Shown here: piece after piece, positions 1 through 21,272 of the stretch
Layout: every line of letters begins with the position of its first letter
How positions within the stretch are numbered: position 1 is the first letter of the stretch
Origin: a virus
Taxonomy: Duplodnaviria > Heunggongvirae > Uroviricota > Caudoviricetes
Direction: 5' to 3' (one strand)
Virus record (IMG/VR): IMGVR_UViG_2778261501_000004
Location: 1 to 21,272 of that record
DNA: 21,272 bases
Position numbers and translations under genes: made by a program
The notes under the pieces: generated by a model
The model's input: the letters and a program-made list of their open reading frames with translations, nothing else
Told to the model about the DNA's origin: nothing
The model's database searches: none

Positions 1-981
1 TTATAACGTCACTCCGCCTTTTAGTGGATTCAGAGCGACGGCGTTCTGCAGGTAGTCAGGCGCAAGGTGCGCATAGGTCATTGTCTGCTGAATGCTCGCA
101 TGCCCCAGAATCTGTTGCAGTGCAATTATGTTGCCCCCATTCATCATGAAATGGCTTGCGAATGTATGCCGCAGAATGTGGGTTGCCTGATTGGGAGGTA
201 TATCAGGTTTCACTCTGCGTAAAATCCCGCAAAACTTCTCATAATCTACCTTGAACAATTTGGCGCTGGCCTCCTCTTTAACTTTTTTCTCCAGTTCCTC
301 AGAAATCGGCACTGTTCGCTTTTTACCGTTTTTGGTTTTCAGGAAGGTAACCCTGCAACTTGTAATCTGTGCTGGTTTTAGCGTGGCAACTTCCGTCCAT
401 CTTCCTCCAGTGCTCAGACATAAAAGCGCGACAAGTAAGTCATCACCAGTCAAAACATTTAGCAGTTTTTCGATTTCTGCTTTTTCCAGGAACGTCATTT
501 CAGGGTTAGCCTCCGTCAGTGGCGGCAGTCCGTGAATTGGGTGTTGCCCGGAAAATTCATCCAATTGAATTAATTTTGTGAACATGCCGGATAATCGGTA
601 CATGTCGCGGTTTATCGTTGCAGCACTGATGCCATCACGTAGTCGCATGGAGCGATAATCCATCAAAGCCCTTTTGTTCATCCGGCTCACTGGTATATCA
701 CCTATGCCGCTGATGGTTTTGAGCAGATGATTAAACTCTTTTGTCCCATGCTCGTGGTTTTGCCCGTGGTATTTCCACCAGATGTCGAGCAATTCTGTCA
801 AAGTTCGGCGGTCTGCTCGCTGGCCTCCCCATTCTTTCTGACTGGCATTGGCGATTGTGTATCGCTCAAATGCTAGTGCTTCAGCTTTTCTTTCAAATTT
901 CCTGCGGATGCGTTTTCCGTCGCGACCGCGAGGTCTAATGTCCACTTCATAGCGACCATCATCGAGCTTCTTAATTGCCAT
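1..981 (-). CDS. int: Tyrosine integrase, P2 Int family (326 aa)
   Basis: Start is taken at ATG 981 (MAIKKLDDGRYEVDIRP..., the P2 Int N-terminus as I recall it), not at the ORF-track start 1011. C-terminal catalytic motifs are HILRHTFASH and LGHASIQQTMTYAHL (R/HxxR/Y). The stop TAA is at 1-3. Confidence 0.93.
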   Translation of the reverse strand: MAIKKLDDGRYEVDIRPRGRDGKRIRRKFERKAEALAFERYTIANASQKEWGGQRADRRTLTELLDIWWKYHGQNHEHGTKEFNHLLKTISGIGDIPVSRMNKRALMDYRSMRLRDGISAATINRDMYRLSGMFTKLIQLDEFSGQHPIHGLPPLTEANPEMTFLEKAEIEKLLNVLTGDDLLVALLCLSTGGRWTEVATLKPAQITSCRVTFLKTKNGKKRTVPISEELEKKVKEEASAKLFKVDYEKFCGILRRVKPDIPPNQATHILRHTFASHFMMNGGNIIALQQILGHASIQQTMTYAHLAPDYLQNAVALNPLKGGVTL

Positions 982-1050
982 AAGAAAGCCCTCCGGCGCT
1001 GTATTCACCATCTTGGTGGCAAATGGTGAAAATGTAATTTTTATATAGAG

Positions 1051-1344
1051 TTAGCCAATCCTTTTCGCGGAGTGGTCGGATTCTGTTGACTCTGGCCCAA
1101 TGTGCGCGAGAGCCGGTGCGATTTGTCCCGCTTCCGGCGCTGTTTTATCTGTCATGAGCCATAGTGTGTATTTTTGGAACTGAGGTGCATTGGTGACCTG
1201 CAACACAACTTGGATGCCAGGGTCTTGATGGCCTCCTTCGTAATTCTTTAGCGTTCCTAACGCTATACCGCTGATTTCACTGAATTTTGCTTGAGTTAGC
1301 CCTTCCGATTGTCTTATTACTCTTAATTTCTGTGCGATATTCAT
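1051..1344 (-). CDS. C: Immunity repressor, P2 C-type (97 aa, HTH)
   Basis: Start is at ATG 1344 (MNIAQKLRVIRQSEGLTQAKFSEISGIALGTLKNYEGG, an XRE-type HTH). The C-terminal half (QFQKYTLWLMT...APEAGQIAPALAH) resembles P2 C. The longer 158-aa ORF would run across the early promoter. Confidence 0.85.
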   Translation of the reverse strand: MNIAQKLRVIRQSEGLTQAKFSEISGIALGTLKNYEGGHQDPGIQVVLQVTNAPQFQKYTLWLMTDKTAPEAGQIAPALAHIGPESTESDHSAKRIG

Positions 1345-1479
1345 TTGACATAGTCCTGACTTAATGACTATATTCCCCGAAAAGGTCATTAATCCAGAAC
1401 CTTTTCGGGCGTGAGTCCAGCGCCGCTTAAACGGTTCCAAGCGGTTTTTAAGGGGCTGGATCCTATGAGGGTAACATAG
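1345..1479. promoter_or_regulatory. Lysis/lysogeny switch region (Pe rightward, Pc leftward)
   Basis: Pe candidate is TTGACA (1345-1350), an 18-nt spacer, then TATATT (1369-1374). An 8-bp inverted repeat, TTAATGAC (1361-1368) and GTCATTAA (1386-1393), brackets the -10. The position is equivalent to the P2 Pe/Pc switch. The Pc hexamers are not clearly identifiable. Confidence 0.5.
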
Positions 1480-1752
1480 ATGGAAGTTAATGATTATGTG
1501 ATTAAGTACCCGCTTGATGCGGTACATGCGGAAAAGTTTGCAGATTTATTGGGTAAACCAAAAACCGCAGTTACAGAAATGATAAAGGCTAACAAGCTAC
1601 CGGTTATCGAGCTTCGAGATCCAAATAAGCCGAAGGCCCGCGCCGGTGAGAAATGGGTTTTCATTCCAGAGTTTAATCGCGCTGTACGTGAGGCGTTTTA
1701 TAACCGACCGGTTGAACAGCGTGATGCATGGCTTTTGTGGATGGGGTTGTGA
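1480..1752 (+). CDS. cox: Cox-type excisionase / early repressor of Pc (90 aa)
   Basis: It is the first gene of the rightward early operon. The sequence (KLPVIELRDPNKPKARAGEKWVFIPEFN...RDAWLLWMGL) parallels P2 Cox (KLPVIDMTDP...GRAGEYWVYLP...RDGWLMWLGL, recalled). A GAGGG Shine-Dalgarno (SD) sequence lies upstream. Confidence 0.85.
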   Translation: MEVNDYVIKYPLDAVHAEKFADLLGKPKTAVTEMIKANKLPVIELRDPNKPKARAGEKWVFIPEFNRAVREAFYNRPVEQRDAWLLWMGL

Positions 1753-1754
1753 TT

Positions 1755-1925
1755 ATGAATGAGCCGCGTTGTATTGCTCAGTTACTGCGTAACGAAAGCC
1801 CCAGGGCGATTGACTTCACCATCACCCACGGGAAGGGACGCAAGGGAATCATTATCCGCACCAAAAAACAGAGTCCGTTAAAAAAGGCTCTGACCTTTCT
1901 GAAAAGCCGGAGGGTATGGAAATGA
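1755..1925 (+). CDS. Small hypothetical protein at the P2 orf78 position (56 aa)
   Basis: The ATG at 1755 comes immediately after the cox stop (1750-1752). The gene sits between cox and B as in P2. No recognisable motif. Confidence 0.5.
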   Translation: MNEPRCIAQLLRNESPRAIDFTITHGKGRKGIIIRTKKQSPLKKALTFLKSRRVWK

Positions 1926-2422
1926 CAGTGATGACGCTCAATCTCGTTGAAAAACAGCCAGCAACTATGCGCCGGATAATTGGTAAGCATCTGGCCGTCC
2001 CTCGCTGGCAGGAGACATGTGATTATTATAATCAGATGATGGAACGCGAACGGCTAACGGTTTGCTTTCATGCGCAGTTAAAACAGCGTCACGCAACGAT
2101 GCGTTTTGAAGAAATGAATGACGTCGAACGTGAACGGCTGGTTTGTGCAATTGATGAATTGCGTGGGGCATTCTCAAAACGCCGTCAGGTTGGCGCAAGT
2201 GAGTATGCATATATTAGTTTTTTAACAGTCAGTCAGCGTCGCACTTTATTTATGCACGCACGACTGACAGAAAAAGAATTTAACCAGCCATACTGGCGAA
2301 TTAATGAAGAATCATGTTACTGGCGTGATGCTTTATTCCGTGCGTTACGTGAATTATTCAGTCTGTTTGAGTATGCACCGACAATTCTGACGTCGGTAAA
2401 ACCAGAGCAATATCTGCATTAA
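1922..2422 (+). CDS. B: Replication protein B (helicase-loader type), 166 aa
   Basis: The sequence MTVMTLNLVEKQPA...TSVKPEQYLH matches my recollection of P2 gpB. GGAGGG (1909-1914) is better spaced for ATG 1922 than for the upstream in-frame ATG 1916. Confidence 0.85.
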   Translation: MTVMTLNLVEKQPATMRRIIGKHLAVPRWQETCDYYNQMMERERLTVCFHAQLKQRHATMRFEEMNDVERERLVCAIDELRGAFSKRRQVGASEYAYISFLTVSQRRTLFMHARLTEKEFNQPYWRINEESCYWRDALFRALRELFSLFEYAPTILTSVKPEQYLH

Positions 2423-2486
2423 ATAATTAACCAGAGTTTTTAACGCACTTAATCGTGCGGGGGCTTCTTTTTGCCTGGAGAAAGTC

Positions 2487-2711
2487 ATGCATACAGTTTC
2501 TGAAAACAAGTGCGGTAAATACGCATTACTGCTGCAACAGGCCAGAGCCGAAGCACAGGCCGACGCAGCGACACGCTTTTCTTCTCATCTTGACGCCATG
2601 ATTCGCCATATCACAAAGGCGGAGTTATCCCGCGTGGAGATAGTCGAGCTGCTCAGTCAGGAGTCGGAAAAATTTCACAATATCGGATTGTCTCGCGGGG
2701 AGGTGCTTTGA
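2487..2711 (+). CDS. Hypothetical early protein (P2 orf80 position, 74 aa)
   Basis: SD GGAGAAAG lies upstream. The stop overlaps the next start (ATGA-type coupling at 2708-2711). Assigned by synteny. Confidence 0.6.
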
Positions 2712-3010
2712 TGTCCTGTTCTAATTCAGTTGTATTACTGAATAACGCCTTAAAAATCGCCGTTATGAAAAATGGCGATTTATCTCTTATTCAACTTTGC
2801 CTTGATAAAGAAAAACGCGACATAACTGAATCTGTTATCGCGATTTATCAGAATGAATTAAACCTCCTGTCTGATGTGGTCAATTTACTTGTTAAACGCG
2901 CTGTATTCCACAAGCAAATTTCCTCAGTGGATGAACTGACAAAATTAACGACAGAACTTGCCAGTTATTGCGCTGATGTATCCAGGAAACTTAACGATAA
3001 AAGGAGCTGA
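2708..3010 (+). CDS. Hypothetical early protein (P2 orf81 position, 100 aa)
   Basis: Coupled to its neighbours and assigned by synteny. No motif recognised. Confidence 0.6.
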
Positions 3011-3012
3011 TA

Positions 3013-3237
3013 ATGCCGGACAACGTAGATTTTATTCAGGAACAACAGACTGAATTACTGGAGCGTCAGATTAACGCGGCAAGGGTAAAGCATTGCGGTG
3101 TTTCTGCGCTGGTTTGCGAAGAGTGTGACGCGCCAATACCTGCTGCCCGTCGTGCGGCTTATCCGTCAGCCACGCGTTGTGTTTCCTGCCAGTCAGTCTT
3201 TGAAGCAAAAAACAAACATTACCGGAGAACGGCATGA
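3013..3237 (+). CDS. TraR/DksA-type C4 zinc-finger protein (P2 orf82 position, 74 aa)
   Basis: CEECDAPIPAARR...TRCVSCQ gives a CxxC-N17-CxxC pattern typical of the TraR/DksA family. SD AAGGAG lies upstream. Confidence 0.75.
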   Translation: MPDNVDFIQEQQTELLERQINAARVKHCGVSALVCEECDAPIPAARRAAYPSATRCVSCQSVFEAKNKHYRRTA

Positions 3238-3509
3238 GTATTCGTATTGAAATTGGCGAACGTTATGTCGTTACCAGTGACAGCTTTCAGTTTATTCTCC
3301 ACGAGAAAAAGAGAGCGGAAAGCGGTAAAAACGCCGGTCAGGAATGGCTGTCGGTGGTTGGTTATTATCCGAAATTAAGCCAGCTCGTTTCCGGCCTGAT
3401 GCATCACGATATTCTGACCGGAAGCGCAAAGTCTTTTGCTGATTTAAACGCGCAGGTTGAGCAACTCAGCAGGCGTTGTTCAGAGGCTTTTGGCTCATAT
3501 GGCCGTTAA
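3234..3509 (+). CDS. Hypothetical early protein (P2 orf83 position, 91 aa)
   Basis: ATGA overlap with the preceding gene. The 3' end overlaps the start of A. Assigned by synteny. Confidence 0.6.
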   Translation: MSIRIEIGERYVVTSDSFQFILHEKKRAESGKNAGQEWLSVVGYYPKLSQLVSGLMHHDILTGSAKSFADLNAQVEQLSRRCSEAFGSYGR

Positions 3510-5784
3510 AGCCTCCGGGCGTTTTGTCCCTCCGTCAGCATTTGCCGCAGGCACCGGTAAGGCGTTTACCGGTGCTTATGCATGGAACGCGCCACGCGAG
3601 GCTGTCGGGCGCGAAAGACCCCTTACACGTGACGAGATGCGTCAGGTGCAAGGTGTTTTATCCACGATTAACCGCCTGCCTTACTTTTTGCGCTCGCTGT
3701 TTACTTCACGCTATGACTACATCCGGCGCAATAAAAGCCCGGTGCACGGGTTTTATTTCCTCACATCCACTTTTCAGCGTCGTTTATGGCCGCGCATTGA
3801 GCGTGTGAATCAGCGCCATGAAATGAACACCGACGCGTCGTTGCTGTTTCTGGCAGAGCGCGACCAGTATGCGCGCCTGCCGGGGATGAATGACAAGGAG
3901 CTGAAAAAGTTTGCTGCCCGTATCTCATCGCAGCTTTTCATGATGTATGAGGAACTCTGCGATGCCTGGGTTGATGCACATGGCGAAAAAGAATCGCTGT
4001 TTACGGATGAGGCGCAGGCTCACCTCTATGGTCATGTTGCTGGCGCTGCGCGTGCTTTCAATATTTCCCCGCTTTACTGGAAAAAATACCGTAAAGGGCA
4101 GATGACCACGAGGCAGGCATATTCTGCCATTGCCCGCCTGTTTAACGATGAGTGGTGGACTCATCAGCTTAAAGGCCAGCGTATGCGCTGGCATGAGGCG
4201 TTACTGATTGCTGTCGGGGAGGTCAATAAAGACCGTTCTCCTTATGCCAGTAAACATGCCATTCGTGATGTGCGTGCGCGCCGCCAGGCAAATCTGGAAT
4301 TTCTTAAATCGTGTGACCTTGAAAACAAGGAAACCGGCGAGCGCATCGACCTTATCAGTAAGGTGATGGGCAGTATTTCTAATCCTGAAATTCGCCGGAT
4401 GGAGCTGATGAACACCATTGCCGGTATTGAGCGTTACGCCGCCGCAGAGGGTGATGTGGGGATGTTTATCACGCTGACCGCGCCGTCAAAGTATCACCCG
4501 ACACGTCAGGTCAGAAAAGGCGAAAGTAAAACCGTTCAGCTTAATCACGGCTGGAACGATGAGGCATTTAATCCAAAGGATGCGCAGCGTTATCTCTGCC
4601 GCATCTGGAGCCTGATGCGCACGGCATTCAAGGATAATGATTTACAGGTCTACGGTTTGCGTGTCGTCGAGCCACACCACGACGGAACGCCGCACTGGCA
4701 TATGATGCTTTTTTGTAATCCACGCCAGCGTAACCAGATTATCGAAATCATGCGTCGCTACGCGCTCAAAGAGGATGGAGACGAAAGAGGAGCTGCGCGA
4801 AACCGTTTTCAGGCAAAACACCTTAACCGGGGCGGTGCTGCGGGATATATCGCGAAATACATTTCAAAAAACATCGACGGCTATGCACTGGATGGTCAGC
4901 TCGATAACGACACCGGCAGGCCGCTGAAAGACACTGCAGCGGCTGTTACCGCATGGGCGTCAACGTGGCGCATCCCGCAATTTAAAACGGTTGGCCTGCC
5001 GACAATGGGGGCTTACCGTGAACTACGCAAATTGCCGCGCGGCGTCAGCATTGCTGATGAGTTTGACGAGCGCGTCGAGGCTGCACGCGCCGCCGCAGAC
5101 AGTGGTGATTTTGCGTTGTATATCAGCGCGCAGGGTGGGGCAAATGTCCCGCGCGATTGTCAGACTGTCAGGGTTGCCCGTAGCCCGTCGGATGACGTTA
5201 ACGAGTACGAGGAAGAAGTCGAGAGAGTGGTCGGCATTTACGCGCCGCATCTCGGCGCGCGTCATATTCATATCACCAGAACGACGGACTGGCGCATTGT
5301 TCCGAAAGTGCCGGTCGTTGAGCCTTTGACTTTAAAAAGCGGCATCGCCGCGCCTCGGAGTCCTGTCAATAACTGTGGAAAGCTTACCGGCGGTGATACT
5401 TCGTTACCGGCTCCCACACCTTCTGAGCACGTCGCAGCAGTGCTTAATCTGGTTGATGACGGTGTTATCGAATGGAATGACCCGGAGGTCGTGAGGGCGC
5501 TCAGGAGCGCATTAAAATACGGCCTGAGAACCTCAAACCGTCAGCAAAGAAACGGAAGCCCGTTAAAACCGCATGAAATTGCACCATCGGCCAGACTGAC
5601 CCGGTCGGAAAGAATGCAAATTACCCGTATCCGCGTTGACCTTGCTCATAACGGTATCAGGCCGCAGCGATGGGAGCTTGAGGCGCTGGCGCGTGGCGCG
5701 ACCGTAAATTATGACGGGAAAAAATTCACTTATCCGGTCGCTGATGAGTGGCCGGGATTCTCAACAGTAATGGAGTGGAAATGA
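3499..5784 (+). CDS. A: Rolling-circle replication initiator gpA (761 aa, HUH endonuclease)
   Basis: Start is at ATG 3499 (MAVKASGRFVPP...), giving the 761 aa of P2 gpA. The HUH motif is PHWHMMLF and the two-tyrosine motif is YIAKYISK. The upstream 14 codons of the ORF-track call overlap orf83. Confidence 0.95.
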   Translation: MAVKASGRFVPPSAFAAGTGKAFTGAYAWNAPREAVGRERPLTRDEMRQVQGVLSTINRLPYFLRSLFTSRYDYIRRNKSPVHGFYFLTSTFQRRLWPRIERVNQRHEMNTDASLLFLAERDQYARLPGMNDKELKKFAARISSQLFMMYEELCDAWVDAHGEKESLFTDEAQAHLYGHVAGAARAFNISPLYWKKYRKGQMTTRQAYSAIARLFNDEWWTHQLKGQRMRWHEALLIAVGEVNKDRSPYASKHAIRDVRARRQANLEFLKSCDLENKETGERIDLISKVMGSISNPEIRRMELMNTIAGIERYAAAEGDVGMFITLTAPSKYHPTRQVRKGESKTVQLNHGWNDEAFNPKDAQRYLCRIWSLMRTAFKDNDLQVYGLRVVEPHHDGTPHWHMMLFCNPRQRNQIIEIMRRYALKEDGDERGAARNRFQAKHLNRGGAAGYIAKYISKNIDGYALDGQLDNDTGRPLKDTAAAVTAWASTWRIPQFKTVGLPTMGAYRELRKLPRGVSIADEFDERVEAARAAADSGDFALYISAQGGANVPRDCQTVRVARSPSDDVNEYEEEVERVVGIYAPHLGARHIHITRTTDWRIVPKVPVVEPLTLKSGIAAPRSPVNNCGKLTGGDTSLPAPTPSEHVAAVLNLVDDGVIEWNDPEVVRALRSALKYGLRTSNRQQRNGSPLKPHEIAPSARLTRSERMQITRIRVDLAHNGIRPQRWELEALARGATVNYDGKKFTYPVADEWPGFSTVMEWK

Positions 5785-6227
5785 TGGCAAAAATTCACGA
5801 GGTAAAGCTGCACGCCAAATATTTTGACCTTGTGCTGGAAGGAAAGAAACGCGCAGAGTTTCGGAAAAATGACCGTAATTATGAGCGCGGGGACACGTTG
5901 ATTTTGCATGAATGGGTACAGGGTGTGTATACGGGGCGAAAGGTTGAAGCCCGGATAACAGATGTTACTGACCTGTCAGACTGGCTGGAAGATTATGTCT
6001 TGCTAAGTATTGAGCGGCTTAATACAGGCGCATATGAGATTGTGAACTGGAAAGAACTTAGTGAGCGTGGTCTGGTATTCAGAATTAATCATGAAATTAT
6101 GCATCAGCTCGGCCTTGCTGTTATGTATGAGCCGGAGACGGGGCTGTCTGGCGGGGCAGTGGTTACTGCGGATGGGATATGGAACTATTCAGATGAACAG
6201 GTGGAGCGTACAAAGCAAAACGGGTGA
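5781..6227 (+). CDS. ASCH/DUF3850-like protein with a C-terminal extension (about 148 aa)
   Basis: The N-terminus HEVKLHAKYFDLVLEGKKRAEFRKNDRNYERGDTLILHEW fits the ASCH-like DUF3850 pattern as I recall it. The start (5781 or 5784) overlaps the A stop (5782-5784). This is the P2 orf91 position. Confidence 0.6.
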   Translation: MMAKIHEVKLHAKYFDLVLEGKKRAEFRKNDRNYERGDTLILHEWVQGVYTGRKVEARITDVTDLSDWLEDYVLLSIERLNTGAYEIVNWKELSERGLVFRINHEIMHQLGLAVMYEPETGLSGGAVVTADGIWNYSDEQVERTKQNG

Positions 6228-6442
6228 CTTGGATAATGCACAGAATACCAGGCGAGATACCGCACCATAAAACTAAAAATATCAAGCTGATGGCTATTGT
6301 TCAGCGTTTACAGCGGATTATGGTCAACGAAAATCTGACGCCCGATGAGCTGGTCGGGTGTGCCGAAATAGTCCGGGATAATTACGGGCGGTTTAACCAT
6401 ATCGGTCAATCAAGAGTTACGCCACCACCACGCAGACGATAG
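6224..6442 (+). CDS. Small hypothetical protein (72 aa from GTG 6224, or 68 aa from ATG 6236)
   Basis: GTGA overlap with the preceding stop. No motif recognised. It is the last ORF before the AT-rich island. Confidence 0.35.
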   Translation: MTWIMHRIPGEIPHHKTKNIKLMAIVQRLQRIMVNENLTPDELVGCAEIVRDNYGRFNHIGQSRVTPPPRRR

Positions 6443-6663
6443 AGAACGCCGCCAGTCGTGAAACTTGTTTTCAGGGCTGGCGGGGTTGAACAACGAGCGA
6501 AGCGAGGCGTTAGCTAGGCTTTCTATATTGTTTACAATTAAACCTATCCAGAATTAATTGGAATTCAATTTGATCTTTTTCTCGCTACATATGGCCACAA
6601 GTACCAAAACGTGAGAACATCAAAGCTAGGCGAAATCTAGCTTTTCCATAGGAGTTGTTTCGT

Positions 6664-6690
6664 TATAATACGCGGTCGGTTTTTAGGAGG
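6664..6690 (+). promoter_or_regulatory. Candidate -10 element and ribosome-binding site of the methyltransferase gene
   Basis: TATAAT at 6664-6669. AGGAGG at 6685-6690, 5 nt before ATG 6696. No convincing -35 hexamer. Confidence 0.4.
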
Positions 6691-6695
6691 GGTCA

Positions 6696-7634
6696 ATGCC
6701 AACTGTAGTGTCGCTTTTTTCCGGGTGTGGTGGTTCTGATGCAGGAGTCTTGAAGGCTGGGTTTGATGTTCTAATGGCGAATGACATTTTACCTTACGCT
6801 CGTGATGTGTATTTGGCTAACCATCCAGAAACTGATTATGTTTTGGGTGATGTCTCCACTATTGAATCGTTTCCATCTGCTGAACTGCTGGTTGGTTGCT
6901 ATCCCTGTCAAGGTTTTAGCCAAGGTGGAGTTCGAAAAGCTGATAGAAAAATTAATACGCTATACTTAGAGTTTGCAAGAGCTTTAAGAATAGTTAAGCC
7001 AAAAGCGTTCATTGTTGAAAACGTTTCTGGCATGTTGCGAAGTAACTTTGAACATTTGTTGAAAGATCAGTTCAAGGTTTTCGAAGAGGCTGGTTACAGA
7101 GTTAAATCTAAAATTCTAAATGCTTCTCATTTTGGTGTTGCTCAGGATCGTAAGCGCATTTTTATTGTTGGCATACATGAGAGATTTGGAGTTGATTTTT
7201 CGTTTCCAGTCGCGACTCATGGCGAAGGATTGAAAAGAGTGACTACTATCCGTGATGCGATAGGTTCGTTACCGGAATGGCCTGTTGGAGAGTTTTATGA
7301 TGCCGATTTCCATTGGTATTATTTATCAAGAAATCGCCGTCAGGACTGGGATCAAATCTCAAAAACCATAGTTGCTAATCCAAGGCATATGCCTTTACAT
7401 CCAATTAGTCCAACTCTTATAAAGTTAGGTCCAGATAAATGGCAATTTACATCAAATGAACGTGCACGGCGTTTTAGTTTTCGTGAGGCTGCTTATCTTC
7501 AAGGATTTAGTAATTTAGTTTTTCCTGAAACAGAGCGAGCATCCATGAATATGAAATATACAGTTGTCGGAAACGCCGTACCGCCCCCTTTATTCGAAGC
7601 GGTAGCGCGTTCATTACCTGATATTTGGGATTAA
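6696..7634 (+). CDS. DNA (cytosine-5)-methyltransferase, 312 aa, complete motif set
   Basis: Motif I LFSGCGG, motif IV PCQGFS (PCQ encoded at 6903-6911), motif VI ENV, motif VIII QDRKRIF, motif IX RRFSFREAAYLQGF, motif X GNAVPP. A short variable region of about 100 aa lies between motifs VIII and IX. Confidence 0.92.
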   Translation: MPTVVSLFSGCGGSDAGVLKAGFDVLMANDILPYARDVYLANHPETDYVLGDVSTIESFPSAELLVGCYPCQGFSQGGVRKADRKINTLYLEFARALRIVKPKAFIVENVSGMLRSNFEHLLKDQFKVFEEAGYRVKSKILNASHFGVAQDRKRIFIVGIHERFGVDFSFPVATHGEGLKRVTTIRDAIGSLPEWPVGEFYDADFHWYYLSRNRRQDWDQISKTIVANPRHMPLHPISPTLIKLGPDKWQFTSNERARRFSFREAAYLQGFSNLVFPETERASMNMKYTVVGNAVPPPLFEAVARSLPDIWD

Positions 7635-8560
7635 CTCAACACATAATCCATAGCCACTAAGTCATCAACAAACGTTAGATTGTCTTGGTGGTTTATCTGT
7701 GGATATTTTTTAGTCAGATTTACTAGTCTAAGTCTATCAACAAATATTGCAGCACCAAAATCACTCCTGTGAGCCCAGTCGCGGTTATGCCATCTTAAAT
7801 CTTGTGGAAGAAAATAATATGTTGACCATGGATGTAAGACAGGAAGCAAATTCCACAATTTAGCCGGTGTGGCCTCAAGTTGTTTTGCTACCCATTCAGT
7901 TTTTGAACATCCACATTGAGCAAGAGCAAGAGGTATAGACTCACGATTATCTCCCATATCATGCCAAGCGAGTATATCAATTCCTCCATCTCCCCTGTCA
8001 TTTGGTTTGAAATCTTCAATTGAAAAATTAGCTTTACATCTGAAATCTTGTGCTATTTTAGTTAACTTATCAAAGAGTAAGCCAGTGTAGTGACCTGAAT
8101 TACCTGCGCTAGCCCAACAGTGTTTAACTGTTGCTCCTTCAGGCATGAGGGCTTGAAATATGGGATAGCTTATTTTCTCAAATGCACTTGTAAATATGTC
8201 ACGGTGACTATTTTCTATATATTTTATATTTGCACAGGCTAAGAGTGCTATGTATAGTTTTTCATTTTGATTGTAATCAGCAATATTATGCTTTCTTAAG
8301 AATAATGTGTCTCTGTCATCAGAAAAATAAAAGGGGTAATCATCACCGAAAAGGCTAATTCTTGTGTCAATGAATGTCGCTGCAAAATTCCATTTATCGT
8401 CAGAATACCCGCGTGACTTTGGATTTGCTTGAGACCTAAAGAGGCTTGCTAGATCTCCTCTACTAAAGCATTTGTCTGTATTTACTGTAGCCCATAACTC
8501 TAAATAGTCGCCCCATAAATATGGCTCGTTATCGGGTAATGAGTCCATGTGAAAAATCAT
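7631..8560 (-). CDS. Hypothetical protein with an Mrr-like / PD-(D/E)xK-like motif; putative nuclease (309 aa)
   Basis: RGDGGIDILAW...LALAQCGCSK (codons 189-220, nt 7901-7996) resembles the Mrr-cat signature GDGGID...QxK, but with extra residues in the Q..K element. SD GAGGAAG lies upstream. The start overlaps the upstream stop (TAATG). The function is an inference. Confidence 0.6.
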   Translation of the reverse strand: MIFHMDSLPDNEPYLWGDYLELWATVNTDKCFSRGDLASLFRSQANPKSRGYSDDKWNFAATFIDTRISLFGDDYPFYFSDDRDTLFLRKHNIADYNQNEKLYIALLACANIKYIENSHRDIFTSAFEKISYPIFQALMPEGATVKHCWASAGNSGHYTGLLFDKLTKIAQDFRCKANFSIEDFKPNDRGDGGIDILAWHDMGDNRESIPLALAQCGCSKTEWVAKQLEATPAKLWNLLPVLHPWSTYYFLPQDLRWHNRDWAHRSDFGAAIFVDRLRLVNLTKKYPQINHQDNLTFVDDLVAMDYVLS

Positions 8561-9639
8561 TATTCATCTTCCTCACGGATGCTTTCAATTTGTTTTTTAA
8601 TTTTACGCGCTATAGATAATATTTCACTCGAACGATATTCGTGATTTTCTGTGAAAGAGTGCGTGTTGAGAAGCATATCCCAAACAACTCTTAGTCGAGA
8701 TTCTGCTTGGTCTAGAGCTTGATCCAAAGCCTCTTCATGACCATTTGTATATAAATAGGCTTCTTCAATGTTTTTAGACTTTATGAGGTTATCTATTGCT
8801 GCTTCATTGGCAACTATTGTTGAAAGATTTTTGATCTTGCGACTTTCACCAATGATAGTATCACCCTGTTGATCTCTAACAAAGAACCAAGCAAAAAGCT
8901 TCTCAAGGTTTTCCTCTTTCAGGTTTTTAGCAGATAAATCTTTTCTATCATCTAAGCCTAACCAGTCTGTAATGTTAGTATATCCAAGAGCTGTTGTTAT
9001 GTAGGAAAAATCGACATCATTCTCACTCATATGCAAATTATAGAAGTTTTTATCAGCAGCGGTTTCATATAATTTGAGTGAAGTTAATAAAAGGCCGACG
9101 TAATAAGATTTACTGCCAATTTCTTTAGCTAATGACTTTAAAAGAGATTCTTTGTCTGCACCTTTGTAGAAAGTTTCACTAAGCTCCTTAAGATACTTAG
9201 CTTTAGAAAGTGCATCCCATTCTTTCACACCAGTAATGTGTCTATATCCGATATAACGTAACACATCTTCACGTCTTGTGTAGACGAGACAAGGTAATTT
9301 AGTCGGTTTATAAGTAGCATCGTCCTGAATTAGTTGAATGCTTTTTTCTTTTCTTTTAGGTGGTAAAAGTTCGCTATTGAGCAACTTTACGGCAGCAAGG
9401 CGACGGTTACCCTCAACTACAACATATTTTTTCCCGGAACTAACCACTAAAAGAGGTTCTCCGGGAAAGTAATCTTGTTCCCCTATGGACAGCATCAAAT
9501 CTTGTACACTTTCGTCATCAAGCATTTCTTCAATGACGGCATTTTCAGATCCAGCCCTATCGTTTAACCGATAGAAACGTGGGTTTTCAGGATCAAACTC
9601 TAGATCTTCCGTGTTTATGTATTTGATTTCGTTGCTCAT
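8560..9639 (-). CDS. ParB/Srx N-terminal-domain protein (359 aa)
   Basis: LEFDPENPRF plus VVVEGNRRLAAVKLL (GNRR encoded at 9400-9411) matches the ParB-N / sulfiredoxin-fold signature. The remaining ~240 aa are helical-looking with no motif I recognise. There is no obvious SD before ATG 9639. Confidence 0.8.
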   Translation of the reverse strand: MSNEIKYINTEDLEFDPENPRFYRLNDRAGSENAVIEEMLDDESVQDLMLSIGEQDYFPGEPLLVVSSGKKYVVVEGNRRLAAVKLLNSELLPPKRKEKSIQLIQDDATYKPTKLPCLVYTRREDVLRYIGYRHITGVKEWDALSKAKYLKELSETFYKGADKESLLKSLAKEIGSKSYYVGLLLTSLKLYETAADKNFYNLHMSENDVDFSYITTALGYTNITDWLGLDDRKDLSAKNLKEENLEKLFAWFFVRDQQGDTIIGESRKIKNLSTIVANEAAIDNLIKSKNIEEAYLYTNGHEEALDQALDQAESRLRVVWDMLLNTHSFTENHEYRSSEILSIARKIKKQIESIREEDE

Positions 9640-9830
9640 AATTGTATTCTGCGCAGATATAAGGATGACTTGCTACAGCATAACCTTATGTTTAGCATCT
9701 GTCATTATGATGGCTGCCTTATGCATGATTTTGCATCCATTTTTTATTTTATTTTTTTGGGGGCGCATTAGGCCCGATATGGTTTTTGGAGACGATGCGT
9801 TTGCATCAAAACAGCCCCATGAAGCGGGCG

Positions 9831-9849
9831 GGCGAGGCGGGGAAAGCAC
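9831..9849. other. cos cohesive-end sequence (P2 19-nt 5' overhang)
   Basis: GGCGAGGCGGGGAAAGCAC is identical to the P2 cohesive end as I recall it. It sits downstream of Q, exactly as in P2. Confidence 0.8.
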
Positions 9850-9990
9850 TGCGCGCTGGCAGTAGTGCTGATTTTATTTTTTCAGCGTCTGAGCGCGTCG
9901 TGATGGCGTTTAGATTGTGTGCCGGGGCGTTGGTTTGTCTGCGGGCTATTTTGCGCGGAGGTGAGCGTGTGAGGGCGTGATGGCGGGGTG

Positions 9991-10013
9991 TAAAAAAGCC
10001 GCCCGCAGGCGGC
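9991..10013 (-). terminator. Rho-independent terminator downstream of Q
   Basis: Stem GCCGCC (9998-10003) and GGCGGC (10008-10013) with loop CGCA. On the minus strand this is followed by a T6 run (A-run 9992-9997 on the plus strand). Confidence 0.65.
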
Positions 10014-10018
10014 GATGT

Positions 10019-11053
10019 TCAGCCGTTGTCAGTGTCCAGTGAGTAGTTTTTAAAGCGGATGACCTCCTGACCGAGCCAGCCGTTTATCTCGCGGATCCTG
10101 TCCTGTAACGGGATAAGCTCATTGCGGACAAAGACCTTTGCCACTTTCTCAATATCACCCAGCGACCCGACGTTCTCCGGCTTGCCGCCCATCAACTGAA
10201 AGGGGATGCGGTGCGCGTCCAGCAGGTCAGCGGCGCTGGCTTTTTTGATATTAAAAAAATCGTCCTTCGTTGCCACTTCACTGAGCGGGATAATTTTTAT
10301 GCCGTCGGCTTTCCCCTGTGGGGCATAGAGAAACAGATTTTTAAAGTTATTGCGGCCTTTCGACTTAACCATGTTTTCGCGAAGCATTTCGATATCGTTG
10401 CGATCCTGCACGGCATCGGTGACGTACATGATGTATCCGGCATGTGCGCCATTTTCGTAATACTTGCGGCGGAACAGCGTGGCCGACTCATTCAGCCAGG
10501 CAGAATTAAGGGCGCTCAGATATTCCGGCAGGCCGTACAACTCCTGATTGATATCCGGCTCCAGCAGGTGAAACACGGAGCCGGGCGTGAAGGCTGTCGG
10601 CTCGTTGAAGGACGGCACCCACCAGTAAACATCCTCCTCCACGCCACGGCGGGTATATTTTGCCGGTGAGGTTTCCAGTCTGATGACCTTACCGGTGGTG
10701 CTGTAACGCTTTTCCAGAAACGCATTACCGAACACCAGAAAATCCAGCACAAAGCGGCTGAAATCCTGCTGGGAAAGCCACGGATGCGGGATAAATGTCG
10801 AGGCCAGAATATTACGTTTGACGTAAATCGGTGAGCTGTGATGCACGGCAGCACGCAGGCTTTTTGCCAGACCGGTAAAGCTGACCGGTGGCTCATACCA
10901 TCTGCCGTTACTGATGCACTCGACGTAATCCAGAATGTCACGGCGGTCGAGTACCGGCACCGGCTCACCAAAGGTGAATGCCTCCATTTTCGGGGCGCTG
11001 GCGGTCATTGTTTTCACCGCTGGCTGCGGTGTTTTCCCTTTTTTCTTGCTCAT
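10019..11053 (-). CDS. Q: Portal protein gpQ (344 aa)
   Basis: Length and position match P2 Q. ATGA overlap with the P stop at 11053. Confidence 0.93.
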   Translation of the reverse strand: MSKKKGKTPQPAVKTMTASAPKMEAFTFGEPVPVLDRRDILDYVECISNGRWYEPPVSFTGLAKSLRAAVHHSSPIYVKRNILASTFIPHPWLSQQDFSRFVLDFLVFGNAFLEKRYSTTGKVIRLETSPAKYTRRGVEEDVYWWVPSFNEPTAFTPGSVFHLLEPDINQELYGLPEYLSALNSAWLNESATLFRRKYYENGAHAGYIMYVTDAVQDRNDIEMLRENMVKSKGRNNFKNLFLYAPQGKADGIKIIPLSEVATKDDFFNIKKASAADLLDAHRIPFQLMGGKPENVGSLGDIEKVAKVFVRNELIPLQDRIREINGWLGQEVIRFKNYSLDTDNG

Positions 11054-12825
11054 CAGTAAAACTCCAGAATGGTGGATGTCAGCGGGGTGCTGATACCGGC
11101 GGTGAGTGGCTCATTTAACAGGGCGTGCATGGTCGCCCAGGCGAGGTCGGCGTGGCTGGCTTCCTCGCTGCGGCTGGCCTCATAGGTGGCGCTGCGTCCG
11201 CTGCTGGTCATGGTCTTGCGGATAGCCATAAACGAGCTGGTGATGTCGGTGGCGCTGACGTCATATTCCAGACAGCCACGGCGGATGACGTCTTTTGCCT
11301 TGAGCACCATTGCGGTTTTCATTTCTGGTGTGTAGCGGATATCGCGCGCGGCGGGATAGAACGAGCGCACGAGCTGGAACACGCCGACACCGAGGCCGGT
11401 GGCATCAATACCGATGTATTCGACGTTATATTTTTCGGTGAGTTTGCGGATGGATTCCGCCTGGGTGGCAAAGTCCATGCCTTTCCACTGGTGACGCTCA
11501 AGTATTCTGAATTTGCCACCGGCCACCACCGGCGGTGCCAGCACCACACATCCGGCACTGTCGCCACGGTGTGACGGGTCGTAACCAATCCATACCGGAC
11601 GGGAGCCGAACGGATTCGCGGCAAACGGCGCATAGTCTTCCCATTCTTCCAGCGTGTCGACCATGCAGCGTTGCAGCTCCTCGAACGGGAACACCGACGC
11701 CTTGTCGTCAACAAATTCACACATGAACAGGTTTTTAAAATCGTCGGCGCTGTTTTCGCGTTTGAGCTGCTCAATGTCGAACAGCGTGCAGCCACCTTTC
11801 AGGGCGTCCTCAATGGTGACAATCTGTCGCCACTGGCCGTCCGCACAGAGAAGCCCACCGGCAAGGGCGTTATGACTGACGTCGATTTCCACGCGTTCGG
11901 CGGCGCTGGCGCGTCCCCGGTTATACAGTTCACCCGACCAGAACGGGTAGGCGTCGTGCGCCAGCGTGGACGGGGTGGAGAAATAGGTCGAACGCAGGTG
12001 ACTCTGTGAGGCCATACCTGATGCCACCTTACGCAGTACCTGAAAATTCGGGATCCAGAAAATCTCGTCGACGTACAGGTCGCCGTTATGGCTCTGCGCG
12101 GTGTTGGAGTTGGTGCCGAGAAAAATCAGTTTTGCGCCGTTATTGCCCAGGACAATCGGGTCACCGGTCAGGTCAACGTCAACCAGACGGGCAAAGGCGA
12201 TGATGTATTCGCGGAACACATACGCCTGCGTTTTACTGGCCGACAGAAAAATCTGGTTATGACCGGTTTTCAGGGCGCGCAGCAGCGCCTCGCGGGAAAA
12301 ATAAAATGTCGCGCCAATCTGGCGGGATTTCAGGATATCGCGGATGCGGTGCTCAAGCCCGGCGCGATACCAGTGCAACTGATAGTCGAAAGACTGCTCA
12401 AAGAAAATCTGCTCCAGCTTTTCGATGGCCTCGTCACTGAAAAAATTCTTTTTCGGTTTGCGCCGCCCGCCTTTGTTGCGGTTAGCGACGTTCGGATTAA
12501 GGTCTGCCTCGTTGCCGGTCTGGCTGTAGCGATTTACCCGTGCCAGTCGTTCAATCTGGCGTCCCAGCAGGTCAATTTCCTTGAAGTCACCGCCGGTTTT
12601 CTGCGGTTTGATGATGAGCTGGGTCAGCCGCGCTTCCAGGCTCATTTCGACACGGCTGATGGGGGCAACGCTGTCCCAGCCGTCGCGCTGTTTCCAGCTC
12701 TGCACCGTCGGGCGTTTCATCTGCAACATGGCGGCAATCTGCGGCACGGAAAACCCCTGCCAGTACAGCAGCGCCGCCTGACGACGCGGGTCGTGTAAAA
12801 GAGTGGTGTCTGTGGTGATGGTCAT
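11053..12825 (-). CDS. P: Terminase large (ATPase) subunit gpP (590 aa)
   Basis: Start is at ATG 12825 (MTITTDTTLLHDPRRQ...), giving the P2 length of 590 aa. Terminase Walker-A-like LKSRQIGAT. The ORF-track start 12876 adds 17 unsupported codons. Confidence 0.93.
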   Translation of the reverse strand: MTITTDTTLLHDPRRQAALLYWQGFSVPQIAAMLQMKRPTVQSWKQRDGWDSVAPISRVEMSLEARLTQLIIKPQKTGGDFKEIDLLGRQIERLARVNRYSQTGNEADLNPNVANRNKGGRRKPKKNFFSDEAIEKLEQIFFEQSFDYQLHWYRAGLEHRIRDILKSRQIGATFYFSREALLRALKTGHNQIFLSASKTQAYVFREYIIAFARLVDVDLTGDPIVLGNNGAKLIFLGTNSNTAQSHNGDLYVDEIFWIPNFQVLRKVASGMASQSHLRSTYFSTPSTLAHDAYPFWSGELYNRGRASAAERVEIDVSHNALAGGLLCADGQWRQIVTIEDALKGGCTLFDIEQLKRENSADDFKNLFMCEFVDDKASVFPFEELQRCMVDTLEEWEDYAPFAANPFGSRPVWIGYDPSHRGDSAGCVVLAPPVVAGGKFRILERHQWKGMDFATQAESIRKLTEKYNVEYIGIDATGLGVGVFQLVRSFYPAARDIRYTPEMKTAMVLKAKDVIRRGCLEYDVSATDITSSFMAIRKTMTSSGRSATYEASRSEEASHADLAWATMHALLNEPLTAGISTPLTSTILEFY

Positions 12826-12998
12826 GAATACCTCGCCGTGATGAATACACGGCAAGGCTACTGAGTCGCGTCCCACGATTCGCTAAGGTGCTGTTGTGTC
12901 AGTGATAAGCCATCCGGGACTGATGGCGGAGGATGCGCATCGTCGGGAAACTGATGCCGACATGTGACTCCTCTAATCACTATTCAGGACTCCTGACA
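12826..12998. promoter_or_regulatory. Divergent late promoter region (P2 PP / PO equivalent, Ogr-dependent)
   Basis: Intergenic region between the divergent P and O genes, as in P2. I could not find an exact TGT-N12-ACA activator box by eye, so no hexamers are called. Confidence 0.45.
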
Positions 12999-13853
12999 AT
13001 GGCAAAAAAAGTCTCAAAATTCTTTCGTATCGGCGTTGAGGGTGACACCTGTGACGGGCGTGTCATCAGTGCGCAGGATATTCAGGAAATGGCCGAAACC
13101 TTTGACCCGCGTGTCTATGGTTGCCGTATTAACCTGGAACATCTGCGCGGCATCCTGCCTGACGGTATTTTTAAGCGTTATGGCGATGTGGCCGAACTGA
13201 AGGCCGAAAAGATTGACGATGATTCGGCGCTGAAAGGCAAATGGGCGCTGTTTGCGAAAATCACCCCGACCGATGACCTTATCGCGATGAACAAGGCCGC
13301 GCAGAAGGTTTATACCTCAATGGAAATTCAGCCGAACTTTGCCAACACCGGCAAATGTTATCTGGTGGGACTGGCCGTCACCGATGACCCGGCAAGCCTC
13401 GGTACGGAATACCTGGAATTCTGCCGCACGGCAAAACACAACCCCCTGAACCGCTTCAAATTAAGCCCTGAAAACCTGATTTCAGTGGCAACGCCCGTTG
13501 AGCTGGAATTTGAAGACCTGCCTGAAACCGTGTTCACCGCCCTGACCGAAAAGGTGAAATCCATTTTTGGCCGCAAACAGGCCAGCGATGACGCCCGTCT
13601 GAATGACGTGCATGAAGCGGTGACCGCTGTCGCTGAGCATGTGCAGGAAAAGCTGAGTGCCACTGAGCAGCGCCTCGCTGAGATGGAAACCGCCTTTTCC
13701 GCACTTAAGCAGGAGGTGACTGACAGGGCGGATGAAACCAGCCAGGCATTCACCCGCCTGAAAAACAGTCTCGACCACACCGAAAGTCTGACCCAGCAGC
13801 GCCGCAGCAAGGCCACCGGCGGTGGCGGTGACGCCCTGATGACGAACTGCTGA
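12999..13853 (+). CDS. O: Capsid scaffold/protease gpO (284 aa)
   Basis: Start is at ATG 12999 (MAKKVSKFFRIGVEGDTCDGR...), giving the P2 length of 284 aa. The C-terminal half is coiled-coil-like. Confidence 0.9.
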   Translation: MAKKVSKFFRIGVEGDTCDGRVISAQDIQEMAETFDPRVYGCRINLEHLRGILPDGIFKRYGDVAELKAEKIDDDSALKGKWALFAKITPTDDLIAMNKAAQKVYTSMEIQPNFANTGKCYLVGLAVTDDPASLGTEYLEFCRTAKHNPLNRFKLSPENLISVATPVELEFEDLPETVFTALTEKVKSIFGRKQASDDARLNDVHEAVTAVAEHVQEKLSATEQRLAEMETAFSALKQEVTDRADETSQAFTRLKNSLDHTESLTQQRRSKATGGGGDALMTNC

Positions 13854-13911
13854 CCGGCGTCAGTCAGTCCGGGAAAACCTTCACGATTAACCCTTAATTT
13901 CAGGAAAAACT

Positions 13912-14985
13912 ATGCGCCAGGAAACCCGCTTTAAATTTAATGCCTACCTGTCCCGTGTTGCCGAACTGAACGGCATCGCCGCCGGTGATGTGTCGAAAAA
14001 ATTCACCGTTGAACCGTCGGTCACCCAGACCCTGATGAACACCATGCAGGAGTCCTCTGATTTTCTGACCCGCATCAACATTGTGCCGGTCAACGAAATG
14101 AAAGGGGAAAAAATTGGTATCGGTGTCACCGGCTCCATCGCCAGCACCACCGACACCGCCGGTGGCACCGAGCGTCAGCCGAAGGACTTCTCGAAGCTGG
14201 CGTCTAACAAGTACGAATGCGACCAGATTAACTTCGATTTTTATATCCGCTACAAAACGCTTGACCTGTGGGCGCGTTATCAGGATTTCCAGCTCCGTAT
14301 CCGTAACGCCATTATCAAACGCCAGTCCCTTGATTTCATTATGGCCGGTTTTAACGGCGTGAAGCGTGCAGAAACCTCTGACCGCAGCAGCCATCCGATG
14401 CTGCAGGATGTGGCGGTCGGCTGGCTGCAGAAATACCGCAATGAAGCCCCGGCGCGTGTGATGAGTAAGGTCACTGACGAGGAAGGCCGCACCACCTCTG
14501 AGGTTATCCGCGTGGGTAAGGGCGGTGATTATGCCAGCCTTGATGCACTGGTGATGGATGCGACCAACAACCTGATTGAGCCGTGGTATCAGGAAGACCC
14601 TGACCTTGTGGTGATTGTGGGGCGTCAGTTACTGGCGGACAAGTATTTCCCCATCGTTAACAAGGAGCAGGACAACAGCGAAATGCTGGCCGCTGACGTC
14701 ATCATCAGCCAGAAACGCATCGGTAACCTGCCAGCGGTACGCGTCCCGTACTTCCCGGCGGATGCGATGCTCATCACGAAGCTGGAAAACCTGTCCATCT
14801 ACTACATGGATGACAGCCATCGCCGCGTGATTGAGGAAAACCCGAAACTCGACCGCGTGGAGAACTACGAGTCAATGAACATTGATTACGTGGTGGAAGA
14901 CTACGCCGCCGGTTGTCTGGTGGAAAAAATTAAGGTCGGTGATTTCTCCACACCGGCTAAAGCGACCGCAGAGCCGGGAGCGTAA
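13912..14985 (+). CDS. N: Major capsid protein gpN (357 aa)
   Basis: Length and position are as P2 N. SD AGGAAAAA lies upstream. Confidence 0.93.
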   Translation: MRQETRFKFNAYLSRVAELNGIAAGDVSKKFTVEPSVTQTLMNTMQESSDFLTRINIVPVNEMKGEKIGIGVTGSIASTTDTAGGTERQPKDFSKLASNKYECDQINFDFYIRYKTLDLWARYQDFQLRIRNAIIKRQSLDFIMAGFNGVKRAETSDRSSHPMLQDVAVGWLQKYRNEAPARVMSKVTDEEGRTTSEVIRVGKGGDYASLDALVMDATNNLIEPWYQEDPDLVVIVGRQLLADKYFPIVNKEQDNSEMLAADVIISQKRIGNLPAVRVPYFPADAMLITKLENLSIYYMDDSHRRVIEENPKLDRVENYESMNIDYVVEDYAAGCLVEKIKVGDFSTPAKATAEPGA

Positions 14986-14988
14986 CCG

Positions 14989-15726
14989 ATGACGAGTCCC
15001 GCACAGCGCCACATGATGCGGGTCTCGGCAGCGATGACCGCGCAGCGGGAAGCCGCCCCGCTGCGACATGCAACTGTCTATGAGCAGATGCTGGTTAAGC
15101 TCGCCGCAGACCAGCGCACACTGAAAGCGATTTATTCAAAAGAGCTGAAGGCCGCGAAAAAACGCGAACTGCTGCCGTTCTGGTTGCCGTGGGTGAACGG
15201 CGTGCTGGAGCAGGGCAAAGGTGCACAGGATGACATTCTGATGACGGTCATGCTGTGGCGTCTGGATACCGGCGATATTGCCGGTGCGCTGGAGATTGCC
15301 CGTTATGCCCTGAAGTACGGTCTGACCATGCCGGGTAAACACCGCCGTACCCCGCCGTACATGTTCACCGAGGAGGTAGCGCTTGCGGCCATGCGCGCTC
15401 ATGCTGCCGGTGAGCCTGTGGACCCCCGCCTGCTGACGGACACCCTTGAACTGACCGCCACGGCTGATATGCCTGATGAAGTGCGCGCAAAGCTGCACAA
15501 AATCACCGGTCTGTTTCTGCGTGACGCTGGTGATGCCGCAGGGGCGCTGGCGCATCTGCAACGTGCGACACAGCTCGACTGTCAGGCAGGCGTAAAAAAA
15601 GAGATTGAACGACTGGAGCGGGAGCTGAAACCGAAGCCGGAGCCAAAAGCGGTCACCCGCGCCCCGCGTAAGATCCGGAGTGCGACACCGGCAAAACGTG
15701 GACGCCCGAAAAAGAAAGCCAGTTAA
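14989..15726 (+). CDS. M: Terminase small/endonuclease subunit gpM (245 aa)
   Basis: Follows N by 3 nt. Basic C-terminal tail (PAKRGRPKKKAS). This is the P2 M position. Confidence 0.88.
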   Translation: MTSPAQRHMMRVSAAMTAQREAAPLRHATVYEQMLVKLAADQRTLKAIYSKELKAAKKRELLPFWLPWVNGVLEQGKGAQDDILMTVMLWRLDTGDIAGALEIARYALKYGLTMPGKHRRTPPYMFTEEVALAAMRAHAAGEPVDPRLLTDTLELTATADMPDEVRAKLHKITGLFLRDAGDAAGALAHLQRATQLDCQAGVKKEIERLERELKPKPEPKAVTRAPRKIRSATPAKRGRPKKKAS

Positions 15727-15825
15727 CAACCGAATGCGCCCCGCGCCAGGGCGGCACGCCGGTCAGTGAGGGTGAATCACCTGACACAGCACCGGCGTCC
15801 ACCGCCCGACTTTTCAGAGGTAGTC

Positions 15826-16335
15826 ATGATGACGCTGATTATTCCGCGAAAGGAGGCTCCCGTGTCCGGTGAGGGTACGGTGGTCATCCCGCAACCGGCA
15901 GGCGACGAGCCGGTGATTAAAAACACGTTCTTTTTTCCCGATATCGACCCGAAGCGCGTCCGGGAACGTATGCGCCTTGAGCAGACCGTCGCCCCCGCCC
16001 GTCTGCGTGAGGCCATCAAGTCAGGCATGGCGGAAACAAATGCGGAGCTGTACGAGTACCGCGAACAGAAAATTGCCGCCGGTTTTACGCGTCTGGCGGA
16101 CGTTCCGGCAGACGATATCGACGGTGAAAGCATCAAAGTTTTTTACTACGAGCGCGCCGTGTGTGCGATGGCGACCGCGTCGCTTTATGAGCGTTATCGC
16201 GGCGTGGATGCCAGTGCGAAAGGCGACAAGAAGGCCGACAGCATTGACAGCACCATTGATGAGCTGTGGCGGGATATGCGCTGGGCAGTGGCGCGCATCC
16301 AGGACAAGCCGCGTTGCATCGTGAGTCAAATCTGA
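15826..16335 (+). CDS. L: Head completion/stabilisation protein gpL (169 aa)
   Basis: Start is at ATG 15826 (MMTLIIPRKEAP...) with an AGAGG SD, giving the P2 length of 169 aa. Confidence 0.88.
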   Translation: MMTLIIPRKEAPVSGEGTVVIPQPAGDEPVIKNTFFFPDIDPKRVRERMRLEQTVAPARLREAIKSGMAETNAELYEYREQKIAAGFTRLADVPADDIDGESIKVFYYERAVCAMATASLYERYRGVDASAKGDKKADSIDSTIDELWRDMRWAVARIQDKPRCIVSQI

Positions 16336-16538
16336 TGAAGACCTTTGCGCTACAGGGCGACACGCTCGACGCCATTTGTGTCCGGTATTACGGGCGCACT
16401 GAGGGCGTGGTTGAGACCGTGCTCGCCGCAAATCCGGGACTGGCTGAACTGGGTGCGGTGCTGCCACACGGCACCGCCGTCGAACTGCCCGACGTTCAGA
16501 CCGCGCCCGTGGCTGAAACTGTCAATCTGTGGGAGTAA
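16335..16538 (+). CDS. X: Tail protein X (LysM-like, 67 aa)
   Basis: The ATG at 16335 overlaps the last base of the L stop (TGATG; stop TGA 16333-16335). GDTLDAICVRYYG is LysM-like. This is the P2 X position and length. Confidence 0.85.
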   Translation: MKTFALQGDTLDAICVRYYGRTEGVVETVLAANPGLAELGAVLPHGTAVELPDVQTAPVAETVNLWE

Positions 16539-16541
16539 CGC

Positions 16542-16823
16542 ATGACAGCAGAAGAAAAAAGCGTCCTGTCGCTTTTCATGATTGGGGTGCTGATTGTTGT
16601 CGGCAAGGTGCTTGCCGGTGGTGAACCCATCACCCCGCGTCTGTTTATCGGGCGCATGTTGCTCGGTGGTTTTGTCTCGATGGTTGCCGGTGTTGTTCTG
16701 GTGCAGTTTCCTGACCTGTCACTGCCTGCGGTGTGCGGCATCGGCTCCATGCTGGGTATCGCCGGTTATCAGGTGATTGAGATTGCCATTCAGCGCCGCT
16801 TTAAGGGCAGGGGGAAACAGTAA
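16542..16823 (+). CDS. Y: Holin gpY (93 aa)
   Basis: Hydrophobic segments with a basic C-terminus (RRFKGRGKQ). Immediately precedes the endolysin gene. Confidence 0.85.
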   Translation: MTAEEKSVLSLFMIGVLIVVGKVLAGGEPITPRLFIGRMLLGGFVSMVAGVVLVQFPDLSLPAVCGIGSMLGIAGYQVIEIAIQRRFKGRGKQ

Positions 16824-17320
16824 TGCCGGTAATTAACACGCATCAGAATATCGCCGCCTTTCTCGACATGCTGGCAGTGTCCGAAGGGACGGCGAATCAT
16901 CCGCTGACGAAAAACCGGGGCTATGACGTGATAGTCACCGGACTGGACGGAAAGCCGGAAATTTTCACCGACTACAGTGACCACCCGTTCGCGCATGGCC
17001 GACCGGCGAAGGTGTTTAACCGTCGCGGTGAAAAATCCACGGCCTCCGGTCGCTATCAGCAGCTTTACCTGTTCTGGCCGCATTACCGCAAACAGCTTGC
17101 CCTGCCGGATTTCAGTCCGTTGTCACAGGACAGACTCGCCATTCAGTTGATCCGCGAACGCGGTGCACTGGATGACATCCGGGCGGGACGCATTGAGCAC
17201 GCCATTTCACGCTGTCGCAATATCTGGGCGTCCCTGCCGGGAGCCGGTTACGGTCAGCGTGAGCATTCACTGGAAAAACTGGTCACCGTCTGGCGTACCG
17301 CCGGCGGCGTACCGGCTTAA
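16823..17320 (+). CDS. K: Endolysin gpK (lambda R / GH24-type muramidase family, 165 aa)
   Basis: An N-terminal LAVSEGT catalytic-Glu motif typical of the lambda R family. ATG overlaps the Y stop. Confidence 0.9.
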   Translation: MPVINTHQNIAAFLDMLAVSEGTANHPLTKNRGYDVIVTGLDGKPEIFTDYSDHPFAHGRPAKVFNRRGEKSTASGRYQQLYLFWPHYRKQLALPDFSPLSQDRLAIQLIRERGALDDIRAGRIEHAISRCRNIWASLPGAGYGQREHSLEKLVTVWRTAGGVPA

Positions 17321-17334
17321 ACGGAGTAAACACC

Positions 17335-17760
17335 ATGAAGAAATTATCCCTTTCACTGATGCTGAACGTGTCGCTGGCGCTGATGCTGGCACTGTCCCTG
17401 ATTTACCCGCAGAGCGTGGCCGTCAGTTTTGTCGCCGCCTGGGCGATTCTGGCGACGGTTATCTGTGTGGTTGCCGGTGGTGTCGGCGTGTATGCCACTG
17501 AGTATGTGCTGGAACGCTACGGGCGGGAGCTGCCGCCGGAATCGCTGGCCGTGAAGATTGTCGCGTCGCTGTTTTTGCAGCCGGTGCCGTGGCGCAGACG
17601 GGCGGCGGCTCTGGTGGTGATGGTGGCGACGTTTATCTCGCTGGTCGCTGCCGGGTGGATTTTTACCGCGCTGATTTACCTCGTGGCGTCGGTGTTCTTC
17701 CGGTTGATACGCACGGCCTGTCGTCAGCGTTTTGAGGGGCGGGAACCATGTCAAAGCTGA
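17335..17760 (+). CDS. lysA: Lysis-timing membrane protein LysA (141 aa)
   Basis: Multiple hydrophobic helices. P2 lysA position and length. Confidence 0.75.
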   Translation: MKKLSLSLMLNVSLALMLALSLIYPQSVAVSFVAAWAILATVICVVAGGVGVYATEYVLERYGRELPPESLAVKIVASLFLQPVPWRRRAAALVVMVATFISLVAAGWIFTALIYLVASVFFRLIRTACRQRFEGREPCQS

Positions 17761-18173
17761 TGATTGTGCTGGTTGTGTTGTTATCACTGGCGGTGGCCGG
17801 TCTGTTTCTGGCGAAGCATGAAAACGCCAGCCTGCGCACCTCGCTGGACAGGGCGAACAACGTCGCCAACGGGCAGCAGACGACCATCACCATGCTGAAA
17901 AATCAGCTTCATGTTGCCCTCGCCAGAGCAGACAAAAACGAGCTGGCGCAGGTGGCACTGCGTCAGGAACTGGAGAACGCGGCGAAGCGTGAAGCACAGC
18001 GCGAGAAAACCATCACGAGGTTACTGAATGAAAACGAAGATTTTCGCCGCTGGTACGGCGCTGGCCTGCCTGATGCTGTGCGCCGGTTGCACCAGCGCCC
18101 GGCCTGCACCGACGCCAGTGATTGTCGCCAACGCCTGCCCGAAAGTGAGTCTTTGCCCGATGCCGGGCAGTGA
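17748..18173 (+). CDS. lysB: Inner-membrane spanin subunit LysB (Rz-like, 141 aa)
   Basis: N-terminal transmembrane segment (MIVLVVLLSLAVAGLFLA) followed by coiled-coil-like sequence. P2 lysB position and length. Confidence 0.78.
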   Translation: MSKLMIVLVVLLSLAVAGLFLAKHENASLRTSLDRANNVANGQQTTITMLKNQLHVALARADKNELAQVALRQELENAAKREAQREKTITRLLNENEDFRRWYGAGLPDAVRRLHQRPACTDASDCRQRLPESESLPDAGQ

Positions 18174-18318
18174 CCCGGAGACGAACGGTGATTTAAGTGC
18201 CGATATCCGGCAGCTTGAGAACGCGCTGGCACGCTGTGCCAGCCAGGTAAAAATGATTAAACACTGTCAGGACGAAAACGATGCTCAAACCCGACAGCCT
18301 GCGCAGGGCGCTGACTGA
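18028..18318 (+). CDS. lysC: Outer-membrane lipoprotein spanin subunit LysC (Rz1-like, 96 aa)
   Basis: Signal/lipobox LMLCAGC. It starts out of frame inside lysB and extends beyond it, the overlapped spanin architecture known for P2. Confidence 0.75.
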   Translation: MKTKIFAAGTALACLMLCAGCTSARPAPTPVIVANACPKVSLCPMPGSDPETNGDLSADIRQLENALARCASQVKMIKHCQDENDAQTRQPAQGAD

Positions 18319-18748
18319 TGCCGTCACGGTGCTGAAAACTAACCCCGATATGCTGCGGATATTCGTGGATAACGGGAGTATTGCCTCCACACTGGCGACG
18401 TCGCTGTCATTCGAAAAGCGTTACACGCTCAATGTCATTGTGACCGACTTTACCGGTGATTTTGACCTGCTCATCGTGCCGGTGCTGGCGTGGCTGCGGG
18501 AAAATCAGCCCGACATCATGACCACCGACGCAGGCCAGAAAAAGGGATTCACGTTTTATGCAGACATCAACAATGACAGCAGCTTTGATATCAGCATCAG
18601 CCTGATGCTGACCGAGCGCACGCTGGTCAGTGAGGTGGACGGCGCACTGCATGTGAAGAATATCCCGGAACCCCCGCCGCCGGAGCCGGTCACCCGCCCG
18701 GTGGAGCTTTATATCAATGGCGAACTGGTGAGCAAGTGGGATGAATGA
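18281..18748 (+). CDS. R: Tail completion protein gpR (155 aa)
   Basis: P2 R position and length. Confidence 0.85.
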   Translation: MLKPDSLRRALTDAVTVLKTNPDMLRIFVDNGSIASTLATSLSFEKRYTLNVIVTDFTGDFDLLIVPVLAWLRENQPDIMTTDAGQKKGFTFYADINNDSSFDISISLMLTERTLVSEVDGALHVKNIPEPPPPEPVTRPVELYINGELVSKWDE

Positions 18749-19193
18749 GTTTAAGCGTTTTGAAGACCGGCTGACCGGACTGATTGAGTCGCTGTCACCG
18801 TCAGGGCGTCGGCGACTGAGCGCCGAACTGGCAAAACGTCTGCGACAGAGTCAGCAGCGTCGGGTGATGGCTCAGAAAGCCCCGGACGGCACACCCTACG
18901 CGCCACGCCAGCAGCAGAGCGCCAGAAAAAAGACTGGTCGTGTTAAGCGAAAAATGTTTGCGAAACTTATCACCAGTCGTTTTTTGCATATCCGCGCCAG
19001 CCCGGAGCAGGCATCAATGGAATTTTACGGCGGGAAGTCGCCGAAAATCGCCAGTGTGCATCAGTTCGGTCTGTCGGAAGAAAACCGGAAAGACGGTAAG
19101 AAAATTGATTATCCGGCGCGTCCTCTGCTCGGCTTTACCGGTGAGGATGTGCAGATGATTGAAGAGATTATCCTGGCTCACCTCGACCGTTAG
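18741..19193 (+). CDS. S: Tail completion protein gpS (150 aa)
   Basis: Overlaps the R stop. P2 S position and length. Confidence 0.85.
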   Translation: MNEFKRFEDRLTGLIESLSPSGRRRLSAELAKRLRQSQQRRVMAQKAPDGTPYAPRQQQSARKKTGRVKRKMFAKLITSRFLHIRASPEQASMEFYGGKSPKIASVHQFGLSEENRKDGKKIDYPARPLLGFTGEDVQMIEEIILAHLDR

Positions 19194-19259
19194 TTGTGCC
19201 ATTCCTGACACCTCATCGTCACATTGCCGCCGGTATGACCCGGCGGCATCCTTCCCGTT
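19194..19259 (+). promoter_or_regulatory. Late promoter region upstream of V (P2 PV equivalent)
   Basis: Intergenic region between S and V. A partial dyad TGT (19195-19197) ... ACA (19208-19210) is reminiscent of Ogr activator boxes, but the spacing is N10 rather than the N12 I recall. Confidence 0.4.
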
Positions 19260-19832
19260 ATGAACACTCTCGCAAATATTCAGGAACTCGCGCGCGCACT
19301 GCGTAACATGATCCGCACCGGCATTATCGTCGAAACCGACCTTAACGCCGGTCGCTGCCGTGTGCAGACCGGCGGCATGTGCACCGACTGGCTTCAGTGG
19401 CTGACCCATCGCGCCGGTCGTTCGCGCACATGGTGGGCACCTTCCGTGGGGGAACAGGTGCTGATTCTGGCCGTGGGCGGTGAACTCGACACGGCATTCG
19501 TTCTGCCGGGGATTTATTCCGGCGATAACCACGCGCCGTCTGCGTCGGCGGATGCCCTGCATATCCGTTTCCCTGACGGGGCGGTGATTGAGTATGAACC
19601 CGAAACCAGTGCACTTACGGTAGCGGAGTTCTCCATCAGCCTGGCTACCGGTCGGGCAGATATTTACACGGAAACACCGGTCAAAGTGTCAGGCTTTAAG
19701 CGTGTCATAGACGAGCAGGACTGGACAATCACTAAGGTGACACATTTTCTGAATAATAGCGGCTTCACGACGTCCTTAGAGCTTGAGGTAAGGCTTTCTG
19801 ATGTGGAGTACGAAACCGAAGATGATGAGTGA
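19260..19832 (+). pseudogene. V: In-frame fusion of the 5' part of baseplate spike gene V (codons 1-121) to the 3' end of tail gene D (69 codons). This is the deletion scar.
   Basis: Residues 1-121 follow P2 gpV (211 aa) up to ...EPETSALTV. The ORF then switches to AEFSISLATGRADIYTETPVKVSGFKRVIDEQDWTITKVTHFLNNSGFTTSLELEVRLSDVEYETEDDE and stops 82 nt before ogr, which is where D ends in P2. Genes W J I H G FI FII E T U are absent. Confidence 0.78.
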
Positions 19833-19914
19833 TGTGTTTTATTTTATCTGTTTGTTTTATAAGGATAAATTAACTAAAATGGCAACATCAACAAAACCGG
19901 AAGAGGTGCTCGCG

Positions 19915-20133
19915 ATGTTTCATTGTCCTTTATGCCAGCATGCCGCACATGCGCGTACAAGCCGCTATATCACTGACACGACAAAAGAGCGTTATCACCA
20001 GTGCCAGAACGTGAATTGCAGCGCCACGTTCATTACTTATGAGTCGGTACAGCGATACATCGTGAAGCCGGGAGAAGTCCACGCCGTGAGGCCGCACCCG
20101 TTGCCGTCAGGGCAGCAAATTATGTGGATGTGA
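19915..20133 (+). CDS. ogr: Late-gene transcription activator Ogr (zinc-finger, 72 aa)
   Basis: MFHCPLCQHAAHARTSRYITDTTKERYHQCQNVNCSATF... gives a CxxC...CxxxxC pattern, matching P2 Ogr as I recall it. Start is at ATG 19915, not at the ORF-track start 19801. Confidence 0.92.
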   Translation: MFHCPLCQHAAHARTSRYITDTTKERYHQCQNVNCSATFITYESVQRYIVKPGEVHAVRPHPLPSGQQIMWM

Positions 20134-20143
20134 TCACAAAAAT

Positions 20144-20170
20144 AGCCCCTCAGTTGAGGGGCTTTATTTA
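20144..20170 (+). terminator. Rho-independent terminator after ogr
   Basis: Stem AGCCCCTC (20144-20151) and GAGGGGCT (20156-20163), loop AGTT, then a T-rich tail TTATTTA. Confidence 0.7.
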
Positions 20171-20261
20171 TGGTCGATGTGGACGCTATGTGGACAGTGC
20201 TTGATATAAATCCATTTATATCATCAGGTTAGGTGCTTTTTTGTGACACCATCCCTGTCTT
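20171..20261. other. attR-side recombination arm and phage/host junction (approximate)
   Basis: Tandem ATGTGGAC at 20177-20184 and 20188-20195 (11-bp period). Perfect 10-bp inverted repeat TGATATAAAT (20202-20211) / ATTTATATCA (20214-20223). IHF-like TATCATCAGGTTA at 20219-20231, matching 12 of 13 positions of WATCAANNNNTTR. The core cannot be delimited without attL. Confidence 0.45.
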
Positions 20262-20288
20262 CCCCCACATGATGTGGGGGTTTTTTTT
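20262..20288 (+). terminator. Strong rho-independent terminator, probably the cpxP/CpxQ 3' end
   Basis: Stem CCCCCAC (20262-20268) and GTGGGGG (20274-20280), then T8 (20281-20288). The preceding GACACCATCCCTGTCTT matches my recollection of the CpxQ sRNA 3' half. It lies upstream of fieF, as expected for the cpxP-fieF intergenic region. Confidence 0.7.
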
Positions 20289-20369
20289 ATCCTCAATTTG
20301 CCTGCTGCTTAATGCATTGCAGATGATTTGCTTCCGTTATACTAGCGTCAGTTGATAGCGGGAGTATTT

Positions 20370-21272
20370 ATGAATCAATCTTATGGACGGCTGGTCAGTC
20401 GGGCGGCGATTGCTGCGACGGCGATGGCTTCGTTGCTATTGCTGATTAAAATTTTTGCATGGTGGTATACCGGGTCGGTGAGTATTCTCGCCGCGCTGGT
20501 GGATTCGCTGGTGGATATCGGCGCGTCGTTGACGAATTTACTGGTGGTGCGATATTCCCTGCAACCTGCCGACGATAATCACTCGTTTGGTCACGGTAAA
20601 GCAGAGTCCCTCGCGGCGCTGGCGCAAAGTATGTTTATCTCCGGTTCGGCACTATTCCTGTTTTTGACGGGTATTCAACATCTGATATCTCCAACACCGA
20701 TGACAGATCCAGGCGTCGGGGTTATCGTGACAATTGTGGCGCTAATTTGTACGATTATCCTTGTCTCGTTTCAGCGTTGGGTGGTGCGCCGGACGCAAAG
20801 CCAGGCGGTGCGGGCTGATATGCTACATTACCAGTCTGATGTTATGATGAACGGCGCAATTCTGCTGGCGCTGGGGTTGTCCTGGTACGGCTGGCATCGC
20901 GCCGATGCTCTGTTTGCATTGGGAATCGGCATCTATATTTTATATAGCGCGTTACGCATGGGATATGAGGCGGTACAGTCATTACTGGATCGCGCATTGC
21001 CTGATGAGGAACGGCAAGAAATTATTGATATCGTGACTTCCTGGCCGGGTGTTAGCGGCGCTCACGATCTTCGCACGCGGCAGTCAGGGCCGACCCGCTT
21101 TATTCAGATTCATTTGGAAATGGAAGACTCTCTGCCTTTGGTTCAGGCACATATGGTGGCGGATCAGGTAGAGCAGGCTATTTTACGGCGTTTTCCGGGA
21201 TCGGATGTAATTATCCATCAGGACCCCTGTTCCGTCGTACCCAGGGAGGGTAAACGGTCTATGCTTTCATAA
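20370..21272 (+). CDS. fieF: Cation-diffusion-facilitator Fe/Zn efflux transporter FieF (YiiP), 300 aa
   Basis: [49 protein letters not shown]... is the E. coli FieF sequence as I recall it. CDF motifs are present (DSLVD, HYQSD). Start is at ATG 20370, not at TTG 20352. Confidence 0.95.

Follow-up and report, generated by a model that had tools for sequence, protein, structure and literature searches.

In the bacteriophage sequence analysed here (positions 1 to 21,272 of IMG/VR record IMGVR_UViG_2778261501_000004, hereafter the window), a three-gene cargo occupies the tin/old slot of P2, between gpA/orf91 and cos. With moderate confidence, we favour the interpretation that this cassette, as moron cargo, encodes a defence module of restriction-modification (R-M)-like type, in which the restriction component consists of two proteins, one ParB-like and one a putative nuclease, and is probably gated by NTP. 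In our model, the C5-methyltransferase (MTase) would supply the self mark by methylating a short sequence in the DNA of host and prophage, while the two co-translated minus-strand proteins would together form the restriction component. The ParB/KorB-like protein would bind DNA through its HTH region, its ParB-fold CTP/NTP switch would let it engage or move on DNA, and it would recruit or license the winged-helix and PD-(D/E)xK partner. The partner would then cleave DNA that does not carry the methyl mark, such as that of an incoming phage or plasmid, and the host would be protected against phage. The features are as follows.

3457-5784: gene for P2 gpA, flank of the cargo
5748-6227: DUF3850/ASCH orf91-like gene, flank of the cargo
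6515-6695, plus strand: left end of the cargo and upstream region of the MTase gene; P2-like similarity stops before 6515
6696-7634, plus strand: C5-MTase gene (312 residues, PF00145)
7631-8560, minus strand: 309-residue partner, putative nuclease subunit with a predicted winged helix and PD-(D/E)xK-like fold
8560-9639, minus strand: ParB-like protein of 359 residues, assigned by PADLOC, PHROGs and structure
9677-9705, minus strand: candidate promoter upstream of the ParB-like gene (ATGACA-17-TATGCT, consensus scan)
9722-9849: right junction, P2 cos-proximal backbone, aligned to the P2, Wφ and O145-prophage right ends
9831-9849: cos 19-mer, GGCGAGGCGGGGAAAGCAC, identical to the annotated P2 cosR
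10019-11053, minus strand: portal gpQ, right-hand flank of the cargo

The three open reading frames reported in a preliminary description of the window are all present and intact, and the backbone genes on either side, together with the match of the 19-mer to P2 cosR, bear out its placement of the cargo in the P2 hotspot beside cos. The terminase gpP is also found among the backbone flanks. The cargo was correctly described as compositionally foreign, with 38.1% G+C between 6515 and 9722 (36.6-40.6% in the three genes) against 53.3% in the rest of the window; however, the 67% quoted for a single terminase line is unrepresentative of the flanks, which have 50-62%. The left edge is placed at about 6515 because positions 6443-6514 are 98-100% identical to cassette-free P2-like phages, and the right edge at about 9722, the point from which the sequence again resembles the right end of P2. 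A TGCAT-N5-TGCAT repeat (9723-9737) and a related repeat (9795-9807) lie at the right junction. A perfect TATAAT (6664-6669) and an AGGAGG ribosome-binding site (6685-6690) can be read upstream of the MTase. The candidate promoter of the ParB-like gene is a consensus match that shows no enrichment over shuffles. In P2, transcription of old-tin begins at 33424/33426, some 168 bp short of the right end, and we infer that the candidate promoter has the equivalent location with respect to cos. The slot itself has been established as a defence hotspot by experiment (PMC9122126, PMC9519451).

The MTase, which had been called a complete C5 enzyme, indeed matches PF00145 over its full length (E=2.9e-60), scores 187 bits on TIGR00675 (cut-off 100.65) and contains all the C5 motifs (FSGCGG, PC71Q, E108NV, QDRKR and GNAVPP), with Cys71 of PCQ as the predicted catalytic residue. 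A predicted-active MTase adjoins the partner gene, as in a Type II R-M system, and the stop codons of the two overlap at 7631-7634. M.HaeIII (1dct) matches residues 4-307, target-recognition region included (E=3e-46), and the pattern SRNR..W...T(I/V).A..R...LHP is common to both enzymes; judged from these M.HaeIII-like target-recognition residues, the target site is possibly GGCC-like. The MTase is 85-94% identical to those of other P2-like cassettes and 61-74% identical to those of Beta/Gammaproteobacterial loci, and its conservation exceeds that of the ParB-like/partner pair. In R-M systems, M genes usually evolve slowly and R genes fast, and the sequence comparison is consistent with that pattern, which would favour the module. 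Nevertheless, pairs of at least four widely diverged kinds (partner identity 26-92%) occur with the near-constant MTase (85-94%), so that either the pairs are isoschizomeric or recognition is not tied to the MTase site; we count this against the module.

A ParB/Srx domain had been proposed for the 359-residue protein. Its Pfam ParB match is weak (E=0.0045, under the cut-off), yet PADLOC, PHROGs and structure make the ParB assignment firm. The PD-Lambda-5_A models of PADLOC (24 HMMs, best E=1e-24) cover residues ~1-152 only, PDC-M38A aligns to residues 42-348 (E=2e-25), and the protein is a member of phrog_3694. Foldseek searches with the AlphaFold2 model (pLDDT 89) matched ParB (7bnk, E=3e-7) and KorB (8qa8/8qa9), Noc and Spo0J over about 250 columns; in the predicted layout, a ParB/Srx NTPase-fold N-terminal domain is followed by an HTH-like helical domain in the centre and by long helices at the C-terminus. 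E76-G-N-R79-R80 is invariant in the family and corresponds to a Box II-like GxRR phosphate-binding motif; the profile alignment places VVEGNRRLAAV on the ParB motif I(A/V)GERR(L/F)RA, with EGNRRLAA opposite the Spo0J box. We rejected a canonical ParABS ParB: the GERRxRA-type box is present, but the TIGR00180 score of 26.7 bits is far under the cut-off of 58.45, and neither the window nor any of the loci examined contains a ParA gene.

The TAA stop of the ParB-like gene overlaps the ATG of the partner gene (TAATG, 8558-8562), and the two proteins are therefore probably translationally coupled; the arrangement suggests that they are produced stoichiometrically. By their conservation, both are real genes and not chance open reading frames, with 2602 homologues of the ParB-like protein and 175 of the partner, for which an exhaustive search gave 1476 clusters at 50% identity. 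The partner is predicted to combine an N-terminal winged helix with a C-terminal MspJI/NgoMIV-like PD-(D/E)xK nuclease domain, and two independent methods support the restriction-endonuclease fold. The best structural matches of the catalytic domain are MspJI and AspBHI (Mrr-like), other matches are NgoMIV, Cfr10I, Bse634I, AgeI, BsaWI and EcoT38I, and the promiscuous nucleases NucC and Card1/Can2 match more weakly. Residues invariant in the partner family include E128, K165, D172, G190-D191-G192-G193, D195, D204, Q215, G217, C218, S219 and K226, and the acidic, Gln and Lys residues among them map to the predicted core helix and strands. The lysine (K220) of the GDGGID...Q..K motif noted previously is variable, being K, R or Q across the family. 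Where the canonical (D/E)xK motif has its lysine, the partner has a glycine (Q215-C-G217), so catalysis would need another lysine, for example K226. The predicted fold of the partner and the GxRR motif and predicted NTPase/HTH architecture of the ParB-like protein argue for the module. Counted against it are the glycine, the lack of any matching model for the partner in PADLOC-DB v2, Pfam-A or NCBIfam, and the finding of no ParB-partner fusion among the top 150 family representatives, which leaves a physical interaction of the two proteins without Rosetta-stone corroboration.

Linkage was assessed at 35 species-level loci retrieved via the partner protein. The ParB-like gene lies directly upstream of the partner in 34 of them, the remaining locus ending at a contig edge, and a C5-MTase is found in the flank of 34/35; one locus has dndCDE in place of the C5-MTase. 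The linkage is kept while gene order varies, from convergent to tandem upstream (L046) and tandem downstream (L044, L051, L052), and this near-obligate association supports the module. So does the occurrence of the pair beyond phages, in Proteobacteria, Bacteroidota and Planctomycetota; the module is present, for instance, in the chromosomes of Methylotenera and Sulfurimicrobium. The C5-MTase is often accompanied by Vsr (at L013, L046, L051 and L052), a nuclease that repairs 5mC deamination and is typically associated with C5 R-M systems, and the other neighbours (PIN-MazE, a Type IIG enzyme, NotI-like R-M, and a HerA-like ATPase with HNH) resemble those of a defence island, which again favours the module. 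Against it we count a few loci at which the cognate MTase is absent (L047, L048) or lies 3 kb off, beyond a Type IIG gene (L031, L034-L036).

The same linkage bears on whether this is an ordinary Type II R-M system, in which the 309-residue protein is the sole REase and the ParB/KorB-like protein a transcriptional controller, a large counterpart of a C protein or of KorB, that delays the nuclease in a new cell. We consider this unlikely. The partner does have the size and fold of a Type IIP enzyme (NgoMIV and the five enzymes listed with it), and one of the best structural matches to the ParB-like protein is KorB, a CTP-dependent repressor. C-protein controllers are typically encoded directly upstream of the R gene and overlap it, as the ParB-like gene does here. 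However, the ParB-like gene is kept in 34 of the 34 informative loci, in three phyla, and is more conserved than the nuclease, and its position beside the partner with overlapping start and stop argues against a single-protein, homo-oligomeric REase with Mg2+ as its sole requirement. A search upstream found no conserved operator specific to the cassette; the sole conserved repeat, the TGCAT motif, is P2 backbone and was not found in the non-phage loci. A 359-residue NTPase with an invariant GxRR motif would, moreover, far exceed the machinery of known controllers.

Of the explanations that we considered, the least probable is a role outside defence, with the pair serving phage DNA metabolism (for instance partition, maintenance or recombination near cos) and the MTase acting in epigenetic regulation. 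ParB-fold proteins are classical segregation factors, and putative partition systems were noted in the hotspot by Rousset et al. That partition system is, however, StbA with Plasmid_stab_B, another cargo. The ParB-like gene has no ParA neighbour and its TIGR00180 score falls below the cut-off, the trio stands beside Vsr and other defence genes in chromosomal islands outside phages, and it has no match among 72,556 plasmids.

A named system that is partly related is PD-λ-5 (Vassallo et al. 2022, PMC9519451), a validated 'ParB/HEPN, methyltransferase' system that gives broad phage protection and whose cloning required an mrr-deleted host. Like the cassette, it is prophage-borne, combines an MTase with a ParB N-terminal domain of a common family and has an R-M-like logic. 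PD-λ-5 has two genes, whereas the cassette has three conserved ones; PD-λ-5A carries a C-terminal HEPN/DUF4145-like effector within one polypeptide, whereas the putative effector of the cassette is the separate winged-helix and PD-(D/E)xK protein. Among the matches listed, the alignments to PD-Lambda-5_A that end near residue 152 stop at about model position 160 of 428-508, and the C-terminal 200 residues of the ParB-like protein have no PD-λ-5A match and no Rx4-6H motif. PD-λ-5B is a D12-class (Dam-like) N6-adenine MTase (MethyltransfD12, 99.9% probability), in contrast to the C5 enzyme here. With the ParB N-domain shared but neither HEPN region nor D12 MTase present, we rejected membership of PD-λ-5. 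The earlier statement that no named system matches needs correcting to this extent: the ParB N-domain relates the cassette in part to PD-λ-5.

A related possibility is that the ParB-like protein is a sensor for a cue from the phage, such as foreign DNA or an anti-restriction factor, and frees the nuclease on any DNA, leading to cell death or arrest, with the MTase secondary or modulating. Such an 'RM+Abi' mode was proposed for PD-λ-5 by its authors (PMC9519451), and it would fit the membership of the ParB N-domain in the PD-Lambda-5_A family, the weaker fold matches of the partner to NucC and Card1/Can2-type nucleases and the tolerance of the same MTase by divergent pairs. We nevertheless judge it quite unlikely: the HEPN-like effector region is missing, the alignment ending at about residue 152, and the near-obligate linkage to a C5-MTase, with Vsr, is what a modification-discriminating nuclease predicts.

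Two-protein restriction components are found in other systems. McrBC, LlaJI and BsuMI pair a DNA-binding NTPase subunit with a separate PD-(D/E)xK nuclease, and LlaJI and BsuMI combine such an McrBC-like pair with C5-MTases. McrB is an AAA+ GTPase, whereas the cassette NTPase has a predicted ParB fold, and in the searches with the cassette proteins neither McrB nor McrC was matched in sequence or fold. The nuclease of CglI and NgoAVII belongs to the PLD family and has a B3-like domain; that of the cassette is predicted to be PD-(D/E)xK, and the relation is one of analogy, not homology. CglI and NgoAVII are three-gene restriction systems of C5-MTase, nuclease and NTPase in which cleavage requires both proteins and nucleotide hydrolysis, and their NTPase is a DEAD/SF2 helicase-like motor (PMC4267653) where the cassette has the ParB fold. 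CglI and NgoAVII as precedents, the kinship with PD-λ-5 and the location in an established defence hotspot count in favour of the module. Among other candidates, Druantia type II, which combines DruM with DruE, DruF and DruG, was rejected: the MTase alone matches DruM (E=4e-105), and the segment from gpA to cos encodes no large helicase of DruE type.

GmrSD, SspE, Menshen NsnA, PD-T4-2 (the DUF262 branch) and DndB likewise couple a ParB-superfamily switch to a nuclease and to modification status (PMC12065111, PMC12373910); the cassette protein differs from the DUF262 branch and DndB in its ParB-type GxRR motif and ParB/KorB/Noc-like HTH. We rejected a GmrSD/DUF262 Type IV assignment, which calls for a DUF262 (DGQQR) domain and an HNH/DUF1524 nuclease, as there is no Pfam match to DUF262, DndB, HNH or DUF1524 and ParB_N alone is found (E <= 0.1). 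An MspJI-type modification-dependent REase was also rejected, the N-terminus (~60-80 residues) matching winged-helix proteins and not SRA, and a C5-MTase being linked at 34/35 loci. It is very improbable that the pair is Type IV-like and attacks foreign modified DNA, the MTase being a co-resident orphan that shields P2 DNA from host R-M. The modification dependence of MspJI and AspBHI, the ParB-fold NTPases of GmrSD and SspE (PMC12373910, PMC12065111) and the dndCDE genes beside one pair would agree with it. Yet the matches of the partner N-terminus are to winged-helix proteins and not to an SRA-like 5mC reader, DUF262 is not matched, and nothing would explain why the C5-MTase is co-inherited in several gene orders, an association that would be hazardous if the nuclease read 5mC.

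More tentatively, and with considerable doubt, we suggest a specific form of the favoured R-M-like module, in which a ParB-type CTP/NTP clamp would load at unmodified sites, slide, and activate or deliver the PD-(D/E)xK nuclease. The pair would then be a portable reader-effector for several unrelated C5-MTases and for phosphorothioation in Salinibius.

The layout is R-M-like yet outside the classical Types I-IV, as first proposed. The proposal of an undescribed system holds in that we found no description in the literature or in the PADLOC, Pfam and NCBIfam model libraries; the trio itself has, however, been recorded before. Phage Wφ, sequenced in about 2003, carries it as mth/orf96/orf98 in the same slot and gene order (partner 48% and ParB-like protein 65% identical in amino acids, mth 77% in nucleotides), and Rousset et al. 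2022 (Table S5A) catalogued 'DNA_methylase + hypothetical + ParBc' without discussion. Both are records of annotation or catalogue, with no function assigned. The slot also holds the trio in O145-type P2-like cassettes, whose MTase is 85% identical (amino acids). A homologous trio with this MTase lineage occurs in 141 of 5426 complete E. coli genomes (~2.6%), about 104 of Wφ type, 36 of O145 type and one with the pair of the window, which is thus a rare variant. By sequence comparison, the cassette is thus a widespread, conserved and already catalogued trio and not one-off cargo.

With 1476 clusters at the 50% identity level and members in several phyla, among them ~2.6% of the complete genomes of E. 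coli, the family is large, and as the partner matches no model in PADLOC-DB v2, Pfam-A or NCBIfam, the defence repertoires of P2-like prophages are undercounted. If confirmed, the module would be a new R-M architecture in which a ParB-fold switch replaces the helicase or AAA+ motor, would add restriction to the functions of the ParB-CTPase fold, whose breadth has recently been recognised, and would offer a way into the mechanism of PD-λ-5, which is validated but unexplained. Should the clamp reading be true, this would be the first restriction enzyme built on a ParB nucleotide switch. The near-constant MTase with its divergent nuclease pairs would offer a natural experiment in how restriction diversifies under a fixed self mark.

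The window comprises the left-hand portion of a P2-like prophage, in which gpA is followed by cos, portal, terminase and capsid genes. The cassette, a trio comprising a C5-MTase, a 309-aa protein (hereafter the partner) and a 359-aa ParB-like protein, is real, intact and clearly delimited within it. The preliminary description had placed its three open reading frames exactly, and all are intact between the orf91-like gene with its adjoining 72-aa ORF and cos.

Features of the window around the cassette
1-1011: integrase
3457-5784: gpA
5748-6227: orf91-like gene, 159 aa, DUF3850/ASCH with a C-terminal DUF7415 domain
6224-6442: 72-aa ORF, between the orf91-like gene and the cargo
6696-7634, plus strand: C5-MTase, intact ORF
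7631-8560, minus strand: partner, intact ORF
8560-9639, minus strand: ParB-like protein, intact ORF
9831-9849: cos 19-mer

Two neighbours, the orf91-like DUF3850/ASCH gene and the 72-aa ORF, flank the cassette on the left, and cos flanks it on the right; in P2, tin and old occupy the same slot. The cargo (6515-9722) has a G+C content of 38.1% vs 53.3% for the remaining window, the left junction being set where identity to other P2-like phages ends and the right one at the point from which the sequence again resembles the right end of P2. The MTase and partner genes overlap at their stop codons, and a TAATG overlap joins the two minus-strand genes, the overlapping stop and start codons suggesting that the ParB-like protein and its partner (the pair) are translationally coupled. 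A 19-nt inverted repeat (6445-6487; AACGCCGCCAGTCGTGAAA / TTTCAGGGCTGGCGGGGTT) lies directly past the 72-aa ORF and just ahead of the cargo junction; it is likely the terminator of the early operon and would insulate the MTase. As listed, with a GTG start, the orf91-like ORF shares 37 bases (5748-5784) with the 3' end of gpA; the RefSeq start in the near-identical PSS-08-2 record is shorter and gives no overlap. Its counterparts are 109 aa (330 nt) in P2 and 93 aa (282 nt) in Wφ. A recent survey found ParB-CTPase-DUF3850 fusions to be enriched in phages (PMC12704722).

The match of the MTase to PF00145 is full-length (E=2.9e-60); the protein also passes TIGR00675, and none of the canonical C5 motifs is missing. 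Its alignment with M.HaeIII (E=3e-46) runs from one end to the other, the variable target-recognition region included, which hints, at the level of sequence, at a GGCC-like specificity; the numbers of GGCC, CCGG and GCGC sites that the window contains are uninformative on this point. Although the MTase matches the DruM model, membership of Druantia II was rejected.

Profile searches against PDB sequences left the partner unmatched and gave the ParB-like protein no more than marginal ParB matches (E=0.006), so that comparison of folds was needed. In Pfam the 359-aa protein has only a ParB_N match, below threshold; in PADLOC its residues ~1-152 match 24 PD-Lambda-5_A models (best E=1e-24) and its residues 42-348 match PDC-M38A. 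The protein belongs to phrog_3694 (function unknown). Its AlphaFold2 model (pLDDT 89) aligns over ~250 columns, spanning the NTPase domain and HTH region, with CTP-bound ParB, KorB, Noc and Spo0J, and where ParB has its box GERRxRA, the aligned protein has the invariant E76-G-N-R79-R80-L-A-A. Long helices make up the C-terminal third of the model. Identification as a partition ParB was rejected, as was a DUF262 system (GmrSD, SspE, Menshen).

The partner has no match in Pfam, NCBIfam, PADLOC or PDB sequences and is a member of phrog_3984 (function unknown). It is predicted to combine a winged helix with a PD-(D/E)xK nuclease domain. Five residues are invariant in its family (E128, D191, D195, Q215 and K226), and in the predicted structure they map to the first core helix, to the central strands (just before or at their ends) and to the following helix. 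As these residues fall on the predicted core helix and strands, the earlier suggestion of an Mrr-like protein is right at the level of the fold, but the lysine then named as conserved, K220, is not, and G217 occupies the usual lysine position. In an exhaustive profile search the partner family comprised 1476 clusters (50% identity), of which 434 reach E<=1e-30. The top 150 of the 1476 representatives are all standalone proteins of 170-380 aa, with no Rosetta-stone fusion to ParB or other domains among them.

Of 5426 complete E. coli genomes, only PSS-08-2 has the exact cassette (99.8%), with no match in PLSDB to indicate plasmid carriage; Intestinirhabdus alba has it at 92-95% amino acid identity. 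The cassette is nevertheless not a one-off, as the trio family occurs in Wφ, in O145 prophages, in 140 further E. coli genomes and at non-phage loci. The three genes stand together in the slot in other P2-like prophages as well: mth/orf96/orf98 of phage Wφ have the same layout (partner 48% and ParB-like protein 65% identical), as do the genes of O145 EHEC prophages (MTase 85%, ParB-like protein 30%, partner 26%), whose partner retains GDGGxDI and QCG. In the 140 further genomes the MTase lineage accompanies a Wφ-type pair (~104) or an O145-type pair (36). The O145-type copy in E. coli GF47 appears to be disrupted by IS1, its match (H32, NZ_CP172169.1, 3223-7036) being split in two with an IS1A transposase annotated inside. 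In the parts of Rousset et al. available to us, Table S5A lists 'DNA_methylase + hypothetical + ParBc' many times, and neither the main text nor the supplementary files that would name tested systems mention ParB or methylase. The cassette is a rare allele of a widespread, catalogued and functionally uncharacterised three-gene family.

A pattern scan for partner homologues, with one genome per species, gave 35 loci (L-numbers) across Gamma-, Beta- and Alphaproteobacteria, Bacteroidota and Planctomycetota. The ParB-like gene lies directly upstream of the partner in 34 of them, the remaining locus being cut by a contig end, and a C5-MTase is found in the flank of 34/35. This MTase belongs to the orthologous lineage (61-94% identity) in 26 loci, where it is adjacent and convergent; L044, L046 and L049 have another C5 enzyme, oriented differently, and in L031 and L034-L036 the MTase sits beyond a Type IIG gene. 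In these last four (Variovorax, Hydrogenophaga, Rhizobium sp. and Pelomonas; ~6900-11300), a ~1040-aa ORF separates the partner from a more distant C5-MTase (38-40% identity, tblastn); a domain scan of the L031 copy found it to be Type IIG-like, with N6_Mtase and Eco57I domains. In Methylotenera and Sulfurimicrobium the trio has ordinary chromosomal surroundings. Distant family members form co-directional operons of ParB-like protein, partner, C5-MTase and Vsr, and Vsr is present also at L013 and L046. Directly downstream of the pair in an Erythrobacteraceae MAG (L047:6757-8817) are a NotI-like restriction endonuclease and a C5-MTase, and the MTase of this neighbouring classical R-M system may also serve the pair, whether shared or borrowed. 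In Salinibius halmophilus (L048:4680-10588, NZ_QPEP01000003) no C5-MTase is nearby; the pair (ParB-like protein 34% and partner 27% identical to those of the window) is convergent with genes for DndE, a DndD-like SMC ATPase and a DndC-like PAPS reductase, suggesting that it can couple to phosphorothioation in place of 5mC. Encoded upstream are an HNH protein and a HerA/FtsK-like ATPase of 1254 aa.

Among enteric P2-like prophages (L003, L005, L009, L015, L016 and L002) the MTase is 85-94% identical to that of the window, whereas the ParB-like protein ranges over 30-95% and the partner over 26-92%. At least four very divergent pairs share one MTase lineage, and the phylogenies of MTase and pair are discordant. 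The simplest account is that selection in an arms race led to isoschizomeric replacement. The alternative, and the more interesting one, is that the pair reads methylation state and not a specific sequence; the dnd-linked Salinibius member fits this idea. Divergence of the ParB-like protein and partner is correlated (Pearson r=0.94), and we give this little weight as evidence of interaction because shared phylogeny correlates all three genes.

We suggest that the cassette is most probably an R-M variant with a ParB-fold switch subunit. The MTase would mark self, the ParB-like protein and partner would restrict DNA without the mark, and the ParB-like protein would act as a DNA-binding nucleotide switch inside the restriction activity; every functional step here is inferred, from the site that is methylated and the forming of a complex to the use of NTP and the cutting of unmodified DNA. 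This reading is based on a linkage that survives rearrangements, the Vsr association, defence-island neighbours, a nuclease fold common to restriction enzymes and the position in a defence hotspot, the last demonstrated by two laboratories (PMC9122126, PMC9519451).

The ParB-like protein could instead be a mere regulator. An ATGCA-N5-ATGCA(T) motif upstream of its gene seemed conserved even between 30%-identical cassettes; as a cassette operator it was rejected, since P2 itself has the motif upstream of old and all non-phage loci are without it, which assigns it to the cos-proximal P2 backbone. Comparison of phage and non-phage loci found no cassette-specific operator upstream of the ParB-like gene. 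Since, in addition, this gene is kept in every informative locus, is better conserved than the nuclease and retains the phosphate-binding box, we consider a functional subunit of the restriction activity the likelier role. In the window, TGCAT-N5-TGCAT lies at 9723-9737, with a related repeat 70 bp off at 9795-9807 (ATGATTTTGCATC / ATGCGTTTGCATC); these repeats are kept just inside cos and upstream of any cargo in P2, Wφ and O145 prophages, and probably belong to the cos/packaging or old-promoter region of the P2 backbone.

If the ParB-like protein is a subunit of the restriction activity, McrB with McrC would be an analogue for it and its partner. H.CglI with R.CglI would be another (PMC4267653). 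Among validated systems the nearest relative is PD-λ-5, which carries the description 'ParB/HEPN, methyltransferase' and protects broadly (PMC9519451). Only the ParB N-domain is shared: the PD-λ-5 effector is fused and HEPN-like, its MTase is Dam-like, and the cassette lacks three of the four PD-λ-5 features. Operons of ParB, DNA methylase and HEPN (MAE_28990) had already been pointed out by Anantharaman et al. (2013), so the theme of a ParB-fold protein with an MTase and an effector is known. Literature searches on a ParB, C5-MTase and nuclease system, on PDC-M38 and on Wφ orf96 found no functional description, and the PD-(D/E)xK version of the theme is undescribed in the sources searched. 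The theme of the architecture is one that PD-λ-5 and NTP-dependent multi-subunit restriction enzymes anticipate; mechanistically the cassette is unexplored, it escapes the family models searched, and it is easily tested.

Follow-up and report, generated by a model that had tools for sequence, protein, structure and literature searches.

The window analysed here is a stretch of 21,272 nucleotides of a virus of the Caudoviricetes (IMG/VR record IMGVR_UViG_2778261501_000004, positions 1 to 21,272), and within its P2 backbone we found an AT-rich insert holding three genes (Table 1). On the minus strand, a ParB-like gene is followed by a nuclease gene, and a C5 cytosine methyltransferase gene converges on them from the plus strand. 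The insert is flanked by gpA/DUF3850(orf91) on one side and by cos/gpQ on the other, which is the known gpA-gpQ, cos-proximal defence hotspot of P2-like prophages. The best explanation for such an arrangement is a compact, horizontally acquired cassette of about 3 kb. A sequence-only reading had taken the two minus-strand genes as a two-component effector. This has to be revised, as the unit has a third gene: the C5 methyltransferase gene (6696-7634, plus strand) accompanies the pair at each locus that was looked at. The pair is two-thirds of a conserved three-gene cassette, in which a cytosine DNA methylase goes together with a restriction-type nuclease and a DNA-binding protein resembling ParB, and this linkage shifts the functional reading towards a restriction-modification-like system. 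No ParA-like or ParM gene was detected in or adjoining the cassette. A candidate promoter lies between the gpQ terminator (10013-9998) and the start of the ParB-like gene. When the region upstream of the ParB-like gene was searched in 26 loci for an operator- or parS-like motif, no common 8-mer except A/T runs and no conserved palindrome were found. At the other end of the pair, the 4-nt overlap of the convergent nuclease and methylase stop codons is present identically in 11 related loci.

Table 1. Features of the cassette, in positions of the window.
Feature	Position	Strand	Description
AT-rich insert	6650..9750	.	Three genes inside; 33-45% GC vs 50-59% GC in the flanking P2 backbone
C5 DNA cytosine methyltransferase gene, 312 aa	6696..7634	+	M.HaeIII-like; convergent with the nuclease gene
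Stop-codon overlap, nuclease (-) / methylase (+)	7631..7634	.	TTAA palindrome
Nuclease gene, 309 aa	7631..8560	-	N-terminal winged-helix-like domain and C-terminal PD-(D/E)xK (Mrr/MspJI-like) domain, predicted; non-canonical active site
QCGCSKTEWVAK, codons 215-226	7883..7918	-	Q215 aligned to MspJI Q355; G217 at the catalytic-Lys position
GDGGID, codons 190-195	7976..7993	-	D195 aligned to MspJI catalytic D334
TAATG junction	8558..8562	-	TAA stop 8562-8560; ATG start 8560-8558
ParB-like gene, 359 aa	8560..9639	-	ParB-N/Srx domain, HTH and C-terminal helical hairpin, predicted
GAGGAAG, Shine-Dalgarno for the nuclease gene	8568..8574	-	Within the final codons of the ParB-like gene
GNRR, codons 77-80	9400..9411	-	ParB box II / GxxR phosphate-binding motif
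FDPENPR, codons 15-21	9577..9597	-	ParB box-I-like motif
Weak sigma-70-like promoter candidate	9677..9705	-	ATGACA-17-TATGCT; consensus match only, with as many matches as the shuffled expectation

We then looked at the junction between the two minus-strand genes. The one-base overlap of the ParB-like stop and the nuclease start (TAATG) proved correct in its coordinates, base 8560 being common to both genes, and across it the minus strand reads ...CGT GAG GAA GAT GAA TAA TG ATT. The GAGGAAG Shine-Dalgarno sequence proposed within the last ParB-like codons is also present, at 8574-8568 and 7 nt ahead of the ATG. In the other loci, the equivalent GGAGG usually falls in the codons for the conserved C-terminal L-E-D/E of the ParB protein, and alignments of homologues favour the first ATG as the nuclease start. 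The suggested coupling of the two genes is borne out by the related loci, across which the tight junction is kept: the distance from the ParB stop to the nuclease start was -1 to +6 nt in the 27 related loci measured, with two exceptions for which the scripted start call took an upstream in-frame start, and 3-6 nt separate the two genes in three distant loci. The overlap of the ParB and nuclease genes is more than chance.

The ParB/Srx assignment of the N-terminal part of the 359-aa protein was upheld by structure prediction, and the predicted model matched the structures of KorB, PadC, Spo0J and the SopB DNA-binding domain. It comprises an N-domain (about residues 1-140), an HTH DNA-binding domain (about 143-255) and a long helical hairpin (about 301-358), meaning that the 240 aa that had been left as unassigned helical sequence are mostly a ParB-type HTH DNA-binding domain and this hairpin. 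Both ParB motifs lie where they had been claimed, FDPENPR at residues 15-21 and EGNRRLAA at residues 76-83, with GNRR at codons 77-80. Among 35 homologues, F15, D16, P17, N19, P20 and R21 are invariant, as are E76, G77, N78, R79 and R80, the latter aligning to GERRFRA of Spo0J/ParB; the FDPENPR motif is retained in distant homologues at 34-37% identity and in bona fide PD-λ-5_A. ParB box III (ENLQR) is absent, and its equivalent in a manual alignment, which extends beyond the HMMER-aligned part of Spo0J, is an invariant segment, GYRHITGVKEW. The N-domain probably binds NTP, but since box III is replaced by GYRHITG, neither NTP binding nor the identity of the nucleotide is assured. The ParB fold binds CTP, ATP or GTP, with a specificity that is unpredictable from sequence or AF3 (PMC12704722).

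The same N-terminal part relates the protein to PD-λ-5, a prophage-borne, methylase-containing and experimentally validated anti-phage system whose cloning required a strain lacking the mrr-containing region (Vassallo et al. 2022, PMC9519451). A total of 25 PD-Lambda-5_A profiles of PADLOC matched, with E values down to 1e-24, residues 1-153 corresponding to positions 1-160 of profiles 430-510 positions long. Using hhalign against bona fide PD-λ-5_A from phage AS1_27, residues 5-150 were aligned with a 98.5% probability (E 3.6e-15), and the alignment ended at residue 150. Menshen (NsnA ParB-DUF262) was ruled out, with zero PADLOC Menshen matches and a different architecture.

For the 309-aa protein, structure prediction backed the earlier assignment to a PD-(D/E)xK nuclease fold of the Mrr/MspJI type, and a winged-helix-like domain was recognised within the 185 N-terminal residues previously regarded as unassigned. 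Sequence searches were nearly empty: there were zero matches in Pfam, NCBIfam and PADLOC, Mrr_cat being absent at E ≤ 1, and a search of PDB chain sequences returned only MspJI (E 1.3) with the single sequence and nothing at E ≤ 10 with the family profile. The nuclease assignment therefore rests on the predicted structure. RGDGGIDILAW starts at R189 and AQCGCSK occupies residues 214-220, as the sequence-only reading had it. Of the three residues it had proposed as catalytic, the two aspartates held: D191 and D195 are invariant, together with G193, down to 24% identity, and the alignment of D195 to the MspJI residue was obtained by HMMER against 4f0p. K220, on the contrary, varies between K, Q, R and T. 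The family consensus around codons 215-226 is FAQC[GA]C..W..KQ.E, in which the canonical catalytic Lys position (G217) is Gly or Ala throughout the family and the conserved lysine is K226, in the next helix. Because the canonical catalytic Lys is missing family-wide, nuclease activity is not assured. The family amounts to 1,458 clusters at 50% identity. Its best 150 representatives are all stand-alone proteins, most of them 300-380 aa long and a few being shorter fragments, and no ParB-nuclease fusion was seen among them, which leaves a complex without Rosetta-stone support.

The methylase matched Pfam DNA_methylase (PF00145) at 2.9e-60 and M.HaeIII over its full length, target-recognition region included, at 3e-46. 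FSGCGG, PCQ, ENV, QDRKR and GNAVP were all found (motifs I, IV, VI, VIII and X), and, as judged by its sequence, the methylase is a complete C5 enzyme. In PADLOC, its top matches were DruM and MTase_II. Separately, GGCC was observed 61 times in the P2 backbone for 101 expected, a count that stands without a host-genome baseline and is not counted toward specificity.

Conservation of the triad was followed across genomes. All 35 loci carrying the pair have the ParB-like gene leading into the nuclease gene and a neighbouring C5 methylase gene. They are located at chromosomal sites in beta- and gammaproteobacteria and in several Peduoviridae, with examples in Wφ (mth-orf96-orf98), Pseudomonas phage D14A and 12474III, and they show two gene orders. 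In distant branches, at 26-29% nuclease identity, the triad is kept with a co-directional methylase, followed once by vsr, while in four loci a C5 methylase is instead paired with an Eco57I-like N6 methylase. Distance matrices of the ParB-like protein and the nuclease were correlated at r = 0.96, versus 0.36 and 0.43 for each of them against the methylase, a co-divergence that fits with a complex of the two proteins. Moreover, in two E. coli variants the methylases are 85% identical versus 26-30% for the R genes; R genes diverging faster than the methylase are the usual pattern of restriction-modification systems. Literature searches on PDC-M38 and on Wφ orf96 gave nothing relevant.

Altogether, the folds, the linkage, the restriction-modification-like evolution, the P2 hotspot setting and the kinship with PD-λ-5 indicate that the cassette of nuclease, ParB-like protein and methylase is most likely an unusual restriction-modification system. 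In its specific form, a three-gene defence cassette whose restriction component is made of two coupled proteins, we consider this reading moderately probable. The C5 methyltransferase would tag host and prophage DNA as self, possibly at GGCC or a related site since it is HaeIII-like, and the two translationally coupled proteins would together make up the restriction component. Within it, the 359-aa protein of the ParB/KorB type would bind DNA, its N-domain serving as an NTP switch or as a clamp on DNA, and the 309-aa protein would be a DNase cleaving DNA devoid of the methylase mark. That the two proteins form a physical complex, that NTP is bound, that the nuclease is active and prefers unmethylated DNA, and that the cassette acts against phages is in each case what we infer. 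More tentatively, and with more doubt than confidence, the ParB-like subunit might be an NTP-gated (possibly CTP-gated) clamp that loads at unmethylated sites, slides, and delivers or activates the PD-(D/E)xK subunit. If true, this would define a new and widespread class of restriction enzymes that depend on a nucleotide, with a mechanism parallel to that of Type I/III/ISP enzymes or McrBC but with the ParB CTPase fold as its basis.

Against the restriction-modification reading, the nuclease domain is structurally closest to modification-dependent enzymes (MspJI, AspBHI, Mrr-type), which are of opposite polarity. Likewise, PD-λ-5 protects most strongly against T-even phages, which carry hypermodified DNA (Vassallo et al. 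2022, PMC9519451), which is at odds with a simple cutting of unmethylated sites. The pair could be a modification-dependent Type IV complex, Mrr/MspJI-like, acting on foreign modified DNA, with a functionally separate methylase used for instance for prophage self-protection or anti-restriction, or leaving a mark that the nuclease ignores. However, a methylase present at all loci, placed in either of two gene orders and with stops that often overlap, is hard to explain if it is unrelated, and its activity beside a modification-dependent nuclease would risk self-cleavage. As the QxK lysine of Mrr/MspJI and a Pfam Mrr_cat match are also missing, we regard a Type IV complex as unlikely. About as unlikely is that the nuclease is a conventional Type II-like enzyme for which the ParB-like protein is only a transcriptional controller or timer, in the manner of C proteins or the KorB repressor. 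The conserved coupling, the size of 359 aa and the co-divergence better suit a stoichiometric partner, a conserved operator-like palindrome was not found upstream in the 26 loci, and PD-λ-5 has the ParB-N module fused directly to an effector domain.

PD-λ-5 has been called a compacted RM+Abi system (Vassallo et al. 2022, PMC9519451), and in the operon formed by the two coupled genes the one for the putative inhibitor comes first, as would be expected if the ParB-like protein restrained a nuclease toxin that infection sets free, methylation being secondary. Yet Pfam, NCBIfam and PADLOC scans gave no similarity to known toxin-antitoxin families, and such a module would need neither a universal methylase linkage nor a restriction-modification-like evolutionary pattern, making this abortive infection scheme improbable. 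The full ParB-like architecture (N-domain, HTH and C-terminal helices) would also be that of a protein for the partition or maintenance of a P2-like element, its neighbours being unrelated cargo. This is very hard to sustain for a cassette without ParA/ParM, in which the linkage to nuclease and methylase is strict and whose triad also occurs at chromosomal, non-prophage sites; in addition, the partition-like system noted in P2 hotspots is not this one but StbA/Plasmid_stab_B (Rousset et al. 2022, PMC9122126).

The cassette offers a tractable three-gene E. coli system in which one could ask whether a ParB nucleotide switch has been recruited for DNA self/non-self discrimination. The known roles of ParB-fold proteins are in DNA segregation and gene silencing, where they act as CTP-gated clamps, and, to our knowledge, many 'orphan' ParB-fold proteins of mobile elements have no assigned role. 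Since the nuclease family matches no Pfam, NCBIfam or PADLOC model, current defence-finding tools would overlook the cassette or wrongly call it an incomplete PD-λ-5. Should it be active, the enzyme might also serve as a new kind of restriction reagent.

Compared with PD-λ-5, the ParB-like protein begins like PD-λ-5_A with the same ParB-N subfamily (DPxNPR, EGNRR, RH..W), and this module is the only thing the two systems have in common, no PD-Lambda-5_A match being full-length. In PD-λ-5_A, ParB-N is fused to a HEPN-like C-terminal half, whereas in the cassette it is followed by the ParB-type HTH, and a PD-(D/E)xK protein encoded by its own gene, which does not match the C-terminal half of PD-λ-5_A, is the effector. 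PD-λ-5_B, encoded in the same direction as A, is an N6 methylase of the D12 class and Dam-like, whereas the cassette methylase is a convergent C5 enzyme; BLASTP between the latter and true PD-Lambda-5_B aligned no more than 58 residues, at the SAM-binding motif (E 0.036). The cassette type has been catalogued merely as 'RM-like system' (#2) of the same P2 gpA-gpQ hotspot, in Tables S5A/S5B, where it is grouped with PD-λ-5 in rows given as 'DNA_methylase + hypothetical + ParBc', and only one other group occurs more often in E. coli P2 hotspots (Rousset et al. 2022, PMC9122126). Representative protein 1 of that entry is the 12474III-type counterpart of the cassette nuclease, and representative protein 2 shares 65% identity with the ParB-like protein. 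The entry lumps HEPN, D12-methylase and C5-methylase variants, and neither the nuclease fold nor the ParB architecture is described there; in the same study we found no report of a validation of #2, which is outside its three newly validated P2-hotspot systems (PMC9122126).

The nuclease has the predicted fold, the D and the Q of MspJI/Mrr-type enzymes, but has Gly/Ala for the QxK lysine and a winged-helix-like rather than SRA-like N-terminus. Those enzymes are also modification-dependent and stand-alone, without a cognate methylase, whereas the cassette nuclease is always methylase-linked. The ParB-like protein resembles ParB, KorB and PadC in its N-domain fold, box I-like and box II (GxxR) motifs, HTH domain and C-terminal helices; it differs by its GYRHITG box III, the absence of ParA and of a recognisable parS, and its nuclease and methylase partners. 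GmrSD, BrxU and SspE likewise have a nucleotide-dependent sensor of the ParB superfamily governing a DNase in a restriction context, but their hallmark, an HNH/DUF1524 nuclease joined to a DUF262 (DGQHR) domain, is not found in the cassette. With classical Type II restriction-modification systems (HaeIII; EcoT38I in P2 prophages), the cassette has in common the adjacent M and R genes, the HaeIII-like methylase, the PD-(D/E)xK fold, an R part that changes more quickly than M, a location in the P2 hotspot and, in one relative, vsr beside M. In place of the canonical D...(D/E/Q)xK of Type II enzymes, however, D195 and Q215 are present with G217 at the Lys position, and, where the classical enzyme is the product of a single gene, the cassette adds a ParB-like gene of 360 aa before the nuclease in every locus.

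The cassette centres on a pair of translationally coupled minus-strand genes, encoding a ParB-like protein and a nuclease. The sequence-only reading had described two minus-strand genes of 359 and 309 codons, a one-base TAATG overlap and a GAGGAAG Shine-Dalgarno sequence. ORF listing, translation and the minus strand itself bear this out, and every peptide motif that it quoted was found at its codons. Across the junction the strand reads ...GAG GAA GAT GAA TAA TG ATT..., with base 8560 common to the TAA stop (8562-8560) and the ATG start (8560-8558). Related loci were gathered by exact-protein look-ups, a one-genome-per-species scan and annotated phage and E. coli records. Among the 27 measured, the distance from the ParB-like stop to the nuclease start was -1 to +6 nt, with two exceptions where the script picked an in-frame start farther upstream. 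Gaps were 3-6 nt in three distant loci, and a GGAGG-type Shine-Dalgarno sequence usually lay inside the conserved C-terminal L-E-D/E codons. Since tight junctions recur in related loci, the coupling is more than a local accident.

The same reading took the pair for a two-component unit and overlooked a third gene, which encodes a C5 methylase aligning end-to-end with M.HaeIII, target-recognition region included (3e-46). The nuclease and methylase genes are convergent and their stops overlap in the palindrome TTAA (7631-7634); this 4-nt overlap was found again in 11 related loci. In all 35 pair-carrying loci, the nuclease gene follows the ParB-like gene, with a C5 methylase gene beside the pair. 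These include chromosomal loci of Methylotenera, Methylomonas, Sulfuricella and Gallionella, and Peduoviridae cassettes in phage Wφ (mth-orf96-orf98, orf96 being 52% identical to the family), Pseudomonas phage vB_PaeM-D14A and vB_EcoM-12474III. In four Burkholderiales-type loci, a 1,041-aa Eco57I-like N6-adenine methylase is directly convergent on the nuclease, with a 364-aa C5 methylase behind; the pair is evidently combinable with other methylases. Three metagenomic contigs carry a nuclease of just 26-29% identity; there the upstream gene encodes a full-length ParB-like homologue (hhalign 100%, 34-37% identity) and the C5 methylase is present and co-directional. In one of them (L040), the mismatch-repair gene vsr lies directly 3' of it; L040 and a second contig, L041, each carry another C5 methylase, of 653 aa, downstream. 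Because linkage persists through altered gene order, these comparisons argue strongly for a joint function of the three genes.

Features of the window and of related loci (L labels) used for comparison
Feature	Position	Strand	Remark
ORF at immunity-repressor position	1051-1527	-	158 aa
DUF3850/ASCH-like gene (P2 orf91 homologue)	5748-6227	+	just upstream of hotspot
C5 DNA methyltransferase gene	6696..7634	+	complete; Pfam 2.9e-60
Nuclease gene	7631..8560	-	309 aa; ORF listing and translation
ParB-like gene	8560..9639	-	359 aa; ORF listing and translation
Shine-Dalgarno GAGGAAG	8574-8568	-	7 nt 5' of nuclease ATG
19-mer GGCGAGGCGGGGAAAGCAC, which we take to be the P2 cohesive-end (cos) sequence	9831-9849	+	exact match; none expected by chance
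gpQ terminator-like hairpin	10013-9998	-	
ParB-type HTH domain	about residues 143-255 of 359-aa protein		
Long helical hairpin	residues 301-358 of 359-aa protein		
Second E. coli cassette variant	L002 4237-7273		phage vB_EcoM-12474III; also E. coli O145 strains
Eco57I-like N6 methylase loci	L023, L026, L027, L028		Variovorax, Hydrogenophaga, MAG titled 'Rhizobium sp. Q54', Pelomonas
Example of N6 + C5 methylase arrangement	L026 6942-11191		
Distant triads, C5 methylase co-directional	L040 2249-5755; L041 3087-6621		metagenome contigs

The 359-aa protein is ParB-like along its entire length. Pfam gave ParB_N alone, sub-threshold (E 0.0045), and NCBIfam parB_part (3.9e-6); among PADLOC profiles, PD-Lambda-5_A matched strongly but partially (residues 1-153, E down to 1e-24) and the candidate PDC-M38A covered residues 42-348, also partially. 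The 240 aa once listed as unassigned helices turned out to be largely the ParB-type HTH domain, followed by the hairpin. The search reported 2,602 homologues; the 34 aligned were strongly conserved, with FDPxNPRF, EGNRRLAA and RY(I/L)GYRHITG(V/I)KEWD invariant or nearly so. The protein retains a box I-like and a box II (GxxR) motif; in a manual alignment to Spo0J, GYRHITG stands in place of the ENLQR segment of box III. CTP, ATP and GTP are each possible ligands of the ParB fold, whose specificity is not predictable (2025 survey, PMC12704722).

The 309-aa protein had zero matches in Pfam, NCBIfam and PADLOC, which hold no model of its family, and the family profile found none among PDB sequences. 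Its AF2 model was confident (pLDDT 89.9, pTM 0.90), and the structure search called for to check a PD-(D/E)xK fold independently supported it: the top Foldseek match was MspJI (probability 1.0, E 2.5e-4). In a weak alignment by HMMER, D195 falls on the catalytic D334 of MspJI, Q215 on Q355 and G217 at the QxK lysine. In a broad alignment reaching 24% identity, D191, G193, D195, D204, Q215 and D275-R276-x-R278 are invariant, E128, C216, C218, W223 and K226 are conserved in at least 90%, and position 217 is G or A without exception. Selection therefore acts on the predicted active site, which is non-canonical. Of the catalytic residues proposed from sequence, D191 and D195 stand, while K220 is variable; K226 is a candidate replacement lysine. 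An N-terminal helix carries a motif W-(A/G)-D-(Y/F)-x-E-L (residues 16-21, window 8498-8515), whose D18 and E21 are invariant down to 24% identity and distant in sequence from the nuclease core; the motif may serve for contact with a partner or as a second acidic site. When 1.84 billion representatives were searched with the family profile, 1,458 nuclease-family clusters emerged at E ≤ 1e-3. The best 150 of these were all stand-alone proteins without a fused ParB domain; most measured 300-380 aa, and a few were shorter fragments.

Over 33 non-redundant loci, the pairwise distances correlated at r = 0.96 between the ParB-like protein and the nuclease, which is no proof of physical contact because adjacent genes are expected to correlate. 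Methylase distances correlated with theirs only at r = 0.36 and 0.43, and the methylase diverged least. In the second E. coli P2-borne variant (L002), the methylase is 85% identical to that of the window, the nuclease 26% and the ParB-like protein 30%; it looks like a whole R module (the ParB-like and nuclease genes) swapped against a conserved M (methylase) gene. Restriction-modification (R-M) systems usually join fast-evolving, co-inherited R genes to a conserved, exchangeable M gene, and the pattern also fits a two-subunit R component. The best-supported reading, which we consider probable, is that the cassette is an R-M-like system. The C5 methylase would mark self DNA, and the ParB-like protein and the nuclease would form a complex that jointly provides restriction, its DNase activity directed at unmethylated DNA in defence. 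The ParB-like subunit would supply DNA binding and probably, through NTP binding, a nucleotide-controlled switch. A CTP/NTP-gated sliding-clamp restriction enzyme is the most novel candidate reading and a rather unlikely one.

Against the R-M-like reading stand the absence of the canonical lysine and the closest structural relatives of the modelled nuclease domain, which are modification-dependent enzymes. A Type IV-like complex beside which the methylase acts independently is unlikely, the methylase gene being a neighbour at every locus examined. It is quite unlikely that the ParB-like protein is a regulator and nothing more, with divergence so close to that of the nuclease. A further point against the R-M-like reading comes from PD-λ-5, whose protection is strongest against T-even phages, a preference unpredicted by plain methylation-based discrimination; PD-λ-5 was termed a compacted prophage RM+Abi system (Vassallo et al. 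2022, PMC9519451), and a TA/Abi module is improbable here. Partition, which a ParB-like fold might suggest, is highly improbable.

The E. coli prophage in the window is P2-like, with a GC content of 33-45% in the cassette versus 50-59% in the backbone. The 3.6 kb around the cassette (6400-10000) are 99.2% identical to strain PSS-08-2, annotated in the order gpA, DUF3850/orf91, cassette, portal Q, terminase. The cassette lies between cos and gpA, the ParB-like start being ~190 bp from the cos match; its site is the cos-proximal gpA-gpQ defence hotspot of Rousset et al. 2022 (PMC9122126). Of 5,426 complete E. coli genomes, one has this cassette allele, and 104 have a relative about 66% identical at the DNA level. 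Yersinia phage L-413C (L032, 207-1199) retains only a 330-aa ParB-like remnant at the hotspot; in Yersinia phage HQ103 (L034, 227-3352) the ParB-like and nuclease genes are annotated, and an unannotated stretch has a tblastn match to the C5 methylase. ParB-CTPase-DUF3850 fusions are enriched in prophages (2025 survey, PMC12704722). At the repressor position, the otherwise near-identical PSS-08-2 prophage has an annotated 97-aa HTH protein, and the two immunity regions may differ. Against a 3-mer Markov model only, GATC is strongly depleted in the P2 backbone (1-6649, 9751-21272; 15 observed, 73 expected) and GGCC moderately (61 observed, 101 expected); GATC is not depleted in the cassette (10 observed, 13 expected).

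RM-like defence that prophages carry in the P2 hotspot, based on a ParB-N module, was already known. Rousset et al. 2022 (PMC9122126) list rows 'DNA_methylase + hypothetical + ParBc' (Table S5A) and a 'System #2', labelled 'RM-like system', at 1,136/18,150 loci (Table S5B). Its ParB-like entry is 65% identical to that of the window and it includes a 12474III-type nuclease homologue; it pools several HEPN and D12-methylase variants without fold descriptions, and lies outside their three newly validated P2-hotspot systems. The literature searched contained no description or test of an architecture in which a ParB-like protein of full length is joined by a C5 methylase and a separate, non-canonical PD-(D/E)xK nuclease. 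PD-λ-5 ('ParB/HEPN, methyltransferase') was validated experimentally and cloned in a strain with the mrr-containing region deleted (Vassallo et al. 2022, PMC9519451). In true PD-λ-5 loci, the A protein either fits its profile along most of its length, as in Marinobacter phage AS1 (genes 27/26), or is split across two genes, as in Vibrio phage ValB1MD-2; the methylase is Dam-like and co-directional. The ParB-like protein of the window shares only its residues 5-150 with the A protein. The C-terminal half of the A protein is unrelated to our nuclease, and the PD-λ-5 methylase to our C5 methylase. Since the ParB-N part is common and the rest unrelated, the cassette is, on these comparisons, a sister design of PD-λ-5, with the same sensor-type module, another effector and another methylase class.

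Follow-up and report, generated by a model that had tools for sequence, protein, structure and literature searches.

The DNA that we analysed (the window; 21,272 nucleotides, IMG/VR record IMGVR_UViG_2778261501_000004) is a P2-like E. coli prophage. Its low-GC cargo, in which GC content falls to 36–41%, sits in the gpA-to-cos/portal ‘old/tin’ region, a site described in published work as a defence hotspot that stacks unrelated cargo (PMC9519451; PMC9122126, as cited within PMC9519451, also describes the hotspot). The cargo consists of a C5-cytosine DNA methyltransferase (MTase) gene and, converging on it, a ParB/KorB-like gene (gene A) and a gene for a predicted nuclease (gene B) (Table 1). 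On the left it is bounded by a 19-nt inverted repeat that is kept in the loci of the Wphi and 12474 types, and on the right by the cohesive-end sequence GGCGAGGCGGGGAAAGCAC. P2 itself lacks the three-gene cassette and carries old/tin in the equivalent place, which identifies the cassette as dispensable cargo. Like old/tin and other cargo of P2 hotspot #1, the cassette is inserted between gpA/orf91 and cos and has the role of prophage-borne lysogenic-conversion cargo. The proteins are unrelated: the P2 record annotates old as an exonuclease/AAA ATPase and gives a methylase annotation to neither gene.

Table 1 Genes, signals and boundaries of the cargo, in window positions
Feature	Position	Strand	Description or basis
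19-nt inverted repeat	6445..6487	.	Left cargo boundary, directly past the last early-operon backbone ORF
MTase promoter and leader	6580..6695	+	−10 TATAAT 6664–6669; Shine–Dalgarno AGGAGG 6685–6690
C5-cytosine DNA methyltransferase, 312 aa	6696..7634	+	HaeIII-like, including the target-recognition domain; Pfam, TIGR and M.HaeIII alignment
TTAA holding both stop codons	7631..7634	.	Read directly from the sequence
Gene B, 309 aa	7631..8560	-	Predicted PD-(D/E)xK-fold nuclease; no Pfam model
Terminator-like element of the MTase transcript	7646..7711	+	Hairpin 7646–7704, A+U6 7706–7711, in the gene B 3′ coding end
Gene A, 359 aa, ParB/KorB-like	8560..9639	-	ParB/Srx N-domain, HTH, helical C-terminal domain
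Candidate A–B operon promoter	9677..9736	-	−35 ATGACA 9705–9700; −10 TATGCT 9682–9677
P2-type cos cohesive-end sequence	9831..9849	+	Right boundary of the hotspot; identical to cosL/cosR of NC_001895

The original prediction of a C5-MTase is borne out, as the reading frame is full length and matches PF00145 over residues 3–307 of 312 (204.9 bits, E = 2.9e-60) and TIGR00675 at 187 bits (cut-off, 100.65). The conserved motif set is complete, from motif I (FxGxGG; FSGCGG in the translation) and motif IV (PCQ; PCQGFS) through ENV and QDRKR to motif X (GNAV; GNAVPP), and there is no N-terminal helix–turn–helix (HTH) extension, motif I starting at residue 4. Alignment to the M.HaeIII structure 1dct (E = 3e-46) covers residues 4–307 and runs through the target-recognition domain (TRD). 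HaeIII R225, R227 and R243, which we take to be DNA-contact residues, are conserved in this alignment, for which few solved bacterial m5C MTase structures are available for comparison. The variable region of about 100 residues, from which a short recognition site had been predicted, lies between motifs VIII and IX and aligns with the M.HaeIII TRD. A short, HaeIII-like recognition site is plausible, although the specificity may also be a related one. The partner MTases of related loci, even non-orthologous ones, also align to M.HaeIII across the TRD.

Palindrome avoidance did not yield the recognition site: GGCC is only mildly low in the phage backbone (observed/expected ~0.6), with a host-chromosome control of 0.71 on base-composition expectation. 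GGNCC is depleted approximately 10-fold. This depletion is uninformative about the specificity of the cassette because it is equally strong in P2, which has no cassette, and absent in an Enterobacter prophage that has one. An extra Type II restriction endonuclease (REase) of an Acidovorax locus, tried as a further clue to specificity, had no match in NCBIfam, Pfam or the PDB.

As originally described, the MTase and gene B share their ends, with both TAA stop codons overlapping within TTAA and no intergenic space between the two genes. The tight tail-to-tail abutment is a family trait, because, of 26 related loci, 15 have a 4-nt stop overlap ([TC]TA[AG]) and another 6 a gap of 0–4 nt (tight packing in 21/26 overall). 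The palindrome is incidental, as the relatives usually have CTAA. The accompanying statement that no terminator is present is doubtful, because a terminator-like hairpin with a U6 tract is embedded in gene B. This hairpin, which a simple terminator scan missed, has a minimum free energy of −33.1 kcal/mol (z = −3.55; 1 of 200 shuffles folds as well). At the equivalent place, a clean stem of 17 bp followed by U6 is present in the 12474-type cassette and absent from the Wphi-type cassette. For the A–B transcript, we rejected as a terminator a GC-rich hairpin approximately 35–75 nt past the gene B stop (within 7500–7645), which sits in the MTase 3′ coding end, has no U-run and lacks a significant folding score (z = −1.44). 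The original suggestion of interference between the two transcripts, or of antisense regulation, where the genes meet is a possibility that the embedded terminator-like hairpin weakens in the window. The conserved tail-to-tail arrangement is an indirect point in favour of such regulation.

The MTase has its own promoter. Its leader is near-invariant in five enterobacterial cassettes despite differing flanks, and a similar −10 element (cGTtAtAAT) lies 25–35 nt 5′ of the MTase ATG in most distant loci. The conserved upstream block contains TGGCCAC (6592–6598), which is invariant in six enterobacterial cassettes. We considered this heptamer as an autoregulatory GGCC target and rejected it, as GGCC occurs within 160 nt upstream in only 13 of 25 loci, which is about the chance level.

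By its sequence, gene A belongs with the ParB/KorB-like proteins and keeps its predicted NTP-binding boxes intact. Its N-terminal domain contains box I (FDPENPRF), box II (EGNRRL) and a GYRHITGxKxW motif, and is accompanied by a ParB-type HTH (LAKEIGSKSYYVGLLL). The 30 close and 5 distant gene A sequences compared all carry DxxNPR and EGNRRLAA unchanged, and fold searches confirm the ParB-type fold, with KorB, PadC and Spo0J as the top matches. Gene A has the N-domain motifs of the CTP-dependent clamps ParB, KorB and Noc (box I, a GxRR box II and a box III-like motif) and, like them, a ParB-type HTH directly after this domain, but differs in having another C-terminal domain and no ParA neighbour, and in having an m5C MTase and a nuclease-fold protein as constant partners. 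It scores 26.7 bits against TIGR00180 (cut-off, 58.45) and 17.4 against PF02195 (cut-off, 26.3), and no gene of the inspected loci has a ParA-type Pfam annotation; with a TIGR00180 score below the cut-off and no neighbouring parA, gene A does not qualify as the ParB of a ParABS partition system. The TAA of gene A overlaps the ATG of gene B by 1 nt (TAATG, 8558–8562), and the two genes are translationally coupled.

The candidate A–B promoter was identified by a promoter scan and a six-locus alignment; upstream of it lie ATGCAnnnTnATGCA repeats (9722–9736), in a pattern that is unique in the window (0.02 chance matches expected). In phage P2, repeats of the same architecture lie ahead of the transcript starts mapped for old-tin. 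We rejected the ATGCA repeats as operators for gene A, because identical repeats precede the P2 old-tin promoter; as the old-tin cargo is unrelated, the repeats are elements of the phage backbone rather than A-specific operators.

The predicted structure of gene B comprises a helical, winged-helix-like N-terminal half and a C-terminal half with a PD-(D/E)xK-fold domain, and structure and fold searches match it to the restriction nucleases MspJI and NgoMIV. The acidic/Gln/Lys signature of the protein (E128...GDGGxD195...Q215-C-x-C...W223xxK226...D275-R-x-R278) is invariant across 149 superfamily representatives. The canonical Lys two residues past Q215 is absent, and we assume that K226 substitutes for it. 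On this predicted fold, gene B is probably a PD-(D/E)xK nuclease. Clustering at 50% identity divides its family into 1,418 groups, and its PHROG family has no assigned function. Searches of gene B against Pfam, NCBIfam, PADLOC and the sequences of solved structures gave no match; the 715-position PADLOC profile PDC-M38A matches gene A only. ‘Rosetta-stone’ fusions of A and B are absent among the top 150 superfamily representatives, all of which are 171–379 amino acids in length.

The three genes travel together. In all 34 loci found via gene A or gene B, a ParB-like gene coupled to a gene of approximately 305 codons is followed by a convergent HaeIII-like m5C MTase gene, and the order is identical in the 10 of 10 places found via MTase orthologues. 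The cassette occurs in Beta- and Gammaproteobacteria, both within prophages (including phages Wphi, in which the genes are mth/orf96/orf98, vB_EcoM-12474III and Pseudomonas vB_PaeM-D14A) and at chromosomal, non-phage sites in Methylotenera, Sulfurimicrobium and Dechloromonas, where it adjoins toxin–antitoxin genes and vsr. Among complete E. coli genomes it is present in 141 of 5,426. Wphi-type A–B was found in 104 of these and an MTase of at least 99% identity in 104, which we took as one set; an MTase of 93% nucleotide identity occurs in 36 further genomes, of which the one inspected has, next to this MTase, a 330-aa gene and a 372-aa ParB gene, the sizes of the 12474 type. For one MTase orthologue alone, the index lists 987 blocks, the majority of them from Klebsiella and Enterobacter. 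Across variants, identity is 63–98% for the MTase, 30–65% for A and 25–53% for B, and between the Wphi and 12474 types it is 98%, 32% and 25%, respectively. Judged from these alignments, A and B co-diverge around a nearly constant MTase. Searches of the literature (by accession, by Wphi orf96/orf98/mth and by ParB-plus-methylase defence) returned no description of the cassette and no experiment on its proteins.

The cassette is best read as a widespread, previously uncharacterized defence system that resembles restriction–modification (R–M). We think it reasonably likely that the MTase is the self-marking part of this three-gene system, carried as lysogenic-conversion cargo in the P2 hotspot. 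On this reading, host and prophage DNA would be methylated by the MTase at a short, GGCC-like motif, gene A would bind DNA as an NTP-gated (possibly CTP-gated) dimer or clamp and would recruit, position or license gene B, and gene B would cut incoming DNA that lacks the m5C mark. Expression would come from two convergent units, one with a constitutive MTase promoter and the other with the hotspot promoter that drives old/tin in P2. A C protein would not be needed, perhaps because A gates B after translation or represses its own operon, and the abutting or overlapping stops would reflect compaction and a frozen shared stop, possibly with limited antisense overlap.

A conventional Type II R–M system, in which B alone is the endonuclease and A is a KorB-like HTH controller rather than a restriction subunit, is the nearest alternative, although we regard it as unlikely. 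Such a controller would repress or activate the operon so as to delay or limit nuclease expression after entry into a new host. C genes sit upstream of R in C–R operons, and some HaeIII-type Type II systems carry a C protein and/or Vsr. Neither is found here, in agreement with the original prediction: the non-coding parts of the cargo (6443–6700 and 9640–10018) contain no candidate ORF for a small HTH controller, a neighbouring 72-aa ORF is a backbone gene with no Pfam match of any kind, HTH included, at E ≤ 0.01, and phmmer with the Vsr of a relative found no Vsr-like ORF anywhere in the window. This is typical of the family, in which an HTH_3 gene occurs at one Sulfurimicrobium site only (overlapping records L004/L005/L014), and vsr (PF03852) lies beside the MTase at four distinct sites (L004/L014, L013, L021 and the Acidovorax locus L010), with vsr fragments at two more loci (L027 and L030). 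Gene A, a ParB-like HTH protein, thus occupies the position expected of a controller gene in a window that has no other; it is directly upstream of B and coupled to it, and conserved repeats lie upstream of the operon promoter. However, the same repeats precede the promoter of unrelated cargo in P2, and a C protein would need far less than a 359-aa chain whose NTP-binding boxes are invariant and whose C-terminal domain is large and conserved. The co-divergence of A and B is expected of physically interacting partners, and A precedes B in every inspected context (34 loci found via A or B).

The likeness to Type II systems of the HaeIII type is nevertheless considerable. It includes the complete HaeIII-like C5-MTase, the tightly linked gene with a predicted restriction-nuclease fold, the convergent abutting genes, the mobile low-GC setting and the presence of vsr in some relatives. 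As in classical Type II systems, the MTase is strictly linked to an endonuclease gene, if B is the nuclease that its predicted fold suggests; a classical Type II endonuclease works by itself as a homodimer that requires only Mg2+ and has no NTP-binding partner, whereas a putatively NTP-binding, ParB-like protein is encoded ahead of B in 34 of 34 loci. The cassette further differs in that its nuclease family is unmatched in databases, B is coupled to a ParB/KorB-like protein with no C protein, and the nuclease pair diverges to as little as 25% identity while the MTase stays at 98%. MspJI, a modification-dependent Type IIM/IV enzyme, resembles the catalytic half of B, with D195 and Q215 conserved. 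It has a D...QxK motif and an N-terminal SRA-like m5C-binding domain, whereas the N-terminal half of B is winged-helix-like with no match to an m5C reader; m5C-dependent cutting by B is disfavoured because B is linked to an m5C MTase.

Other defence systems match in part. GmrSD, BrxU and SspE fuse a DUF262 ParB-like NTPase to a DUF1524 nuclease of the His-Me/HNH fold, whereas the cassette has two separate proteins and a predicted PD-(D/E)xK fold. Compared with these and with the logic of SspABCD–SspE, gene A keeps a canonical ParB HTH and the modification is m5C, placed by a linked MTase. GmrSD and BrxU attack modified DNA; the cassette, by contrast, would spare it. PD-lambda-5 has been described as a compacted prophage ‘RM+Abi’ system (Vassallo et al. 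2022), and the N-terminal 150 residues of A have PD-Lambda-5_A as their best PADLOC match (1e-24). The match covers only the ParB N-domain (profile positions 1–161 of 466); the PD-Lambda-5_A models, at 428–590 positions, extend C-terminally into a region with no counterpart in A. No PADLOC model, PD-Lambda-5_B included, recognizes B, and the cassette MTase is a separate m5C enzyme, so the cassette does not have the full-length _A plus _B that define PD-lambda-5. Although the MTase matches the PADLOC DruM2 model at 350 bits, the cassette is not a Druantia type II system, in which DruM is accompanied by DruF, DruG and the large helicase DruE: there is no large helicase ORF in the cargo, and A and B match no Druantia model.

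We give little credence to the alternative that the genes are independent neighbours, with an orphan or anti-restriction MTase beside an A–B pair that provides methylation-independent defence, either by abortive infection or as a sensor and nuclease. Orphan MTases are common on phages, the MTase has its own promoter and the opposite orientation, and the hotspot is known to stack unrelated cargo. In five loci, moreover, the cassette adjoins a complete Type II or Type IIG system that has its own REase and m5C MTase; this different MTase is the nearest one, and at these loci the MTase may be part of that system rather than of the cassette. Against this stand the linkage of the trio in 44 of 44 related places, in both search directions and at non-phage sites too, and the fixed convergent abutment. 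Intact A–B without an m5C MTase within 4 kb was not found among the 34 loci, and a 98% identical MTase is kept with two A–B pairs that are only 25–32% identical. In the two of two such genomes inspected, IS5-family insertions lie in or immediately upstream of B with A and the MTase intact, and a third genome has an equivalent split-hit pattern. Interruption of the nuclease side by an insertion sequence with the MTase left intact is the expected decay pattern of an R–M system. In a classical Type II system, the R gene is lethal without M and cleavage is blocked by cognate methylation; the insertions, and the lack of intact A–B pairs without an m5C MTase, point to such behaviour only indirectly. 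The original prediction had left open whether the MTase is the partner of the operon or an orphan or anti-restriction enzyme; the conservation of the trio in every locus examined speaks for a partner.

It is very improbable that the trio, rather than providing defence, serves DNA transactions or epigenetic control of the phage itself, for example with the ParB-like protein guiding a methylase and a DNA-processing enzyme onto phage DNA in replication, in packaging near cos or in the regulation of genes. In favour of this, the cassette adjoins cos, some phage enzymes of DNA modification are directed or activated by ParB-like proteins (PMC13229309), and prophages carry orphan ParB-fold proteins of unknown role (PMC12704722). 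Against it, the trio also occurs at chromosomal non-phage sites beside toxin–antitoxin genes and vsr, P2 has old/tin in its place, the predicted fold of B matches restriction nucleases, and the pair diverges fast, as would be expected in an arms race.

An R–M-like cassette with a ParB-like subunit has a parallel in the ParB-dependent 5-methylpyrimidine dioxygenases, in which a phage ParB-like protein is the cognate-specific activator of a neighbouring DNA-acting enzyme, also in phage DNA-modification neighbourhoods (PNAS 2026, PMC13229309). These differ in having an Fe/2OG partner, a ParB without a DNA-binding domain and no restriction function. Mutating the NTP-binding residues of the ParB associated with 5mYOX had little effect (PMC13229309), an observation that counts against an NTP-gated gene A. 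More tentatively, the cassette might represent a new class of restriction based on the ParB CTP switch, in which A would load on DNA as an NTP-gated clamp, the m5C state of short GGCC-like sites would govern its loading or sliding, the clamp would license B to cut unmethylated invaders, and one conserved MTase would serve many rapidly diversifying A–B pairs. If so, a nucleotide switch of the ParB/KorB type would for the first time be seen to drive restriction, and a family with more than 1,400 clusters of proteins would receive its first function.

If the cassette is indeed an R–M-like defence system, this would assign a function to the gene B family, for which there is no Pfam model, to a large group of ‘orphan’ prophage ParB-fold proteins related to gene A, and to orf96, orf98 and mth of Wphi, and would add a ParB/KorB-type nucleotide-switch partner to the repertoire of restriction mechanisms. 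Its constant MTase and hypervariable effectors would make it a clean natural system in which to follow the arms-race diversification of restriction modules. As Enterobacteriaceae of clinical relevance commonly carry the cassette, it may also affect the host range of therapeutic phages, transformation efficiency and m5C methylomes.

The window represents a P2-like E. coli prophage that carries, between a 72-aa backbone ORF and the cos sequence, about 3.3 kb of cargo comprising three genes: a ParB/KorB-like protein (A), a predicted PD-(D/E)xK-fold nuclease (B) and, convergent with them, a HaeIII-like C5-cytosine methyltransferase (MTase). The GC content falls from approximately 50–60% in the flanks to 36–41% across roughly 6500–9500. 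Comparison with the P2 record places this cargo at the site of tin and old, and Vassallo et al. (PMC9519451, citing PMC9122126 as its ref. 25) describe this site, which is bounded by the genes for the replication endonuclease and the portal protein, as a defence hotspot. The gene at the position of P2 orf91 encodes a longer, 159-aa fusion of DUF3850/ASCH and DUF7415. A survey of ParB-CTPase folds reports that ParB–DUF3850 fusions are enriched in prophages (PMC12704722); in the window, the DUF3850 protein is separate from the ParB-like gene, 2.3 kb away.

Features of the cargo region and its flanks in the window
Feature	Coordinates	Strand	Remark
gpA replication endonuclease	3457–5784		
DUF3850/ASCH protein	5748–6227	+	
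72-aa backbone ORF	6224–6442		
MTase candidate promoter region	TATAAT 6664–6669; AGGAGG 6685–6690	+	nearly invariant among enterobacterial cassettes
C5-MTase	6696–7634	+	
B	7631–8560	-	309 aa
Terminator-like hairpin, then A+U6	7646–7704; 7706–7711	+	inside the last ~25 codons of B
A	8560–9639	-	359 aa
P2 cos sequence	9831–9849		
Portal gene Q	10019–11053	-	terminase and capsid genes further on

Protein A is ParB/KorB-like. In its family profile an EGNRRL segment aligns with the GERR box of Spo0J, and box I (DxxNPR), box II (EGNRRL), the GYRHITGxKxW segment and the helix–turn–helix (HTH; A..IGS) are invariant even at 30% overall identity. The stop codon of A overlaps the start codon of B (TAATG), and in loci where the longest-ORF call leaves the start of B unextended the two genes are separated by anything from a 1-nt overlap to 5 nt, which suggests translational coupling. 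The A–B operon appears to use the resident promoter of the hotspot. Upstream of it lie ATGCAnnnTnATGCA repeats (9722–9736, minus strand), which occur nowhere else in the window (0.02 expected). Five aligned cassettes have them upstream of A, and they also precede the mapped old–tin transcript starts in phage P2 (L038, 33440–33480), although P2 has unrelated cargo there. The repeats therefore probably belong to the hotspot backbone, as a promoter or regulatory element.

Protein B has no match in Pfam, NCBIfam, PADLOC or PDB sequences and falls in PHROG 3984, which carries no functional annotation. Clustering at 50% identity divides its superfamily (E ≤ 1e-3) into 1,418 clusters, and the best 150 members are, with six exceptions, stand-alone proteins of 300–379 aa. 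The AlphaFold model (pLDDT 88.4) resembles restriction nucleases of the PD-(D/E)xK fold, with a Foldseek match to MspJI (E = 4.9e-4, probability 1.00) and winged-helix-like matches for the N-terminal half. Among 149 superfamily representatives, E128, D191, D195, Q215, K226, D275, R276 and R278 are 96–100% conserved; the figures for C216 and C218 are 92% and 95%. This pattern fits a D...Q...K variant of the nuclease motif, which MspJI also uses. The lysine does not occupy Q+2, however, so that the active site in its details is a prediction.

The MTase is full length (PF00145, 204.9 bits; TIGR00675, 187 bits), and its residues 4–307, including the target-recognition domain (TRD), align with M.HaeIII, with conservation of HaeIII R225, R227 and R243, which we take to be DNA-contact residues. 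As originally predicted, the region has neither a small HTH controller gene, with no plausible candidate in the non-coding parts of the cargo, nor a vsr, as no ORF of the window resembles Vsr. The MTase lacks an N-terminal HTH extension, which makes SsoII- or EcoRII-type autoregulation unlikely. A -10 element similar to that of the MTase is retained at most of the distant loci. Upstream of the MTase promoter, TGGCCAC (6592–6598), which contains GGCC, is invariant among five enterobacterial cassettes that were aligned; L006, a sixth, reads TGGCCGC, and conservation is lost at more distant loci.

We hypothesize that the MTase marks a short motif, probably GGCC-like; that A binds DNA through its HTH and, by an NTP-dependent switch, recruits or licenses B; and that B would cut DNA that lacks the mark. 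Either this post-translational gating of B by A or an effect of A on the operon that encodes it might then offset the missing C protein. There are precedents for parts of this scheme: phage ParB-like proteins activate adjacent T-dioxygenases (PMC13229309), and members of the ParB-CTPase fold bind CTP, ATP or GTP, with orphan prophage copies described as unexplored (PMC12704722). Alternatively, A could be merely the controller of a conventional restriction endonuclease, B, a reading that we consider unlikely.

The proposed role of the MTase as partner to A and B was assessed at 34 loci gathered from searches with B, searches with A and a scan of genome collections, in which a script called ORFs and scored them with an A profile, a B profile and the MTase. 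The order A, B, convergent m5C MTase occurs in 34 of 34. Hosts include Escherichia, Enterobacter, Serratia, Intestinirhabdus, Methylotenera, Methylomonas, Sulfurimicrobium, Sulfuricella, Gallionella, Dechloromonas, Aquabacterium, Porticoccus and others, and several sites are outside prophages, adjoining porin, sulfatase, ABC transporter, lipoate-synthesis or toxin–antitoxin genes. In the reverse direction, starting from MTase orthologues of Klebsiella and its relatives (74–95% identity), the trio lies between gpA and the portal gene in all ten cases. None of the intact A–B pairs found at the loci examined lacked an m5C MTase within 4 kb. The original prediction had left undecided whether the MTase is a protective partner or an orphan; linkage to A–B is now clear, and a protective role is plausible from it. 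That the MTase is an unrelated orphan is accordingly improbable.

The cassette is also present in sequenced phages: Wphi, where it is annotated mth, orf96 and orf98, vB_EcoM-12474III and Pseudomonas phage vB_PaeM-D14A. The Wphi-type A–B pair occurs in 104 of 5,426 complete E. coli genomes, and an MTase of at least 99% identity also occurs in 104, which we take to be the same genomes. A further 36 carry an MTase gene with 93% nucleotide identity, which in the one inspected (L042) neighbours a 330-aa gene and a ParB gene of 372 aa; both sizes match the 12474-type pair. The variant of the window itself was found in one complete E. coli genome, that of strain PSS-08-2.

Five of the loci deviate in the m5C MTase or restriction–modification (R–M) genes that accompany A–B. 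In Acidovorax (L010), a 273-aa type II restriction endonuclease (8086–8907; PADLOC REase_II, 8e-18) lies between B and a non-orthologous m5C MTase that is accompanied by vsr. In Variovorax (L027), a 1,048-aa type IIG-like N6-MTase/endonuclease (5912–9058) abuts B with a 4-nt overlap; beyond it lie an m5C MTase and a vsr fragment. Three further loci of Betaproteobacteria type, from Hydrogenophaga, a Rhizobium MAG and Pelomonas (L030, L031 and L032), share this ~3.2-kb distance to an MTase of similar kind; the intervening ORF was read in Variovorax only. These partner MTases, too, align to M.HaeIII through the TRD. The Variovorax and Acidovorax arrangements therefore indicate that the A–B pair also docks onto complete R–M systems.

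At the MTase–B junction, two TAA stops overlap within TTAA (7631–7634), as had been noted from the sequence, and the palindrome is a by-product of these stops. The accompanying claim that the convergent units have neither intergenic space nor a terminator holds for the space and needs correcting for the terminator: a terminator-like hairpin followed by A+U6 is predicted to fold much more stably than shuffled controls (z = -3.55). At the equivalent relative position, the 12474-type cassette carries a clean 17-bp stem with U6, and the Wphi type has no such hairpin there. A simple consensus scan did not pick up a terminator around the junction, and promoter-like sites were no more frequent than in shuffles. 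Of 26 loci examined, 15 show the 4-nt stop overlap (nine CTAA, five TTAA and one CTAG), with gaps of 0–4 nt in six more and of 18–286 nt in only five; tight tail-to-tail abutment is therefore a conserved trait. A shared stop may be hard to lose because a mutation in the common TA would lengthen both proteins. Convergent transcription could produce antisense overlap, and in the window the embedded hairpin would restrict MTase read-through to about 75 nt.

GGNCC is approximately 8–10-fold depleted in backbones of E. coli P2-like phages: against Markov and base-composition expectations, respectively, there are 5 sites versus 41 and 90 in the window backbone (1–6442 and 9781–21272), 7 versus 71 and 136 in P2, and 9 versus 70 and 144 in Wphi. 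The observed/expected ratio is 0.81 in a host chromosome control, and the depletion is absent from an Enterobacter 186-like prophage with the same cassette. The pattern suggests that Peduovirus phages have long been exposed to some GGNCC-type restriction system, rather than reflecting this cassette. GATC shows strong depletion as well: 14 sites against about 70 expected in the window backbone and, against expectations from base composition, 23 versus 119 in P2 and 18 versus 112 in Wphi. The genome paper of E. coli W reports that hsdMRS, mcrBC and mrr are missing from the strain and places Wphi1 at cpxP–fieF, the site of the Wphi-type cassette in locus L002. Absence of McrBC and Mrr may account for host tolerance of this m5C methylase.

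No paper describing the cassette was found in the literature searched, although its genes have been in GenBank since deposition of the Wphi genome. It is not PD-lambda-5, which only the N-terminal domain of A matches, and B has no PADLOC match. Nor is it Druantia II: the MTase has a match to DruM2, yet the cassette contains no DruE, DruF or DruG. It departs from classical type II systems in its obligatory ParB-like partner. Nor is it a partition system, because A scores below the partition-ParB cut-offs; no ParA-type Pfam gene is listed near A in the inspected loci. A non-defence DNA-transaction module is very improbable. Taking as established the three-gene linkage, fold assignments, conserved motifs, A–B translational coupling and separate promoters, we rate the cassette, on computational grounds for all functional statements, as a putative R–M-like defence system in which a nuclease from a novel family is combined with a ParB-type nucleotide-switch partner.

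Among the cassettes compared, pairwise identity is 63–98% for the MTase, 30–65% for A and 25–53% for B, and the identities of A and B rise and fall together. Between the Wphi and 12474 types in E. coli P2-like prophages (L002 versus L036 and L042), the MTases are 98% identical, whereas A and B are 32% and 25% identical; thus, one modification enzyme serves very different A–B pairs. The similarity breaks at the tail-to-tail junction, and the comparison implies that the A–B module is exchanged against a constant MTase. An IS5-family element interrupts the Wphi-type A–B region in three E. coli genomes (NZ_CP193883 (L041), NZ_CP173544 (L043) and NZ_CP196168). Inspection of two of them located the element inside B (L041) and at the 5′ end of B, between B and A (L043); A and the MTase are intact in both, the order of decay that we would expect if B is the harmful component. 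From these sequence comparisons, we infer that an interacting A–B pair may co-evolve and diversify quickly, while the mark on which it would depend stays fixed.

Follow-up and report, generated by a model that had tools for sequence, protein, structure and literature searches.

P2-like phages (Peduovirus) share a common gene order, a cos site, a P2-family tyrosine integrase with a duplicated att core and a complete contractile tail module (V, W, J, I, H, G, FI, FII, E, T, U and D), and in P2 heads and tails are assembled separately. Intact prophages of this kind occupy the site between cpxP and fieF in many complete genomes, as in strain YF-1, and these prophages, like P2 and Wphi, carry a V-to-D segment of 11.9–13.1 kb. 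A cryptic remnant of the same family, PR-X, is found in E. coli K-12, where it comprises the yegZ pseudogene and ogrK. It retains the last 210 nt of D, starting from GCGGAG or GCAGAG, followed by ogr and attR, and is delimited by one illegitimate joint at a sequence ending in GTA. In K-12, yegZ (L006, 7603–7821) begins at D nt 955 and is joined there to the P2 att core (…AAGCCCGTGTA). Since the left partner of this joint, at yegR-trhP, is the att core itself, nearly the whole prophage was lost. Additionally, satellites of the cf-PICI and P4 types represent elements with head and packaging genes and no tail, which would in principle need the tails of a helper.

The window analyzed here, that is, the whole stretch of 21,272 nt, derives from E. 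coli assembly GCA_002510415.1 (contig NLVJ01000014.1) and contains a P2-like prophage inserted between cpxP and fieF. It extends from the int stop codon to the host gene fieF (20352..21272, + strand), which is annotated at the same position in relatives. The element is a defective, tail-less prophage of 20.4 kb, with 20,406 bp from attL to attR, or 61% of P2. Its att site, integrase type and gene order are those of the intact cpxP-fieF prophages, whose genes are near-identical, although the V-to-D segment that they carry is missing. Like PR-X, it retains the same D fragment behind one illegitimate joint at a GTA end; however, its left partner is V nt 363 rather than the att core, and two thirds of the prophage were kept. 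The integrase gene (1..981, - strand) encodes a P2-family protein of 326 aa, of the type found at the cpxP-fieF site, which is 52% identical to P2 Int, with a conserved N-terminal arm-binding part and a divergent core-binding part. The attR core (20246..20291, + strand) reproduces 46 bp of the cpxP terminator region, and a second copy lies left of int in the source contig (L027, 6342–6387). This core contains a perfect 19-bp palindrome, and integration restores the cpxP terminator. The 19-nt cohesive end, cos (9831..9849, + strand), matches P2 exactly (GGCGAGGCGGGGAAAGCAC), and this 19-mer had no match in 100 shuffles.

The P2 early genes and an accessory locus lie between int and cos. Downstream of cos, the genes follow in the order Q, P, O, N, M, L, X, Y, K, lysA, lysB, lysC, R and S, and the proteins from Q through S cover 99–100% of the P2 length with 93–100% amino acid identity each. 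Matches over 99–100% of the P2 length were also obtained for ogr, B, A and orf78-83, in agreement with the preliminary description, in which all other phage genes had been given full P2 lengths. Altogether, 26 P2 core proteins (Q–S, ogr, B, A, orf78-83, Int, C and Cox) were found essentially complete and in P2 order. The structural, lysis and replication proteins are 89–100% identical to those of P2, while Int, C and Cox reach only 45–52%, indicating another immunity and integration type; the immunity repressor and Cox (1054–1731) are ~45% identical to their P2 counterparts. The late-gene activator gene ogr (19915..20133, + strand) encodes a product identical to P2 Ogr at 72/72 aa, and a terminator-like hairpin is located 3′ of it (20144..20163, + strand), at the position of the terminator annotated in P2 for ogr and the F operon. 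In the slot corresponding to old/tin of P2, an accessory locus (6696–9639) carries three genes, encoding a C-5 cytosine methylase with additional matches to Druantia-type and type II methylase models, a protein of 309 aa without any family match and a 359-aa protein with a weak ParB_N match and matches to PD-Lambda-5 protein A. This trio is found in many prophages at the cpxP-fieF att site and could possibly constitute a defence system.

Regarding the tail module, only codons 1–121 of V and codons 319–387 of D are left, so that the element has to be regarded as a defective P2-like member. Both pieces lie in one fused V′-′D reading frame of 190 aa (19260..19832, + strand). The first part, V′ (19260..19622, + strand), comprises codons 1–121 of the baseplate spike gene V, is identical at 363/363 nt to the intact V of YF-1, and holds the complete OB domain of Pfam family Phage_base_V (residues 19–86). 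The second part, ′D (19623..19832, + strand), comprises codons 319–387 of the tail gene D and the stop codon; its 69/69 aa are identical to P2 gpD 319–387, and its DNA is 97–98% identical to phage D genes. In the alignment to P2, V is followed up to …CACTTACGGTA (19622) and D onward from GCGGAGTTC (19623), with the V sequence ACGGTA at 19617–19622 and GTA as codon 121 at 19620–19622, and the megablast match to D and ogr (98 phage records) begins at 19620. The coordinates and the codon at which V had been proposed to pass in frame into D were right, and the D origin of residues 122–190, on which that proposal depended, was borne out. The frame ends at 19830–19832 and the ogr ATG lies at 19915, which leaves the previously noted spacer of 82 nt (81 nt in P2).

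The genes W, J, I, H, G, Z/fun, FI, FII, E, T and U had no tblastn match in the window, and no leftover fragments of the missing tail genes were found in it. The loss of W through U with most of D, and that of the accessory slot, were thus recognized correctly from the outset. The claim that the whole tail module was deleted holds for the V-to-D block but not for X, R and S, which remain in the O operon; the tail-completion genes R and S (18281..19193, + strand) are full length and 97–99% identical to P2 gpR and gpS. The S-V intergenic region (19194..19259, + strand), which includes the V expression signals, is a 66-nt spacer identical to that of YF-1 and different from that of P2; since it lacks orf30, a third variable slot is empty in the window. 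In P2 coordinates, the missing block amounts to 13,074 bp, i.e., 38.9% of 33,593 bp. The comparison with intact prophages at the same att site, which had been suggested as a check, showed that 11,853 bp are missing relative to YF-1, the closest intact relative. The missing genes are not found elsewhere in the element, since none is present in the window and cpxP is the immediate left neighbour of int in the source contig.

The junction is single, lacks inserted DNA and IS, and shows no long repeat at its ends. Considering this single junction with neither scar nor IS and the full length of all other genes, one deletion event fits the data, as had been proposed, rather than gradual decay. However, the open reading frame across the joint, which had been offered as evidence for such an event, carries no statistical weight, since a joint falls in frame by chance in one case out of three, and at least 10 other junctions at V363, including that of strain OHT76-1, are out of frame. 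The fused frame is probably an accident of the deletion and has no evident function. Given that the sequence preceding V does not differ from that of intact YF-1, the fused frame would be expressed late, under Ogr control. The deletion itself is ordinary, routine prophage decay, and its main value lies in correct annotation, as the frame should be labelled a V′-′D fusion pseudogene and not a baseplate protein.

Concerning its distribution, the exact fusion protein was found in two samples only in the public collection, namely the source assembly and a separate assembly of a public read set, and the V363|D955 junction of the window was found in 0 of 5,426 complete E. coli genomes, which makes this event private to one strain. 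The exact junction pattern was also absent from species-representative genomes. An identical V363|D955 junction occurs at the yegQ/trhP site, in a prophage whose integrase is of P2 type and which differs from the window at 26/573 nt, on both sides of the joint; this junction is independent of that of the window. This other prophage with V363|D955 is more decayed, with a truncated terminase gene and O through S missing.

The breakpoint was thus placed as claimed, but its endpoints are not arbitrary, as both recur in unrelated prophages. At least 16 other partner sites were found joined to V nt 363, and the partners of this position include D697, D846, D938, D955, ogr19, FI382, FI700, FI827, FI1060, T2134, T2288, J105 and I119, as well as sites in G and H. 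When the fusion was used as a query against 5.8 billion proteins, 19 chimeric V proteins were retrieved, all of them broken after …EPETSALTV, with tails mapping to D955, D697, D938, ogr codon 7, four FI sites, T, J, I, G and H. An additional chimeric tail belongs to a phage only ~76% identical in DNA. Among the matches listed that retain at least codon 121, ~19/26 break exactly there. With full-length V as a query against 1.84 billion representative proteins, three fusions starting at codon 122 (V nt 364) were found, whose partners are K, lysA and an antisense frame of P. A second, weaker break site in V was located at V414|415. Since the hotspot sample consists of protein clusters and a few dozen loci, these counts are not a census. 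In metagenomes, a 14-base V363 pattern returned chance matches only, and a longer V363-junction pattern was absent from viral contigs and species-representative genomes. A literature search found no paper on a deletion hotspot in P2 gene V.

Similar joints were observed in complete genomes, such as V363|D846 in OHT76-1 and V363|D697 in 23CRST025, both broken after ACGGTA, while the D697 end is common to EM22-18-53 (R90|D697) and H1827/12 (J105|D697). In these four prophages, as in that of the window, a single joint ending in D accounts for the loss of the tail module; their joints have TA or TAC overlaps and their partner sites differ from those of the window. Several of them are more decayed than the element described here, owing to further deletions or IS, and extra deletions or an IS insertion are also present in other V363-junction prophages. 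In OHT76-1 (L003) and in three further loci (L096, L023 and L026), multiple independent internal deletions were observed, with an IS21-family insertion in S in one of them, and prophages of this family displayed a range of decay states at one locus. Recurrence was not restricted to V and D, since P2 1502 (used three times), R90, J103–105, FI379–382, D692–697, D844–848, D952–955, A124–127 and A2126–2129 were all reused. In P2 coordinates (L001), the recurrent endpoints lie at 1502, 8544, 10670, 10721, 11395, 18031, 23485, 23634 and 23742.

All loci in hand were aligned to P2 and the deletion joints were extracted automatically, which yielded 38 distinct junctions. Short overlaps at these joints are mostly TA, as 9 of the 13 joints with an overlap of 2–3 nt contain this dinucleotide, which makes up ~4.5% of P2 dinucleotides. 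The 21 distinct TA sites give the motif SGG-TA-MCSG, with G at position +4 in 16/21 of them against a background of 0.26. This motif is non-palindromic and strand-asymmetric, and it is not an effect of codon phase, since it holds for sites in genes on either strand. A leave-one-out matrix placed 12/21 sites in the top 10% of the 1,496 TA sites of P2, and an untrained site of high score, P2 275, lies 2–4 nt from two further junction endpoints. On the other hand, some partner sites resemble V363 simply through microhomology selection, and neither CACGGTR nor ACGGTAAG was enriched as a word in the window. On a tentative reading, it is possible that P2-like prophages carry strand-asymmetric TA fragile sites, V363 being the strongest, which would be nicked or cut in lysogens, with modules being lost repeatedly by rejoining to other TA sites.

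At the joint of the window, the V sequence is CGGTA|AGCGG and that of the closest intact D relatives GGTGTA|GCGGAG, and the product is CGGTA|GCGGAG. The junction triplet GTA (V nt 361–363; 19620..19622) is a probable microhomology, which depends on the D allele of the parent, since the valine codon ahead of D955 varies in nature among GTG, GTC, GTA and GTT. The two intact relatives nearest to the D-ogr segment of the window (3 and 10 mismatches over 511 nt) have GTA, whereas the D alleles of P2 and YF-1 (…GGCGTT|GCGGAG) share zero bases at the joint; YF-1 has GTT in D despite being the best match in V. If the parental D carried a GTA codon, the breakpoint search called for in the preliminary description probably yields a microhomology of 3 nt, GTA, rather than none. 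With such a parent, V 359–372 (CGGTAAGCGGAATT) and D 950–962 (GTGTAGCGGAGTT) make up an imperfect repeat of 13 nt, offset by one base, whose shared form is GGTA(A)GCGGA(A/G)TT. The product is out of register with the longer GCGGA match, and that register would keep one extra A.

Taken as a whole, it is likely that the element is a defective prophage formed by one illegitimate recombination between V363 and D955 at a fragile TA site, with the fused reading frame as a by-product. According to this explanation, V nt 363 and D nt 955 would have been brought together in one event, with the loss of W, J, I, H, G, the accessory slot, FI, FII, E/E′, T, U and the larger part of D, and the joint would fall in the short GTA microhomology within the imperfect repeat. 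The V endpoint would represent a fragile site defined by its sequence, namely TA with a G-rich left flank and a C/G-rich right flank. There, a nick or short staggered cut with TA at its centre could be converted into an end by a replication fork moving from int to ogr, and this end could be rejoined, or could restart, downstream at an available microhomology. From our own reading of the K-12 map, this is presumably the fork direction at either att site, which would account for the fact that in most events the left side of V is kept and the deletion extends rightward.

Different origins for the cut itself have to be considered. The prophage integrase could have cleaved and joined pseudo-core sites at V363 and D955 as an aberrant excision, given that the P2-family Int is made in lysogens and is the only phage DNA-cleaving enzyme expected there. 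In line with this, D955 directly follows the true P2 att core (…CCCGTGTA) in PR-X of K-12, the TA of the P2 core ranks 73rd of 1,496 TA sites on the hotspot matrix, the D hotspots lie ~0.3–0.8 kb from the attR arm sites, and, by a post hoc count, the right half of the P2 core (AGGGAGATT) agrees at 6/9 positions with the right flank of each of V363, R90 and J105. However, the same hotspots are used under two integrases that are 52% identical and have divergent core-binding domains, and most partner sites share only TA with any core. Moreover, the 46-bp core of the window prophage (ACACCATCCC...GGGGGTTTTTTTTATC) has no TA in its palindrome, its lone TA has T-rich flanks unlike the motif, and it resembles neither V363 nor D955, whose resemblance is weak and to the P2 core only; an integrase origin is thus unlikely. 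Host topoisomerases would act differently, through gyrase or Topo IV cleavage complexes that exchange halves between two sites with a 4-nt stagger centred on TA. This would accommodate the finding that all overlaps fall inside a 4-nt window, N-TA-N, and the G before and C after TA (11/21 each) fit quinolone-type scission before G on both strands. Nevertheless, the hotspot flanks do not match the determinants described for E. coli gyrase and Topo IV (-4G/+8C, -2A/+6T and -1T/+5A), those positions being G/C-rich in the 21 hotspot sites, and the hotspot motif is strand-asymmetric whereas topoisomerase motifs are symmetric; such an exchange is accordingly quite improbable. A cut at TA fragile sites, if real, would point to a DNA-cleaving activity beyond the enzymes tested here.

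It was also considered whether the joint reflects selection or error instead of decay. The element has kept its integration, immunity, replication, head, packaging, lysis and tail-completion genes and, from this content, is predicted to integrate, excise, replicate, build heads and lyse its host still, and to be unable to make tails. A functional tail-less element could thus be imagined, which would borrow the tails of a helper, as the satellites mentioned above would, or whose V′-′D product would block incoming P2-like phages; the complete OB domain of V and the separate assembly of heads and tails in P2 are compatible with it. However, the gene content corresponds to plain P2 minus one block, with every gene of P2 or hotspot-cargo type, and the restriction to two samples and 0/5,426 genomes gives no sign of the spread expected of satellites. 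The erosion of the other same-junction prophage, the frequent out-of-frame joints at V363 and the additional deletions or IS insertion in sister prophages also argue against selection for the fusion. Additionally, the genome of 20.4 kb is far below P2 size and is probably too short for stable packaging in the P2 head, from what is generally known of P2; at 61% of the P2 length, with no stable head filling, a helper-dependent, satellite-like life is unlikely, and the selected element as a whole is very improbable. That the joint arose as an artefact, to which the draft status of the source assembly might lend some weight, or that stepwise decay mimicked one junction, is hardly credible. A separate assembly of a public read set contains the same junction in a 20,419-bp contig running from att core to att core, an unrelated strain has an identical junction, complete genomes carry sister junctions at the same base, and no remnants of the missing genes are left. 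The reading of a defective prophage formed by one illegitimate recombination is therefore retained.

The recurrent TA-centred breakpoints outweigh the deletion in interest, as the same bases of V, D, R, J, FI and P are reused. If TA fragile sites exist as proposed, prophage domestication would follow preferred fault lines, and prophage decay, including the origin of PR-X in K-12, would be partly deterministic. Other candidate causes of these breakpoints were discarded. Folding z-scores of 0.1 and -0.8 at V363 and D697 are unremarkable for a hairpin or palindrome, and the P2 ori nick site and cos bear no resemblance to V363. An IS-mediated deletion finds no counterpart in the data, since no IS lies at any V363 junction and no chimeric tail reads into an IS. 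Restriction sites (BcgI-like, BstEII, BanI and KpnI) fit one or two sites each or are broken in alleles that use the hotspot. The fibre invertase of relatives is real, but its sites, tested in the Din-family form ...AAACC-NN-GGTTT..., read TTCTCCCAAACC-AA-GGTTT..., whereas the hotspots have the opposite polarity, GG-TA-CC. In YF-1 (L252, 19506–23076), the invertible tail-fibre segment is flanked by inverted 27-nt sites at 20542–20568 and 22401–22427, and a 197-aa serine invertase takes the place of Z/fun of P2; the deletion in the window would have removed a fibre-inversion module of this type.

Follow-up and report, generated by a model that had tools for sequence, protein, structure and literature searches.

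A probable attR site of a WPhi-type P2-like prophage lying within the sequence of the small RNA CpxQ

Introduction

At the right end of a P2-like prophage in the virus record IMGVR_UViG_2778261501_000004, phage DNA gives way to host DNA shortly upstream of fieF, in sequence that resembles the 3′ end of the small RNA CpxQ. The locus raises the question of where exactly the junction lies, how it was made and what integration leaves of this RNA. The window (the whole stretch of DNA that was analyzed, 21,272 nucleotides) is bounded on the left by the stop codon of a P2-type integrase gene and on the right by the end of fieF. The left attachment site, attL, lies outside the window, to the left of int; statements about attL are based on lysogens whose int is 99.9% identical to that of the window.

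Among 5426 complete E. coli genomes, 789-790 (~15%) have the cpxP-fieF site occupied. The WPhi attB is probably the subject of a 2006 paper by Karlsson et al. In the E. coli W genome paper, Table 2 lists among the insertion sites "cpxP-fieF Wphi1 (P2)" (PMC3032704), and Table 1 of Nilsson et al. places WPhi and L-413C, whose attP cores are identical, at MG1655 position 4104392 (PMC3448106). As an attachment site the locus is therefore nothing new, being that of WPhi, and its mechanism is ordinary. The published descriptions of the site that were searched give only a position between two genes; CpxQ, first described afterwards, is not mentioned in them. Nothing in the open-access literature searched links CpxQ to phage integration. 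The only part that seems unstated is thus the placement of the site within CpxQ, which forms the non-coding arm of the Cpx envelope-stress response. The points added here are modest: the site falls in CpxQ, the crossover is narrowed to a 23-bp interval, and the pairing of integrase and target is conserved across Enterobacterales.

Organization of the Prophage

The prophage genes follow the order C, cox, early and replication genes, Q, P, O, N, M and L, and then the lysis genes, R, S, a V′-′D fusion and ogr (Table 1). The integrase shares 316 of 326 residues with WPhi Int (97%), and in locus L003, one of the lysogens with a 99.9%-identical int, the gene is annotated as integrase. The final phage gene ahead of attR, ogr, matches those of WPhi, L-413C and fiAA91-ss. 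Its terminator has T-rich tails on both strands, which would make it bidirectional. The gene at the right is annotated fieF in every genome matched.

Table 1. Features of the 21,272-nucleotide window, with their coordinates, strand and basis
Feature	Position	Strand	Basis or remark
Tyrosine integrase of WPhi type (int)	1-984	-	Pfam Int_N and Phage_integrase (PF24624, PF00589)
Immunity repressor C, helix-turn-helix	1051-1344	-	Coordinates carried over from the L003 RefSeq annotation and WPhi C
Cox, excision directionality factor and switch protein	1480-1752	+	L003 annotation: Cox family DNA-binding protein
ASCH/DUF3850 protein	5748-6227		Cargo region
C5 cytosine DNA methylase	6696-7634		Cargo region; Pfam PF00145; PADLOC DruM/MTase_II
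309-aa protein without family match	7631-8560	-	Cargo region
359-aa protein resembling PD-Lambda-5_A / PDC-M38A defence candidates	8560-9639	-	Cargo region
ogr, late-gene activator	19915-20133	+	Pfam Ogr_Delta, 76.9 bits
Intrinsic terminator of ogr	20144-20171 (hairpin 20144-20163)	+	8-bp stem, 6 GC
Putative arm-type integrase site pair, TGTGGAC twice, TGTGGACGCTATGTGGAC	20178-20195	+	Sequence only
Palindrome GATATAAATCCATTTATATC with overlapping IHF-like site TATCATCAGGTTA	20203-20231	+	Inferred; P-arm conservation
Common core of attR, 47 bp, GACACC...TTTTTTTTATC	20245-20291	+	CpxQ nt 15-58 plus ATC
Strand-exchange interval, core positions 2-24, 23 bp	20246-20268	.	SCU-171 repeat and WPhi-type alleles left of position 28
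Candidate 7-bp overlap CCATCCC, loop of CpxQ stem-loop 1	20249-20255	.	Fold; inside the mapped interval
Rho-independent terminator of CpxQ	Hairpin 20262-20280, U8 tail 20281-20288	+	Terminator scan and fold
fieF, host gene at the right, upstream region intact	20370-21272	+	Pfam Cation_efflux and ZT_dimer

The prophage is defective and tail-less. A fusion ORF at 19260-19832 joins ~363 nt from the start of the baseplate gene V to ~213 nt from the end of the tail gene D, with the junction near 19620, and the baseplate, tail-fibre, sheath and tube genes are all deleted. The exact V′-′D arrangement of the window was absent from the complete E. coli genomes searched. E. coli OHT76-1 (locus L005) holds a remnant at the same cpxP-fieF site, with the same V breakpoint and a D portion longer by 106 nt. 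Between the replication gene and Q lies a cargo region (5748-10019), which may be a defence or restriction-modification island.

The attR Junction and the Common Core

Positions 20245-20288 of the window read GACACCATCCCTGTCTTCCCCCACATGATGTGGGGGTTTTTTTT and are nt 15-58 of CpxQ, which bears out to the base the assignment of this stretch to the 3′ part of CpxQ in the first-pass annotation. In RefSeq, cpxQ of K-12 MG1655 (b4716) is 58 nt long (TTTTCCTTGCCATAGACACC...GGGGGTTTTTTTT; in full TTTTCCTTGCCATAGACACCATCCCTGTCTTCCCCCACATGCTGTGGGGGTTTTTTTT) and starts 10 nt past the cpxP stop codon. Published positions agree with this numbering: nhaB pairing uses CpxQ U7 (PMC10250213), and cfa pairing is broken by CpxQ C11G (PMC6755755). 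Over 20245-20288 the sole difference from K-12 is the terminator loop base, which is A in the window, as in most E. coli, and C in K-12. The CpxQ sequence used in the first-pass annotation was likewise that of the A allele, not the K-12 allele. The intact RNA folds into a 13-nt single-stranded 5′ seed, a stem-loop 1 (SL1) of AGACA / CCAUCCC / UGUCU, and a terminator hairpin followed by U8.

Host and phage comparisons bound the core on its two sides. The match to the window extends rightward from 20245 in every one of the 5426 complete E. coli genomes, and in the ~4640 that are prophage-free it begins only at that position. In phage genomes (WPhi, L-413C, fiAA91-ss, P24B2 and others) the match ends at 20291. 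The stretch at 20232-20244 (AGGTGCTTTTTTGT) shows full identity to the P arm of WPhi attP and no relation to the cpxP 3′ UTR. The 47-bp core is identical in attB (L002), in attL (L003), in WPhi attP (L004) and in the attR of the window, with flanks that switch cleanly, and such identity across four contexts is far beyond chance. As the alignments read, this four-way pattern is that of the textbook B-O-B′ × P-O-P′ exchange. An alignment of this region and the attL flank with an unoccupied cpxP-fieF locus was the check that the first-pass annotation had proposed; with WPhi attP included, it puts the core at 20245-20291. The annotation had also held that the sequence to the left is not CpxQ, that the crossover falls inside the sRNA, that cpxP lies across the prophage and that attR leaves a 5′-truncated CpxQ copy in the orientation of ogr. 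All of this stands: the left flank is the WPhi P arm, the junction lies between CpxQ nt 14 and 15, cpxP sits beyond int in the lysogens with 99.9%-identical int (int abuts attL in L003), and the truncated copy has the same orientation as ogr.

The feature is accordingly read, with a probability of roughly 0.9, as the attR of a WPhi-type P2-like prophage that arose by tyrosine-integrase site-specific recombination into the cpxP-fieF attB.

Natural Alleles and Mapping of the Crossover

Two core polymorphisms are informative: A or C at position 28 (20272, in the terminator loop) and G5T8 or G4T9 at position 36 (20280). At attB, C28 is carried by ~895 prophage-free E. coli genomes, K-12 included, and most others carry A. 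Exact matches to C28 at attR occur in at least 40 lysogens. At attL, among ~789 E. coli lysogens, C28 gave no exact match with either main P′ arm type, AATC or AATT. In attP, A28 was found in 13 of 13 sequences read base by base, which cover every identity class among 42 phage records. Both alleles are present in one genome, A28 at attL and C28 at attR, in H9Ecoli (31-kb prophage) and in ECCWS199 (1.9-kb int-ogr remnant). Because C28 is confined to the host, is kept at attR and gives way to the phage base at attL, the crossover lies to the left of position 28. The ECCWS199 remnant (L197, NZ_CP032237.1, 4512300-4514450) consists of int, a truncated repressor gene and ogr, and both of its cores are intact.

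Position 36 is also discordant between attL and attR. The form GGGG-T9 in place of GGGGG-T8 occurs in ~220 unoccupied E. coli genomes; since G4T9 is present in phage and host populations alike, this position shows discordance and not direction. At both polymorphic positions attR carries the host alleles, and the terminator at 20262-20288 is, on sequence grounds, the original host copy.

The tightest bound comes from E. coli SCU-171 (L193, NZ_CP054363.1, 3081200-3130000), in which a 47-kb lambdoid prophage occupies the same CpxQ site and carries a P2-type int-C-cox module. Its attL reads GACACCATCCCTGTCTTCCCCCACGTGACGTGGGGGTCTTTTTTTTCAACG and its attR reads AACACCATCCCTGTCTTCCCCCACATGATGTGGGGGTTTTTTTTATCCTCAATTT, so that the direct repeat comprises core positions 2-24 only. 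The attL terminator is foreign, with a compensatory change of the A25-U29 pair to G-C and a U tail interrupted by UC (a 3′ end of the type G25/C29, UCUUUUUUUU), and the attR terminator is the native E. coli sequence. As attL and attR share positions 2-24 only, strand exchange took place within the equivalent of 20246-20268, a bound that rests on an integrase 65% identical to the window Int. The SCU-171 prophage also has a Q antiterminator, lambda-like head and tail genes and gpJ, and is a mosaic between phage families.

Taken by their alleles, the CpxQ terminator loop, the 3′ strand of the stem and the U tail at attL are phage-supplied. The first-pass annotation had supposed as much when it assigned attL a replacement 3′ end of phage origin; the H9Ecoli and ECCWS199 alleles and the foreign terminator of SCU-171 confirm it. 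IMG/VR scans for attL and attR on one contig returned a single pair (L128/L146), which is uninformative. Four matches to the 17-mer used in these scans (L120, L134, L148 and L153) were set aside as chance, as no terminator follows them.

The P Arm and a Proposed Integration Mechanism

The P arm leaves CpxQ at a nearly fixed point. When IMG/VR was scanned with the 17-mer GACACCATCCCTGTCTT, all P arms seen but two departed from CpxQ directly before GACACC, that is, 4 bp to the left of the SL1 loop, whatever the lineage or host group. The two exceptions, L028 and SCU-171, diverge 1-2 bp further right. L028 (IMGVR_UViG_2703718843_000003, 1-60) has a P′ arm of the WPhi type, and the divergence of its left arm is shifted rightward by 2 bp (…ATATCTTCACCATCCC). 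With 56 nt of flank available, it may be an attP whose core is shorter or else an attL formed at a secondary site.

Farther from the core, the P arm contains putative protein-binding sites. The TGTGGAC pair is the only match in the window, with 0.01 expected by chance, and the repeat recurs on the P′ arm of attL and attP. A perfect 20-bp palindrome (20203-20222) overlaps an IHF-like site (20219-20231) in AT-rich sequence, and the palindrome is conserved as ATAAATCC(A/T)TTTAT in the P arms of distant phage lineages. The IHF consensus is WATCARNNNNTTR, which the P-arm site resembles.

Within the core, CCATCCC (positions 5-11) is flanked by inverted GACA and TGTC. A short spacer between inverted half-sites is the usual layout of a tyrosine-recombinase core. 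From this symmetry and the 23-bp interval, the SL1 loop CCATCCC is somewhat favored as the 7-bp overlap.

The attP bears a 47-bp copy of CpxQ nt 15-58 plus ATC. Of the two products of its recombination with attB, attL consists of cpxP, CpxQ nt 1-14, the core, the P′ arm and int, and attR consists of ogr, the P arm, the core and fieF. The elements described above suggest how the exchange proceeds. IHF, together with the P-arm TGTGGAC sites, would build the intasome, and integrase subunits bound to the inverted GACA and TGTC half-sites would swap strands across the SL1 loop. The identity block probably reaches the end of the RNA because selection for a working terminator of CpxQ (and of cpxP) keeps it functional in lysogens, and the attR copy would serve only as a terminator between prophage and fieF. 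In WPhi-type lysogens of E. coli the two CpxQ copies are identical or one loop base apart, so CpxQ is essentially unchanged by lysogeny.

The Displaced Copy at attR

The copy at attR has neither the 14-nt 5′ seed nor the site of RNase E processing nor the cpxP promoter, nt 1-14 being replaced by phage sequence. In the intact RNA the seed is the CpxQ 5′ end (UUUUCCUUGCC...), which is made by RNase E cleavage near the cpxP stop codon and acts on nhaB and cfa (PMC6755755). The attR copy follows ogr and P-arm DNA, beginning ~80 bp past the ogr terminator, and no cpxP is present in the window. In its predicted fold SL1 is kept (4 instead of 5 bp), as is the terminator with U8, which together form the Hfq module. 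No sigma-70-like site turned up in a promoter scan of the stretch from ogr to fieF. A chimeric sRNA arising from attR, an idea raised in the first-pass annotation, is on this showing unlikely.

Alternative Explanations

A junction in a decaying prophage could be a scar of deletion or illegitimate recombination rather than an att site made by integrase, and this prophage is indeed defective, with its V′-′D fusion and without tail genes. Both sides of the junction coincide to the base with the WPhi attP core, however, and the same junction recurs in ~790 genomes, among them intact prophages of 31-33 kb. These observations contradict a scar, which is practically untenable. Another reading accepts integrase and moves the strand exchange into the terminator hairpin, the loop acting as overlap and the stems as core sites, which would give attL a terminator of host or mixed origin. 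No inverted repeat in the core is longer than the terminator, and by analogy with stem-loop targets it was the first guess. An overlap that included position 28 would yield mixed alleles, yet C28 segregates cleanly and attL with C was not found among ~789 lysogens. In SCU-171, moreover, stem positions 25 and 29 and the tail are foreign at attL and native at attR. Allele segregation thus rules out the hairpin as the crossover, and this reading is left with a very slight likelihood. Exchange to the left of the terminator, within the 23-bp interval, is preferred.

Two further proposals concern what the phage gains from the sequence. Possible, though doubtful, is that the phage retains the CpxQ terminator chiefly for its own benefit, blocking the entry of ogr or late transcripts into int in attP and into fieF in attR. 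The position of the terminator in attP, between the convergent ogr and int and in the orientation of ogr, would suit such a role, as would the hairpin and T run kept by phage copies of every lineage and the compensatory G-C pair that preserves the hairpin in a divergent phage copy. Against this, ogr has its own terminator 80 bp upstream, phage terminators follow the CpxQ sequence of the host group rather than being arbitrary hairpins, and SL1 and the spacer, needless for a bare terminator, are kept as well. Pressures from own use and from host restoration are compatible and not mutually exclusive. It is quite unlikely that the attR or attP copy is itself expressed, by read-through of the ogr terminator and an RNase E cut at GGUGC/UUUUUUGU that would release a ~52-nt CpxQ-like Hfq-binding regulator or Hfq competitor. 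The orientation shared with ogr, the CpxQ-like fold with its 4-bp SL1, terminator and U8 tail, the interrupted U tract of the ogr terminator (TTATTTAT) and the U-rich core-adjacent P arm of many lineages are consistent with such an RNA. It would nevertheless have to arise downstream of a strong 8-bp GC-rich hairpin, with no promoter-like site from ogr to the core, and would lack the 14-nt nhaB/cfa seed (PMC6755755). The IHF-like and arm sites account for the conservation of the P arm, and the literature searched contains no link between CpxQ and phage integration.

Pairing of Integrase and CpxQ Across Enterobacterales

The association was followed by an integrase search over one genome per bacterial species, with 52 returned loci examined. 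Every one of the 17 full-length relatives at or above 59% identity adjoins cpxP/CpxQ, with a convergent cpxP homologue present. In 16 of the 17 loci CCATAGACACCATCCCTGTCTT lies 135-167 bp past the int stop codon, and in one at 711 bp. In the latter, L037 (Kosakonia arachidis), the 711 bp from the int stop to CpxQ SL1 reflect an insertion in the P′ arm. None of the 33 integrase relatives of at most 56% identity adjoins cpxP/CpxQ. The motif CCATAGACACCATCCCTGTCTT is absent from L051 and L071, whose integrases (at least 59%) are truncated, and L054 (at least 59%), with too short a flank, was left unjudged.

The pairing spans ~13 genera. The 17 loci come from Escherichia, Kosakonia, Citrobacter, Yokenella, Serratia, Yersinia, Morganella, Pseudocitrobacter, Rosenbergiella, Brenneria, Acerihabitans, Xenorhabdus, Photorhabdus and one MAG. 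That it holds across Enterobacterales makes CpxQ SL1 a convenient conserved landing site. The attL terminators vary by host group, and CpxQ nt 1-31 are invariant. The pairing also offers a natural experiment on the variation tolerated in an sRNA terminator. Since the phages bring their own versions of the CpxQ terminator, lysogeny rewrites the 3′ part of a host stress-response sRNA, as with the G-C pair and the interrupted U tail of SCU-171. A bolder proposal, improbable as a whole, is that this integrase clade has tracked CpxQ through exchange in the SL1 loop and that the rewritten tails alter CpxQ termination, Hfq binding or abundance and with them the Cpx response, or that the orphan attR/attP module is expressed as an Hfq-binding RNA. 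For comparisons among strains of CpxQ sequence, abundance and Hfq binding, it matters that lysogens carry a phage-made terminator; K-12 has the loop allele C, whereas WPhi-type lysogens express A.

Relation to Known Systems

The closest relative is the WPhi/L-413C site itself (cpxP = yiiO, fieF = yiiP): the host locus is shared, and core, P arm and P′ arm show complete or almost complete identity, the only difference being that the copy in the window belongs to a tail-less defective prophage. In E. coli, P2-like prophages at cyaR/ryeE and rybB and elements at ssrA (PMC3032704) likewise occupy a regulatory RNA gene at its 3′ end or terminator, with another target RNA and another integrase specificity. 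The first-pass annotation had remarked that integration into sRNA or terminator sequences is little documented for P2-like phages. That remark fails, since P2-like prophages are tabled at the sRNA genes rybB and cyaR, next to elements at ssrA (tmRNA) (PMC3032704), and P2-type integrases are mostly not found at tRNA genes (PMC3448106). CpxQ is a processed mRNA 3′ UTR and not an independent gene, so the phage here also supplies the terminator of cpxP.

Williams is said to have described, in 2002, an anticodon-loop class of tRNA integration. The CpxQ site shows a likeness to it in its 7-nt loop and symmetric stem, across which the crossover may by analogy take place. A reference for the integration into tRNA and tmRNA genes that restores their 3′ end is Reiter et al. 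1989 (cited in PMC13586616). Shared with that paradigm is an identity block that begins at the crossover and reaches the RNA 3′ end, leaving the gene intact at attL and a displaced 3′ fragment at attR; here attL holds a full CpxQ whose 3′ part is phage-derived by its alleles, and attR holds nt 15-58. The difference is that the target is the stem-loop of an Hfq-dependent sRNA. Another non-tRNA non-coding RNA serves as target for phiEf11, which reportedly has its attB in ffs (4.5S RNA) of Enterococcus faecalis with a 27-nt core (PMC12540744); phage, host and RNA as given there are unrelated to the CpxQ case.

Comparison With Rfam

At its gathering thresholds Rfam gave no match in the window, and it contains no CpxQ family. 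The nearest family, RF02628 Hrs1, matches the opposite strand with 31.8 bits for the attR and attP copies and 44.5 bits for intact E. coli CpxQ, its gathering score of 56.4 being above all of these. The lower score of the attR copy registers the missing 5′ part. In Erwinia, hrs1 lies between cpxP and fieF, in the same orientation as both (PMC4070566). Hrs1 looks like the Erwinia orthologue of CpxQ, apparently modelled in reverse complement. Its consensus begins AAAAAAA-CCCC, which is the terminator in reverse complement. The Hrs1 matches, at 20222-20288 of the window (minus strand), 1472-1544 of L002 and 2310-2382 of L003, fall only on the strand opposite cpxP.
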